Below are positions 1 to 64,000 of a stretch of DNA of 64,000 nucleotides, piece after piece. The stretch's first letter is position 1; every line of letters starts with the position of its first letter. This DNA is from Heteronotia binoei. Taxonomy: Eukaryota. The notes below the pieces were generated by a model. It was not told where the DNA came from and did no database searches. It worked only from the letters and a program-made list of their open reading frames with translations. Position numbers and translations under genes: made by a program. The DNA lies in the NCBI RefSeq assembly GCF_032191835.1, contig NC_083223.1, positions 247,752,001-247,816,000 of the forward strand. The letters run 5' to 3'.

Positions 1-637
1 TCATCTCAAATCCTCCCTCCAAGTTAATGAAGCATGTGAAGAGAAACAAAGTGACCCAGTCTCTTCAGAGCAGCAGGGGATTTTTTAGCCCCTCAGAGAT
101 CATCTGACAAGGTGCTTTGGTGGCCTACGGTCTCCACAGATGTGGCTGCTCTCCCAAGCATTACACTGCTGGAAGCTTTTGGCAGGAAAGTCCCTTGACG
201 CAAGCCTGGGAAACATTCTGCGCCTGCAGCAGAAGCAGATACTTCCTCCCTCCACTTTTAGATAGATGGCGATACTGTAGTTGCCAAATGACAATGGAAG
301 GCGCTCTGTGCATGCTCAGTGGCACTTTAATCTTTATGAGAATCATTTCTCCACACAGACCACTGAGATCTGGCCAAAAGGCCAACTAGATCTCATCTGT
401 TACCGGAGTCCCCCTTTCCTCTCCTCCAACATGAGATTAAGACCTGAGCTCTCTCCACCATGGCCCGACTTCTGCAGAACTCTGTCATCAGTGAAGTCCA
501 TAAGATCCCAACACTTTTAGCCTGTAGAAAAATGGATCAAACCTTCCTCTCTTGTTTGATAAACTCCCATGCTGGCAAGAGCCTTCTTATGAAAAGGCAA
601 AGGCCTGCCAATAGGGAGATGCAAATATACTTTCAGT

Positions 638-821
638 GGGGACTTTTTTTTTGTAGCAGGAACTCCTTTGCATATAAGGTCACACCTCCCTGGTGTAGCC
701 AATCCTCCAAGAGTTTACAGAACTCTCAGTACAGGACCTACTGTAAGCTCCAGGAGGATTGGCTACATCAGGGGTGTGTGGCCTAATATGCAAAGGAGTT
801 CCTGTTACAAAAAAAGCTCTG
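638..821. mobile_element. Fold-back non-autonomous hAT-type MITE (CAGGGCTTTTT-type termini)
   Basis: Near-perfect ~180-bp palindrome; 8-bp target duplication ctttcagt at 630-637 and 822-829. Further copies at 35105-35282 and 41028-41209, related ones at 13173-13280 and 20095-20229. Confidence 0.8.
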
Positions 822-1067
822 CTTTCAGTCCTGGGGCATTATGACCCAACCAGAGGCACTGACATTTTCAAGGAAGACTTGGAACACCAGGATGCTAGTC
901 CCAAGCCGGGATGGTACTTCTAACAGCAATTTCTAGCGCCATTTTTTTTTCCAGTCAGGACAGAGCAGGGGCCTGGAAGAGTTTCCCAACAGCAATCCAT
1001 CTCTACCCACAGCAGTCTGGGGCTGTATCCCAACCCCCTTCCCTGCCACACCCCTCTGCACCCTCAC

Positions 1068-1234
1068 CAGCTACAATGTACATGGTGTGTCCATCGTCAC
1101 CCTCAGCTACAATTGTGTCTCCAGGTTGGTGCTCCTCCAGGGTGAAGCTCTCCACCAGCGGATGGCTCTGCCCATCACCCAAGCATCGCAGGAATTCGTT
1201 GCGTTTCACAGCTTCCAAGATTAGGTTGGCATCC
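1068..1234 (-). CDS. cGMP-dependent protein kinase-like gene, exon encoding start of cyclic-nucleotide-binding domain A (167 nt); gene continues left of the window
   Basis: ccccag|G acceptor, G|gtgagg donor. Translates (R)DANLILEAVKRNEFLRCLGDGQSHPLVESFTLEEHQPGDTIVAEGDDGHTMYIVA, which aligns by eye with PKG1 SKDLIKEAILDNDFMKNL...IIKEGDVGSLVYVME and PKG2 KLITDALNKNQFLKRL...IIKQGEPGNHIFVLA. The 167-nt, phase 2 to phase 1 structure matches my recollection of the equivalent PRKG exon. Confidence 0.92.
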
Positions 1235-1427
1235 CTGGGGGAAGGGAGTAGAGAGATGCCAGATGGGGCTGCAACCCTCCCCTCCCTTCCCTTCCCTGAC
1301 CACCTGCCTCCTCAGACTCACAAGCAGGGAGCGGAGGTCCAACTTCCACTCCTTCCCCACCTCAAGCATCACATTGCTGCAAATTCTGGGAAGAGGCACC
1401 CCGCATAGGCACATGGAGCCTGGTTAC

Positions 1428-1572
1428 CTGGGGGATTTGGGGATACATGGCACCTGCCAGTTGCCATCAGTCATAAGGGGCTCAGGGACGATCCCCTGCT
1501 CCCTGCTGCCCCTCCTGTCTTCCTCCACAGGCGACTGATCCGGGGTGCCCCTGGCATGTTCCAGATTCCCAT
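1428..1572 (-). CDS. PKG-like gene, exon with autoinhibitory/pseudosubstrate segment (145 nt)
   Basis: cttcgttacag| acceptor, AG|gtaacc donor. Open frame (D)GNLEHARGTPDQSPVEEDRRGSREQGIVPEPLMTDGNWQVPCIPKSP(R). RRGSREQGIVPEP parallels PKG1alpha PRTTRAQGISAEP, and the phase-2 end joins the 1068-1234 exon in frame. Confidence 0.85.
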
Positions 1573-2429
1573 CTGTAACGAAGAAAGGGGAGACAGGCTG
1601 TCACCCACAACATTCTCCCCCTCCAGCTCCCATTCCTCCACTGTTTACCCAGGCAGGTCCCCATTCTCTTCTGTTTCCTTCCCTCCCCAGCCTCTTTTCC
1701 CAATAATCTAAGCTTTCCATGCAGGCCAAAGAGATCCACTGGACGGCAATTAAGTGCCCGTCCGTTCCTTGCTGGGTGAGGGGATAGGAATGTCGAGGGC
1801 CGACCTGTCCTGCCTGTCTGAAAGAGGAAAGGATGGCTGCATCTCCCCCCCCCCCTTCCCCGCACAGCTGGGAGAAGACCTGCGGGCGGGCGATGCTTTT
1901 GTAATTGGAAAAGATGCTGTTCCCTTCGGCTGATCCCCGGCAGACCCGTTATTTGAGGCTGCCTGAGCTGCTGATAAGGAAAAGCACTTTGGCTGAAACC
2001 TGTTGATCTGATGCTGAAGTCGTCTGAGCACAGCAACTCCAGGGCAAAAGGCTTCGGATTTGCTGCTGCCCGCAGAGGAGAGTCGAGAAGTGCGCCAGGC
2101 ACTTTGCAAAAGAACAGAATAAGCCAGGGTCTCTACTCAACGCAGTTGATCAGCCCCCAAAAGCTGAGCTATTAACTGGGTGGGCAGAAGAAGTCAGAGG
2201 TGAGACTGGTGGGATTGAGGTAAGGTTGGTGGGATTGCGGGGGGGGGGGGGGGGGAGAAGGGGGGCAGCCCCATCTGGCCCCTGTGAGGCTCAATCCACA
2301 AGGAACTTCTCTTGCATGAGAAGGAACGTCCCAGAAAATTGCCAGGGGGTTCTGGACTGGGAAGGGGAGATTTCCCACTCCATCTGGGTCGAAGCCTGCA
2401 AATGGAGCCTGCCTGAGTTTCTGTTTCAA

Positions 2430-3300
2430 CCTGTTGAGCTTCTCCCTCTGTGTCAGAGGCAGGAGGCGAAGCCCTTTCCCTGGACCAGAAAGCCCAGGCG
2501 GCCTCAGTCTGCTCCAAAACGCCTCTGCTCAGAAGCCCTCCACTTCCAGCCCAGCCCCAGGGCCGATCTCGCGGTCGGGTGCTCTTACCGGGCTCCGTGA
2601 GCGCGACGCTCTCCAGAAACTCCCTCTCCTCCTGGAGGCGCAACTCGCGCAGTCGGACATCCATCTCTCCTTCAGCGGCTCCGCTGTCTGGAGTAGGCGA
2701 GGTGCAGCCGCGAGCCTGGCTTGCCTTTAGAGGCTGCAGGAAGGAGGCGGGGGCGGGGGGGGGGAGGAGAGAGAGGGGGAGAGAAAAGTGCTCAGTAGTT
2801 CAAGGATCCCAGGATCCCCGCCAGCCAGCCGAGCCTCAGCAGCGCCGTCAAAAAGACAGATGCCACCCCAGCCTCTTCGCGCCTCTCCAACCCAAAGGCA
2901 GCCCAACCCGATGGCATCATCAGAGCCTCCAGGGCCAGCGGCTGAGCGCAGCAGCCCCAGCGCCTTCTTATCCCACGCAGCTCGGGAGCCCCTCGGTGTG
3001 TCCCCCCCCTCCCCTCCCCTGCTCTGCCCGGGCAGGTCCTCCGGCTGGCATCACCTGGGAGCCCGCCTCTGAACTACTGCTGCAAAGTACCGCCGGTCCT
3101 CTCTGGGCTCGGCGCGCCCGATCCAGCTGCTGCCTCCCGAGCCGAGGGGCTTGCTGGCAAGTGAGTCACCCCGGCTTCTGGGGGTAGGGGAGGGAGGGCA
3201 GGTGGGCGTGCCCACATCCCCGCAAGAGGCTTGGGCATGGCTGATGTTGAGCTCCCTGCCCTTGGCGCTCCACCGCCAAACATGATGCCAATGTGTTACT
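2430..3300. promoter_or_regulatory. CpG/GC-rich island at the 5' end of the PKG-like gene
   Basis: Visibly high CpG and GC density relative to the flanks; boundaries approximate. Confidence 0.55.
2589..2733 (-). CDS. PKG-like gene, probable upstream exon (145 nt; contains a possible start ATG at 2664)
   Basis: Long polypyrimidine tract + cctgcag| acceptor and strong G|gtaaga donor. Open frame PLKASQARGCTSPTPDSGAAEGEMDVRLRELRLQEEREFLESVALTEP. The phase-1 end is compatible with exon 1428-1572. No recognisable homology, so the support is splice-signal based. Confidence 0.6.
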
Positions 3301-5411
3301 AGGCAACCAGCCCTTCCAATGCATTTCAGTCACTCCGAGGATTTTCCCACAACAGGCATCAGCGTGGTGCATGGTGGTGGTGGTGGGGAAAGTATCCCCT
3401 GAGGGATAAAAACAATCAACGGGGCCTTTGGGGGCTGGAGGGGACCATCGGTCCTGGTCCCTGAGCATTGCCTGGGATTGGGGAGGTACGGGGGTGGGGG
3501 TGGGGAGGCTGGTGGATCAAACTCCATCCGCCTTTCAATGGCACATTCTTGAAATAAGAAGCCAGCTCCTGGGATGAGGGGGAGAGGGGCAGGTTAGACA
3601 GGCCAGAGCAAGACCCAGCTATTGAATTTCTTCTGCATTCAGCCAGGCTTGCTCTGAAAACATCCAGGCGCACAAACAAAGAAGCAAAAAAAAGGTCCCA
3701 AGGGATGCTCTGTTGGAGATAAAGCGGCACCTGTATTTGAATATATCTACATATTTTGCAGACTGCTTTATGCACCTCTCTGTCCTGTGGTACCTATTGT
3801 CCGCAAACAAAGAGAGCCAGCAATACCTTCAGGAGTGGGGAGGGCTGACTCCAAGTGAGGGCAAAAAAACCCTTCTCCAACCCCAGCCTCTGTTTTCAGC
3901 GCCTCAACTCAGCTTAGTTAAGGCAATCTAAAAATCTGGTCAAGGAAAACAAATAACACAAGGTGGCAGAAACACACAAGAAGACAGTGCCTCTGAGCAT
4001 GTGCAGAGGGACCTTTGCTTCCCCAATGAAGCACCGCAGCCAATTTCCATGGATTGAGGGTTGAGGGGGGTGGGATTTTCCAGTCTCATGAGCAGGGAGG
4101 TTTGGTTAAGCATTGGCACTTCCGGTTAGAAAATGAGCCCATGGGGTCAGACCAAATATCCAATTACTTCTGATTAGTCTTGGGCGATGCGTAAGCAACT
4201 CCCAGACAACTGAGCCTGCCTTTCCTGTCTCCTTGTAATTGTACAAGGAACTATTCTGGAGAAAATGCTCCCCTTTCTTTCTGGGCAATGCCAGGTCAGG
4301 ACGTTTTGCAGCTCCAGATGCCCTGACATCCGATCAGAGAGATGGATGCAACTTCAGGATCTTCTGCAACAGGATGAGGCATCTTCGCCAGCACCTTTTG
4401 GTCCATACCTGGCTGTCTCAAGGGTGCCCTAAGCAACTGCTTGGGTTGCTTGTACTGATGGGCTGACTGAGTGGTATGGAAGGCTTGACGCTTGTCACAT
4501 ACACATATCAATGATTTACATACCTGCAGTTTTGACACTTCAACACACCTAACCCTAAACTTTCAGGGTGGGGAAATCAAAATAAAAATCTGATAACATC
4601 CGTGCAGGTGAACAGAGCTGCATTCTGAAAATGCATGGTCAGATATCCTCCACCCAAAAGAGCAGGGCTGGAAAAGCTTTGTTCCCCCCATCTAAGGTGC
4701 ATGGTTGTAATGATCACACATACTCACAGATAGTCACAATGCCCTCTGCACTTGCTCTCGGTATTCTTCTGTCTAGTCCACATATTTCAGGGCTGAGCCC
4801 TGGCATCAAAGAGAAGTTGCAGGCTGAGTTTCCTCTCAAATTAAGCTCTGTACTCTCCCACAGATACACAGACATTCAGGAACTGTCGTGCCCATCTGCA
4901 ACATATACAAAAATGTAGCAGCACTGGCTAAAAAAAGACACAGAAGCAGCAAAGCGACACAGGGATACCCTAACATCTGCGCATAGCAATGTTCCTAGAT
5001 AACGGCATGGGAAAAACCCCAAGATTTCTCCATCATCATCTTCCGCTAGGAAATGGAATGCATGTGATCCAGATTCAAGACGTGGGTTGCAACATGCCTT
5101 CTCTGCACATCTGCATCCATTGAATTGGCAGATAAATTCCATGCACCCTCCTGCTGTGACTATCCCATCCTTAACTAGACACCCCCACAAATGCCTTGTC
5201 ATCCTCCCCTGAAGACCAACCTGTCCCTTGGAGAGTTCCATTTCAGCTCCCGGTGGAAACCCGGAGTCCTGTGAGTGCTGCTTGCCACGCCTTATCTGGC
5301 AGTTACACATTAATCCTGGTGCTGTGTGTTGTCCTCCTCCCAGCTGCCCTTCCCCCTCCAGCAGATGCATAGAATCATAGAAACGGACTCTATGTGTTCC
5401 CAGAGGCAATC

Positions 5412-5929
5412 TAGAATCATAGAGTTGGAAGGGACCTCTAGGGTCATCTAGTCCAACCCCCTGCACAATGCAGGAAACTCACAAACACCTCCTCCTAAAT
5501 TCACAGGATCTTCATTGCTGTCAGATAGCCATCCAACCTCTGTTTAAAAACCTCCAAGGAAGGAGAGCCCACCACCTCCCGAGGAAGCCTGTTCCACTGA
5601 GGAATCGCTCTAACAGTCAGGATGTTCTTCCTAATGTTGAGCCGGAAACTCTTTTGATTTAATTTCAACCCATTGGTTCTGCTCCTACCTTCTGGGGCCA
5701 CAGAAAACAATTCCACATCATCTTCTACATCAGGGGTGGCCAACAGTAGCTCTCCAGATGTTTTCTGCCTACAACTCCCATCAGCCCCAGCCATTGGCCA
5801 TGCTGGCTGGGGCTGATGGGAGTTGTAGGCAAAAACATCTGGAGAGCTAGCGTTGGCCACCTCTGCTCTACATGACAGCCCTTCAAGTACTTGAAGATGG
5901 TGATCATATCACCTCTCAGCTGCCTCCTC
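5412..5929 (-). mobile_element. CR1 LINE 3' fragment, interrupted by a MITE
   Basis: CR1 tail (tagaatcatagagttggaaggg = reverse of ATTCTATG repeats). Antisense ORF ...[44 protein letters not shown], typical of the CR1 ORF2 C-terminus. Confidence 0.9.
5731..5865. mobile_element. 135-bp hairpin hAT MITE (CAGGGGTGGCCAAC termini) nested in CR1
   Basis: Terminal inverted repeats and internal palindrome; TSD ttctacat/ctctacat. Absent from the otherwise matching CR1 copy at ~38780. Confidence 0.85.
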
Positions 5930-6704
5930 TTTGCATATTCCCAAATTTCTTACATATTCCAAAGCGACAGACACTGGAAATTAGCTTGCACATCAGGACT
6001 GAACCTCTAGGTTCAAAGCTAAATCTGCAGGCAAATAAAGACCTGGTTAAACTCCAGATTTCCTGTTCAGCTTGACCCACCACCTGCAGCTTAGAGACCA
6101 GTACCTGCCAAGCGGTACCCAAAAAATTCCTTGACTGATCTGCATGCCCTTTGATTTCCCCTCTTTAAACTGTCTGTTTTTACACTTCAGACTATAAGCC
6201 TTCAGGAGCAGTCTGTTTTACTGTCTAGCACCTAGCAACTGCAGGCCTTTTATAAAGAATAAATACATTTTGAAACAACAGCAATAATAATAATGCCACG
6301 AGGAACAAGGCAAGTCTGATTATACTCCAAGTGGTGTATCTGTGAAGCTTTGCTGTAGAAGAGACAGAGTGGCCGAGTGGACAGATTGGGAAGGCCCAGA
6401 TTTAAATCTATAAAACTGTTATACATACTGAATGGCTCTGGGGAGGTAGATGGTGGAACCATTAGATTCTGCCATGGTTTCCACCCCCAAGCACTGTTGT
6501 CCTTAGGGTCTGCCCCCAAATTTCCAGGAACTTCCCAGCCCTGTAGTTGGCAGTCCTAAGGTCCATACCATTTGCTCCAAGTTCCTTGGAGCAAGGATGA
6601 TGTGTGGCGCAAGGAGAGGATGTGTCCTCATGACACCCCCTGGTCTGTGGGGTTCCTCAAGGGGCACTCCTCTCCCCAATGTTGTTCAACATCTATTTGC
6701 GTCC

Positions 6705-7400
6705 CCTTGCCCAGCTGGCATGGAGTTTTGGGCTAGGGCATCATCAATATGCAGATGATAGCTGTATTTGCTGTTGGGCAACCCTTCCTCCTCGATCCCG
6801 TCATCTTTGGCTGTGGGTTTGGAGGCCCTAGTGGGCTGGCTGAAGCAGAATAGGCTGAAATTGAACCCAAAGACTGAAGTTCTGTGGCCGGGGGGGACCA
6901 GGGTTGGAGCAAGAGCGTCGATTGCCTGCTCTTGACAGGGCATCTTTAACACCGGCACCAACAGTCAAGAGCTTGGGAGTGACCCTGGATGCTTCTCTTT
7001 CAACGGAGGCCAGGTCACACATATGGCTAAAACAGCATTCTTTCATCTACGCCAAGCTAGGCAACTAGCTCCCCTCCTGCCTCGTACGTACCTAGCCATG
7101 GTAATCCATGCAATGGTCACCTCCAGGCTAGATTACTGTGACTCGCTCTACGCTGGCTACCCTTGACTTTAACCTGGAAACTCCAAAGGGTCCAGAATGC
7201 AGCAGTGCGAGTCCTGACAGGAACACCATGGACAGCACACATTCTACCTGTGCTGCGCCAGCTACACTGGCTTCCGGTTGAGTACCAAGTTAAGATTCAA
7301 GGTTTTGGTTATAACCTTTAAGGCCTTGAGCAGTCTGGGACTGACGTATCTATGGAACCGCCTCCTCCACTATGTCCCTGGAAGAGCACTACGCTCTTTA
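6705..7400 (+). mobile_element. Decayed L2-clade LINE reverse-transcriptase fragment
   Basis: HQYADD motif at ~6743-6760, then LVTSRLDYC and QLHWLPVEY motifs, in shifting frames. Confidence 0.8.
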
Positions 7401-7929
7401 GAGGTCCATCAGTGGCAATTAGCCACAGTGTGTGTGTGTGTATGGCCACTGTGTGACACAGAGTGTTGGACTGGATGGGCCATTGGCCTGATCCAACATG
7501 GCTTCTCTTATGTTCTTACTGTTCGAAATCTACTGGCGATCCCCAGCCCCTGGCTGTCCTCATCTCTGGTACGAGGCTTTGGAATGGTCTTCTCCTCTCC
7601 CCAATGACAGCAAGGACAGCAGGTCTAATTCAAAGCCGCCCACCCACCACAATTGCCTAGCATGAAGGCACAGTATTATTGCCCAATGTGGAAACTGAGG
7701 CACTGGGTATGGTGACTGTGAGTTGAAAGAGAGGACTGTTAATTATGAGTCACAACTATTAACAGGAAGTCAACAGCACCCTGAAAACCTGCTCTAGAAT
7801 GTATGCTTGTCCACGGAAGAACACTTTCGCTTTCCACCGCAAAACTCCAGGAACAACTGAGGCAAGTTTTGGGGTGCCCACAGATTCAGCCTTTCTACAG
7901 TATGAGACTGTAACGCTTCTTTGTTATTT

Positions 7930-9322
7930 CACTTATGGGTTCTGTAAAGGAAAATCTTGTCTCACTAACCTGTTAGAGTTCTTTGAGCGGGTGAAGAAAC
8001 ATGTGGGCAAGGGGGACCCAATAGATGTTGTTTACCGTAACTTCCAGAAAGCTTTTGATAAAGTTCCTCATCAAAGGCTCGTAAGTAAGCTCAATAGTCA
8101 TGAGGTAAAAGGACAAGTCCTCTTGTGGATCAAAAACTGGCTAATTAACAGGAAACAGAGAGTATGAATGGGCAATTTTCACAGTGGAGGGTGGTAAGCA
8201 GTGGGGTACAGCAGGGCTCAGTACTGGGTCCGATGCTTTTTAACTCGATTTGGAGTTGGGAGTAAGCAATGAAGTGGCTAAGTTTGCGGATAACACTACA
8301 TTGTTCAGAGTGGTGAGAACCAGAGAGGATTGTGAGGCACTCCAAAGGGATCTGTGGAGGCTGGGCGAGTGGGCATCAACATGGCAAATGAGGCTTAACC
8401 TGGCCAAGTGCAAAGTAATACACAAAATCCTGGCTATAAATACAAGTTGATAGGGTCTGAACTGGCAGAGACTGACCAAAAGAGAGATCTGATCAAGAGA
8501 GAATCATAGTATTTAACTCACTGAAAATGTCGAGCCAGCATGTGGCTGCAATTAAAAAGGCCAACACTATGCTGGGGATTATTAGGAAGAGAATTGAAAA
8601 CAAATCAGCCAGTATCATAATGCCCCTGTATATATTGATGGTGCAGCCTCATTTGCAGTACTGTGTACAATTCTGGTCACCACACCTCAGAAAAGATATT
8701 ATAGCATTGGAAAAGGTGCAGAAAAGGGCAACTAGAATGATTAAAGGGTTGGAACACTTTCCCTTTGAAGAAAGGTTAAAGCACTTGGGGCTCTTTAGCT
8801 TGGAGAAATGTCAACTGAGGGGTGACATGATTGGGGTTTACAAGATTATGCATGGGATAGAGAAGGTGGAGGAAAAAGTACTTTTCTCCCTTTCTCATAA
8901 TACAAGAACTCCTGGGCACTCCATGAAATTGCTGAGCAGTTGGATTAGAACAGATAAAAGGAAGTACCTACTTCTTCACCCAAAGGGTGATAAACACATG
9001 GAATTCACTGGAATGGAGTTCACTGCCATAGGAGGTGGTGGCAACTACATGCACAGATGGATTCAAGAGGGGATTGGATAAACATATGGGGCAGAGGTCC
9101 ATCCGTTGCTGTTACCCACAAGATATAGATGGAACTCTCTGACTGGGGCAAGTGATGCTCTGTATTCTTGGTGCTTGGGAGGGCTTCAAGTGTCCTGCCC
9201 CCACTGGTGGACCTTCTGATGGCACTGATTATTATTTTTTTTGCCACTGTGTGACACAGAGTGTTGGACTGGATGGGCCATTGGCCTGATCCAACATGGC
9301 TTCTCTTATATTCTTATGTTCT
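7930..9322 (+). mobile_element. 5'-truncated CR1 LINE (RT domain, C-terminus, 3' UTR), frameshifted
   Basis: ORFs 7799-8167 (GKSCLTNLLEFFE...DVVY.NFQKAFDKVPH), 8250-8450 (degenerate FADN) and 8527-9081 (PHLQYCVQFWSPHLRKD) are CR1 ORF2 pieces. Ends in the ggcctgatccaacatggcttctcttat(gttcttat) tail, which also occurs at ~7445-7520, 15537-15830 (-), 40570-40793 and 59130-59340. Confidence 0.9.
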
Positions 9323-10255
9323 TATCTATCTTCCTCAGTGAGACTCAAAGTGAATGACAAAATTATAAGAGAGTACAATAAAGACCTGCATAATACATAC
9401 AGCAAACAAAGGAAGAAAATTGGATAATACAATTAGAGAAAAGAGAAATAAAAACAGCATAAAGCATCCAATAAATTGGATCACATAATTAAAGAACAAT
9501 TAAATAAAGATGCCATAAAATAGCCAATAAAAAGGCAATTTAAGGCAGGAAGGGAACTGGGAGAATTTTTTAAAAAATATTTTATTCGACACTAAAAAGT
9601 AATTTTTTTTCTTCTAAAAGAAATTAAAACATTTCCAGAGGCCCCTAAAAGGATCATGGGCCCTAGCCTCCTAGGTGCCTACTGTGCTCCTCAGGCAAGC
9701 CATTCCACCAGAAAGGAGCCACCACAGAAATGAAGCTAGAGCTTAAATCCCAAAGAAAAGTCTAATCCTGCACAGAGAACAGTCTGGATGGAGAAAGAGG
9801 AGCCCATCTGCTTGTCAGACAGCCATTACCACAGGGAGATGAGTCACATGACAGCCCAGAGTCAGACTTTCCAAGGCCCTCAGTCTTCCCTGAGGCAATC
9901 TTGGAGCAACAGGACTCCGGCAGTTCTACTGTCCGCAAGCTGCAGATGTTGTTATGAGGGAAAGTGCAAGAAACTATTCAGTTCCCTTCTAGGGTTGCCT
10001 TGTCACCTCTGGCCACTGGTGGGGTGGAATGTGGGTAGTGTTGCCAAATCCAGGCTGGGAAACTCCTAGAGATTTGAGGATGGAGCCTGGGGAGGACAGG
10101 GACCTCAGTAGGGTACAATGCCACAGAGTCCACCCTCCAATGCATCCATTTTCTCCAGGGGAGCTGATCTCTGTAGTCTGGAGAAGAACTGTAATTCCAG
10201 GGGATCCTGGAGATGAGCTGTAATTCCACCCGGAGGCTGGTATCTCTATTTCTAC

Positions 10256-10296
<41 letters not shown>
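10256..10296. repeat. Compound (TG)n(GA)n microsatellite
   Basis: Directly visible dinucleotide runs. Confidence 0.95.
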
Positions 10297-11658
10297 AATA
10301 GAGAGTTATACATACACAATGTATATGTAAGTCTGTCTAAGATTCTGTTGGGGGTATGGGTTTAGTATCTTGTGAGCATAATTCTGCACATATTGTATAT
10401 TTTATAATTAAACAAAAACAGAGAACTGGTAAATGCAATGAATACACACTTCCCCCAGTTTCTTTCCACCTTTCCTTCCTCTGGCCTCCTTACAGCAAAT
10501 TTTAGATTGTAAATTGCATGGGGCAGAGTACTTTCTTCTAGCATGTTATCAAGCACCATGCACTAAGACAGCACTGTGTGAAAAATAAAAATAATTAAAT
10601 AAAACATAAAGCCATATACATTCACTATAAAGGAAAGAGTCGTTCATTGTTTTTTAGAATCTGTGTAATTTGTCTAGGGTTTTTTTGTGTAATTCCCCTT
10701 TAGACCAAGTGAGAAAGGCATAGAATATAAATAAAAATAAATAAGAATCTTACTTTGATACTCATGTTAATATTCTTGCTTAGTGCCCTTTTGGAAACAT
10801 AAGTTTTTCATTATCAGAACAGATGAAGAAAGTCTCAGAGAACATTTTGGATACTGGATTTTAAAAAATGGTTTTCAAAGTCTCTCTGCTCTTTACCTAT
10901 AACAAAGTGGGAAAGCTTATCCTCATATCTGCAGGAATGTCCATCTGCCTCTCTCCCTCTCCCACCCTATAAGCAAGGAGAAGGGGGTCTGGTTTACCAT
11001 TAAGGGAAGCAGTGTAGCATGCAGACAGAATCACCCCGTGGAGCACAATCTGCTGGGTAGCACTACTACCCGCATCCGGTTGAAATTACCAGGGATTTCA
11101 CAAGCCCACTTGTTCTAGTGATTCTTGTGCAGGAGAAACAGATTGTGACTTGTTAGTGTGTGTGTGTGTATGTGGTGTGTGCTCTTTGGATTTTCTGCCT
11201 CAAGTACCAAAACATCAATAGCTGACCTATATGCTTAAACACATGTGCATGCATGCATGCATTCATTCATGCACACATAATAAACACACCACGCGTCTAT
11301 TCCTCAGATCACAAGAGACCCCATGTTTGTCTCTTGAATCCTTTTTTATAGCCTAGATCAAAGCTCCGTTTCTTATGAAAAGTTAATTAAAAAAACCAAA
11401 CCAGCTGTTCCTTCACCCTTCCTCCCACATTCTTTCCCCAACCTGTCTCAGCTCAACCAACGTGATGACAGCTGGCAAACTTTATCAAACAGTCAGTGAG
11501 ACTTTGGCCCTTTCTCTCTCTCTCTCCCCACCCAACCAATGGCAAGTGCCATTTGTTTAAATGGGATCTGTGTGCCTCCTTGTGTAAATTACAGTGTGGA
11601 TGGGGCTGGGTGGGAACAGTTTTAGCCTCCACTTTGCTTTTGACATGTGGCCATTAAA

Positions 11659-11812
11659 GAAAAAGAAGAAGAACTGCAGATTTATACCCCACCCTTCTCC
11701 CTGAATCAGAGACTCAGAGCGGCTTACAATCTCCTATGTCTTCTCCCCTCACAACAAACACCCTGTGAGGTGGATGGGGCTGAGAGGGCTCTCACAGCAG
11801 CTGCCCTTTCAA
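11659..11812 (-). mobile_element. MIR/Ther1-derived squamate SINE (Squam3-like), 5'-truncated
   Basis: Reverse of the (CTT)n tail plus the 3' body shared with the full copies in this window. Confidence 0.75.
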
Positions 11813-13172
11813 TGTTATTGACTCACTGTATGTTTGTTGTTAAGTGCCAGTATCTCTGTGAGGATCTGTTTGAAGGATGATTGTAAGCCACTCTTTGGGT
11901 ACACAATATAAATATCAAATATTGTGAGGTTGGTTTTTAAAGTGTAGCATCTTGTGAGTACTGCTGTGCCCCTTTGTGTTTCAGCCATAACTTGATGGAG
12001 CCAGGACTAAAAACAATGAACAAAATGGTATTTGTTTTTATTTGTTTGTTTTATGGCCCACCTTTTGCACTGGGACTCAAGGACATTATACAGAATAGGT
12101 CAATATACAATCAGCAGGATGGAACATCCAATACACAGCACAACAGAATCTAACTTGTAGAAATCTAGGGCCAACCAGAAATCTGAAACTGAGGTGAATA
12201 AAAGAACAAAATGGGACTCCGACGATACCTTTAAGACCAACAAAGTTTTATTCAGGGTGTAACCTTTCATGTCAGACAATTAAGGTGAAGCAAAACATAG
12301 CATGAAACACTAAACAAAACAAAAAATTCAGAGTAGGAACTGATTTACAGCAGCAGATTATATGAACCTTACACAGTGGCGCTGGCACAGTCAATAATCT
12401 CTACCCCAAGTATATTTCTGAACCATTTTGTTACAACACGGCTCTATTTCATTATTATTGTTGTTAACATCAGTTGCATGTTGCAAATCCTCTTTTTGAA
12501 AACACTACCGGCATCATATAGAAATTTACAATATCACCAGATCAATGAAAATAAATTACATCTAACACATATTTATCCTCCCTCCTTCTGCCAAGGAATT
12601 CAAGGATGTATGTATATATAGTTCTTCCCTCCTCCAGTTTACCCTTGCAGCATCCTTGTGAGGGAAGGTAGGCTGAGAGAGAGAAAGGAGCCCAGGGTCA
12701 CCCAGCAAGTTCATGGCAGAACAAGGCCTCCCCATTTTCAGTACATCACTCTGGCTAATATGGCAAAAAGAGATTAATTCTGATCCAGACTTTTCATTCA
12801 TCCTACTAAAACAATTGATATTAGAATTATGAAAGGCACCACACTGCTCCTGCAAAGAAAAGTACTTTGCTGATTATAAGTGCAGAAATTAAGGTCTGGA
12901 AATCTAGACAGGATTGTCAAGGCCCTTTGACAGCTATAAAAGTTGACTGTTGCAACCATCTAATGTGATACTGGAGAGGGTTTAAAGCCTGGGTGTCAAA
13001 TGCTTCTCTTGTACCAAAACATCTATGGTTGGAAAAAAAATAAACTTATCATTCCAGTGTTGTGTTATAAACCATAACATTTTTTTTTCTGCATACAGCC
13101 CTTGACATTTTCATTACAGCAGCCATGTTGGGTAGGCGCATTGTTTCAATTTCAAAGAAGAAGTAGAGAGAG

Positions 13173-13276
13173 CAGGGCTTTTTCTTTCTCAGGAACGCAG
13201 TTCCGGCTGGCTTGGTATTAGGGGTGTGGCCTAATATGCAAATGAGTCCCTGCTGGGCTTTTTCTACAAAAAAAGC

Positions 13277-13308
<32 letters not shown>
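13173..13308. mobile_element. Short hAT-type MITE followed by an (AG)14 microsatellite
   Basis: cagggcttttt...aaaaaagcccag termini; agagagag on the left (13165-13172) and an expanded AG run on the right. Confidence 0.75.
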
Positions 13309-13309
<1 letters not shown>

Positions 13310-13954
13310 CTTTGCCTAAACTTCCAGGCTCCTGAACGTCCCAGACAGATTGGGAAGGAAGAGAAGTGAGTGTTTGGTGTGAACTTTGAATGGAACAGGA
13401 ATGGCCGAAAGATCCTTTGATCTTGTTAGGATCTTTGTCCCTCTACCCTCTGAGATGTAAGTAGGAAGATGTGTGATAGGAAAAGTGGGCTACTCCCCCT
13501 AGGAGTAAAACATTGGATGACAGTAGCAGCAGCAGCAACAGTAAAATATGTGCTTAGTCTCTAGATTTGCAGAAGATTCACAACAGACAACCTAATTAAA
13601 CTACAAAGCACTCCTGGCATAATCTGGGGTGAAAACCAGCGAAGGAAAGTCAAGACTGAATTTCTAATTCAATTCAGTGTGCATATTGGAAGAACAGCAG
13701 TTGGCAGAAAAGTAGCTTAGCAGCATCTGGGCCCAGCACTGCAAAGCAGGATCTAGTGGACCTCACCTTGAATGTAAGAGAGCAACATAATTGTAGAAAG
13801 GATGCAAGGAGTGCTGGGGCCAGAGCAGCTTAACACAGCTCCTTGTTTTGCAGTGTTATCATAAAAGGAGCAACTGCTGGTGGACGGAATATCCCCCCCT
13901 TCCTTCTGTGTACTCTCAGAATGAATCACCCTGCACTCTGTGTGGTGAGCCTGG

Positions 13955-14092
13955 GGACAAATTCCAGAGGGGGAAGTCGTGTTAGTCGGCTGCAGTCAAA
14001 ACAACCACGATTCTTGTGACATCTTCAAGACGAGCAAATTGGTTGGAGACGTCGATGCTTTCCTCGGTCTGCGCTCACTTCTTCAAATGCAC
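13955..14092. mobile_element. Probable Penelope-like element remnant (related pieces at ~12205-12285, 53225-53400, 53735-53925, 55855-55985)
   Basis: Degenerate gtgttagtc...ttcttgtggcaccttagagactaac...gctttc...cttcttcagatg motif, common in reptile genomes. Family assignment from recall. Confidence 0.5.
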
Positions 14093-16269
14093 AGGGGTAG
14101 CTCAGGGCTGCAGGCTTAGCTGGGTCTGTTACAACAGCCCTGGACTTAGCTGGGTGTCCTTGTAATTGCCAGGGCCCGGGTCAAAATTAACCGCTTGTGC
14201 CAACACTGCAGGGCCACTTGGTTCAGTTTGCTTTTGGTCCTCAGTGGCCTTCTAGGGCAGCAGCCCATCAGTAAATGTCCTAGCTAATTAAAGGGCCATT
14301 CTGCCTTTGGCATCTGCTTTGTATGCAGAAGGTCCCAGGCTAGGCTAGCTAACCTCCAGGTGGGGCCTGGAGATCTCCTGGATTACAACTGATCTCCAGA
14401 CAACACAGATCAGATGTCTGAAGAACACAGCTGCATTGAAGACTGGACTTTACACCTTGTCAAGATCCTTCTCCTCCCCACAACTCACCTTCCCAAAGTT
14501 CTACCTCTAAATCTCTAGGAATTTCCCAAGGGAGTTGGCAACCATTTCCCAGACTCAATCCCTGGCATCTTCAGTTAAAAGGATCAGGTAATAGACTGCA
14601 ATATGGCTACTCAGAGATGAGTAAATAAATCAACTGACCTTCCCCAATCAGAAGTGGCAGTTCACAAAGATGACAACCCGCTCTTTAAGGTGAATGTGTG
14701 TGCCTATGTCCAAGAGCACAGATGTTGTGGACTAATGTCAAATGAATTTCCCTCACAAGACACCCACTTAACTCAAGCATGAGGCGCTGCACGAATGCAG
14801 GGAAGGCCAAGTAAATCTTCTCTGCCCACGGGTAACACTTTGTGATCTTTCTGATCCATAGCAGAAAACATTTTGTTTCCCCAGTATTCTGAATTCTGCT
14901 TTCTAGCATCTTCAATAGACAGCAACTGTCATGTTTCCTTCCACAGGGTAGATGCTGCAAAGTAGGTCAAATGACATCTTATTTAACAGTTTCTCTGAAA
15001 CTGGCATGTTCCTACACCCGTTGAAATTGGCCCAGTTAGAAAATACCATGATGTTGTGAGGCTGAAAAAGACAAAAAAAACCCCTCCAAACCTTTTCTTG
15101 TTCTCTCCATAACTTGTACATATAACTAGAAAGGACATCAGTGATTTAAAAAACAAACAAACATTTTTTTATAGTCTGTCTTTCTCACAGGGATTTGAAG
15201 TGGATTATACATAGTGAGTCAATACAATCAACAAAATGGAATGTTCAGTAACCAATGTATTAGGATTTTAGAAGCCTGGAATCACCAGAAAGAACTGAAG
15301 CATACCATAAGTATTCACATGACACATTAAGTGGGACAGAAATTACATAAATAGAATCCCGCAATACACAGCATTGTAGACCACAGTCCCTAGTCATTTA
15401 TCCAAGCAAGTTTGTAAAACCATTTTGTACAGTGCAACCCTATTGCCTGTGCAGAAAATCCCTCTTGTATCGTTCAGTTTGTAATAGTTTGTGGAAAGAT
15501 AGGAGACCGGGAGCTTTCCTAACTTCCTGGACATAAGAATATAAGAGAAGCCGTGTTGGATCAGGCCAATGTTCAACATGCTGTGTCACACAGTGGCCAA
15601 AACAAACCAGGTGCCATCAGGAGGTCCACCAGTGGGGTCAGAACACTAGAAGCCCTCCACTGTTGCTCCCCCTCAAGCACCAAGAATACAGAGCATCACT
15701 TGCCCCAGACATAGAGTTCCATCTATACTTTGTGGCTAATAGCTACTGATGGACTTCTGCTCCATATGTTTATCCAATCCCCTTTTGAAGCCATCTATGC
15801 TTGTAGCTGCCACCACCTCCTGTGACAGTGAATTCCACAAGGTGGGAGCCACAACAGAGAAAGCATGTATATGGGCAGTTGCTGATTTTGCCCTTTTACA
15901 GGTTGGCACGTGCAGTAGCCCCTGCTGACTTGAGTGAAGTCATTGTGATGAAGCATACGGAGGGCAAGGTGGTCCTGCACATTTTTGCCAGCTCCCTGAC
16001 TGGACTCACAAAGAGTGATCACAGGGCTGGGACTGAGGTTGCCCATGAAGTTGATCCTCAGAGACTTCAATATTAAGGCCCAAAGCCTTGTGGCCTGGTG
16101 TAGCACATAACTTATGACCACTTAGACAGCCAAGGGCTTTCTCTAACACATTGGTGGACTGCTGTAAGCCATACATCCCACCCAGTGTTAATTTGCAAGC
16201 CATGCTGTTGAGGGGACGTGCATAGGGCAATGCCTTTCTTATGGGAAGATCAGAGTGCTGATTACAGGG

Positions 16270-16760
16270 TAGGGTTGCCAATCACCTGTTGGGGACAGGG
16301 GATACCCCTGTTTGGAGGCCCTCCCCCCACTTCAGGGTCATCAGAAAGTGGGGGGGGGGAAGGAAATGTCTGCTGGGCACTCCATTATTCCCTATAGAGA
16401 ACGATTTGCATAGGGTATAATGAAGAATTGATCCATGGATATCTGGGACTCTGTGGGGGGGGGCTGTTTCTTGAGGCAGAGGCATCAAATTTGCAGCATA
16501 GTATCCAAAACACTCCCCAAGTTTCAAAAAGATTGGATCGGGGGTCCAATTCTATGAGCTGCAAAAGAATGTGCCCCTATGCTTCATTATTTTGATGGAG
16601 GGAAGGCATTTTAAAGATGTGTGGTCCCTTTAAATGTGATGTCCAGAACTCCTTTTGGAGTTTAATTATGCTTGTCACAACCTTGCTCCTGGCTCCACCC
16701 CAAAGTCTCCTGGCTCCACCCTCAAAGTCCCAATTTCTTGAATAGGACCTGGCAATCCTA
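16270..16760. mobile_element. ~490-bp non-autonomous hAT element (TAGGGTTGCCA TIRs)
   Basis: TIRs tagggttgcca/tggcaatccta; perfect 8-bp TSD ttacaggg at 16262-16269 and 16761-16768. Confidence 0.88.
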
Positions 16761-16861
16761 TTACAGGGGTACCACACAATTGTTCACCCCAAGGAACTAA
16801 ATGCTTCAAAGTACATTCCTGAGTGCTATGGGGGATTTGCTGATCGACTTGGGTGGCTTTC

Positions 16862-17900
16862 CTGTTTCTTTTTTTTTCCAAACAAAATATTTATTGCACA
16901 AAAAGAAAAACACACCACCAACAAAAATAACATGACAACAATACATGACAACAATACCTATAACACTTAAAGGAGCTTAAGGATTAACACGGAAAGCCAG
17001 TTTGGTGTAGTGGTTAAGTGTGCGGACTCTTATCTGGGAGAACGGGGTTTGATTCCACACTCCTCCACTTACACCTGCTGTAATGGCCTTGGGTTAGCCA
17101 TAGCTCTGGCAGAGGTTGTCCTTGAAAGGGCAGCTGCTGGGAGAGCCCTCTCCAGCCCCACCCACCTCACAGGGTGTCTATTGTGGGGGAGGAAGGTAAA
17201 GGAGATTGTGAGCTGCTCTGAGACTCTTTGGAGTGGAGGGCGGGATATAAATCCAATATCTTCATCTTCTTCTTATATACATCAGTTCCATCTTTTCAGT
17301 AATCATAAACTTTTACCCAATCATAAAACAATTTCCAAGATTCCTTACATTTCTCTACATTCCCATCTCTAAGTTTAACCGTTAGAATATCCATTTCCGC
17401 TATCTTGTATAATTTTTGTATAAATTCCTCTTTCCCTGGTACCTGCGGAGATTTCCAATGCCCGGCATATATTATCCTCGCCACAGTTACTATATTTAAT
17501 AAAAGTTTCCTAATTGTAATAGGAATGGACTTCTTACATATATTTAGCAAATACAGTTTAGGTACGCGGTACACTTATTTTTAGTATTTTTTAAATCCCT
17601 ATATAAATCTGCGCCCAATATTTCTTGGCTTTTTCACATTGCCACCAACAATGGTAGAATGTTCCTTTTGTCTTGTTGCATTTCCAACATTTGTTTGAAG
17701 AACGAGGATGCATTTTTGCTAATTTCTCAGGCATAAAGTACCAACCATAGGCCATCTACAGATTTTCTCTAAGCGTGGCCAATTTAGTTAATTTAACATT
17801 CTCTTTCCAAATTTTCTCCCAATCCATTAATTCTATACTATAACCAAAATCTTGCATCCACTTTACCAGGCTCTCTTTCACTATTCCTGTTTCTGACCTA
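16862..17900 (-). mobile_element. L1-clade LINE 3' end (ORF2 zinc knuckle, 3' UTR, poly(A)), interrupted by a SINE
   Basis: Minus strand encodes PRSSNKCWKCNKTKGTFYHCWWQCEKAKKYW (CX2C-X7-H-X4-C knuckle). AATAAA plus A-tail at the left end; AT-rich. Confidence 0.8.
16994..17273 (+). mobile_element. Full-length tRNA-derived MIR/Ther1-type SINE (Squam3-like, (CTT)n tail)
   Basis: Head gccagtttggtgtagtggttaag (A box) ... gggtttgattcc (B box); tail atcttcatcttcttct. Many copies in the window. Confidence 0.88.
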
Positions 17901-18413
17901 CTTGAACTATGGCACATATCTCAGGCCATGCACATTGTTGTTTCTGGTGCCTTCTGACAGGCAGCAAAGCCTATCTCCTCCTTAGTTCAGTGAATTCAGT
18001 GAAGGTGAAAGGAAGATGGCTGCAGCACAAAGGAGAGCCAGTGGTGGTGGGAGGTAAAGGCTGGATTGCTGGACTAGGACATGGACAGAGGGTTGCCAAC
18101 CTCCAGGCTACAAATCTGATCCCTAGAGAGAAAATGTCTACTCCAGAGGGTGGACTTTACGGCATTATATTCCAGAGAGGTTCCTCCCTAGGTTCTCCAG
18201 ACACTGTCTTCCCAAGTCTCCACCCCCAAATCTCCAGGAATTTCCCAACCTGGAGTTGGCAGTTCTACCAGGAGCCCCAAGTTCAATTCCCTGCTCTTCC
18301 ATGGGTGCATCAGTGACCTTTGGTCAGTCAGACTAACTTTACTGTCATGATGCTAGGCTGGGTGCTGAGGAGTGGAGTGGGGTGACATGTAAGCTGGGGT
18401 TGCCAGCTCCAGC

Positions 18414-18515
18414 TTGGGAAATTCTTGGCTATTTGGGGGTACAGCATGGGGAGGAAGAGGTTGGGAAATTCTTGGCTATTTGGGGGTACAGCATGGGGAG
18501 GAAGAGGTTGGGAAA
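18414..18515. repeat. Perfect 47-bp tandem duplication inside a TAGGGTTGCCA-family element
   Basis: Unit ttgggaaattcttggctatttgggggtacagcatggggaggaagagg twice, plus a partial third. Confidence 0.9.
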
Positions 18516-20271
18516 GGAAGAGACCTCGTAGGGTATAATGTAGGGTTGCCAGATCTCCCATATTTACAGCTCCCCTGGAGAAAATGGCTGCTTTTACGGC
18601 ATTGTACTATGCTGAGGCCCCTCGCCAAAGTCTTCAGGTATTTTCCAACACCCCCAAAGTCTTCCGGTATTTTCCAGCACAGACCTTGCAACCCTACAGT
18701 AGGCCTATGCTTGTGGCAGTTACTTCCTAGTACTTACAAACGTATGTAATGTAATAGTTATAATTGTTAAAATTGGTTTCATATGTTGTATTGTTGTTAC
18801 TAGTGTATCTACTGCAATTAGTATAAACTTTTATTCTAATTTTTAGAAATGTATAAAAGGTTGCTTGTGAGTTTAACATTGTTAAAATAATTAAATATTG
18901 TTCAAGTATTGTTTATATATTTGTTTTTGATATTTTGTAGTATTAATTTTTTTAATCAATAAAAAAGTATTTTCCTAAAATTTTCCCCCTCTCTTCTTAA
19001 GGTAGTGATGGCAGCCAAGACCTTCTTCCTTGTCACCACTGTGCTGCTCAGTCAGGGCTATCTGGTGATGATACAGCAATGGGTTTAAAACAGCCTAGCC
19101 CTCCTAGTGCAACAGATGGCCCTTTAGTAACTCTTTGTGACCAGTTTGCACTTTGCTTTTAAAGCCAATGTGAGTCGGATGCGGCTATTATACCTGATCA
19201 AGGTTGCTGCTTGGTCAGTTGGAACAGCTGGAATCTCCTGAGAATACTCAGAAGTGTTCATGGCTTGCTTGAGTCCTGCTCTCATAAAGATCTTTTTATT
19301 ATTATTTTCTTTTAAAATGCAGGAATGCCAAAGTTGGATAGATCAACATTTACAATATAAGAGTAAAAAGCAGAATAGCACAAAATACATAATAATATCT
19401 ACCTTCACATACCAGTAGGGATAATTGTCACCTTTAAATAATGTCAGAACATGTTTAAACATTAAAAATATTATAAGTTGCGTGATAATAGGAATCACTC
19501 AAAACAATCTCATTCCCTACAGGATATTGTACAAGAAGTCCTGCTTTGATCAATTAAGCCTGTTATGGGTGTCACTGATCCATACTCCCAGGGGGGGGGG
19601 GGTTTGGAGAAAAAGTCCAACAGTAACTAATTTCATATTAGGCCACACCCCCTGACACCAAGCCAGCCGGAAGTGCGTTCCTTTGAGTTCCTGCTCAAAA
19701 AAAGCCCTGCATACTCCTATCATTGAGGAGTCATCACCTTAGTTCTGAAGCAAGCTATCCATCCATCCATCCAAAATGTTTTTAAAAATCTGTTTATCTG
19801 AGAGCTTTGAATAATTACAGGCCAATCTCCCACCTTCCATTCTGGGGTGAAGTCCAAGTGGGCAGTAATGGATCATCCCCAGATGGTCCTGGATGAAATA
19901 GATTATCTCTCAAGGTTTAGGTCTGGCTGTGGGACTGAAACTGCTCTGGCAGACTGTCCTTATCCAGAGACAGATGGGTGAGCGTATTGCTCTTGAATCT
20001 TCCAAACCTCTCAGTGGTTTTTGATTAGATTGCCTATCAATTATTTCTGAATTGGATGAAAAGACTGAAAGCATTGCTTTGCAGTGGTTCTATCCAGGGC
20101 TTTTTTTCTGGAAAAAGGTGCCGGAACTCTTGTCCCTCATGAAGCCATAAACATTTTTTTGGATAATTTTGTTTCCACAAAGAGGTTCCAGAGCTCTCTT
20201 CTGCCCCATTCCCCCAGAAAAAAAGCCCTAGTTTTATCCCTTCATGTCTGGTCAGTTGCAGAAATTTACAT

Positions 20272-20445
20272 GACCAATTTCGCACTAGAGCTTTAATCCT
20301 GGTTTAACTCTGTCCCCAAACTGACTTTCTACACTAAAACCATAGAATCATAGAGTCATAAAGATGGTTTCTCTGATTCTCTGATTCTAGTGTAGAAAGT
20401 CAGCTTGGGGACAGAGTTAAACCAGGATTAAAGCTCTAGCACGAA
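20272..20445. mobile_element. Fold-back (palindromic) element, second copy at ~47206-47383
   Basis: 58-bp inverted arms (20279-20336 / 20388-20445) with 3 mismatches. The second copy is in the opposite orientation, so this is a dispersed family. Confidence 0.75.
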
Positions 20446-20682
20446 GGGGAGCTATCCTGTTCAGTGCCATGAAGTTCAATCTTGATGCCAATATCTACAT
20501 GCTGATATGAGGAGAGATCATCAGGCAATATGGACTGCAGGGAGGTAAGCGCCTCCTGGAAGAAGGAGGAGGCAGGGCTTCTGCCATGGCACCTTGCCTT
20601 TGGAACTCTCTTCCCATAGTTGCTCTCTTGGCTAGGTTTAAGTAGCAGGAAAAACTTTTAAAAGGTTTTTGTTTTGTTTTGC

Positions 20683-20875
20683 CTGACCTGAATGGCCCAA
20701 GGTACCTTGATCTTGTCAGATTTCCAAAGCTATGCAGGGTCAGCTGTTGTTAGTATTTGGGTGCGAGGCCACCAAAGAAGTCCAGGATTGCTATGCAAAT
20801 TACCTCTGCTCATCTCCAGCCTTGGACACCCTGAGGGGGTCACCATAAGTCAGCGGCGAATGGTGGCGCTTTCCA
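20683..20875 (+). mobile_element. 5S rRNA-derived SINE (5S-Sauria-like); other copies 22275-22625 (with nested MITE at 22342-22511), 41266-41425, 50727-50910
   Basis: Head resembles 5S rRNA (gatct(c/t)gtcagatctc.gaagcta.gcagggtcag...ttagta.ttgg), followed by a non-rRNA tail similar to the Sauria/BovB 3' end. Confidence 0.75.
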
Positions 20876-21561
20876 GCAGAGCTTTTGACTTGAGGATGGT
20901 CAATTACACATTAGAATGAACTTTAAAAAAATTACATTATTAGTCATTATTGCACAGATGATGTTTTGAATGTTTTTTAGCTGCTTACTGTTTTGTCTTT
21001 TGAGTCTTCTTACTGGCTGTCCCATTAATTATTATTTATTATTTTTAGGGGTTGTTTTGCATTGAGGATTGTATTTTATTGATTTGCTTGAGATTCCTCA
21101 GAAGCCTTGAGAGTTATATATGGGATATAAATTATTTTAAATGAACAACAGGCAGATAACAGAACAGTTCTGTTTTCCATTAGGTCTAGGAGCATTTGTA
21201 ATGCATGTGCCAGCACCCAGACTGTTATGAACTAGATAAGGGAGAATAACTGTCAGCAGAATGCAAATAAGATTCAGCCTAGAGAATATGGAATAAATCG
21301 AATCAAATAAGGATAGTTGAAGGATCCCTGTGATGTCAGATTGGTGAGTTTGTTTACACTACATGGGATCACCACCCCCCCAAAAAAATAAAGGATCAGA
21401 TTAATAGTTTTAAGGATTCCTTGGCATCCTACTTTGCAAATTAATCTATAGTGGCCAGGAGTGTCTTTCATCAATTTTGGCTGATAAACTGACAAGCCAG
21501 TCAGAGCCACCTTTCATGTTTTTTGGTAATGTAAACTGGACTATTGCAGTGGACTGCCACT

Positions 21562-21839
21562 GAAGAGAACTTAGAAGAAATTGGATTTATATCCCGTCCT
21601 CCACTCCGAAGAGTCTCAGAGCGGCTCACAATCTCCTTTACCTTCCTCCCCAACAGACACCCTGTGAGGTGGGTGGGGTTGGAGAGGGCTCTCACAGCAG
21701 CTGCCCTTTCAAGGACAACCTCTGCCAGAGCTTTGGCTGACCCAAGGCCATGCCAGCAGGTGCAAGTGGAGGAGTGGGGAATCAAACCCGGTTCTCCCAG
21801 ATAAGAGTCCACACACTTAACCACTACACCAAACTGACT
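21562..21839 (-). mobile_element. Full-length Squam3-like SINE
   Basis: Reverse complement of the 16994-17273 family. Confidence 0.88.
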
Positions 21840-24800
21840 TAGATGCTGTAGTTTATGCTGTCTTCTGTGACCTGCTTTTTTGTTTAGGGAAATAATATGA
21901 CTCATCTGAGCAAAGCCTTCCAAGCGTAATGACAAAGACTGACAACTGCCTGTACATGTGTTCTGTGTTATGGCTCCCACCTCGTGGAATGGCCTGCCTC
22001 AGGTCAGACTGCAAAATGTTCAAATTAGAAATGTTCAGGGGGAAATTTTAATAAAGGGAATAGAAGTGTATTATAATGGAACCATTCAGGAGGGTGCTTT
22101 TATAATGGAATTGGAGTCTATTGCAGTGTTTATGATATGTAACATCTTCCTTTTACTGCATTGTCTTCTACCTTTGTAATCAACTTGTGCATTGTGGTAT
22201 GTCATGCCTTAGACAGGCTTTTTCTTTTTGCATTGTTTTCCAGTTCTGTCATCCTAGTTCTGGAGGGAGGGTGGCATGATATAGCCCAGTCTTGTCAGAT
22301 CTCAGAAGCTAAGCTGGGTCAGTACTTGAAAGGGAGACCACCAGGGCTGGCCCTAGACTGTCTGGCACCCTAAGCAAGGCTAACTTCTGATGCCCCCCCC
22401 CCCTGCACTGATAACATCACCAAGTCATGTGAGAGGTGCCCAATTCGGTGCCCACAAAAGGCTGGTGCCCCAGGCAATCACCTAGTTTGCCTAGTGGCAG
22501 GGCTGGCCCTGGAGAGTACCAAAAAAGGCTCTGCAGAGGAAGGCCATCACCTTTGCATCTCACTTGCCTTGAAAGCCCCTTGTTGGGGTCACCATAAATT
22601 GGCTGCAACCCGATGACACATTACACACAGAGTCCTAGTCCTATTGCCTTGTTTATTGGATGATTTATGCTGTCTGAACTGCTTTTTGTAATCTGCCTTT
22701 ATTCTCTATGAGAAAGGCAGGCTATAAAGAAACTAAAGAAATAATATTTTCTTGCTTATCTGTACTGGATACCAAATACCTTCCAGACCCAATCAAGGGG
22801 CCTGCAGGCCACACCTGGGTCATCTGTATCTAAACAGCATTTGCTCTTGTACTATTCTCCCTGCTCACCCCCACCCCCCAAGACAAGCAGGAGAGGCGGC
22901 AAGGACAATTCCTCAGCAGTGTGATTGATGGCACTTCTCTCCTGGCACTGTTCTCTTGGTAAAAGTGCCAAGCCTGAGGAGATTCTTGCCCAGAAAGGCC
23001 CACTTAGCCAGGGGCATAGACTTCTCAATTCCCCCCATAGGGGAGCATGGGGCTGAACTTCGTCCATGCCCATTTTTAGTAAATTATATTACATTATTTA
23101 AATATGAAATTATCTGTATTTTGAAAAACCACATGCCATCAACAATCATGTGGTTTTAAAAATATAATTTTTCCTCATAATTTTCCTATCTCAGTCAAAG
23201 GAAAGATGTCAGGAATGTCTTCAGTGAGACAATTTGAGTAAATATTTAATCCCTTTATGAAAGGAAATATTTCATCCTCTCTTTTTCTCACAATTTAGCC
23301 TATGTGACTGGCCCAGCAACACATAGTGTGCTTCGTGGCTAAGTGGGGATTTACACACTGGTCTCCCCAATCTTGGACCAGCACTCTAACAACCACACCA
23401 CTCATGTATGGATACTCCAAATGTATCTCAGAATCCACAGTAAACTCACAGTAAGTACAGGCTTCTCAAATACCCTCACCTGAAATTATGTGGACATTGG
23501 TTTGGTTGAAATAGCGTCCAGGGCAGCAGAATCGCCCCACTTTCCATATTTGATAGAAAGTGAATTTTATCTCCTCCCCCACACCATGTACAGACACACA
23601 CAGAGAAAAAGTCTATTCTGATATCTTCCATTTTTTCTCTCTCTAGAGCTTTAAATCTCAGGGTGCCCCAATCATCTTAACTTCTAGCATTTGAGCCACA
23701 GGCCTCCAACACACATAGCTAATATTCCTATCTCCTCCATTTCTTTTTCTCTAAAATTGCAATTCCTACGATACCCATATAACCTCAAATGCACACTCTA
23801 ATTTGGGAGAAACGGGTTTGATTCCCTACTTCTCCACATGCACCTGGTATGACCTTGGGTCAGTCATAACTCTATCAGGGGCTCAGGGCTGTTCTCTCAA
23901 GAGCAGTTTCTGTCAGAGCTCTATCAGCCCTACCTACCTCACAGGTTGTCTATTTCGGGGAGGGGAAGGAAAGGAGATTGTAAGCCACTCTGAGTGAATC
24001 CAATCTCTTCTCTTCTTAACTTCCAATACACTGTTTTGATGATCCACAGGAAGTTTAGGCAGAACTTCCAAAGATCCCAAGGAAGAAACAAGGTAAGAAA
24101 GTAGAGAGATGCTCTTGTGTGGCAAGTAAATGTCCCAAAGCCCCAGAGACAGAAAGCATAGTTGAAGAGTGTGAGACTGTACAGTTTAAGCCTAAACAGC
24201 TTCATGATGCTACCTGGCAGCCAGGAGGGCACTGCCCTCTCTGGAGAATCTGGGTGGGGAGGGTTGAGGCCTGCTGCTCCCCTATAGTTTTCACCCTTGC
24301 ACCTAGCTATACCTTCAGGAACAAGTGACTGGCACAAGACTGCAAATGTTAGGAGATGGGAAGAGCTTTCAGCTAAAGACTGCAGTGAGTCCCAGGTTCA
24401 GTCCCCTGGTATTTCCTGTCACAAAATCTTCTCTGGGAGATCCACCAGGTGAAAGGAACAGTCTCTCCCTGAGACCCCAGCAGTTTCTTTTTCAAAGCAA
24501 AGACGTCAACTGCTGCCTGACTAAAGGTTGCCTCCATCAAACAAGAAGGATGCTAGGGAGAAATAATATCAATACTTCTGACCTGCTTACTATTGTTTTT
24601 ATTATTATTGTCAGCCAGCATAGCACAAAATCTGACTAGGAGGCCTGCGTTTAAAACCCCACTTGTGCCTTGAAAGCTCACTGGGTGACCTTGGAGTAGT
24701 CGCACTCTCTCAGCCTAACCTACCTCACAGGGTTATTGTGAGGATACAATGGAGGAGAGGAGAATGTGGAAAACTGCGTTGGGTCCCCTTTGGTGAAAGG

Positions 24801-24929
24801 AGGCAGGGTACAAATGAATTAAAATATATACTTTAAAAAGGGGTAGGAGAAAGCGTCCACCACCAACGCTCTTAAAATGCCTGGGTGTTTGAAACTGGAA
24901 TGGGGATTCCGCTTGGCCTTGCCCTTGCC

Positions 24930-25760
24930 TCCTCTTCCCAGCCCCTTCACTCGACCTCCCCATCCCCCGCCAAAAAAAACCCCTGAAACGTCCGCTGAGC
25001 GGCAAGCTGTAGAAGGTCAGGCAAGGCAGCTAGTTTGAAGGAAGAGCAGGAGTGCGCGCAGCTTGCTGGCAACCCTTTCCCCGAAAACGAGCCTTTCCCA
25101 GCCTCAGACCTATCATTACAAGAGTCCCCTGCCTACCAGCCGGATAACGCTGGTGCATCGCGCAACACGAGAGCTCCAAGGAGTACAGCATTACCCAGCG
25201 GACATGGGCAGGGCCAAAGGAAAGGCTCGCTTGCCTGATTGGCGACGACAGTAATTTCAAGGGCGGGCCAAAGGGGAAAAGTGGGCAGCGCCCTATGTTG
25301 CCAATAGGGTGGCGTTGATTTGCATGGTGCAAGAAGGGAACCAACTGACGCTGGGCCAGTGGCTGCGGGGTTGGGCAAGGGGGCTTGGCGCTGGGACAGT
25401 GGGCGGCTGCTGCGTGGGGGTGGGAGGGCTCTCAGGACCCCGAAAGCGGCGAGAGCCCGATCGGCGCCTGGGAGGTGGGTTTGCCTCCGCTGTGTGCTCG
25501 GCGCTGTACAGCAGGGGCGCTTGGCAGCACCCCAGGCGTCGCCCCGCATCCATGGGGGAGAAGCGGATCTTGTGCGTTGGCCTCGTGTGCTTGGATATCA
25601 TTAGCGTGGTGGATCGCTACCCGGAAGAGGACACAGACACCAGGTACGTGCTGTGGCTTCTCTGGGGTGGGTGGCGAAAGGCCAGGTACTGGGGTGAAGG
25701 ACGGAAGTGGGAGGGACCGGTTGCGGTATGGAGAACGGCGTGGGTTATGAAACGTGGGTT
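24930..25760 (+). promoter_or_regulatory. KHK: KHK CpG-island promoter / exon 1 region
   Basis: CpG-rich. Contains CTGATTGG (~25235-25242), GC box (25261), CCAAT (25301), octamer ATTTGCAT (25318-25325) and two GGGCCAAAGG HNF4-like motifs. Confidence 0.7.
25552..25643 (+). CDS. KHK: Ketohexokinase exon 1 (92 nt)
   Basis: [30 protein letters not shown](R); donor AG|gtacgt; matches the KHK N-terminus. Confidence 0.97.
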
Positions 25761-26465
25761 TGTGTGTTCCTTAATCTGAACTAAACTCCTCCTCCTCCAG
25801 TAGTTCTGCCTTCTCAATGACTAATGTGGAATGGGCTTTTCCTCCTCTCTCCACTAACTCCGTATCCATCAGTTCGCAGAGGGGTGGGTGCAACGCCGGT
25901 TTTGGCCCTAGAAGCCAAGAGTGTTCCCAAAGCCCCAAATCTACTGGAGTGCGGCATTGGTCAGTTCAGTTACGGCTGCTAGGCTACTGCCCTAGAGATG
26001 ACTTGGCATAGACCAAGTTGGGAGCTCTGCCTAGTTCCGGAAGTTTTGCCCAGACTGTTGCAGAGCTGGCAATTCCACCATGGTCTGTACTACTGTGTAG
26101 AGTTCCTACAGCAAGTTGCTACAAAGCAGATCCGACTATGTCATTTTTGCATCATTTAAGGTGTCATAGTTATACTTGTGCTTTGCTTCAGTCCTGATTT
26201 CGGATTTCTACAATGCAATGCTGGATGTCTCGTCCTATTGATTGTATTGACTTTCCTTTGTAATCCACCATGAACCCTAATAAGAAAGGAGAACTATAAT
26301 GTAAAAAAATAAATAAATGTCATATTGCTAATACCAATTCAGACAGCTTTCTGGGGCACCTTTGGAAATAATCAAGGCTGTACATTTTATTCTGCAAATT
26401 GTTTTGTTTTGTTTTTTGCACACATGAGCGAGTCCCACTGAGGCTGGCCTTTGATGTGTTTCCAG

Positions 26466-26582
26466 GTGTCAGTCGCAGCGCTGGCAGCGAGGGGGGAATG
26501 CCTCCAACACCTGCACGGTCTTGTCTCTCCTGGGGGCACCCTGTGCTTTCATGGGCTCACTGGCTCCGGGCCATGCTGCAAA
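26466..26582 (+). CDS. KHK: Ketohexokinase exon 2 (117 nt)
   Basis: [38 protein letters not shown]; PfkB signature GGNASN; tccag| and |gtaagt. Confidence 0.97.
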
Positions 26583-26966
26583 GTAAGTGTGTGAGGGAAG
26601 GGGGGGAGGCTTGCATCATTTCTCCTTTAGGATGGGCAGTCCTAAAATGAGAAATGAGTCGCCTGCTGGACTTAACCAGGTTCTCAGTTTGTGTGTGTAC
26701 AGGTACAAATGCATTGGGGGAAAGGGTAGACACAGCACTGATTTCTGATCCGTTGCCATAAAGGCGGATTAGCTTGGGTTGGCAGTGCTGCCGCCTTTTG
26801 AGTAGCAGCAAACTAGTTGGAGGCAGTAACTGCACTATCAGGGAGAGGACCAAAGGGAAAAAGTCCTGCCCTCCATCTCTCTTGCTGCGAAGCATGTGTA
26901 GGTTTCTGACTCTTTTCTAGTACCCTGTGGAATGGCCTCTCTGCACAGCCTCCAAGGTAATATTTA

Positions 26967-27245
26967 GGAGGAGGAAGAAGAGATTGGATTTATACCCTGC
27001 CCTTCACTACCCGAAGGAGTCTCTGAGTGGCTTACAATCTCCTTCCCCTCCCCACAACAGACACCCTGTGAGGTAGGTGGAGCTGAGAGAGCTCTGACAG
27101 AAACTGTTCTTGAGAGGAACAGCTCTGCAAGAAGGTGCAGTTGACTCAAGGTCACATCAGCAGGTACATGTGGAAGTGCAGGAAATCAAACCTGGTTCTC
27201 CCAGATAAGAGTTCATACACTTAACCACTACACCAAACTGGCTCT
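26967..27245 (-). mobile_element. Squam3-like SINE (left member of an inverted pair)
   Basis: Reverse-oriented full copy. Confidence 0.88.
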
Positions 27246-27278
27246 CCAGGAGAGTGGTTGTGCAATGAATTTCCTTCT

Positions 27279-27546
27279 AGAGCTAGTTTGGTGTAGTGGT
27301 TAAGTGTGCGAACTCTTATATGGGAGAACCAGGTTTGATTCCCCACTCCTTCACTTGCAGCTGCTGGAATGGCCTTGGGTCAGCCATAGCTCTTACAGTT
27401 GTCCTTGAAAGAGCAGCTTCTGGAAGAGCTCTCTCAGCCCCACCTATCTCACAGGGTGTTTGTTGTGAGGGAGGAAGGTAAAGGAGATTGTAAGCTGCTC
27501 TGAGATTCAGAGTGAAGGGCGGGATATAAATCCAATATCTTCTTCT
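27279..27546 (+). mobile_element. Squam3-like SINE (right member of an inverted pair)
   Basis: Forward full copy, 33 bp from the previous one. Confidence 0.88.
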
Positions 27547-28853
27547 GGGGTCATCTCTCCCCTTAAAGGCCATCTTGAACCAAGTGAAAAGATGGGATGT
27601 AAATGTTTTAATAACAAAGTTAATAATACATTGAACCCTCCTTGTTCTTAGCCTATCTTGCCCTCGGCTGTCCTGCCATAACTCTGGTTTCCTCTTTGCG
27701 GAGATGCTCATGACTCTGGAACGGAAGCTTGCCTCAGTCTGCAGCTGGGTCCGTTGGCAAACATGCCAAGCGTAGCGTGAGGCTCAGATGCAAGTGTCAG
27801 CCCCTCTCTCTAGTTCTGGCCATGTTCTGGCCCTTGCTGCTCAGGAGGGAGGAGCAGCTCTGGTGTGTTGCTGGGCTAGTGGCAAATGACAAGCCCTGGG
27901 TCTCACCACTTGCAGCTGCCTTGCATGGTTTCCAGATCTTGCTTTGGTTTTGTCAATGCATCCAGGAGCCCATTTTAAATGGCAGGGCTCAGCCTTAGAA
28001 CATGTAAAAACAGAGCAAGCAAAAATGGATATGAGCATGTCTCTGCACGTATGCACAGTTTATCTGAGCCATGGTCTTTTTAGGATAGTGGGAATGAACT
28101 CTGGAACATAGGGCATCATAAAGCCTGTGCCTCTGAACATGGGCAGAATGCCTTTAGTCACCACTAGGTAGATACAGCTTGTTGGTTTATTTACTTAATC
28201 TCTAGTCTGCCTTTCGAACATGCTCAAAATCACTCTGCAAAGTCTAGATTAAGGAAAGGCTCTGCCTTCTAGGTGAGAGCATTCAAGCAGGTACTCAGGG
28301 CTCCTTTCATTTTTTAGTAACTCACTGCAGTTATTTGGGAGTGAGGTTTTGCTTCATAGGAACATTAAGAAATACCAAAGTATTTAAATTCACAGTTTTT
28401 GGCATGCAAAAAACAGACTCCTTCAAAGCAGCACAAACTGCCAAAAGAAAGGCAGCTGTCAAAGGAAGGGCAACATACAGACCCCCATTCACCACCTTCA
28501 GAGCTGCCTACCTTCCTTCATTCCCTGCTTAGGGTAGAAGTCATATCTGTTAGCATCTGTCTTGTTTGGGGATGGGATGGAGTGAAGAGTATGACTATTG
28601 CCCTTTATTGAAAGGATAATGGACTAGATTGGAGCAGAGAGGCTTGGGTTTCCTGGATAAATTTAAGCCCCCTTCCCATGAGACCACTGTCTCCCTTGAA
28701 TGTTTGCTGTAGCTCTGAGCACTCTTGTGGGGACTAGTTCCTGTTGGATGCTGGGAGTGGCTGTTCTGTTTGGGAACCAGGGCTCCTGGCTTCTGTTCCA
28801 TCCCTACAGACAGAGACACCTCTCCAAGACACTCCTGTTCTCTGCACACCCAG

Positions 28854-28988
28854 CTTTGTCCGTGATGATTTCAAGTGCTACAAGGTGGACCTTGCCCATG
28901 TGGCCGAGCACCCGGCATGTGCGTTGCCCATCTCGGTGGTGATCAGCAACATGACATCAGGCACCCGCACCATCCTGCACGCCACTAG
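28854..28988 (+). CDS. KHK: Ketohexokinase exon 3a (KHK-A type, mutually exclusive, 135 nt)
   Basis: FVRDDFKCYKVDLAHVAEHPACALPISVVISNMTSGTRTILHATR; cag| and |gtgcgt; phase 2-2. Confidence 0.93.
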
Positions 28989-29059
28989 GTGCGTAGGCAA
29001 AATATTCCTTGTTTTTGGCTCTAACCCTCCTCTTTCTCTCCCCCTTCCCTGGCCCCAAG

Positions 29060-29194
29060 ATTCATCCTGTCTGATTTCCTGCACCGCAACGTGAATGTGG
29101 CCCATGTGGTCTGGCAAAGCCAGGGGGACACACCGTGTGCCTGCTGCATCGTCAACAGCTCCAACGGCTCTCGGACAGTCACTCTCTTTGACAC
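29060..29194 (+). CDS. KHK: Ketohexokinase exon 3c (KHK-C type, mutually exclusive, 135 nt)
   Basis: [45 protein letters not shown], close to human 3c ([30 protein letters not shown]); aag| and |gtaagg. Confidence 0.95.
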
Positions 29195-32100
29195 GTAAGG
29201 CCCAGCCTGGCTGCTGCTTCTAACTCCCCCTGCCAGTGGGTGGCGCCAGAGGGAACCCTGCTATTTGCCTTAAGGACCAGACCTGCTCTAGCAAGCCCCT
29301 TTGCTCTTTCAACCAGCTTCTTCCTCACATGGGACCCTAGGGCCATGTTGGTATTAACAGTGATTTCACCGGTTTCATGCTTCCATTCTTTTTCCACAAG
29401 GAAGGAGAAATACAGTCCCAAGAATATCAGCCTGTCCCTCCCATCCTTAAAGAAAGCGTCTCTGACGCAAAGGAGAACACAGGTATGCCTGAATTCTGAA
29501 TATTTTGTATCAGGAAACACCAGGTGATGTGATGCGCATTTCAGGCATATTTGCACTGCACTGTTCGTTCAGCTTTTTAGTGTTTTGCATTTGCTAAAAA
29601 TTTTGCTGATCTTGAAGGAGCAGCAGGAAAATATGGTAGCCATTGAGAAAACCTTGTTCCGCAATCTTGTTGCCTTCCCCAATTCTACCAACATTGCCTT
29701 TGCAGAAGGGTCAAAACTCCAAAAACAGAGGTTCTTGGGAATCAGAACTGTGGGGCCAAAATAGCGTCCTGCTGATTTTGGGATCTTGTGTGGAACTGCC
29801 GCATAACTAGATATAAGAAGTTGCCAATACGGAATCAGACTACTTGATCAACAGCAGTGTCTGCTCTGACCAGAAGCTGCTCTCCAGTTTCTCTGGCAGA
29901 AAAAAAAGACTTTTCTCAGCACCAGCTGGGTTCCTTTACGTGGAGATGCCAGGGACCTTCTGCATGCCAGACATGTCCTTTCTCCCTGAGCTCTGGTCCT
30001 CCCCTTAAACAAAAGCAAAGCTGCCATTGGGCCCAGCATTATCTGATTTGCCTGGCAACCATTCTCTAGGGCATTTCCCAAGAGGCCTTGTAACTGGAAA
30101 TATGAGGGATTGAACCAAGGATCTTCTGCATGCAAAGCACGTTCTCAGTCACTGGCTAGCACGGGTCTTTTAAAGGAGAGGGGGTTAGAACCCATTCCTC
30201 ACATAGCAATTCCAACTACAGCCCCAGGAGCAAACTAATGCAGCGGGGCTTGGGCTTCTTATATGTTCCTTGTCTAAGGAAACTGAAGCCAGTGGAGAGA
30301 TGAAATACAGGCTCCTGATTCATAGGGTTGCCAGTCCCTTCACCCCGGTAGCACTCTTGTAATGTTAAGAATGGGGCAACAGGCCAAAATATAGTAAGTG
30401 AAGCATGGGTCAGAAGACCTGCCAGAATTTCTGTGCCTTATTTCTGCACATCTGCTGCGCTCTGGGGCCAGCCGCAAAAGAAGGCTGAGCTCCTGCCCCT
30501 CTTAATAGTTGTTGAAAGAGAATTTTGGGAGGAACAGCTCTTCTTAACTCTGACAACAAAGCTGTATCTCCAAAAGAAACAATTGTATGTATCTCATTTT
30601 CAGAAGGCCAAAGCCCTTTTTAAAAACTTTCCTTACAATACCCCTGCAAGGTAGGGCTCTGTTGTCATTGTGTATTGCTGAGGAGATGAAAACAAATGAC
30701 TTGCCTAAGGCAAGTGAGTTTGTGGCAGAGGAAATATTTAAACCATTCTCTTAGCCACTTTGCTGCATGTTTCAGTTATAACTATAAATTTTAGTTGCTG
30801 TAAATGCTTCTTGGAAGCTGGAAACTGGATCCCTGGGTTCTCTGGAAAAGGAGTAGAATCTCACAAGAAAAAGAAACATGGAGCCAGAGTTTCTGGACTT
30901 TTGCCCTGACCTGGTAGGAGCTCCATTGTATTCCCACTTTTCTATCTTGTTCTACCTTTATGCAAAATATGACGAATAGTGTGGAATAAAGAGCACAGTA
31001 GGGTGTGGTTTTATTCTCTCTCCCTTCCTTCCTCTTATCAGCAATGACTAATATTAATTATCCATTTAGTACACTTAATGTACAAAGTGCTTTTTGATTG
31101 CTATCTTGTTGGTCATTGTGCTGTTTTAAGGTCGCCCCTTTTGACTAACACAAATCCAGCAGGTAAAGCTTGGCATGCAGAAAATCTTGGCTGAATTTCT
31201 TCTTATTGTGCAGCTATTAAAAGACGGTTGGCAACCTGACATGCTGGTTTTCACTCACGTTTTACAGCTTGGGAGAACTGAGTGATTCAGCATCCAAAAC
31301 ATGCAAGTTCAGATCCCGTTCTTCATCTTCTGGTGCATAGCTGTGGCTGTGCTGGAAGGTACAAGCCAAAAGATGTGGAGTTCTGTAGATTCTAGCTTAG
31401 TCTGCTAGGGCTCCAAGACGGTGCTCCCAATCAGGATTTGTGTAGGGGCTTGCTTGAGCAGGTCAAAAGAGTCCCCGCTACCTTGATTCCCAGAATGGCA
31501 CCACCCAATGGGAGGGAAAATACCATTTGTGCACCATCAAGAAAGATCTGACTCACTTAATTCTTGGCAGATTCACCTACTAATTCTACACAATGCAGCC
31601 AATCATCTTCATCAATGCTAATTCCTGATCATCCTTTTTGGTAATTGCGCACCATCATTTCTCTCCTTGTGATGTTCCTTCTCCCTCACTGAGTCTTTCT
31701 GACTCAGGACTGAGAGTTGCAGGTGCGAGAGCTTCTGGACCAGAGCAGGGGGCACACCTGGAATCTGGACAGTGGAAGGTGAGAGGCTGTGGGCTTGCAA
31801 ATAGACTCACTGGGCCCAGTGATCCAAGACAGAAGGGAAGGCCACCACTGTGCAGTAGAAAAGTGCTTCTGTGACTCTGTGTGCCAGCACCCCGCCATGT
31901 GCTGAGACAATGTCCCCCTTCTTTGATACTCTTCCAGAAGGCTTTCTATGGTCCCCTTTCCCCCCCTGTCCCTGTACCTTAGGCAGCATGGCTAGCACAT
32001 GTTCAGCCTCAGTGCTTAAATATGGGGTTGTGATCAAGTGAACTCCTCCTGAGGGGGTTCCTTAATCTTTATAGGGGATGGGCACCAAACTCCCTTTTTG

Positions 32101-32904
32101 CTGCCAGTGGAGCGGCAAGCCCTGGTTAATGATTCCTAGGGGCCCGCACAGATCCGGGAATGTCTTCTGGGTGGCCTTTGTCCCAGGTGCAGGTTTTGAG
32201 GGTTAATAATTGAAATGGGGTAGAGTCCACTTCCCCATCATGGGGGCTGAGAGTCAGTTAACCCTTGGCCTACCAAGCACCCCAGATTACAGCCCTTGAC
32301 ACCTCTCTGAGGCATGATATTGTTCCCAGTAATAGCGGCCCATGAATTAAAAAGATGATGGCTCTTCTACGCATGGGTGAAATTTCTTTTCTATTGGAAC
32401 GGAATAACCACATTTAGACGTAGGGATGCCAGCCTCCATGTTGAAACTGGGGATCCCCTGGAATTTCAGCTCATCTCCAGACTACAGAAATCGGCTTCCC
32501 TGGAGAAAATGGATGGATTGGAGGCTGAACTCTATGGCATTGTATCCTACTGAGGTCCCTGTCCTCCCCAGGCTCCATCCCCAAATCTCCAGGAGTTTTC
32601 CAACCTGGATCTGGCAGCATTTGCCTCCTCCCCCATCCCCTGCTGGTGGCCAGAGTGGACCCAGCAACCCTAATTAAGCCCTATGTATCTGGGTTTTGGA
32701 CAAGTTTGCCCAGTCAACATAAACCTTAAAGGAAATAGAGCCTCTCTTGTATGCCAATGAATGCAGCAGGCTCAAGTTCAGATATTTCCTTGCAGTCACC
32801 TCCAAAAAAGCTAGTGGGCAACCAGTTTCCATGACAGCTAAAAAAGGCAAGGTCAAGCAAGTGGTGATGCCAGTACGGTCTCTCTAAAACCATAAAATGG
32901 GAAG

Positions 32905-33268
32905 TATCCACTAACTTGGGGAAGGCAATGACAAACCACCCCGTAAAAAGTCTGCCGTGAAAACGTGAAAGCAACGTCACCCCAGAGTCGGAAACGACTG
33001 GTACTTAAATTACTTTGATGCCAGAGGGTAGCCCACTTTATTAGACATCCCAGCATGCAATGCATCATACCAGACACCCCTGAATGGGCATTAACCAATA
33101 TCAAAGGGCATCACCACTTGCTTGACCTGCACACAGTTCCAGTAAGACTTTTTACGGGGTGGTTTGCCATTGCCTTCCCCAAGTTAGTGGATACTTCCCA
33201 TCTTATGGTTTTAGAGAGACCGTACTGGTAAGATACTTAAATTACCTTTACCTTTTTATCCACTAACT
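32905..33268 (+). mobile_element. 5'-truncated Sauria-type SINE with an internal complex rearrangement
   Basis: 12-bp TSD tatccactaact (32905-32916 / 33257-33268), (ACCTTT)n tail, internal inverted duplications. Confidence 0.8.
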
Positions 33269-33289
33269 GCTTTCTTACTGGAACTGTGT

Positions 33290-33790
33290 GCAGGCTATAC
33301 CGGCTTCCTTTCACTCCTAGCTATTCTCTCCCTTGGAGATTGCAGAGTGGAGAGTGAGAGAATTGCTTCATAAAGGAGTAGGTGGCCCTCCAGGTGTGGA
33401 GATGCCAAAACATATAGGGCTTCAAAGGGCAAAACCAGCACCTTGAATTGCACCCAGAAACAACTCAGAAGCCTGTGTAGATGAGCCAAGACTGGAGCGA
33501 TATGGTTCCTATGACCCACTCCAGTCCGCATCCTAGCTACAGCATTCTGCATCAGTTGAAGTTTCTAAACACTTCTTTAGGCAGCCCCATGCAGAACTCA
33601 TTGCAGTAGTCTAATCTAGATCGGGACTGCCTCCTCTGGTATGTACTTCGAACAGCTTTATGCTCTGCAGGGAACAATTTACTGGTAATCCCCAGCTCAA
33701 AAGACATCTGGCTGTCCTCTACCTGGTGGAACTCTCCGAATAACGTGCATGCCCTGTGGGACCTAATACAGTTCTGCAGGGCTTGCAAGG
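33290..33790 (-). mobile_element. L2-clade LINE fragment
   Basis: Antisense ORFs SRLDYCNE... and QNAVARM...HIAPVLAHLHRL...QFKVLVL. Confidence 0.8.
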
Positions 33791-34772
33791 CAGAGAAGTT
33801 CCACTAGGCTTTTGGATGAGGACAGCAACAGGGACCATCCTGCCTGTCACTCCCTCCCTCTCCATCCTGTTTCCTCTCTACCTCTCCTGCAAGACAGTGA
33901 CACAAATTGGAACTTTGAAGTTTCAAGCACCATCTGAGAATATTTATATCTATTTTATTTAACTCTTGGTATTGTTTTTATTAATGTACAAATGCCTTTA
34001 CTGTTTGTTTGCTGCCCTGAGCTCTGTGTACTCAGAGAAGGGTGGTCTATAAATTTAAATTATAAATAGAAATAATCAGGGCATGCACCTCAGTGGCCAG
34101 ATCTTTTCTGCCCAGGAAAGACCCAGTTAACCAGTCAAAGCCGATAAATGTAACTCCTGGTCACAACTGCCATGTATTTATCCAGTGCTAGACCTGGTTT
34201 CTAGAGCCCTCCAGTGTTCTGTTCAGATTTTAGGGCATGGATTTAAGAGGCTAGGCATGTTGAACACATTGTCAGGACATTTTCAAGATGCCAGGAGCAA
34301 ACTCTTCAGGGCTTCATCAATCAAAGCCAACACTTGGAATTGCTCTCTGCATACTGCTAGGAAGGGAAGCCGCCGTAGTGTTTTCAGAGTCAGCCCCAGA
34401 TGCAACACGTGAATAGAACCTCCATATTCAGAAGGAGTCTGAGGATGGCGAGCTTCTTAATGCCTTGGCTGTGAGCTGCCCAGAAGCACTGGATGGGTGC
34501 CATGGAAACACAATTCTAGACTGTCCGAACTCGTTGTGTTCGGTTGGCTTCCAGGCAAGGAAGGCAGAGTTGAATGGAGTAAGGTTAAAGGGTTTTTCCT
34601 CTGTCAGTTATTTTTCATTTTAATCGTGGCAGCCTGCATTCCTGCTCTTTGAGAGCAGGCTGTTGATTTAAATAAATAATCCGGAGAGGGCTCCCCCCCT
34701 CCACCATAGCCTGCGTCATCTGCTGTCTCATGGATTTTGTCCCCTCTACATCTCTCCCACCCCTTTCTGCAG

Positions 34773-34845
34773 CAACCTGCCAGATGTGACAGATGCTGAT
34801 TTTGAACAGGTTAACCTGTCTCAGTACAAGTGGATTCACTGGGAG
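34773..34845 (+). CDS. KHK: Ketohexokinase exon 4 (73 nt)
   Basis: NLPDVTDADFEQVNLSQYKWIHWE; ctgcag| and |gtgagt. Confidence 0.96.
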
Positions 34846-35104
34846 GTGAGTGAGACGACAGTCCCTAAGCTCAGTGAGGAGGATTGCCAGCTCTGGGTTG
34901 GGAAGTAACTGGATATTTTGGGGGTAGAACCCATGGGGGGCAGGGTTTGGAGAGGGGAGGGATGTCAGTGGGATAGAATGCCATAGAGTCTACCTTCCAA
35001 AGCAGCCATTTTCTCTGGGTAAACTGATCTCTGTCAGCTGGACATCAGTTGTGATAGCAGATCTGCAGCCACCACCTGGAGTTGGCAACCCCAATTGATG
35101 AGTC

Positions 35105-35282
35105 CACGGCTTTTTTTGTAACAGGACATCCTTTGCATATTAGGCCACACATCCCAATGTAGCCAATCCTCCAAGAGCTTACAGGGTTCTTAATATGGGG
35201 CCTACTGTAAGTTCCAGGATTGGTTACACCAGGGAGGTATGGCCTAATATGCAAAGGAGTTCCTGCTACAAGAAAAGCCCTG
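35105..35282. mobile_element. Fold-back hAT MITE (same family as 638-821)
   Basis: Palindrome; TSD gatgagtc/ggtgagtc. Confidence 0.8.
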
Positions 35283-36823
35283 GGTGAGTCAGAGGTATAC
35301 CTACTGAGTTGAATGGAGCTTGCTCCGTAGTAAGACTGCAGCCTGGGATACTGACCTTCCCTGTCTCTGGCTGCCTGTGGAATATGGGATGGCAAAGTCC
35401 TTTGAGGTTAGGGCACCCTTCAGCTCACCTGTGGGTGGTCCTTTTAAGTGGTGAATTGCCTGCTGTTGTTCAAGCCATCAAGTTCTGCTCCCATCTGTAG
35501 ATATCCTCCTTGCTTCTCCAGCTGGTTTGCCAGCCCTCTTGTCTCCTGTCCCCATGGCTGTTCCCTGCCTCTCCCTGTGGCTGGTGTTCCTTCTCTCTTT
35601 CTGACCTTGTGCCTGGGCTGGTTAAAAATCTCAGCTCAACCAAGGAGGCTGCAGACACGAAAAGGAACAGCCATGGCTCAGCCAGAGAGCTCTTTCTTTC
35701 GTTCCTTCTTCCCAACCAAAATGTGCATGCTGCCGTTCTGCCCCCAGGTGGCTAACCGTTAAAACATTATAAACACGTACCATAAAAGAATTGTCAAACC
35801 AAGCAATTAACAACAAAACTTAAACACACATTAAAAAGAAAACAGTAATTAAAGCATACAGCAGGGAGGAGGGGTCGTTGTGGGAATGCCAGATGAAGCA
35901 AAAAAGTCTTCACTCACTGATGGAAAACAGTGACAGAAGAGGACAGATGACATTCCCCTGGGAGAAACCTTTTGTGTGTCATGGCTTACTACATTTTATT
36001 AGTCTTCAAGGCGCTTCTGGACTCCTGCTGTTCTCTACTGCTACAAACAGACTAACCTGGCTTCCCGTCTTGGTCTATCTCGAGGGAGTTTTTATTGTAT
36101 TTGTTTATTGCAACATTTGTTAGCCACTTTTCTGTCTTGTGGAACTCAAGGCAGCTTACAATGTAAATAAAACAATTATTAAAAGCACCTTAAAAATTCA
36201 CAAGTTCTATAGTTTTGGTGCCATGACCAAAAAGGCCCTCTCTCAGGTTGTGACATGCCTAATTTTTTTTGGGGAGTGGGGAATTGACCCAAAGCAAGGC
36301 TTTGGAACATCACTGCAGCAGTTGGGTAGGTTCATATGAGTATTGTGTGGTCCTTCCTTTACGCCGGAAGGTTTTGATTTTGGTCCCTTGGAAAGACCCC
36401 TGCCTAAGCCGCTGCTGGTGAGAGAGCATCATCCCAGGCCTAAGAGGTCAATGGTCAGACACTATAGGCAACTTCGTATAAGTGGGTGTTGTCTCCAGCT
36501 TGGTTGCAGGGCTGCTTCTCCAGGATGGGCTGGCTGGGCATTTGCCAAAGCTCCAAGACTACAGCAAAGCCATGCCTTGCATGGGACAACTGAAAAGACA
36601 GTTCTAGAAATTTGGGGGTGATAATACTAGCCTGCATTACAGGACTGTTATATTATCCCGAGATCATGCATGTGAAGCCTTATGGAAATGTCAAGTGTCA
36701 CCCATGGGCTGAGAAATGGGAAGGGGCAGGGCCCATTCCTGCAATTCTCAAAAGCTGTTCAAAGAAATGGGTTGAGCAGAGAATCTGAGCAGCCTGCCCC
36801 ACTAAGAGCATCTCTTTCCCCAG

Positions 36824-36970
36824 GGCAGGAACGCCTCTGAACAGGTGAAGATGATACGACGGGTAGAGGAGTATAGCCGAACCTGCTCCGAGTCTCAGCG
36901 AGTGGGCACATCTGTGGAAGTGGAGAAGCCACGACAAGATTTATACCAGCTGTTTGGCTATGGAGATGTG
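36824..36970 (+). CDS. KHK: Ketohexokinase exon 5 (147 nt)
   Basis: GRNASEQVKMIRRVEEYSRTCSESQRVGTSVEVEKPRQDLYQLFGYGDV; cccag| and |gtaggg. Confidence 0.96.
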
Positions 36971-37639
36971 GTAGGGAACTCCAAGGCGGGAGCTGTTAAT
37001 AATCTAAGGGGGCACCTTGGCTGAATTTAGGAAGGATGCGGCTAGTTCTGGAACAAACCAAAGACGGGCATCCCAACCTGGATTAGGGCACACCAGACAG
37101 CTGTTGCCCCACTAGTAGTTATACTGCAAGGCCACCTGGGGAGTCCCACATTCTTGTCAATGTTTTTGATCAGCAGCAGCTATAGAGACCTGCAATTGTA
37201 GCATAAGATGAAATTCCCTTTGGAAGAATCCATAATGCTCAAGTCAAAATACATTTCAGTGATCTATGTGGCCTTCTCCTGTTGACTGAGGTATCCAGTT
37301 ATTCAGCTACAAGACTGGGCAGCCAGCATGTTCAGATATCTGCTAGCTAATTCTAAGTAGAGAACCACGGGAGGGGTTGTGGCTCAGTGGTAGAGTAGGC
37401 AGAAGTTCAGTCCCCAGCATCTCCATTTAAAAAGGACAAGGTGATGTGGAAGACCTCCAGATGAGAAGATTCCCCACCAGAAAGATTAGGCAATACTGAC
37501 CTTGATGACGGAGCAGTAGCGCAACACAGTAAAAAACAGCTTCCTGTGTGTCCAACATTCCTTTCATGGCCTGCTTACGGAGCCCCTGTACCGTAAATCC
37601 TCTGGCAGACAGTCAGCTGAGCAGGGCTGGGCAAAGTTT

Positions 37640-37932
37640 AAGAGCCAGTTTGGTGTGAACTCTTATTTGGGAGGTTAAGTGTATGAACTCTTATTTGGGA
37701 GGACCGAGTTTGATTCCCCACTCCTCTACATGCACCTGCTGATGTGACTTTGAGTCAGTCACAAGTTCTCACAGAGCTGTTCCTCTCAAGAGCCGTTTCG
37801 GTCAGAGTTCTCTCAGCTCCACCTTCCTCACAGGCTGTCTGTTGTGGGGAGGGGAAGGGAAAGCAGATTGTAAGCCACTCTGAGACACCTTTGGGTAGTG
37901 AAGAGCAGGGTATAAATCCAGTCTCCTCTTCT
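37640..37932 (+). mobile_element. Squam3-like SINE with an internal ~19-bp duplication
   Basis: tgaactcttatttgggagg occurs twice in the head. Confidence 0.8.
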
Positions 37933-37984
37933 CTTTAAAGTGCCTTGAAATGATGGTGATTTTGCCACTGTTCTCTTCCTCCAG

Positions 37985-38073
37985 GTGTTTGTCAGCAAGG
38001 ATGTGGCTAAAGATTTTGGTTTCTATTCTGCCTCTGAAGCTGTGAAGGGGCTGTACAGGCGTGTGAAACCAGG
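37985..38073 (+). CDS. KHK: Ketohexokinase exon 6 (89 nt)
   Basis: [29 protein letters not shown](G); ccag| and |gtaggt. Confidence 0.96.
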
Positions 38074-38480
38074 GTAGGTGGAGGCCACGAAGTCAGGTGG
38101 GGTAGTTACACTGGAATTGCTTCATATAGTCCCTTATCCAGTGCTTGAGGGAGAGGGGAATGTATGAAATGGAACCGTGAGATGGAATCAAACTGCAGAA
38201 GGACCTCACAGGGCCCATATCAATGGCAGGAGAAAGTCCCTGACTTAACCTTAACCTGATTTAACTTAACCTGTTGACAGTTGCCATTAAGAGCGCCAGT
38301 GTGTAGTTGTTAAGAGCGGCAGACTCCAATCTGGAGAACCGGGTTTGGTTCCCTCCATATGAAGTTTGCTGGGTGACCTTGGGCCAGTCACAGTTCTCTC
38401 TCAAAACTCTTTCAGCCTCACCTACCTCACAAGGTGTCTGTTGCGAGGAGAGGAAGGGTATGTGATTGTAAGCTGCTTTG

Positions 38481-39111
38481 AATCGTAGAGTTGGAAGGGA
38501 CCTCTAGGGTCATCTAGTCCAACCCCCTGCACAATGCAGGAAACTCACAAACACCTCTCCTCTAAATTCACAGGATCTTCATTGCTGTCAGATGGCCATC
38601 TAGCCTCTGTTTAAAAACCTCCAAGGAAGGAGAGCCCACCACCTCACGAGGAACCCTGTTCCACTGAGGAATCGCTCTGTCAGGAAGTTCTTCCTAATGT
38701 TGAGTCGGAAACTCTTTTGATTTAATTTCAACCCGCTGGTTCTGGTCCTACCTTCCGGGGCCACAGAAAACAATTCCACACCATCCTCTATATGACAGCC
38801 CTTCAAGTGCTTGAAGATGGCGATCATATCACCTCTCAGCTGTCTCCTCTCCAGGATAAACATCCCCAGCTCCTTCAGCCTTTCCTCATAGGACTTGGTC
38901 TCCAGACCCCTCACCATCTTCGTTGCCCTCCTCTGGACTCGTTCCAGCTTGTCTATATCCTTAAAATGTGGTGCCCAAAACTGAACATGATATTGCAGGT
39001 GAGGTCTTACCAGAGCAGAGTAAAGCGATACCATCACATCACGTGATCTGGACACTATACTTCCGTTGATACAGCCCAAAATTGCATTTGCCTTTTTAGC
39101 CACCACATCAC
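38481..39111 (-). mobile_element. CR1 LINE 3' fragment inserted into a SINE (SINE halves ~38295-38480 and ~39226-39275)
   Basis: Antisense ORF 38600-39106 ([33 protein letters not shown]...) is CR1 ORF2; the SINE resumes on the far side. Confidence 0.9.
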
Positions 39112-39760
39112 CTCTGCTCTAGTCCCCAGTAGGCCCTGACTTGAATAGCCCAGCCTATTTCATAAGCTAAGCAGGGTCCACCATAGTTACTATTGCATTT
39201 GCCTTTTTAGCCATTGCATTTATCTTTTGAGACTCCTTAAGGTAGAGAAAAGCGGGGTATGAAAACCTGCTCTTCTCAATGCTCTTCATTGACCCTGCCA
39301 GAGAATGAAACTCATTGGCCCTCTGTGGGAATTCCCTGCACCTCTAATTTCTCTAACTGGTTTGGAAATATTTCTTGATCCCAACCTCAATCTGCTTCCT
39401 TGGCTACAGCTTGAGCTGGTGGCTTCTCATCTGTCTGGAGGTGAGCATGAGGGGCATGTGTATTCACACTGCAAAGTGCTTCCCCCACACAGACTGCCAC
39501 TGAAATACTTTAAACTGCTTTCTTTAGTTCCACCCTACCAAGCTAACTCAGAGCTCACCATGTTATGACTCCCATCTGCATTCATACTGGGGTGGGAACA
39601 GCAATGGGGTTATCCATCCTACCTGAATGGCCAGGCACCTGGCTTTTGCTGTGCCCTTTTTGGTCACCTTGATTGTGTAGGATGCAGTGTTTGTAAGCAG
39701 AGGGTGTGTTGAGACAGGTGTCCTCACCCCACAAACTCTCTGCTTCTCCCCCCTCCCCAG

Positions 39761-39918
39761 GGCCACCTTGATCTGTGCTTGGGCTGAGAATGGGGCTGAT
39801 GCGATGGGACCAGATGGGCAACTGGTGCACTCAGATGCCTTCCCCCCCGACAACGTCGTGGACACGCTGGGAGCCGGGGACACCTTCAACGCTTCTGTCA
39901 TCCTTGCTCTAAGCAGGG
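39761..39918 (+). CDS. KHK: Ketohexokinase exon 7 (158 nt)
   Basis: [52 protein letters not shown]; PfkB signature DTLGAGD; cccag| and |gtgagt. Confidence 0.97.
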
Positions 39919-40113
39919 GTGAGTACAGCAATCCTTCTCCTCCCTTCCTACACTTCTGTCTTGTCCAATCCTACCTGCCTTGTCAAATAGCAGCACTAGG
40001 ACACAGGGCAGATGCATTAGATGTTCCCTTCTGTCCATTTACCCTTCAAGTTTTAATAGGCTGGTTGTGCCTCTGTACTGTGGAGAGAGTTGATGTTCTG
40101 CTTTCTGTGGCAG

Positions 40114-40199
40114 GGAGACCACTTCAGGAGGCCATCACCTATGGGTGCCAGGTGGCTGGCCGGAAGTGTGGGGTGCATGGCTATGATGGGATCGTGTGA
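40114..40199 (+). CDS. KHK: Ketohexokinase exon 8 (86 nt, stop); total CDS 897 nt = 298 aa
   Basis: (G)[27 protein letters not shown]; ggcag| acceptor. Confidence 0.96.
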
Positions 40200-40461
40200 G
40201 CTGCATTCCAGAACGCATTCCGGAAGCCACATCTGCTGGGTCTGGGACCCTTCTCCAAGCCAAGGACCAAAATCTTCTGCTGCTGCACTGCATACACACC
40301 ATGGATGCTGGTGCTGCTTTTATGCAACTCACAGGTGGTGGGAGAGGGAAAGGCCAAGCCTGACTTGCCATCCTGCACGTACCGTGCTGTCTGCTCTGGC
40401 TGGCCCTGGTGCTTTTGTCCCCAGTGGGGACTCTTGTGTTGCTACTTCTTGAGTAAAGATC

Positions 40462-40467
40462 AATAAA
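40462..40467 (+). terminator. KHK: Probable KHK poly(A) signal AATAAA
   Basis: First canonical hexamer, ~260 nt after the stop codon. Confidence 0.7.
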
Positions 40468-41027
40468 AGCGCTCAGATTTACAGATCACGGCTGCCTCTC
40501 TGTGCAAGTCCCATATAAAAGGTTTGCAGAGGAAGCCTGTCTGTCTCTTGGATGGTCAGGAGGAGCAGCACAAAGTATATATCGGAGTATTGTTGGAACT
40601 CTCTGTCTGGGGCAGTGAGGCTCTGTATTCTTGGTGCTGGGGAGGGGCAACAATGGGAGGGCTTCTAGTGTCCTGGCCCTACTAGTGGGCCTCCTGATGG
40701 CATCTGTTTGGTTGGGTTTTTTGGCCACTGTGTGACAGTGTTGGACTGGATGGCCATTGGCCTGATCCAGCATAGCTTCTTTTATGCTCCTAAGACCCTA
40801 GGATGGGGGTAAGGAGCAGGAATCCGGATACTGCTGAGGCATTCTGCATCCTTCAAAATGACCAGTGGAAGAAGGGATAATTTGAAGCCAAGGGGGAATC
40901 AGGCTATGTAATTTAGCATTTAGCACTCTTTCTATGCACTCTGCCCTGCCCCCTCATGCACTATGCCTCATGAAGGGCTACAGGCATTGGGAGGGAGGAC
41001 AGGAATCCTGGCCTTATGATTAACAAG

Positions 41028-41209
41028 CAGGGCTTTTTTAGTAGCAGGAACTCCTTTGTATATTAGGCCACACACCCCTGATGTAGCCAATCTTTTAAGA
41101 GCTTACAGGGTTCTTAGTACAGGGCCTACTGTAAGCTCCAGGAGGATTGGCTACATCAGGGGTGTGTGGCCTAATATGCAAAGAAGTTCCTGCTACAAAA
41201 AAAGCCCTG
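41028..41209. mobile_element. Fold-back hAT-type MITE (same family as 638-821)
   Basis: Palindrome with cagggcttttt/aaaaagccctg termini; no clear TSD. Confidence 0.8.
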
Positions 41210-41499
41210 TAAAATATTTTAGAGCGCTATATAAACTTGTATGGATACTGTGGCCCACCAAAAAGGCCATGACCTGGATAGCCCAGGCTAGCCCAATCTC
41301 ATCAGATCTCAAAAACGAAGCAGGCCATGGCTAGTATTTGGAGGACTGACTCCAAGAAATACCAGGGTTGTGACACAGAGCCAGGTAATGGCAAACCACC
41401 TCTGAAATGTCTCTTGCCTTAAACCGCCCCCCCCCCAAGTTTAGCTTACCACCTAGTGGTGCATAATGCTAAAACAGCCAGAACTTCTGGCTGCCAGAC

Positions 41500-41830
41500 C
41501 ATATCAGGATCTCCTGGCTATATTATACACAATGCCATAACATAATCATTGTTATTACCACCCAGAAGACAACTAAGTGGATTCTAGATCAAATCCAGCC
41601 TGAATTCTCCCTAGAAGCTAAGCTGACTAAACTGGTCTCATTATGAGAAGACACTGCAAAAGACAATGCTAGGGAAAGGTGAAGGCAACAGGAAGAGAGG
41701 AAGACCCAAGATGAGATGGACTGACCCACTTAAAGCCCTTAGTTAAGGAGAGGATGTTTTGGAGGTCATTAATTCATAGGCTCGCTGTAAGTTGGAAAAA
41801 CTTACCAACACTTAACACATGCACATGAAT
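41500..41830 (+). mobile_element. RTE-BovB LINE 3' fragment, decayed
   Basis: Degenerate KTMLGKGEGNRKRGRPKMRW-type C-terminus (ctagggaaaggtgaaggcaacaggaagagaggaagacccaagatgagatgg). Confidence 0.75.
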
Positions 41831-42185
41831 TCACAGAGAATAGGTGGCTGTTAACCCTAAGGCTACATCCATAAGATCTACAGATGGTGGGGGCTCACTG
41901 TGGGTCATATGTTGCCACTAGGGCCATATGTTGGTGGTGTGTGGTTATGGTTACAGTGAGTAGTAGAATTAGTGCCAAGCTGCATGCTTGGTTGATCTGA
42001 TCCAGCATGGCAAGTCTTGAAATCCTGAGCACTGGTGGTTCTTTTCTGCTTAATGCTAGCCGAGATTTACTGTGGACAGGGCCTGGCATCAAACATAACC
42101 CAGGCTGCCCTTGTGTTTTGGGTGGCTCCCTTCAAGATGTTTGTTTCCTCTTTTTGTGACACAAAGACATCAAGTTCAAAGACAC

Positions 42186-42191
42186 TTTATT
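42186..42191 (-). terminator. CGREF1: Probable CGREF1 poly(A) signal AATAAA (minus strand)
   Basis: TTTATT on +, followed on the minus strand by GU-rich gtgtctttgaacttgatgtctttgtgt; ~940 nt after the stop. Confidence 0.6.
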
Positions 42192-43130
42192 GGCAGGGCA
42201 AAACACAGAGAGTGTATCAAAGTACAGGAGATTGAGAGGGCCAATGCCATCAGTAACCTTCCTTTTATGAAACCTACAAGGAAGGAAAGGTAGACAGCAG
42301 CTGCCCACTTAGGAGAGTTGCTGCGGCTCAGTGGTAGAGCATCTGCTTTGCGTGATTAAAGAGCCCAGGTTCAATTCCAGGCATCTCTAGTTTAAAGGAT
42401 TACTTGGTAGGTGATGTGAAAGGCTTCCATGTGAGACCCTGGAGAATTGCTGCCAGTCAGAGTGGACAATGCTGGCCTTGATCAACCAAGGAGTGACTTG
42501 ATAGAAGGCAGCTTCATGTGTTGGGAGGAGCCAAGACAGACACTAACCAGTTCCCTAGCATGCAGGCATTGTGCTTCTGTGTTTCACATCCTGAGAGTCT
42601 TGAGGCTGGGAGTAGGAAATGGTTCTTTGCCTATTTGGTGGGGGGAGTGGCACTTGGAGGTGGAGAACACCACTGGCATTGCAGCCTCCAGACCTACTTG
42701 CATGGTACACAGAGAGCTGGGTAAAGCCTTCTCTGCAAAGAGATGTTCTGTGAAGGACACCAAGGATACCAGGTCCTGGACACCTGATCCAGGCTAAGCC
42801 AATCAATATCCATACAGGGGACAGTACATTTGGGATTCTCAGTTGCATGTTGATGGGGATGGCACTTGGAGCAGGCAAGATAAGCAAGGATTTGTGCACA
42901 GAGCCTGAGAGCTGCACACATGACTGAAAGGGTGAGAAATCTGGGTGGTTCCAGGGACATGGGCACAACAGGAAATGACAGCAGCAAGCTCGAATTGGCT
43001 GGAAGGGAGTGGAATGGAGAACCACCTACCTGCAGCCTCTTCTAGGGAATTGCCCTGGAATAGTTCTGCTCCTCTGTCCACAGGGCCAAGCCACCCACCA
43101 GACTTCTTCCTCTCCTGAGCAGGGTATGCA

Positions 43131-43505
43131 TCAGTTTCCAGGAACAGGAGGCATCTCAGCCCCTTGTCCCTGAGTGTCCAGCGATGCTTCCTGGCCAGGA
43201 TCCCCTTTATGCATTGGTGTTCCAGGGCTCAGTGAAGGGGCCTCCATCACTCCCTGCTCCTGAAAAGTCTCTGGGGCAGCCGGGGGTTCTGATGTACCGT
43301 GCTGGACTGGGAGGTCTGAGAGCCCAACACTTTGTCCGTCTGGCTCTGGAGGGGCCCATAACACTGCCCCATCTTCTCCACTGGGGGCAGCAAGCAGTAC
43401 TGGGGCCTGATCCTGCCAGGGGCCCAGAAACAGCTCGGAGGGATCCAGCAACCCATCCTGGTTCAAGTCCTGTGTCTCCAGGATGCTGTCCACCATCAGC
43501 ACCAG
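43131..43505 (-). CDS. CGREF1: CGREF1 last coding exon (375 nt, EF-hand 2 and Pro/Glu-rich tail); total CDS 723 nt = 240 aa
   Basis: LVLMVDSILETQDLNQDGLLDPSEL...PPVPGN*; ttctgcag| acceptor; EF loop DLNQDGLLDPSE. Confidence 0.93.
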   Translation of the reverse strand: MVLMVDSILETQDLNQDGLLDPSELFLGPWQDQAPVLLAAPSGEDGAVLWAPPEPDGQSVGLSDLPVQHGTSEPPAAPETFQEQGVMEAPSLSPGTPMHKGDPGQEASLDTQGQGAEMPPVPGN

Positions 43506-44839
43506 CTGCAGAAGTGGAAGAAGAGATGAAGTCAACACTTTCATTAGTAACAAAAAAACACCCATGGTCACTGTTTCCCCCACTCCGCGGAGCTTTAATC
43601 CTTTATTTGATTGCTTTAGTCTTATTAAAATAATAGAATTAAACTATGCCTAACAGATACCTTGGGTGCCTTCTAAGTATACCCAACTCTGCCCTTTTAA
43701 GAAGAAAACTGTGGCAACCAGCCTTTGAGGCTAAAGGGAGGCAAGAGAGAATACTTGTTCTGGTGGCCTAGGGTTGCCAGCTTCCTAGTGGGGTCTAGAG
43801 ATTTTCTGATTCCTCTGGTGAAAAATTACAGCTTTGGAAAGTGGACTCTATGACGTACCTCTCTGAGGGAGATCTTAGTGGAGCCCAAGATCCTTACACT
43901 TCTTGACTGAGGGCTGATTCATATATGCCCCAAGAATGAGAAGAAAAAGCCCTGAGTCAGTAGAGGCGACTGTTCCACTTGAGACTGCAGATGGATTTGA
44001 ATGTGTCTTCAGATGGAAGGAAAACCATGAGAATTAGTCCAGCAGGGAGAAAGGCTCAGCCCTCTTGCCATTTGCTTGCAGTGCTGGTTTTCTGCTTGCC
44101 AGTTTTTAAAACAAAGGGAAACATGCTAAATTGTAATCTTCTACCTGCAGTCTGAAGTGGTGCAGTCCACATTGCATGTCTGCTCCAGGGCACATTGTAG
44201 CTATCCTGAAACTCAAGGGAGTTTCACGAGAAAAATGAAACAGCAGGAACAGGAGATGAAAGATTTTAAGCAATTAGAGCTTTGTTAGGGGACTGTCACA
44301 AAAATATGTAGTTAGTAAAACTATGCTGAAGTCACATGAAATCAGAAAAAAATAATAAACACTGTGTTCTTGAATTATTTTTATGTAGCAAATTTTTATT
44401 GCACACAAATGCAGTATAGTATAATGACTTACGTATTTTGTTTTGTGATTGATGAAGACCTACTAGTTTGAAAAAGCTGCTTTGTCATAGCTGCTTCCTT
44501 GGTACCTCCTAACATTTTGTGTAACCTTTTAACATTTTGTGATTGACCTGGGACAGCCATTTTGTGATTGGCCTCAATCCCCATGATAGCTGTTTTGCCA
44601 TTGGTTCCAACTCCATGGCAACCATTTTGTTGTGGTGGCCACTGCCTGTTCTTCCAGACTGCTCACAGGTTCCCCTGCTCGAGAGTCAAGTTATGACAGC
44701 CAAGAGTGGCAGCCTCAGGGTAACAAGAAATGAGATCCAGAGGTTACCTCCTAACAAAGGAGGCAACAACCTAGGACAAGATGGCAGAGAGTGTCTTTCT
44801 CCTGGCAGAGGTACCAAGGACGAATAAAACAGCACTTAC

Positions 44840-44964
44840 TAAGTCAGACAAGGGTTGCCTTTTGGCTTGTTCTTCCACCAGCTCACTAAGCATCCGCATG
44901 AATTCGAGGCCATCCAGTCGGCCACTCTTGTCATAGTCATGAAGAGCAAAGAGAAGTAAGAGAG
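44840..44964 (-). CDS. CGREF1: CGREF1 coding exon (125 nt, EF-hand 1)
   Basis: (A)LLLLFALHDYDKSGRLDGLEFMRMLSELVEEQAKRQPLSDL, like human LLYLFALHDYDQSGQLDGLELL; ctgcag| and |gtaagt. Confidence 0.95.
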
Positions 44965-47900
44965 CTGCAGATAAGGGGAGAAGACTGTGTCAGCCAAAAG
45001 GAAAGCAACTGGGAAACCACTGTAGGAGTAATGATGGTGGTGATGGATTTTCATTTATACTCTCCCTTTCTCACTGGGACTCAAAGCAGATTACAAGTAA
45101 TGATGCTTCCTTCTGTCTTACCACACCTGTTGTACTTGTAATCTGTCTTGAATCCCAATAAGAAAGGTGGACTATTAATGAAAATACGTAAATAACTTGG
45201 ACTGCCTACAGAGACTACCAAAAAATTACTATAGCCAAACTATAATGGTTTAATGGGACAGAGCTGTCTTTCCTGTGTGGCATGGAGGGGCCTACTGGCT
45301 AAAGGAAACAAATCTAGGTCATAGAATCAGACTTAGAATAGGCCATACAGGCCATCTAGTCCAACCCCTGTTCAGTGCAGGATCAGCCTGGAGCATCCCT
45401 GAGAAGTGTTTGTCCAGCCACTGCTTAAAGACTGCTAGGTCAGTTTAGTAAGGTGGCTGCCAACATTTAAATGCAGAGATGCCTCTCTTGAGCTGGTATT
45501 GGGAAACATGTGTGCACATCTGCCTGTAACTTGTTGATAGTATACATGGAGCTTGCTGGGCCTGGGTCTATGGGTTGCTTCCAGTGAGGTGAAATGAAAT
45601 TTACTCAGCGTAGTTCCACTTGTGCAAAAGGTAACATAGAGGTTCCTCCAACACAAAGCAGTTCAATATAATTCTCAATATAACTTTAATGAGGGGTCAC
45701 CCAATGTTCCTTCTAAACTGAGTTAGTGTAAGCTAGCTGACAGTTTTTTAGCCTCCGGTTCACACATTTTTGTCTTAGCTCAGGAAGGATGGCCCCAGAG
45801 AAAAATAATGTATGCAGTAGCTTGCAACATTAATGGCAGTAGCTCATGAAGTAGAATTTTTGCTCACAAGACTCCACAGCTTACTGGGGGTACTATGGCT
45901 CAGTGGTAAAGCAGCCACTTGGCATACAGAAGGTCCCAAGTTCAATCCTCAGCTTCTCCAGTTAAATGATCTGGCAGTAGGTGATGAGAAAGATATCTGG
46001 GACACTGGAGAGCTGCTGCTGGTCTGAGGAGACAGTACTGACCTTGATGGACCAATGGTCTTATCTAGTATAAGGCAGCTTCAACACTTCCCTTCTGTAT
46101 GTTTCGTCTAAGAACTGCAATAACAATAAACAAACTACAGCTTCAACACCATGTGCGAGGAGCAGTCAAATGTGCAGCAAGGTTTAATTTGCTTTTGAAA
46201 TTGTATCAGCAGAAACAGCTTTTGTTGTGTATGTCTTGTACTCCCCCAAAAGGTGCAGGGACTGTTGCATAAATGGAAGTTTTCCATGGGATGCAACCCA
46301 ATGCGTCGTCATGGGATCTGCCTCTATGGGGGGACCTTTGTTAAGTCGCACTGCTTGCCACAACTGGGAAATTTTTGCAAACAGCATTTGTAAAGAGATT
46401 TTCCCTCTTCATCAGAGTCAGAAGAACTGTCCTTAGGGTTACCCTCAAAGCACACTAAAGACCACCCTAATGTGGGGGAAGGAGGAGCAAAAGAATGTGT
46501 TGCATGCCAGCTGGGAGTAAGGCAGCATCCTCAGCCTCCAGCAGCACAAAGCACTGAAAGCTGCAGCTGGCTAGTTTCTTATTTTAGGTCTCGGTTACGC
46601 TATGTAATTTTATGCCTGGCTTCTATTGGTCAAAGCCGACCACAAGGCAGCAGGCTGGAGAGAGTGATGGGCCACATCAAATCAGTTTACTTCTCAAGGC
46701 AGAGGAGGAACAGACATCTTGTAATGGGCAATCATTGCCACCAGGCATTAAAACACCAAACATTTCTCATCTGAGTGTCTTTTCCAACTTCAGCTTTATA
46801 AGTATGATTTTGCTTTAGAAAAGCAGGTGAGAAGTATGAGGATCTGCCTTAGAACATGTTTCTCTCTCTCTGTAAAAGGCTCTGAACAGACTTAGGGTGG
46901 GTAAGAACCACACCTTCAGCCTAGCCAGCTGAATCAAAAAGAGCCAGTGAGGTATAGTGGTTAAGAGTGTAGTATCTGGAAGACCCTGGTTAGATGCCCT
47001 GCTTGTGCACTGGAAGCTTGCTGGGTGACCTTGGGCCAGTCACACTCTCTGACCCTAATCTAACTCACAAGTTGCTGTTGGGATAAAATGGAGGAGTGAA
47101 GTACGTAAGCTGCCGTGGGTCCCTGCTGGGGAGAAAGGCTGGAGTATAAATGAATAAAATAAAACAAATAAATCTTCAATACAAGAGGCCAACTGAAGAT
47201 ACTGAGACCAATTTTGCATTAGACCTTTAATCCTGGTTTAGCCCTGTCCCCAAACTGACATTCTACACTAGAACAATAGAATCAGAGAAACCAACCCTAT
47301 GACTATGATTCTATGATTTTAGTGTGAATGTCATCTTGGGGACAGGGCTAAACCAGGATAAAAGGTCTAGTGCGAAAGTGATCTGATTGTCCCTCTCATT
47401 GGCTGAAAAAATATTCTAACCTTTCTAATTTGCTTCTTGATATTTAGCATGATATACAGACACAGACTGCCTCCTCAGGCAATATCCAACTTGCCACTTA
47501 GGATTCTCTCCCCAGGCCTCCTCCTCCTCCTCCTCTGCAGCTGCAGCTGAGAGGCAGATGACAACCAGTGACAAGGCTTTTTCAGTGGTGGCACCTCATC
47601 TTTGAAATACCTTTCCTTGCTGCCCTTTAAGTGCCAAGTCAAAACATTTTTTCTTTTCACTAAGGCTTTTAATGGAGGGTTTCCATATTTTAATGCTTTT
47701 TAAATGATCTGCTTCTAGCCTGAGGATTCTTTTGTAAATATCATGTTAGATGGCGCACACACACACACTCATACATATATGCACACTTCATGCCGAGGTT
47801 TTACTTTGTGTGACTGATGAAGTGAGCTTTAGGTTGCACTAGTAAATCTGTTCATTTTCAAGGGGCCACAAAACTCTTTGTGTTCAGGCTGGATATTATG

Positions 47901-48636
47901 TAAAACAAAACACATATACCTCCACACAGTGGAAGAGAATCAAAGATGTTCTCAGGCAATATCAGACTAGCAAACTTTGGTGTGATTGGAGATCTTTTCT
48001 GCACCCAGCATGGACTAGCTTAATTAAATCTGCATCCCGCATTTTCCATTAGGTTCAGTAATATCTCCCCCCTCTTTCCCTCCTTTGTGTTTTCATTCTT
48101 AATTAACAAGCAGTCCAAAGAAGAGTTCTAGGGAAATCAAAGGCTGGCTCATTGCTTTAGTAGATCCTAATTTAGGGTATGTACTCTAGTGTAGCTTTGG
48201 AGTTTTGTTTTTTCCCTTAACAGATCAGCATAGCTAACATTTGCAATTCCTACATACCTCTACACTCTGTTATTATTCTGCTTGTAATTTTAAAATTCCA
48301 TCAGAAACCACTTCCACTGTTGATCTGGAATTCTTGATTCTGAATGTTGGTGTTTTCTACTTCTTTCACATCTGTCATTCAGTAAAGTTTGTTTAGATAT
48401 ATCCTTCGTATGTCTCTGTTATCTAGAACATAACTGGGACTAGAGAGCTAAGGGATAAATCCCAGATTTGAGAGTTCCTGACTACTGATCCACTCAAAGC
48501 AACACCAGACATTGAAGGCAGATCACCCACTGCCTGAACACAGAGCAACCAATTAGATCCCAGACCCTTTAGATATGAGATCAGGAGTTGCCATTTACCA
48601 CCAGATTCTAGCACCAAACAGGAATGTGATTCTTAC

Positions 48637-48707
48637 CCTGTTCCCTTGTCATGATGTCAGCATCCTTCTCAATCTGACCAACATTCCTCAAATAGTCTTG
48701 GAGCATC
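48637..48707 (-). CDS. CGREF1: CGREF1 coding exon (71 nt)
   Basis: (R)MLQDYLRNVGQIEKDADIMTREQ; catag| and |gtaaga; phases fit the neighbouring exons. Confidence 0.9.
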
Positions 48708-49471
48708 CTATGACAAATGGAACCACCAGTTGGTCCAGCCAAGGCTGGGACAATACATAATACAGGTAAAGGATGATAGAGACTAGAATGAAAAGGTATC
48801 ACAGGAAGGGGCCTAGCAATTAGCCTTCAGATCTGGTCAATAGGCCCAGTTGCCAAGAATGCGCTGAGAAAGAACCCTGCGTGGCTGGATAAATTTCAGG
48901 AAAAAAGTCATCTCAGGACTCAGATGTGCCTGGAATGGGAACAATGTACTGGAAGCTTTACCCTAAAATCCCATATGCATGCAGGATTCACCCATCACCA
49001 TACAGCAGTAAGGAAACAGCATTCTGCATGTGTTCAGACTGAAGTGTGCGTGGAGTTAATCCAAGCTCTGGAAACAGGCATTGTGGCCAGCTCCTTGCAG
49101 TGTTATACACTGAATCACCACCAAGCACAATTGAGAACTTCTTGTCTGCTCTTGGAGCAGGAAGAGGCTGTCTTTTCCACTTGGAGAGGAATTGGGGCTG
49201 AATGGCTCATTTTGGGGATAGGAGAGAGGGAGGTTCTGCACTTCAGGTTCATTTTTAGTTATGCTAGTTAAAGACAGGCATGAATTTATGGGAAACAGAG
49301 CAGGATGGGAGGGAACTTTCACCTATCAATCTCCATCTCTTCTCTCTTCCCCTGCATCTCTGGTGTCCCCCTTCCATCCAGTCAAAAGGTGATGCAGAAC
49401 AAAACTAAGCAACCTGGAAGCAAACCTCGTATTTGTGTGTGTGTGTGTGCATGCATGGGACAAGCACTCAC

Positions 49472-49543
49472 CTCACATTCTCCTTCCCTGGATGCAGAGG
49501 GTTAAGGATGGGATGATTCCTAGAATCATTGAGGGTCTCTGGC
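49472..49543 (-). CDS. CGREF1: CGREF1 coding exon (72 nt)
   Basis: (R)PETLNDSRNHPILNPLHPGKENV(R); ttctag| and |gtgagt; phase 2-2. Confidence 0.88.
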
Positions 49544-49861
49544 CTAGAAAGCTCAAAAACAAAGAAGGGGGTGAGATGTGGATTGGCCATTTAACTTACA
49601 AGGAAATTTCCCAGTGGACCACTGCCCTAGATGGCCACTGGCAGTCAGGAGCAAGCAGAGCCAACCCCCAGCAATCATGCCAATTACTCAGGGGCCACTC
49701 GGCTGCTTATCAACACAGAAAGCCCCGCTCAGCAGCAGTCTAGAGCTGTGAAAGGTCTTGCATTGCCCATTGTCCATTTTAAGATTTACAGCAATTATAT
49801 TCTGCTCAGGATGTGAACTGTTCTGCTCAGTGGGGGGGGGGGATTAGAGGGAACATTGCTG

Positions 49862-50143
49862 AGTTTGGTGTAGTGGCTAAATGTGCAGACTCTTATCTGG
49901 GAGAACCGGGTTTGATTCCTTACTCCTCCACCTGCAGCTGCTGGAATGGCCTTGGGTAAGCCATAGTTCTTTGAAAGAGCCACAGCTCTCCTTGAAAGGG
50001 CAGCTTCTGTGAGAGCCCTCTCAGCCCCACCCACCTCACAGGGTGTCTGTTGTGGGGGGAGAAGGTAAAGGAGATTGTCAGCTGCTCTGAGACTCTGATT
50101 CAGAGAGAAGGGCGGGGTATAACTCTATGGTCTTCATCTTCTT
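49862..50143 (+). mobile_element. Squam3-like SINE in a CGREF1 intron
   Basis: Same family as 16994-17273. Confidence 0.85.
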
Positions 50144-50480
50144 CAGACCCTTCATCAGCAATGGCAGTCGGCATCAGATCACCAATTGTCTTCTCCTGCA
50201 CTGCTTCCAGTTTGGGAGACGATGCAGTGGGGGAACAGATGCACTAAGTGACCCTTGCAGCACTGGCTTCTAGCACAGCTTGACTTGCTCCAGAGTCATT
50301 TTCACTTCCCAGTCCACTCCAGGGTGTTTGTGTGCTCTAGTGAGCATTGGAAATGAGGCAACACAGAAACCCCCACCCCACACTGCATTGGGCTTGATAG
50401 GACCCCATTACCTTCCGCATCCCTGGATTAAAGGAGCAGTTCAAGGCCCCTTCCCTCCCCCTTGTTTCCCTGTTTGGTAC

Positions 50481-50560
50481 CTCTTACTGCCATCCTTTGG
50501 TGCTGCCCAGCTGATTGGCAGAATGAGTAGCAGAGTGGCTAAAAGAATCTCCTCCTTCAT
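50481..50560 (-). CDS. CGREF1: CGREF1 first coding exon (80 nt CDS; exon acceptor at 50584), signal peptide
   Basis: MKEEILLATLLLILPISWAAPKDGSK(R), like human ...GQAAPKDGVTR; ttccag| and |gtacca. Confidence 0.93.
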
Positions 50561-51195
50561 TCTGGCACCATTCAGGGGAGTAGCCTGGAAGGAAAAATAA
50601 GGATTGGCATTAGTGAGTGCCCTGTTTGGGGTCAGTGGTATAGGAGGGAGACCTCTAGTGGTTGTTCCCTGCAATGAGAGAAATGCTATTATTACTCTAG
50701 CTATTATTACTATGCTATTATTACACAGCCCTCACCTGGATAGCCCAGGCTAGCCCAGTCTCTTAGAAACTAAGCAGGGTCAGCCCTGGTGAGTATTTGG
50801 ACGGGAAACCAGCAATGAAGTCCAGAGTCTCTATGCAGAGGCAGGCAATGGCAAGCCACCTCTAAACGCCTCTTCCCTTCATACTTCAGCTGCAACTTGA
50901 TGGCAAAAAAAAAAGTTACAGAGGATACATTTCACACGTGTAGTGGCAGCAAAACAAGTCAAGGGCAGATGTTGCTCTGCTCCACAGCTTAGTGGAGTCT
51001 TGTGAGCAAAAGCTCTACTTTGTGAGCTACTGGCATTAAAGTTATGAGCAAACCATTTGGCTGCTGCATAAATTGGTTTGCTCTGGGGCCATCCTTCCTG
51101 AACTAAGACAAAAAGGCTAAAAAAACATGTGAGCTAGCTTGCACTAACTCAGTTTAGAGGAAACACTTATAAATTGCCTTGGGTCTCCAAGGGGG

Positions 51196-51499
51196 CAAAG
51201 GGAAAGGAAAGATCCCCTGTGCAAGCACCAGTCATTTCCAAATCTGGGGTGATGTTGCTTTCACAATGTTTTCACAACAGACTTTTTACGGGGTGTTTTT
51301 CTACTGCCTTCCCCAGTCATCTACACTTTCCCCCCAGCAAGCTGGGTACTCATTTTACTGACCTCGGAAGGACGGAAGGTTGAGTCAACCTCAAGCCGCC
51401 TACCTGAACACCCAGCTTCCACCAGGGATCGAACTCAGGTTGTGAGCAGAGCTTAGGACTGCAGTACTGCAGCTTTAACACTCTGCACCACTGGGCTCT
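51196..51499 (-). mobile_element. Sauria SINE, full length
   Basis: tRNA-like head and BovB-related 3' tail with (CCTTT)n. Confidence 0.85.
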
Positions 51500-51779
51500 T
51501 ACAAGGGGGGGAAAGCAGGGTATAAATGTAAAGAAATTTTTAAAAATGCAACCCCCCCCAAACCAACAACAGTGGGACACACAAAATAGTCAGCTGCTTA
51601 TCAGATGTCTTTCCGTTCCACCCTGCAGTCTGTTTAGGACAGTGACCAGTCAAGAGTTCCACATACACAGTGGTGCCATGATCTGATCCCAGACACCCAA
51701 GCAGGCAGCCGGCCACAGTGTCCCCCCAGGCGGAGAAGCCACACAACATCCAGCCAGGCAAACCCTGATGCTCATTCAC

Positions 51780-52760
51780 ACAGGCCTTCTTCTACAAGCA
51801 GAGAAGAGGCGCTCAGAGGGCTGCTGCCCATTCATTCCACTGTCAGCCGCGGAAGCACCCTCAGCGCTCCCCTCGGCCTACCAACCAACCATCCTCCGCC
51901 GGCGGCCCCACGCCCTGGCAGAGGGCAACTCTCTCTCTCAGGGCACGATCCATCCAGGCACACACGTGCAGCAGGTGCCCGCCCAGCGTCCTCGCCGCCA
52001 GACCCTCCGGCGCGCTCCCCTGGGCTCCCCTCCCCTCGCCTCCCAGCACTGCAGTGCGGCGCCGTCCACGGCTGGCCACGCACCCGCGGGCAAAGCGCTC
52101 CTGACCAAGCACCCGACTCGGCTTGCGGCTCAGCGGGGACGGAGGGAGGGGCGCGGGGGACACACAGGCCAAGGAGCCGCCTTCTTCTCCCGCCGCCTGG
52201 CTGCGCTCTGCTTGGCGCCCCCCGCAGTCCCTGGGGCCACGTGGCGTGGCGGGGGAGGCGGGCGCTGGCAGTCTGCAGCCCGGGCCCGCCCTGCGCCCCA
52301 CCGCAGCCCCCCCGCCCTCCGGTCGCGTCGCCTGACACAGGAAGCTTCCTGCAGCGGCCCTTCTACCCATTCTTTCAGTGGGCGACACAAGGCCGGGATC
52401 GAACCCGTGTAACGCAGGAGGAGGACTGGAGGGGAGTCCTCACTTTACCCTTCATCTCACAGCCCAAAGCGCGCACAGCGACCCCGCAGGGAATCCCTCG
52501 TCAAGGGGGATTGCAAAATCAGGGGTGGTGTGGCGGGGGGGGGGGGGGGAGAGGGAAGCTCATGGTTGGCTTGCGTGGGGGAGCGCTCTAGTGCCGGCGT
52601 GAGCTGTCGGCTTCCACAGATCTCTTCCTCCTATCGCCTCGGGCAGTGGCTGCTGTTTCCTTTCGGCTCTATCGGCTGCCTTTGAACGCAGCCCCTCTCG
52701 AGACGTGGCCTCAGACAGGCGGCCGGCAAGAATCATAGCAAGACTGAGATAGACGTATCG
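51780..52760 (-). promoter_or_regulatory. CGREF1: CpG island: probable CGREF1 promoter and non-coding exon 1 (candidate donor near 52083)
   Basis: Very CpG-rich; palindromic E-box GCCACGTGGC at ~52236-52245; GC boxes; GG|gtgcgt on the minus strand. Exon 1 boundaries not established. Confidence 0.6.
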
Positions 52761-54111
52761 TGTGCTGTCTGCAAGGAGCGTTTAAATGCCTTTGATCTCA
52801 AACATTCCCTTAAAGTAGAGGGTGGAAAGGAAACACGCCGGGGTTTGTGTTTACGTTTTTGATACAAAAAGGATTTTTAAAAAAACGAAATAATTTTTCC
52901 CCGTCAAGCTTTTCAAAAAGAGGCAGTATGGTGTAGCGGTCAGAGGAAACCCAGGTTCGAACCTCCGCTTTGCTCACTGGATGACTTTGAACCAGTTCCG
53001 CGCTTTCTGTCTAGCCTACCTTACAGGGTTGTTGTGAAGATAAAATGGAGGCGAAAAGAATGATGTCCGCAGCTTTGGGTCCCCATTCTCTAGGAAAAGG
53101 TCGGATAGGCTCCAGATAGACGAGAAATTTGCAAGCGTGTTTGTTTCTAAAGAAAGAAAAAGGTATTTGAGCTGTAGGGGTAGGCGACAGGTATGGGTCG
53201 GAGAAGTTTACCATTGCAAAGTGTTAGAAAAAGGAGGCTTGTGGCACCCTAGAGAGTAACCGCATTATCCTGCCAGAAGCTTTCTGGGCAGCTGTCCCAC
53301 TGGGTCAGAGGCACGCACGGCAAATGCATTTCCCCCCTTTAGATGAAGCGGGCTTTAACCGACGAAAGCTTCTGGCTGAGGCAGTTAATCTGTTAATAGT
53401 TCCAGAGGGATGGCCGTTTAAGCAAAAATACGACAATCAGGGATCTGATGGCGCCTAAAAAGCTAACCACATTTACAAGCTTCGCCGGACTAAAGCCTGT
53501 TTTTAAAGGGCTATGAATGGATCCTTTAAGGTTGCCCAGCTCCAGGTAAGACCTGGAGATCTCCCGGTATTCCGACTGCTCTCCAGACAGCAGAGACCAG
53601 TTTCCCTTGGGAAAAGGGCTGCTTTTGAGGGTCTGCTCCAGCCTCCAGTCCGCCCCAAATTTCACCTTTCCAAAACTCCACACCCCCCCGTCCCAAAATC
53701 TTCAGGAATTTCTATTCCGGAGCTGGTTTTAGGGAGCTAGCCATCAGTCTGCAGTAGTAAAAGAACAAAATTAGAATTCGGTACCTTCTTAGAGATCAAC
53801 AAAACTACCAGCACGGTGTAGCCTTTCTGGTGTCTGATGGAGTTTTGACCTCTGAAAGTTTATACCCTGATTATCTTGTCGGTCTTTAAAGTGCTCCTAG
53901 TCTCGAATATTGCTCAGTAAACATAAATCTGTTGGGGAGAAATCTTTAGTGGGTCTTCCCAGAAATAAGTCCAATATTATTTACCAGCCCCCAGCAAAGT
54001 ATCCTTAAGGACTGCAGCCTCTGTCTCGAAAGGTGCCACAAGACTCCTCTTGTGGTTGTTTGGGCTATGACAGAACTAACGGGGGCTAACAGCTACTCCG
54101 GGGACCTGGGC

Positions 54112-54620
54112 TAGGGTTGCCAAGTCCAATTCAAGAAATATCTGGGGACTTTGGGGTGGAGCCAGGATACATTGGGGGTGGAGCCAGGAACCAGGGTGTG
54201 ACAAGCATAATTGAACTCCAAAGGGAGTTCTGGCCCTCACATTTAAAGGGACCACACACCTTTTAAATGCTTTCCCTCCATTGGAAATAATGAAGGATAA
54301 GGACACCTTCTTTTGGGGCTCATAGAACTGGACACCCTGGCCCAATCTTTTTGATACTTGGAGGGTGTTTTGAGGAGAGGCACCGGATGCTATGCTGCAA
54401 ATCTGGTGCATCTACCTCAAAAGTAGCCCCCCCCCTCGAGCCCCAGATACCCACGGATCAATTCTCCATTATACCCTATGGGAATTGGTCTCCATAGGGA
54501 ATAACGGCGTGCCCAGCAGACATTCTCCTCCCTCCTCCCGCTTTCTGTTGACCCTGAAGTGGGGGGAGGGACTCCAAAACCGGGGGATCCCCTGCCCCCA
54601 CCTGGGGATTGGCAACCCTA
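54112..54620. mobile_element. 509-bp non-autonomous hAT element, inverted relative to 16270-16760
   Basis: TIRs tagggttgcca/tggcaacccta; perfect TSD acctgggc at 54104-54111 and 54621-54628. Confidence 0.9.
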
Positions 54621-54629
54621 ACCTGGGCT

Positions 54630-55110
54630 GACATCAACGCCTTCTCTCGTTTTGGCTCTGCCCCTCCAGCCGCAATGAGTGGCAGGCGGAGGCTGCACGG
54701 TGCCCGTCACAAAGATGGCCGCGGGCGGGCGGGGTTTCGCGCCGGCCCATCCCCAAGAGGGCGGTCCAGCTGGGGAAGTGGGCGGTGCTTGCTCCTTCCG
54801 GCAGCGGCGGAGTTCGCTGCTCGCTGCGGGGTTGGCTGGTTTGGCGGCCGAGGGGCTGCGCGGAAGATGCTGGGGCTGTCGCTGTTGGTGGGCTTCAGCA
54901 CCGGGTTGCTCGCCTATTATTGGGCTCGCGTCCCCAAGGTCAGCGCTGCCGCCTCTTCGAGCGCCCTGGACGGGCTGGGCAGGCGGGAGGAAGCCGGCAA
55001 GTTCTCCTTCTCCGGCAACCAGGAGGTTGGAGGACGGGTGGAAAGGGCTCTTCTGCCCCGGAGCCTGTCCGGCTGTTGCCAACAAGCTCCCGCCGGTGGG
55101 AAACGAGGCG
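54630..55110 (+). promoter_or_regulatory. ABHD1: ABHD1 CpG island / promoter
   Basis: CpG-rich; YY1-like AAGATGGCCG (~54712-54721) and GC boxes. Confidence 0.65.
54867..54938 (+). CDS. ABHD1: ABHD1 exon 1 CDS (72 nt from ATG 54867; an in-frame upstream ATG exists at 54675)
   Basis: MLGLSLLVGFSTGLLAYYWARVPK, a hydrophobic anchor with the YYW motif; AAG|gtcagc. Confidence 0.82.
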
Positions 55111-55357
55111 TGTGGCTCAGCTTTTATTACTCTCTGTTGCTTCTGCTTCCTGTGCTTCATTGCTCCTTGGTGCGACTGAGCATGTACAGAGTGCCTTCCT
55201 CTAGTTCCTGACAAACGACAACCGTTTATGCCTACCATTTCAGAGATAGGGAGCTTTCCAAGGGCGAAGGCGGGGTGGGTGGGGGTTAGACAGACCAGAG
55301 GTTGCGGAGCTTTCACTTTTAAAGAGACTGAACTCTGACCGCCTCTTTCCTCTAGAT

Positions 55358-55648
55358 CAAGGGTGGGGAGCCACATGTGGCTTTCACACATATTGTGTGG
55401 CTCTCGAACCCCCACCGCCCTGTCAGCCAGCTTGGAGAAGGCATTTGTCTCTTTAAATCACTTCTCCAAGCCAGCTAGTGGCTTGGATAATGTATTTAAA
55501 GTTGCTTTCTTTCCACCTCTCCCCCCAATCTATTTGCCTGCCTTCCTATCTTGCAGCTCTCAAACACCTAATGTTCATGTCTTGCAGCTCTCGAACATCT
55601 GACATTTATTCTTTTGGCTCTTACATTAAGCAAGTTTGGCCACCCCTG
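55358..55648. mobile_element. hAT MITE (CAGGGGTGG-type TIR) at a TCTAGA-centred target
   Basis: caagggtgggg.../...ggccacccctg; flanks ctctagat and gtctagac. Confidence 0.7.
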
Positions 55649-57797
55649 GTCTAGACTCACTTCCTTGGTGGGAATATTGAGGTCAGGCTTGGCATGCTTG
55701 CGGAGGGGGGGGGGCGCTACTCATCTCCCCATCTGTTGGCTCATCCGGCTGCTTGTGCCAGCTCCTTTCTCCTCCTGTGACTGTCTTTGGGATGCCCAGT
55801 GGTTAATTATTTTAAATGGTGGGGCTTTCCAGAGAAGTTTGAAATTCTGTCTTGCCCTGTCCCAGATGTTTTCACAGGGTAGCCGTATTGGTCTCCAGTA
55901 AAACAGTTTGATTTGAGTCCTTGGAGATGAACAAGAGTTTCAGGGTAGAAGCTTCCGAGAGTCAAAGCTTCCTTTGTCAGATGTGGGGGTTTTTTTCTTG
56001 TGAAAGGGAAAAGATGCTTGGTACATACTGGGATATAGTCTTCCTTTTATTGTCACATGTTTAAGGCTAATCCCTGCTGCAGAATACAAATCTTGTAGCT
56101 GGGTGTCTGATTGTAGTTATTAGGTATGGAAACCAACACCCTATTTCTCACCTCCCACCACTGGCTGCTCCAGTGTGTTTCTCTTAGGTCACTTTCCTTC
56201 TGTGCCTTTCCATACAGATATTGTTTTTCAGTCCCCTCTAGAATACACACCTTCCTCTACCTTAATGCCTCCCTGTAACTACACCCTGCCCATGAAACAA
56301 ACAAACAAACCATAAAGCAGAGGGTGTTTCAATATAAACACCTTTGCACTGGAGTCAGGACAGGTGTGCGTGGGTCAGGAAGCGCGTGCTTCTAAGGGCA
56401 GCTGACCCACTTCACCAATACTTGTTTCCACTGTGTAGTCTCTGCTAGTATTCCTCCAAACAAAGATGCCTACTTCGGGGGGTGTCCCATGAGAAGACAT
56501 AAGGAGAAGAGCACACACATAGTGCAGTTCCTGCGTTTTGCGGGGGATTTGCTTCAGTTCTTGACTGGGGCTTTTTGTTATATGTTGGGTTCTAAGAATC
56601 TGAGAACTGTGTATTGGATGGATCAAGTGAAAAATCAGGCTCATATATTCCCTTGGAAACGGCTTCGCTGGGGGAGACCCAGGTTCAAACCTTTTCTCAA
56701 CTGTAAAGCTTGCTGGATGACCTTAGGCCAGGCCCGTAGGTACAGGGGGGCCAGGCCCATTCTTTCAACCTCCCTTTCCATCTGCATAGCCCCTTTGCTC
56801 ACCACCACTCTGAACAAGTAGTAGCATTGCACATAAGAAGGGGTGGGGAGTGGAGCTGCTGCAACTGCCCAGGTGAAGGGGTTGTGGAGCTCAAGGCAGC
56901 TTACAGTGCCGAGAGCCTAGGGCTGCCAAACTGGGTGGCCTCCTGGCCCCCTCAAACAACAAATTCTGCTGTGGGCCCCACCAAACATGGAATCTTGGCT
57001 ACGGCCCTGCCTTAGGCCAGTTACCGCCATAATCTCTCTCCACATCATCTGCCTCAAAGGGTTGTTGTGAGTTGAAATGGAGAAGAAGGCGGCACTACCT
57101 TTGGGACTACCTCTCCCCATATGAGCCCTGCAGGGCTTTATGATCAGCGACTGTTCCTCTTAGTGGTACCCAGCCCCAAAGATGTCCAATTTGCCTCAAC
57201 TAGGGCCAGGGCCTTTTCGGTGGAATGATCTCCCCTTGTAGATTCAGGCCCTGCAGGACCTACTGCAAGCCCACAGGGCCTGTAAAACAGCTGTTCCACC
57301 AGGCCTTCAGTTGAGGTGGTGGACGTCACCCGTTATTGGCCTCACCCTCCCAATCTAGTGCTGGAGGACCTGACGGACTTGGATCAATAAGCCATGCCTG
57401 TTGAGGCTGAATCTGTTACTTTTAGCTTCTGTAATTTTAGCTCTTTATATAATTTTAATCTGGTTTTGTTTGGCTGCCTGATTTTATGCTATAACCCGCC
57501 CTGAACCTGTTTTATGGGAAGGGCAGGCTATAAGCCCAATAAAATAAATAAATAAAGAGAAGAACTTTCCTGCACTGGAACTCACCTTATCAGATACACA
57601 ACTCTTTTTTAAAATGACTTGGGTCCTTGGGATGCCGAACGAGGGGTCTACATCTTGAAAAAGTGCCATCTTGTCTGCCAGTCAATTGGTTGCCTGTGGG
57701 TGTTGGGCAGAACCACAGAAGCAGTGGTCGTCTGCTGCACCCTTGCCAAAAAACCCACAAAAACTGTTAGCCTGCTTGCTTGTGCACACAACAGTTG

Positions 57798-57999
57798 TAG
57801 TGCTCCCTCTAAACTTTGGAACCTTGTGAGCAAAAATTATCCTTTGTGAGCTACTTTGAAGTTGTGAGTGAGCGATTTGTCTTCTGCATAAATTAGTTTG
57901 CTCTGGGGTCATCCTTCCTGAGCTAAGACAAAAATGTGTGAGCTGGAAGCTAAAAAACAGTGAGCTAGCTCATACTAACTCAGCTCAGAGGGAACACTG
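57798..57999. mobile_element. hAT-like MITE (CAGTGTTCCCTCT termini); related copies ~45698-45890 and ~50960-51168
   Basis: Terminal inverted repeats and three dispersed copies. Confidence 0.7.
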
Positions 58000-58203
58000 A
58001 CTGACTATGAGTAGTCATTTGCAGCATATAGACAGCAGCATATAGAAAAGAGAGACTCCTGCCTGGTTGTTTCACAACACCTATTACTCACCCCAGGCAA
58101 GTTACTTACAGATCTCCAGTTATGCTGTTTCCTGCAAGGAGGCCTGTGGGTGTGGGTGGATCATCTGGAACTGAATCTGGGCTGGCCTTTCCCCCATATA
58201 CAG

Positions 58204-58364
58204 CGCCCCCTGCTGGTGGCTTGTCAGCCATTCCGTTCCTTCCTGGAGAAGTACTGTCCCATTGTGGATGAGACGTTCTATCCTACACCGTGGTGCTTTG
58301 AGGGCCGACTCCAGACCATTGTTCGTGTCTTCCTCAAGTCACGCCCACAGGTCCACTACCGCAG
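58204..58364 (+). CDS. ABHD1: ABHD1 exon 2 (161 nt)
   Basis: [53 protein letters not shown]; cag| and |gtagga. Confidence 0.95.
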
Positions 58365-58679
58365 GTAGGACTGGGGAAGAATACTGGGAATGTCTCGGGG
58401 GCAATTATTCTTCTGTAGGCTGCATGAGCAGCTGTTTGCAACTGCTTAGGCAGGTGAGCACCGAGTTTTGATCCCTTGCATCCTATTAATCTATCCTAGG
58501 CCCCTGGGGCACAATATCTTGTTTTCTAGTCCATCTAACCTCGGCATAGAGTAGAGGTCACTGGAGGAGAGGTAGCTGAAAATTTCCAGTGTTGTGTAGG
58601 GGGTTGGACTAGATGACCCTTGAGATCCTTTCCAGCTCTGTTTCCACCCTATCTCTTTGTCCCTTCATTTCCCATTTAG

Positions 58680-58865
58680 CGAGGTGCTGCGAACTGAAGA
58701 TGGAGGGCAACTGTTGCTGGATTGGGCCAACGATGAAGACAGGAATACAGGCCACCCTGACCCAGAGAGCTGCCCTATTGTCTTATTCCTGCCAGGCCTG
58801 ACAGGAAACAGTGAAGAGACCTACATCCTGCACATGGTGTGCACAGTCCAGCTACAGGGCTACAG
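58680..58865 (+). CDS. ABHD1: ABHD1 exon 3 (186 nt)
   Basis: [15 protein letters not shown]...[22 protein letters not shown]...GYR; ttag| and |gtgaga. Confidence 0.95.
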
Positions 58866-59492
58866 GTGAGAAAGCTTCATTAGGTCGTCTGTGCCAGTTT
58901 CCACAACTGTGAAGTAGGCATAAAGAACTGGTTATGGAGCAGCTTTCTCTTGCCGTGTGTAAATTTTGAATAGTCCCCTCATACCTCTGTGACCTGTCTA
59001 CTGGAAGAATGGCCTCTTCTGACAAGAACCTATGCACTCACCTCAGGTTTAATCACTTAGAGAATGATTAAAACGTGGAATTTGGTGTCTGAGGATGTAG
59101 TGATGGCCATAGTAATAGATTAACAGTGAATAGGTCTATCAGTGGCTAGTAGCCATGGTGACTAAGGGGAACCTCCACATTCAGAGGCAGTAAACCTCTG
59201 AATCCCAGAGCCAGGAGGCAACATCAGGGGAAGTGCCCCATTGTTGGCTGTCCAGGGGAACTGGTTGGCCACTATGTGAGACAGGATGCTGCACTAGATG
59301 GGCCACTGGTCTGATCCAGCAGGGCTCTTCTGATGTTCTTAATCTGCTTCAGTTGGAGCCATTCCTCCAGCCACCACCCAGTCTTGCCCCTTGATGACAG
59401 GCACTCCAATTTTCTAAAATGCTTCTTTGATGGGTATTAAGTGGCAGATCATGTCTGCGGAGATTATAAGAGGCTGGCTACTGGCATTTGAA

Positions 59493-59782
59493 GGCAGCCC
59501 CATGGCGCAGAGTAGCTAAGCTGCAGTATTGCAGTCTCAGCTCTCTGCTTACGACCTGAGTTCAATCCCAGGGGAAGCTCGGTTCAGGTAGCCGGCTCGA
59601 GGTTGACTCAGCCTTCCATCCTTAAATGAGTACTCAGTTTGCTGGGGGCGGGGGGGAAGTGTAGATGACTAGGGAAGGCAATGACAAACCACCCTGTAAA
59701 AGTCTGCCATGAAAATGTCATGATGCGACGTCACCTGAATAGGAAACAAATGGTGCTTGCACAGGAGATTACCTTTACTTTT
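59493..59782 (+). mobile_element. Sauria SINE, full length
   Basis: tRNA-like head, ACCTTT tail; TSD tactggcattt at 59479-59489 and 59783-59793. Confidence 0.87.
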
Positions 59783-60181
59783 TACTGGCATTTTAAAACC
59801 CAAAAGTTCACAGAAATGTAATTTCTAGCTTTGGCTGGCTTTGTATGGGGCCTGGTGTCATAATAAAATATTTCAACTTGTGGGGCAGAGCTTCCTTGCC
59901 AACTTGGGCCAAATGGCTATGTTTAGAAGATGGTCTGAAGGCAAAGGCTGGCAAGAGTGATGGATGGTGAGGTAAAGTTGCCAGCTCTGGGTAAGGAAAT
60001 CCTAGAGATTTTTCTGGGGGGACTGATCTCTTTGTCTGGAGATCAGTTGTAGTAATGGGAGGTTTCCAGGCCCCACCTGGTGGTTGGCAACCTTTGGCTG
60101 AAGCCTCTTGTACGAGGCAGCGTCAGGGTGGAGGGTGATGATCCTGCCAGTCAGCTCAACTTCCTTCTCTTTTCCTTCCAG

Positions 60182-60227
60182 GGCGGTTGTGTTCAATAAC
60201 AGAGGTTGCAAAGGAGAGGAATTGCTG
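60182..60227 (+). CDS. ABHD1: ABHD1 exon 4 (46 nt)
   Basis: AVVFNNRGCKGEELL; ttccag| and |gtgcgt. Confidence 0.95.
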
Positions 60228-60450
60228 GTGCGTACTAGTCTGGCCCATACCTGTGTTCCCCTTTTGCCTGTCTTTTGCCGGGTATGATGGATGTTTGCAG
60301 TGACAGTGCAGAGATGCTTATCATGCCCCTTCCAGACTGGGCACGTTGCTTCTCTCTGCAGAAGGGGGTGACTTTTCATCCATTCTCTGCCGTTTGGCTG
60401 AAGGCTCCCAGTATGGTTTCCAGGCCTTCATGCCTGCTTCTCTCCCTCAG

Positions 60451-60563
60451 ACCTACCGGGCTTTCAGTGCCAACAACACTGAAGACTTGGAGCTGGTGGT
60501 GGCCCACATCAAGAGCCAGTTCCCTCGGGCACCACTGATGGCAGTTGGCGTTTCAATGGGCGG
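60451..60563 (+). CDS. ABHD1: ABHD1 exon 5 (113 nt; nucleophile elbow GVSMG)
   Basis: [37 protein letters not shown](G); ctcag| and |gtgagt. Confidence 0.96.
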
Positions 60564-62204
60564 GTGAGTTTTAGCTTGGTCATTTGTGGGGGAAGATGTA
60601 ATTGTTCAAGGGAACAGGAATGAACACTTGCCGTCTGTCCTGTGCTGCCTCAGACCATGGATCTAACAAGGTCATCATGGCCAGCTTTGTGGCAACAGCT
60701 CCCTTCTCAGGCACAGGTCTTTCATAACACCTCCTACCTGATCCTTTTAACTGGAGATGCTGGGGATTTGAACCAGTGATCTTCTACATGCCCAGCAGAG
60801 GCTCTGCCACCAAGTCCTTGGCCAAAAACTGGTCCTTCCACAACAAAGAAGTCGCTAGACTACACTCCTATTCGCTTTCCAGCTTGATTGGGCTTTCTTT
60901 GGCCCAATTGGGAGCTTCCTCAAAGCTGTGAAATCCAGAAATCCTCCTTGGGTCACATGGCTGACTCATGCTTGTAGGAAACCTCCACTTGGCCGCCCCA
61001 CCCCAGCTCCTTCCTGCTCTGCCTGGGCCCAGTTGCAGGGTGCGGTCAAGAGGATGACTTCCCTGTTGTTTTCTCATACTTGTTTTCATTGTCTGTTGCC
61101 TCTGGTGCTTTTTAATGTTGACAACCATGATAACAATTTTAAAGTTTTTGTAAAACCATTGACGTTTTTACCACAGTCGTGTCCCTCAGCCTCCACCAAA
61201 CCCAGCACTGGCAGCCCACTTTCTTGTATCCATTCTGTTCCCACTCATCTCAATGCATTGTGTGCTCCCCCCACCCTTAGGGGGCTGCCTGTGATTATTC
61301 CCTCTATTTAGTGGCCTGAGAATGTAGAAGTCCCTTTTTAGGAGCAGTCAGAAAGGGAATGTTACCAAAAAGAAACCTACAGCTAACCAGGCCTCTAGCT
61401 AAACATGGGCCCACAGGGCCTGCCCCCCTGGCAGTTTTTTTTTGGGGGGGGCTTACCCCTATCCCAGGGCCATCCCTTCCCTCCTGCACCATTTAAATCG
61501 CATAGGAGGGTCACCCAGGAGCAACCACTGCCCCTCCCATGCCAGTTAAAGGGCCCACCAATCAGCTGCTTGGCGGGGTCTTTAAATCATGCTGGAAGAG
61601 CAGCTGCTGACCTCCCTTGCAATTTAAAGGGCCCCGCCAGTGAGTTGATTGATGGGCCGTTTAAATTATGTGGGGAGTGTGGCTGCTCCTGCAAGTCCCT
61701 CCCCCATGATTTAAATTGTGCAGGAGGGGGTGGAGGAGGGAGAGGGGCAGCCCCTGGCCTGCCCAGCTTCCTGCTCTTATCCTTGTAGCCCCCTCCCCCC
61801 CCAGCCCCTAGCTACAAGGCTGAAGTTAACTGTGCCATCCTAAACAGTTACGCCCTTCAAAGCCTACAGTGCACTTGGAAAGATACAGCTCTGTTTAGGA
61901 TTGCACTGTAACAGAACAAGTTGTTTCTCATCAGGTTGATGGGACCTGGAGCTCTTCCATCAAAGGCAATGGCAAGCCACCTCTTGCCTTGAAATCCCCA
62001 AAGGGTTGCCATAAGTTCCCTGTGACTTGACAGCACTCTCTTCCACCACCATCACATCATAGGGGGTCATGATGCTGCAGCCAGACTGGAAAGACACCTG
62101 GTGAGCCAGGGGCATAGGGACTAGGAGCCACACGCCCAATGGCTAGTTGTCCCCAGGAGCAACTCCATCACCCTTCCCTCCCACTGACACTTCTTCTCTG
62201 GCAG

Positions 62205-62378
62205 GATTCTGGTGCTCAACTACCTGGGGCGGAAAGGCCATGAGGCTGGGCTGGTGGCTGCTATGACCTTCTCTGTGAGCTGGGATTCCTTCGAGACCAC
62301 CCACTCGCTCGAGAGACCCCTCAACCTGGTGCTTTTCAACCAGCGACTCACAGCCAACTTGCGGAAGCTCATCCAACG
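62205..62378 (+). CDS. ABHD1: ABHD1 exon 6 (174 nt)
   Basis: [57 protein letters not shown](R); gcag| and |gtgtgt. Confidence 0.95.
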
Positions 62379-62617
62379 GTGTGTGTTTTAAAGGAGGAGG
62401 TGCAAGAAATGGGAGGACTGGACTTGCAGGGTTCAGGACAGACATTCTCAGAGGGAAGGAGAGGATATGTGAATTTCCAGAGTAAAGAGGGCCCCTCTAG
62501 ATGAACCCCCCAGAGCAAATGTGATCCTCCTTCCCCTCCTGCCACAAGACCCCAAGACAAGTCTTTCCTCCCCTCCTTTCCTTCTGGCTCCCCCACTGAC
62601 TTTCCATCATATTCCAG

Positions 62618-62666
62618 GCACAGAAAGGTGGTTGCTGAGAAACTGGATGTGGATCATGTGCTGAAG
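62618..62666 (+). CDS. ABHD1: ABHD1 exon 7 (49 nt)
   Basis: HRKVVAEKLDVDHVLK; ttccag| and |gtacca. Confidence 0.93.
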
Positions 62667-62792
62667 GTACCATTTCCCCCAATCCCAACATTGCCTCTTC
62701 TGTCTCCCCTCGCTGAGCCTTGCAACACCCTGATGCTTTGGTGTGATCTCACCCTCTCTCTCCTTCTCTTCCTCCCCTCTCCCCAACACTAG

Positions 62793-62958
62793 GCTCGTTG
62801 CATTAGGGAGTTTGATGAGCGCTACACATCCGTGGCCTTTGGTTACAACTCATGCAAGGAGTACTACCAAGCAGCCAGCCCGTGTCACAAAGTGCACCGC
62901 TTCCGTGTGCCAGTGTTGTGCCTTAACGCCTCTGATGACCCCTTCTCCCCTCAGCATG
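62793..62958 (+). CDS. ABHD1: ABHD1 exon 8 (166 nt; catalytic Asp region NASDDP)
   Basis: [18 protein letters not shown]...[17 protein letters not shown]; ctag| and |gtgagt. Confidence 0.96.
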
Positions 62959-63051
62959 GTGAGTCCTGGCCCACACCCTATCCTGCTCTCCTAGGCTGTT
63001 CTCCTCCTGGAGGAGAGCTGTCTGCATTTGACTTTGTTGTTGTTGTTGCAG

Positions 63052-63290
63052 CTATTCCTCTAGATGCTGCTCAGTGTGTGCCCACATTGGCCTTGTTGGT
63101 GACATCCCACGGTGGCCACATAGGCTTCCTGGAGGGCCTATTTCCACGCCATGGGAGTTACATGGACCGTGTCTTTGCCCAGTTTGTGAGTGCTGTCTTT
63201 GAGCATCAGGAGGAACTGCAGGCTGCAGTAGCAGCCAAGGAAGACAAAGAACTTGAACAAGACCAGAGTCTTCTGCTGCTGGATCAGTGA
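63052..63290 (+). CDS. ABHD1: ABHD1 exon 9 (239 nt, catalytic His GGHIGF, stop); total CDS 1206 nt = 401 aa
   Basis: [31 protein letters not shown]...DQ*; ttgcag| acceptor. Confidence 0.95.
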
Positions 63291-63747
63291 GAAGACACCA
63301 CTGAAGACTGGGCCAGGAGATTCCAAGCCCTTCCTGTCAACCTGTGGCTCTGATCCCACCTGCCCTCCCAGGTGGAGGGCCTGTATTTGCCTTCACTTTT
63401 AGGGAGGCGGCGAGATTATAGCCAAGGCATGTGCCACTATGCTGCAAACCCTTGTTTTCCAGTATGATCTATCCCACATGAAAGGCTGTGCCCCTGAAGG
63501 GATGTCTCCATGTGTCCACACCAGCAGGTGGCATTGGAGACTTCATGTATTTTGGGGAGCAAGCAGTGGGATGCTGAGCTGAATACAGAGCTATTTTTTT
63601 CCATAGAGCGATCTAGTTTTTTTGCTTCTAAATAGGAAAGAAGTTGTGGGCATCACTATTACAGTGGCATCGCTGCACCTCACAGGGATGCTGCTTTGAC
63701 CCTCCTGGACCACACTTACTTGCCTGAGTGTGAGATCTCCAACTCCT

Positions 63748-63757
63748 TTTAATTAAA
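63748..63757. terminator. Palindromic TTTAATTAAA giving ATTAAA poly(A) signals on both strands
   Basis: + strand ATTAAA at 63752-63757 (~460 nt after the ABHD1 stop); minus-strand ATTAAA at 63748-63753. Confidence 0.6.
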
Positions 63758-64000
63758 CTTCCCTTCTTCAGTTAACAAAAGCAACTGACTTTAGCCAAAA
63801 ATGATTGCGTGCTCAGTGTGCAGTGTGAGTCGCTCCTAAGAGAAAGGTAGGCACAGTCCAAATGTGCTCTTGGAAAAGAATATATACATTTCTCCACGAG
63901 GCCGAGGAGAGCCTCTAAAATCTCATTCTTGCACAACCAAGGGGCACCGACCTGGTTCCTTCCAGGCAGCCAAGTGCAGCACCCCACTGAAACTTATTCC

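Follow-up and report, generated by a model that had tools for sequence, protein, structure and literature searches.

The window, a 64,000-nt stretch of the Heteronotia binoei genome in which no N occurs, holds part of a cGMP-dependent protein kinase (PKG) gene, here called PKG3, on the minus strand at its left end, and KHK (ketohexokinase) on the plus strand (Table 1). The first of the three PKG3 exons comprises 5'UTR (2733-2665) and, from an ATG at 2664, a coding part (2664-2589) that yields residues 1-25 and the opening base of codon 26; translation of this exon gives MDVRLRELRLQEEREFLESVALTEP for these residues, a short heptad-like N-terminus. On the minus strand, an acceptor (cctgcag) lies immediately upstream of 2733 and the donor after 2589 reads gtaag, while exon 2 is bordered by ...cgttacag and gtaac and exon 3 by ...cccccag and gtgag. 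The splice borders of all three exons are canonical (GT-AG), and the reading frame is kept across both junctions because the coding lengths are 76 + 145 + 167 nt, with GAT (D) and AGG (R) as the codons spanning the junctions. A SINE-like hairpin repeat, recognized by repeat depth, lies near 640-840 in the intron that follows exon 3. For KHK, the coordinates listed run from its ATG to near the end of its final coding exon.

Table 1 Position and supporting evidence of the PKG3 segments and of KHK in the window.
Feature	Positions	Strand	Evidence
Start-codon exon of PKG3	2589..2733	(-)	Sequence, splice sites, translation, RNA contig piece exactly on 2589-2733
Intron, 1016 nt, GT..AG	1573..2588	(-)	Joint 1572/2589 in RNA contigs of 3/3 runs
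PKG3 exon 2, residues 26-74	1428..1572	(-)	Translation, RNA contig pieces, alignment, identity to RefSeq model
Intron, 193 nt, GT..AG	1235..1427	(-)	193-nt skip at the joint in RNA contigs of 3/3 runs
PKG3 exon 3, residues 74-129, start of cNMP-binding domain A	1068..1234	(-)	Translation, Pfam, PDB matches, RNA contig pieces
First 1067 nt of the intron after exon 3	1..1067	(-)	Next coding exon ~1.63 kb past the left window end
KHK (ketohexokinase), divergent from PKG3	25552..40199	(+)	ORFs, Pfam PfkB, PDB ketohexokinase (5e-33), collinearity with eagle

The three exons are transcribed and spliced as the preliminary description of this DNA had proposed. Within one study, three RNA runs (X1-X3) gave contigs that report on splicing and not on expression level or tissue; these fall on 2589-2733, about 1428-1572 and 1068-1234; both joints singled out for checking, 2589/1572 and 1428/1234, are present in all three runs, and the introns show CT..AC ends on the plus strand. 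These contigs extend past the exons by 16-114 nt in the 3' direction and by 147-178 nt in the 5' direction, and a first, non-coding exon was not found within window positions 1-4000. The animal or allele from which the RNA derives differs from the assembly by ~1% substitutions and a 15-nt in-frame indel.

Exon 2 encodes a linker with an RRGS site, followed by the autoinhibitory pseudosubstrate-like REQGIVPEP. Upon alignment, its residues 45-57 (RRGSREQGIVPEP) fall in register with the ...ISAEP / ...VSAEP segment of PKG I and PKG II, the aligned stretches being ...RAQGISAEP in PKG I alpha, ...RQAISAEP in PKG I beta, and ...AKAGVSAEP in PKG II. Exon 3 alone matches Pfam cNMP_binding weakly (E 0.036), and its PDB matches are cNMP domains of PKG and of the regulatory subunits of PKA (PKA-R), which it resembles about equally. 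When exons were searched singly, Pfam returned no match for exon 1 or exon 2, nor PDB for exon 2. The observed exons and their register with the PKG autoinhibitory segment lie far beyond chance. The suggestion that the exons specify a PKG-type autoinhibitory segment and then the start of cNMP-binding domain A thus agrees with both the alignment of exon 2 and the matches of exon 3.

Only 129 of 666 residues fall within the window, and the remainder of the gene is known from the public contig and the RefSeq model. Window positions 1-12664 are 100% identical to contig CM063325.1 of GCA_032191835.1 (L001), on which window position p corresponds to 12665 - p, and the exon peptides reproduce exactly (100% identity) residues 1-25, 27-73, and 75-129 of XP_060106997.1 (P0128), the 666-aa RefSeq entry "cGMP-dependent protein kinase 2-like isoform X1" of Heteronotia binoei. 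The full model maps to the gecko contig in ~20 coding segments; those not listed above lie beyond the left window end, the next one at 14296-14412 of L001 (tblastn of P0128). Pfam identified two cNMP_binding domains (E 1e-44) and a Pkinase domain at 362-615 (E 3e-68) in the 666-aa model, and the top PDB match was human PKG I-beta (E 1e-146, residues 63-666 aligned). Leftward extension therefore supplied the second cNMP domain and the kinase domain, and the earlier proposal of an intact gene held.

The motif set of the gecko protein (IVPEP, FGELAVLYKCQRTAT, HFGELALIRNIRRTAS, GTGGFG, FALK, YRDLKPEN, DFGFA, KTYSFCGTPEY, and GWDEDF) is conserved in 85-113 of 113 orthologue models. Two phosphate-binding cassettes, FGELAVLYKCQRTAT (113/113 models) and HFGELALIRNIRRTAS (97/113), carry the RTA[T/S] signature of cGMP-binding PKGs; a Thr or Ser after the Arg of this cassette (RTA) is linked to cGMP selectivity. 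The catalytic residues are complete (GTGGFG, FALK, YRDLKPEN, DFGFA, GTPEY, APEI), and the C-terminus consists of a complete AGC kinase domain with a PKG-type tail, ...FSGWDEDF. Very probably, then, the Heteronotia binoei gene to which the three exons in the window belong codes for a third-type cGMP-dependent protein kinase, and they supply its 5' end (residues 1-129 of 666).

The overall architecture of PKG3 is that of PRKG1. Both are single polypeptides of similar length (666 vs 671/686 aa) that carry a helical segment at the N-terminus (short and helix-like in PKG3), continue through an autoinhibitory stretch with ...EP at its end and through two cNMP domains whose cassettes are of the RTA type, and close with an AGC kinase domain and the tail ...SGWD.DF. 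PKG3 also keeps an Arg at the position that corresponds, in the alignment, to the beta-5 Arg in domain B of PKG I. However, PKG3 differs from PRKG1 in its activation loop (KTYSF vs KTWTF), in an insert of ~12 residues ahead of the glycine loop, in its locus, and in an N-terminus that is much shorter in sauropsids and lacks PKcGMP_CC. This Pfam coiled-coil domain (PF16808) was detected in PRKG1 (P0446) and was absent from gecko and fugu PKG3. Fish PKG3 has a long heptad-like N-terminus, and only ~20 residues of it are left in sauropsids; dimerization may hence differ from that of PKG I and PKG II. With PRKG2, PKG3 shares its domain order and its catalytic and cGMP-pocket motifs, but it is ~100 residues shorter (PRKG2, ~760-785 aa) and has no long myristoylated MGNGS... 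N-terminus. PKA regulatory subunits (RI/RII) likewise have tandem cNMP domains after an inhibitor-site segment, and the RRxS directly before the inhibitory segment of PKG3 resembles the substrate-type site of RII. Unlike in PKA, the kinase domain of PKG3 lies on the same chain and its cassettes are of the cGMP type, RTA, whereas those of PKA regulatory subunits are RAA.

By homology with PKG I and PKG II, the pseudosubstrate segment of PKG3 would block the catalytic cleft when cGMP is absent, and binding of cGMP to domains A and B would free the cleft and activate Ser/Thr phosphorylation. The autoinhibitory role of the IVPEP segment, the cGMP selectivity, and the kinase activity are predicted from sequence, and PKG3 may be coupled to NO or natriuretic peptides.

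Phylogenetic analysis placed the gecko protein in a clade that spans vertebrates and is separate from both PRKG1 and PRKG2. Relatives were gathered through an exhaustive representative search with exon 3, and PRKG1 rows through a 400-residue piece of PRKG2. PKG3 proteins, including that of hagfish, formed a clade with 100/100 support outside both PRKG1, which grouped with invertebrate PKGs (99/98), and PRKG2 (98/97). Gecko PKG3 is a member of this clade together with proteins named "1-like" or "2-like", whose architecture is identical. In a 74-row tree, support for the PKG3 clade was 100*, the nearest row being a protein of the gecko Paroedura (89%). Branching inside the clade matches the species tree, with branches of moderate length across >400 million years. 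The stem of the clade is long (0.99 changes per site), and the placement of PKG3 relative to PRKG1 and PRKG2 depends on it. Among the AU tests, run on 31 rows, a grouping of PKG3 with vertebrate PRKG1 to the exclusion of invertebrate PKGs was rejected (p 0.013), and a sister relationship of PKG3 to the whole PRKG2 clade was not (p 0.122). At the sequence level, gecko PKG3 shares 41% identity with PRKG1 and 38-39% with PRKG2, consistent with the impression that it is about equally distant from the two, which are 53% identical to each other. PKG3 also evolves far faster than PRKG1: gecko and fugu PKG3 are 50% identical, as opposed to at least 90% between shark and mammal for PRKG1.

Orthologues of PKG3 were found in squamates, turtles, crocodilians, birds, caecilians, salamanders, lungfish, ray-finned fishes (including bichir, sturgeon, gar, and teleosts), and hagfish, where the protein is called "Protein kinase cGMP-dependent 3" in UniRef. 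The gene is therefore kept in squamates, as had been suggested, but is common to most of the non-mammalian vertebrates sampled and is not squamate-specific. A separate canonical PRKG2 occurs in PKG3-bearing species such as Hemicordylus, Alligator, Dromaius, Polypterus, and Megalops, and squamates, including the gecko Sphaerodactylus, have one as well. No mammal was among the best 120 relatives in one search, although matches reached teleosts at 45-50% identity, and we infer from this that PKG3 was probably lost in mammals, in line with the initial proposal.

The position of PKG3 between KHK and EMILIN1 is conserved, with the EMILIN1 side known from eagle and the KHK side also from gecko. The order in golden eagle (L003) is PREB-ABHD1-CGREF1-KHK-PKG3-EMILIN1-OST4, and the gecko window shows collinearity for ABHD1, CGREF1, KHK, and the kinase gene, the EMILIN1 side falling beyond the window and the 10-kb flank of L001. 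The fugu neighborhood is shared in part, the neighbors of PKG3 there being an ABHD-like gene and one for a K2P channel. The arrangement of KHK and PKG3 had been described as head-to-head: the two genes are indeed divergent, but not close, since their ATGs are 22.9 kb apart in the gecko window. In eagle, the genes are 1.4 kb apart.

Three other explanations of the gecko gene were weighed against this evidence. The gene might be suspected to be no more than gecko PRKG1 or PRKG2 with an automatic name that misleads, since RefSeq names within the PKG3 clade vary between "1-like", "2-like", "1", and "2" and the top solved-structure match is PKG I-beta. Yet the identity to either type is far from that within canonical PRKG1, for which shark, teleost, frog, bird, and mammal proteins fall in one 90%-identity cluster, and the gecko protein has neither the PKcGMP_CC domain nor a PKG II-type MGNGS N-terminus. 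This explanation, also at odds with the KHK-EMILIN1 locus, is extremely unlikely, and is refuted by the separate clade and by the co-occurrence of PKG3 and PRKG2 in the same species. A recent duplication of a PKG gene within squamates or sauropsids, with the copy placed beside KHK, would fit a gene first noted in a squamate only, and sauropsid PKG3 sequences are fast-evolving and GC-biased (composition warnings). The chance of such an origin is vanishingly small: the AU test rejects a vertebrate-only union with PRKG1, the neighborhood is common to eagle and partly to fugu, and the taxonomic spread, from amphibians and lungfish through bichir, sturgeon, gar, and teleosts to hagfish, refutes a lineage-specific duplication.

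A decaying or truncated gene, either a pseudogene or one with a regulatory-subunit-like product devoid of a kinase domain, could be envisaged from the window, which carries only the 5' part, and some database models of clade members are cut short or contain frameshifts, e.g., turtle isoforms P0009 and P0012 and models named "cAMP-dependent protein kinase regulatory subunit-like". This is very improbable given that the whole 666-residue model lies on the gecko contig, that its transcript is spliced and runs into the next exon, that catalytic motifs are intact in gecko and most orthologues, and that the gene tree has tracked the species tree with moderate branches for >400 million years.

PKG3 is not a discovery from this window, nor is the gene new, because public databases already annotate it: a gene model is present in RefSeq for the Heteronotia binoei genome. 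No study of the gene was found in the literature searched, in keeping with the description of a largely uncharacterized PKG paralogue. Mammals have PKG I and PKG II, and because of this, work on cGMP signaling takes the two as the full vertebrate set. Most other vertebrates have a third PKG, intact and expressed, with its own N-terminus, faster evolution, and a conserved site between KHK and EMILIN1. This bears on how cGMP pharmacology and the phenotypes of knock-outs are interpreted in zebrafish, chicken, and reptile models, in which a third kinase could compensate or could act in tissues such as gut. The zebrafish genes listed in a review are prkg1a, prkg1b, prkg1l, and prkg2. PKG3 also matters for annotation, because the names currently in use for its orthologues are inconsistent and misleading.

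A broader reading, which we put forward tentatively and regard as rather unlikely as a whole, would make PKG3 a third PKG lineage that is deep and fast-evolving, and not a vertebrate-specific copy of PRKG1: it would be an ancient sister to the two known types or else the long-lost duplicate partner of PRKG2. On this reading, PKG3 would have been lost in mammals, would serve as a major gut (enterocyte) cGMP kinase in sauropsids, and would be transcribed divergently from, and possibly co-regulated with, KHK. Leads in favor of this reading are the short KHK-PKG3 gap in eagle and the libraries from which the gecko PKG3 transcript came, which are metatranscriptomic.

The three minus-strand exons at the left end of the window open an intact cGMP-dependent protein kinase gene, which we assign to a third vertebrate clade of these kinases (hereafter PKG3). 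An exhaustive representative search with exon 3 returned near-identical short fragments, along with full-length proteins that are 38–45% identical in that exon. The best 120 relatives of a turtle protein, variously named '1-like', '2-like', '1', or '2', belonged to turtles, crocodilians, and large numbers of birds and squamates, as well as to caecilians, salamanders, lungfish, bichir, sturgeon, gar, and teleosts; a hagfish clade member carries the UniRef name 'Protein kinase cGMP-dependent 3'. These 120 relatives included XP_060106997.1 (P0128), a 666-aa 'cGMP-dependent protein kinase 2-like isoform X1' from Heteronotia binoei itself, whose residues 1–25, 27–73, and 75–129 are the three exon peptides at 100% identity. 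This protein is encoded on CM063325.1 (GCA_032191835.1), which in reverse orientation is 100% identical to window positions 1–12664. The window thus derives from this gecko assembly, where the gene is already annotated; all 666 residues map to the contig (~20 coding segments, 38 kb), so the gene is intact, as the preliminary description had proposed. RefSeq annotates it in Heteronotia binoei and dozens of other genomes, and no published study of a PKG3-clade gene was found in the literature searched; a zebrafish review names prkg1a, prkg1b, prkg1l, and prkg2. The gene is correctly rediscovered here as annotated but unstudied, rather than new. Separately, the RefSeq name of the chicken clade member exactly equals one in a quoted passage (not shown), a link of name only.

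Features of the window, with positions, strand, and sequence characteristics
Feature	Position	Strand	Characteristics
Kinase exon 1	2733-2589	-	acceptor cctgcag at 2733; donor gtaag after 2589
Kinase exon 2	1572-1428	-	acceptor cgttacag, donor gtaac
Kinase exon 3	1234-1068	-	acceptor cccccag, donor gtgag
LINE/CR1-type reverse-transcriptase ORF	4876-5860	-	C-terminal motifs
LINE/CR1-type reverse-transcriptase ORF	7799-9081	+	C-terminal motifs
KHK	ATG 25552 to ~40199	+	
LINE/CR1-type reverse-transcriptase ORF	38600-39106	-	C-terminal motifs; KHK intron
CGREF1-like gene	43131-43583	-	after KHK
ABHD1-like gene	54600-63300	+	after CGREF1-like

Translation starts at an ATG at 2664 in good context (gagATGg), and the coding lengths of 76, 145, and 167 nt keep the frame across junction codons GAT and AGG, yielding MDVRLRELRLQEEREFLESVALTEP, GNLEHARGTPDQSPVEEDRRGSREQGIVPEPLMTDGNWQVPCIPKSP, and DANLILEAVKRNEFLRCLGDGQSHPLVESFTLEEHQPGDTIVAEGDDGHTMYIVA for exons 1, 2, and 3, respectively. 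The following exon lies ~1.63 kb past the left end of the window. Searched singly rather than as a joined model, exon 3 gave a weak Pfam match to cNMP_binding (E 0.036) and, in the PDB, matched cNMP domains from PKGs and from PKA regulatory subunits; exon 1 had no Pfam match, and exon 2 none in Pfam or PDB.

RNA contigs from three runs of one study, recorded as metatranscriptomic, cover parts of window positions 1–4000. Single contigs span 1068–1233, 1427–1572, and 2589–2733, with exactly the joints predicted beforehand; the joints leave out 193 and 1016 nt, bounded by CT..AC on the plus strand. They extend 16–114 nt into the next exon, outside the window, and 147–178 nt 5′ of 2733, where the extra sequence has no placement within positions 1–4000. 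Because the contigs run on 5′ of 2733, at least one further non-coding exon lies upstream, outside positions 1–4000, and the first may sit much nearer the KHK promoter. The contigs demonstrate splicing; expression level and tissue are beyond their reach. Relative to the window they carry a few substitutions and, in all three runs, 15 extra nt between 1547 and 1546 (exon 2, minus strand), i.e., five in-frame codons, other gecko orthologues likewise being five residues longer at the same spot. The RNA therefore belongs to a different allele or lineage, or to a closely related species, and, as both the RNA and other geckos are longer there, the assembly holds an in-frame deletion or polymorphic allele at 1546–1547. 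Inside a kinase-gene intron (~640–840), a hairpin-like SINE-type repeat, the two arms of which yield mirror-image ORFs, reaches a summed RNA-contig depth of ~2.8e5 with many odd joints; this is a highly expressed repeat family, separate from the kinase gene.

In the complete gecko protein, Pfam identified a Pkinase domain and a pair of cNMP_binding domains but no PKcGMP_CC coiled coil, whereas canonical PRKG1 has one. Among solved structures, the protein matches human PKG I-beta best (E 1e-146, residues 63–666). The autoinhibitory segments of PKG I alpha, PKG I beta, and PKG II align in register with RRGSREQGIVPEP (residues 45–57) in exon 2, and the RRGS serine falls opposite the Thr-rich site that immediately precedes the pseudosubstrate of PKG I alpha. 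The RTA[T/S] signature is retained in both phosphate-binding cassettes, and so is an Arg that aligns with the beta-5 Arg of domain B in PKG I. The glycine loop, catalytic Lys, YRDLKPEN, DFG, GTPEY, APE, and ...FSGWDEDF tail are present and retained in most of 113 orthologue models. By homology, the protein would be an autoinhibited Ser/Thr kinase released by cGMP. Clade traits include an activation loop reading KTYSF in place of KTWTF and a ~12-residue insert ahead of the glycine loop; in sauropsids the N-terminus is short, with the pseudosubstrate ending at residue 44–81 vs. 66–84 in PRKG1 and 129 in PRKG2.

To place the clade, a bichir PRKG2 seed was used to collect canonical PRKG2 sequences from these species or their relatives, and a 400-residue piece of PRKG2 to collect canonical PRKG1 together with invertebrate PKGs. 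Canonical PRKG2 is present in Hemicordylus, Zootoca, a gecko, Alligator, Dromaius, Polypterus, Megalops, and others. Gecko PKG3 is 41% identical to PRKG1 and 38–39% to PRKG2, bearing out the by-eye impression of about equal distance, while PRKG1 and PRKG2 share 53%. Two trees (74 rows; 31 rows with bootstraps) gave the same picture: PKG3 and hagfish form a long-stemmed clade (100/100) with internal branching that follows the species tree, PRKG1 groups with invertebrate PKGs (99/98), PRKG2 forms its own clade (98/97), and PRKG1 groups with PRKG2, leaving PKG3 outside (89/92). The PKG-type character of the three exons is confirmed and their reading as a third PKG supported. A clade of PKG3 and vertebrate PRKG1 alone was rejected by the AU test (p 0.013), and a grouping of PKG3 with PRKG2 was not (p 0.122), so that at depth PKG3 may be either an ancient lineage or a duplicate partner of PRKG2 that evolves fast. 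Gecko and fugu PKG3 are 50% identical, and PRKG1 from shark, teleost, frog, bird, and mammal shares one 90%-identity cluster; judged by these identities, PKG3 evolves much faster than PRKG1. Frog proteins named 'cGMP-dependent protein kinase 2-like' (688 aa; P0427 from Dendropsophus, P0456 from Engystomops) are sister to all canonical PRKG2 (98/97), occur beside canonical frog PRKG2 (Ascaphus, Bombina), and may represent a fourth vertebrate PKG lineage. Polypterus senegalus has a second PRKG2-like protein (P0059) that shares only 70% identity with the canonical PRKG2 of this species (P0235).

The many squamates among the 120 relatives agree with the proposed retention in that group, which extends to other non-mammalian vertebrates; no mammal appears, although the list reaches teleosts at 45–50% identity. 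In golden eagle, the order is WD40 (PREB-like), ABHD1-like, a 361-aa gene, PfkB (KHK), kinase, EMI-collagen-C1q (EMILIN1), and OST4, and by tblastx the window is collinear with this locus over the kinase gene, KHK, CGREF1, and ABHD1. This conserved block corresponds to human 2p23.3, which has the same gene order but with KHK and EMILIN1 as direct neighbours, an adjacency that fits the suggested loss of PKG3 in mammals. Of the head-to-head arrangement with KHK, the divergent orientation holds in gecko and eagle; the gap is 1.4 kb between genes in eagle vs. 22.9 kb between ATGs in gecko, much of this growth being attributable to the LINE/CR1-type ORFs occupying that space. The fugu PKG3 gene has an ABHD-like gene on one side and a K2P channel gene on the other. 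An Anser cygnoides gene model (P0008) fuses a CGREF1-like N-terminus to PKG3 sequence, a fusion that probably arose in annotation because the locus is so compact in birds.
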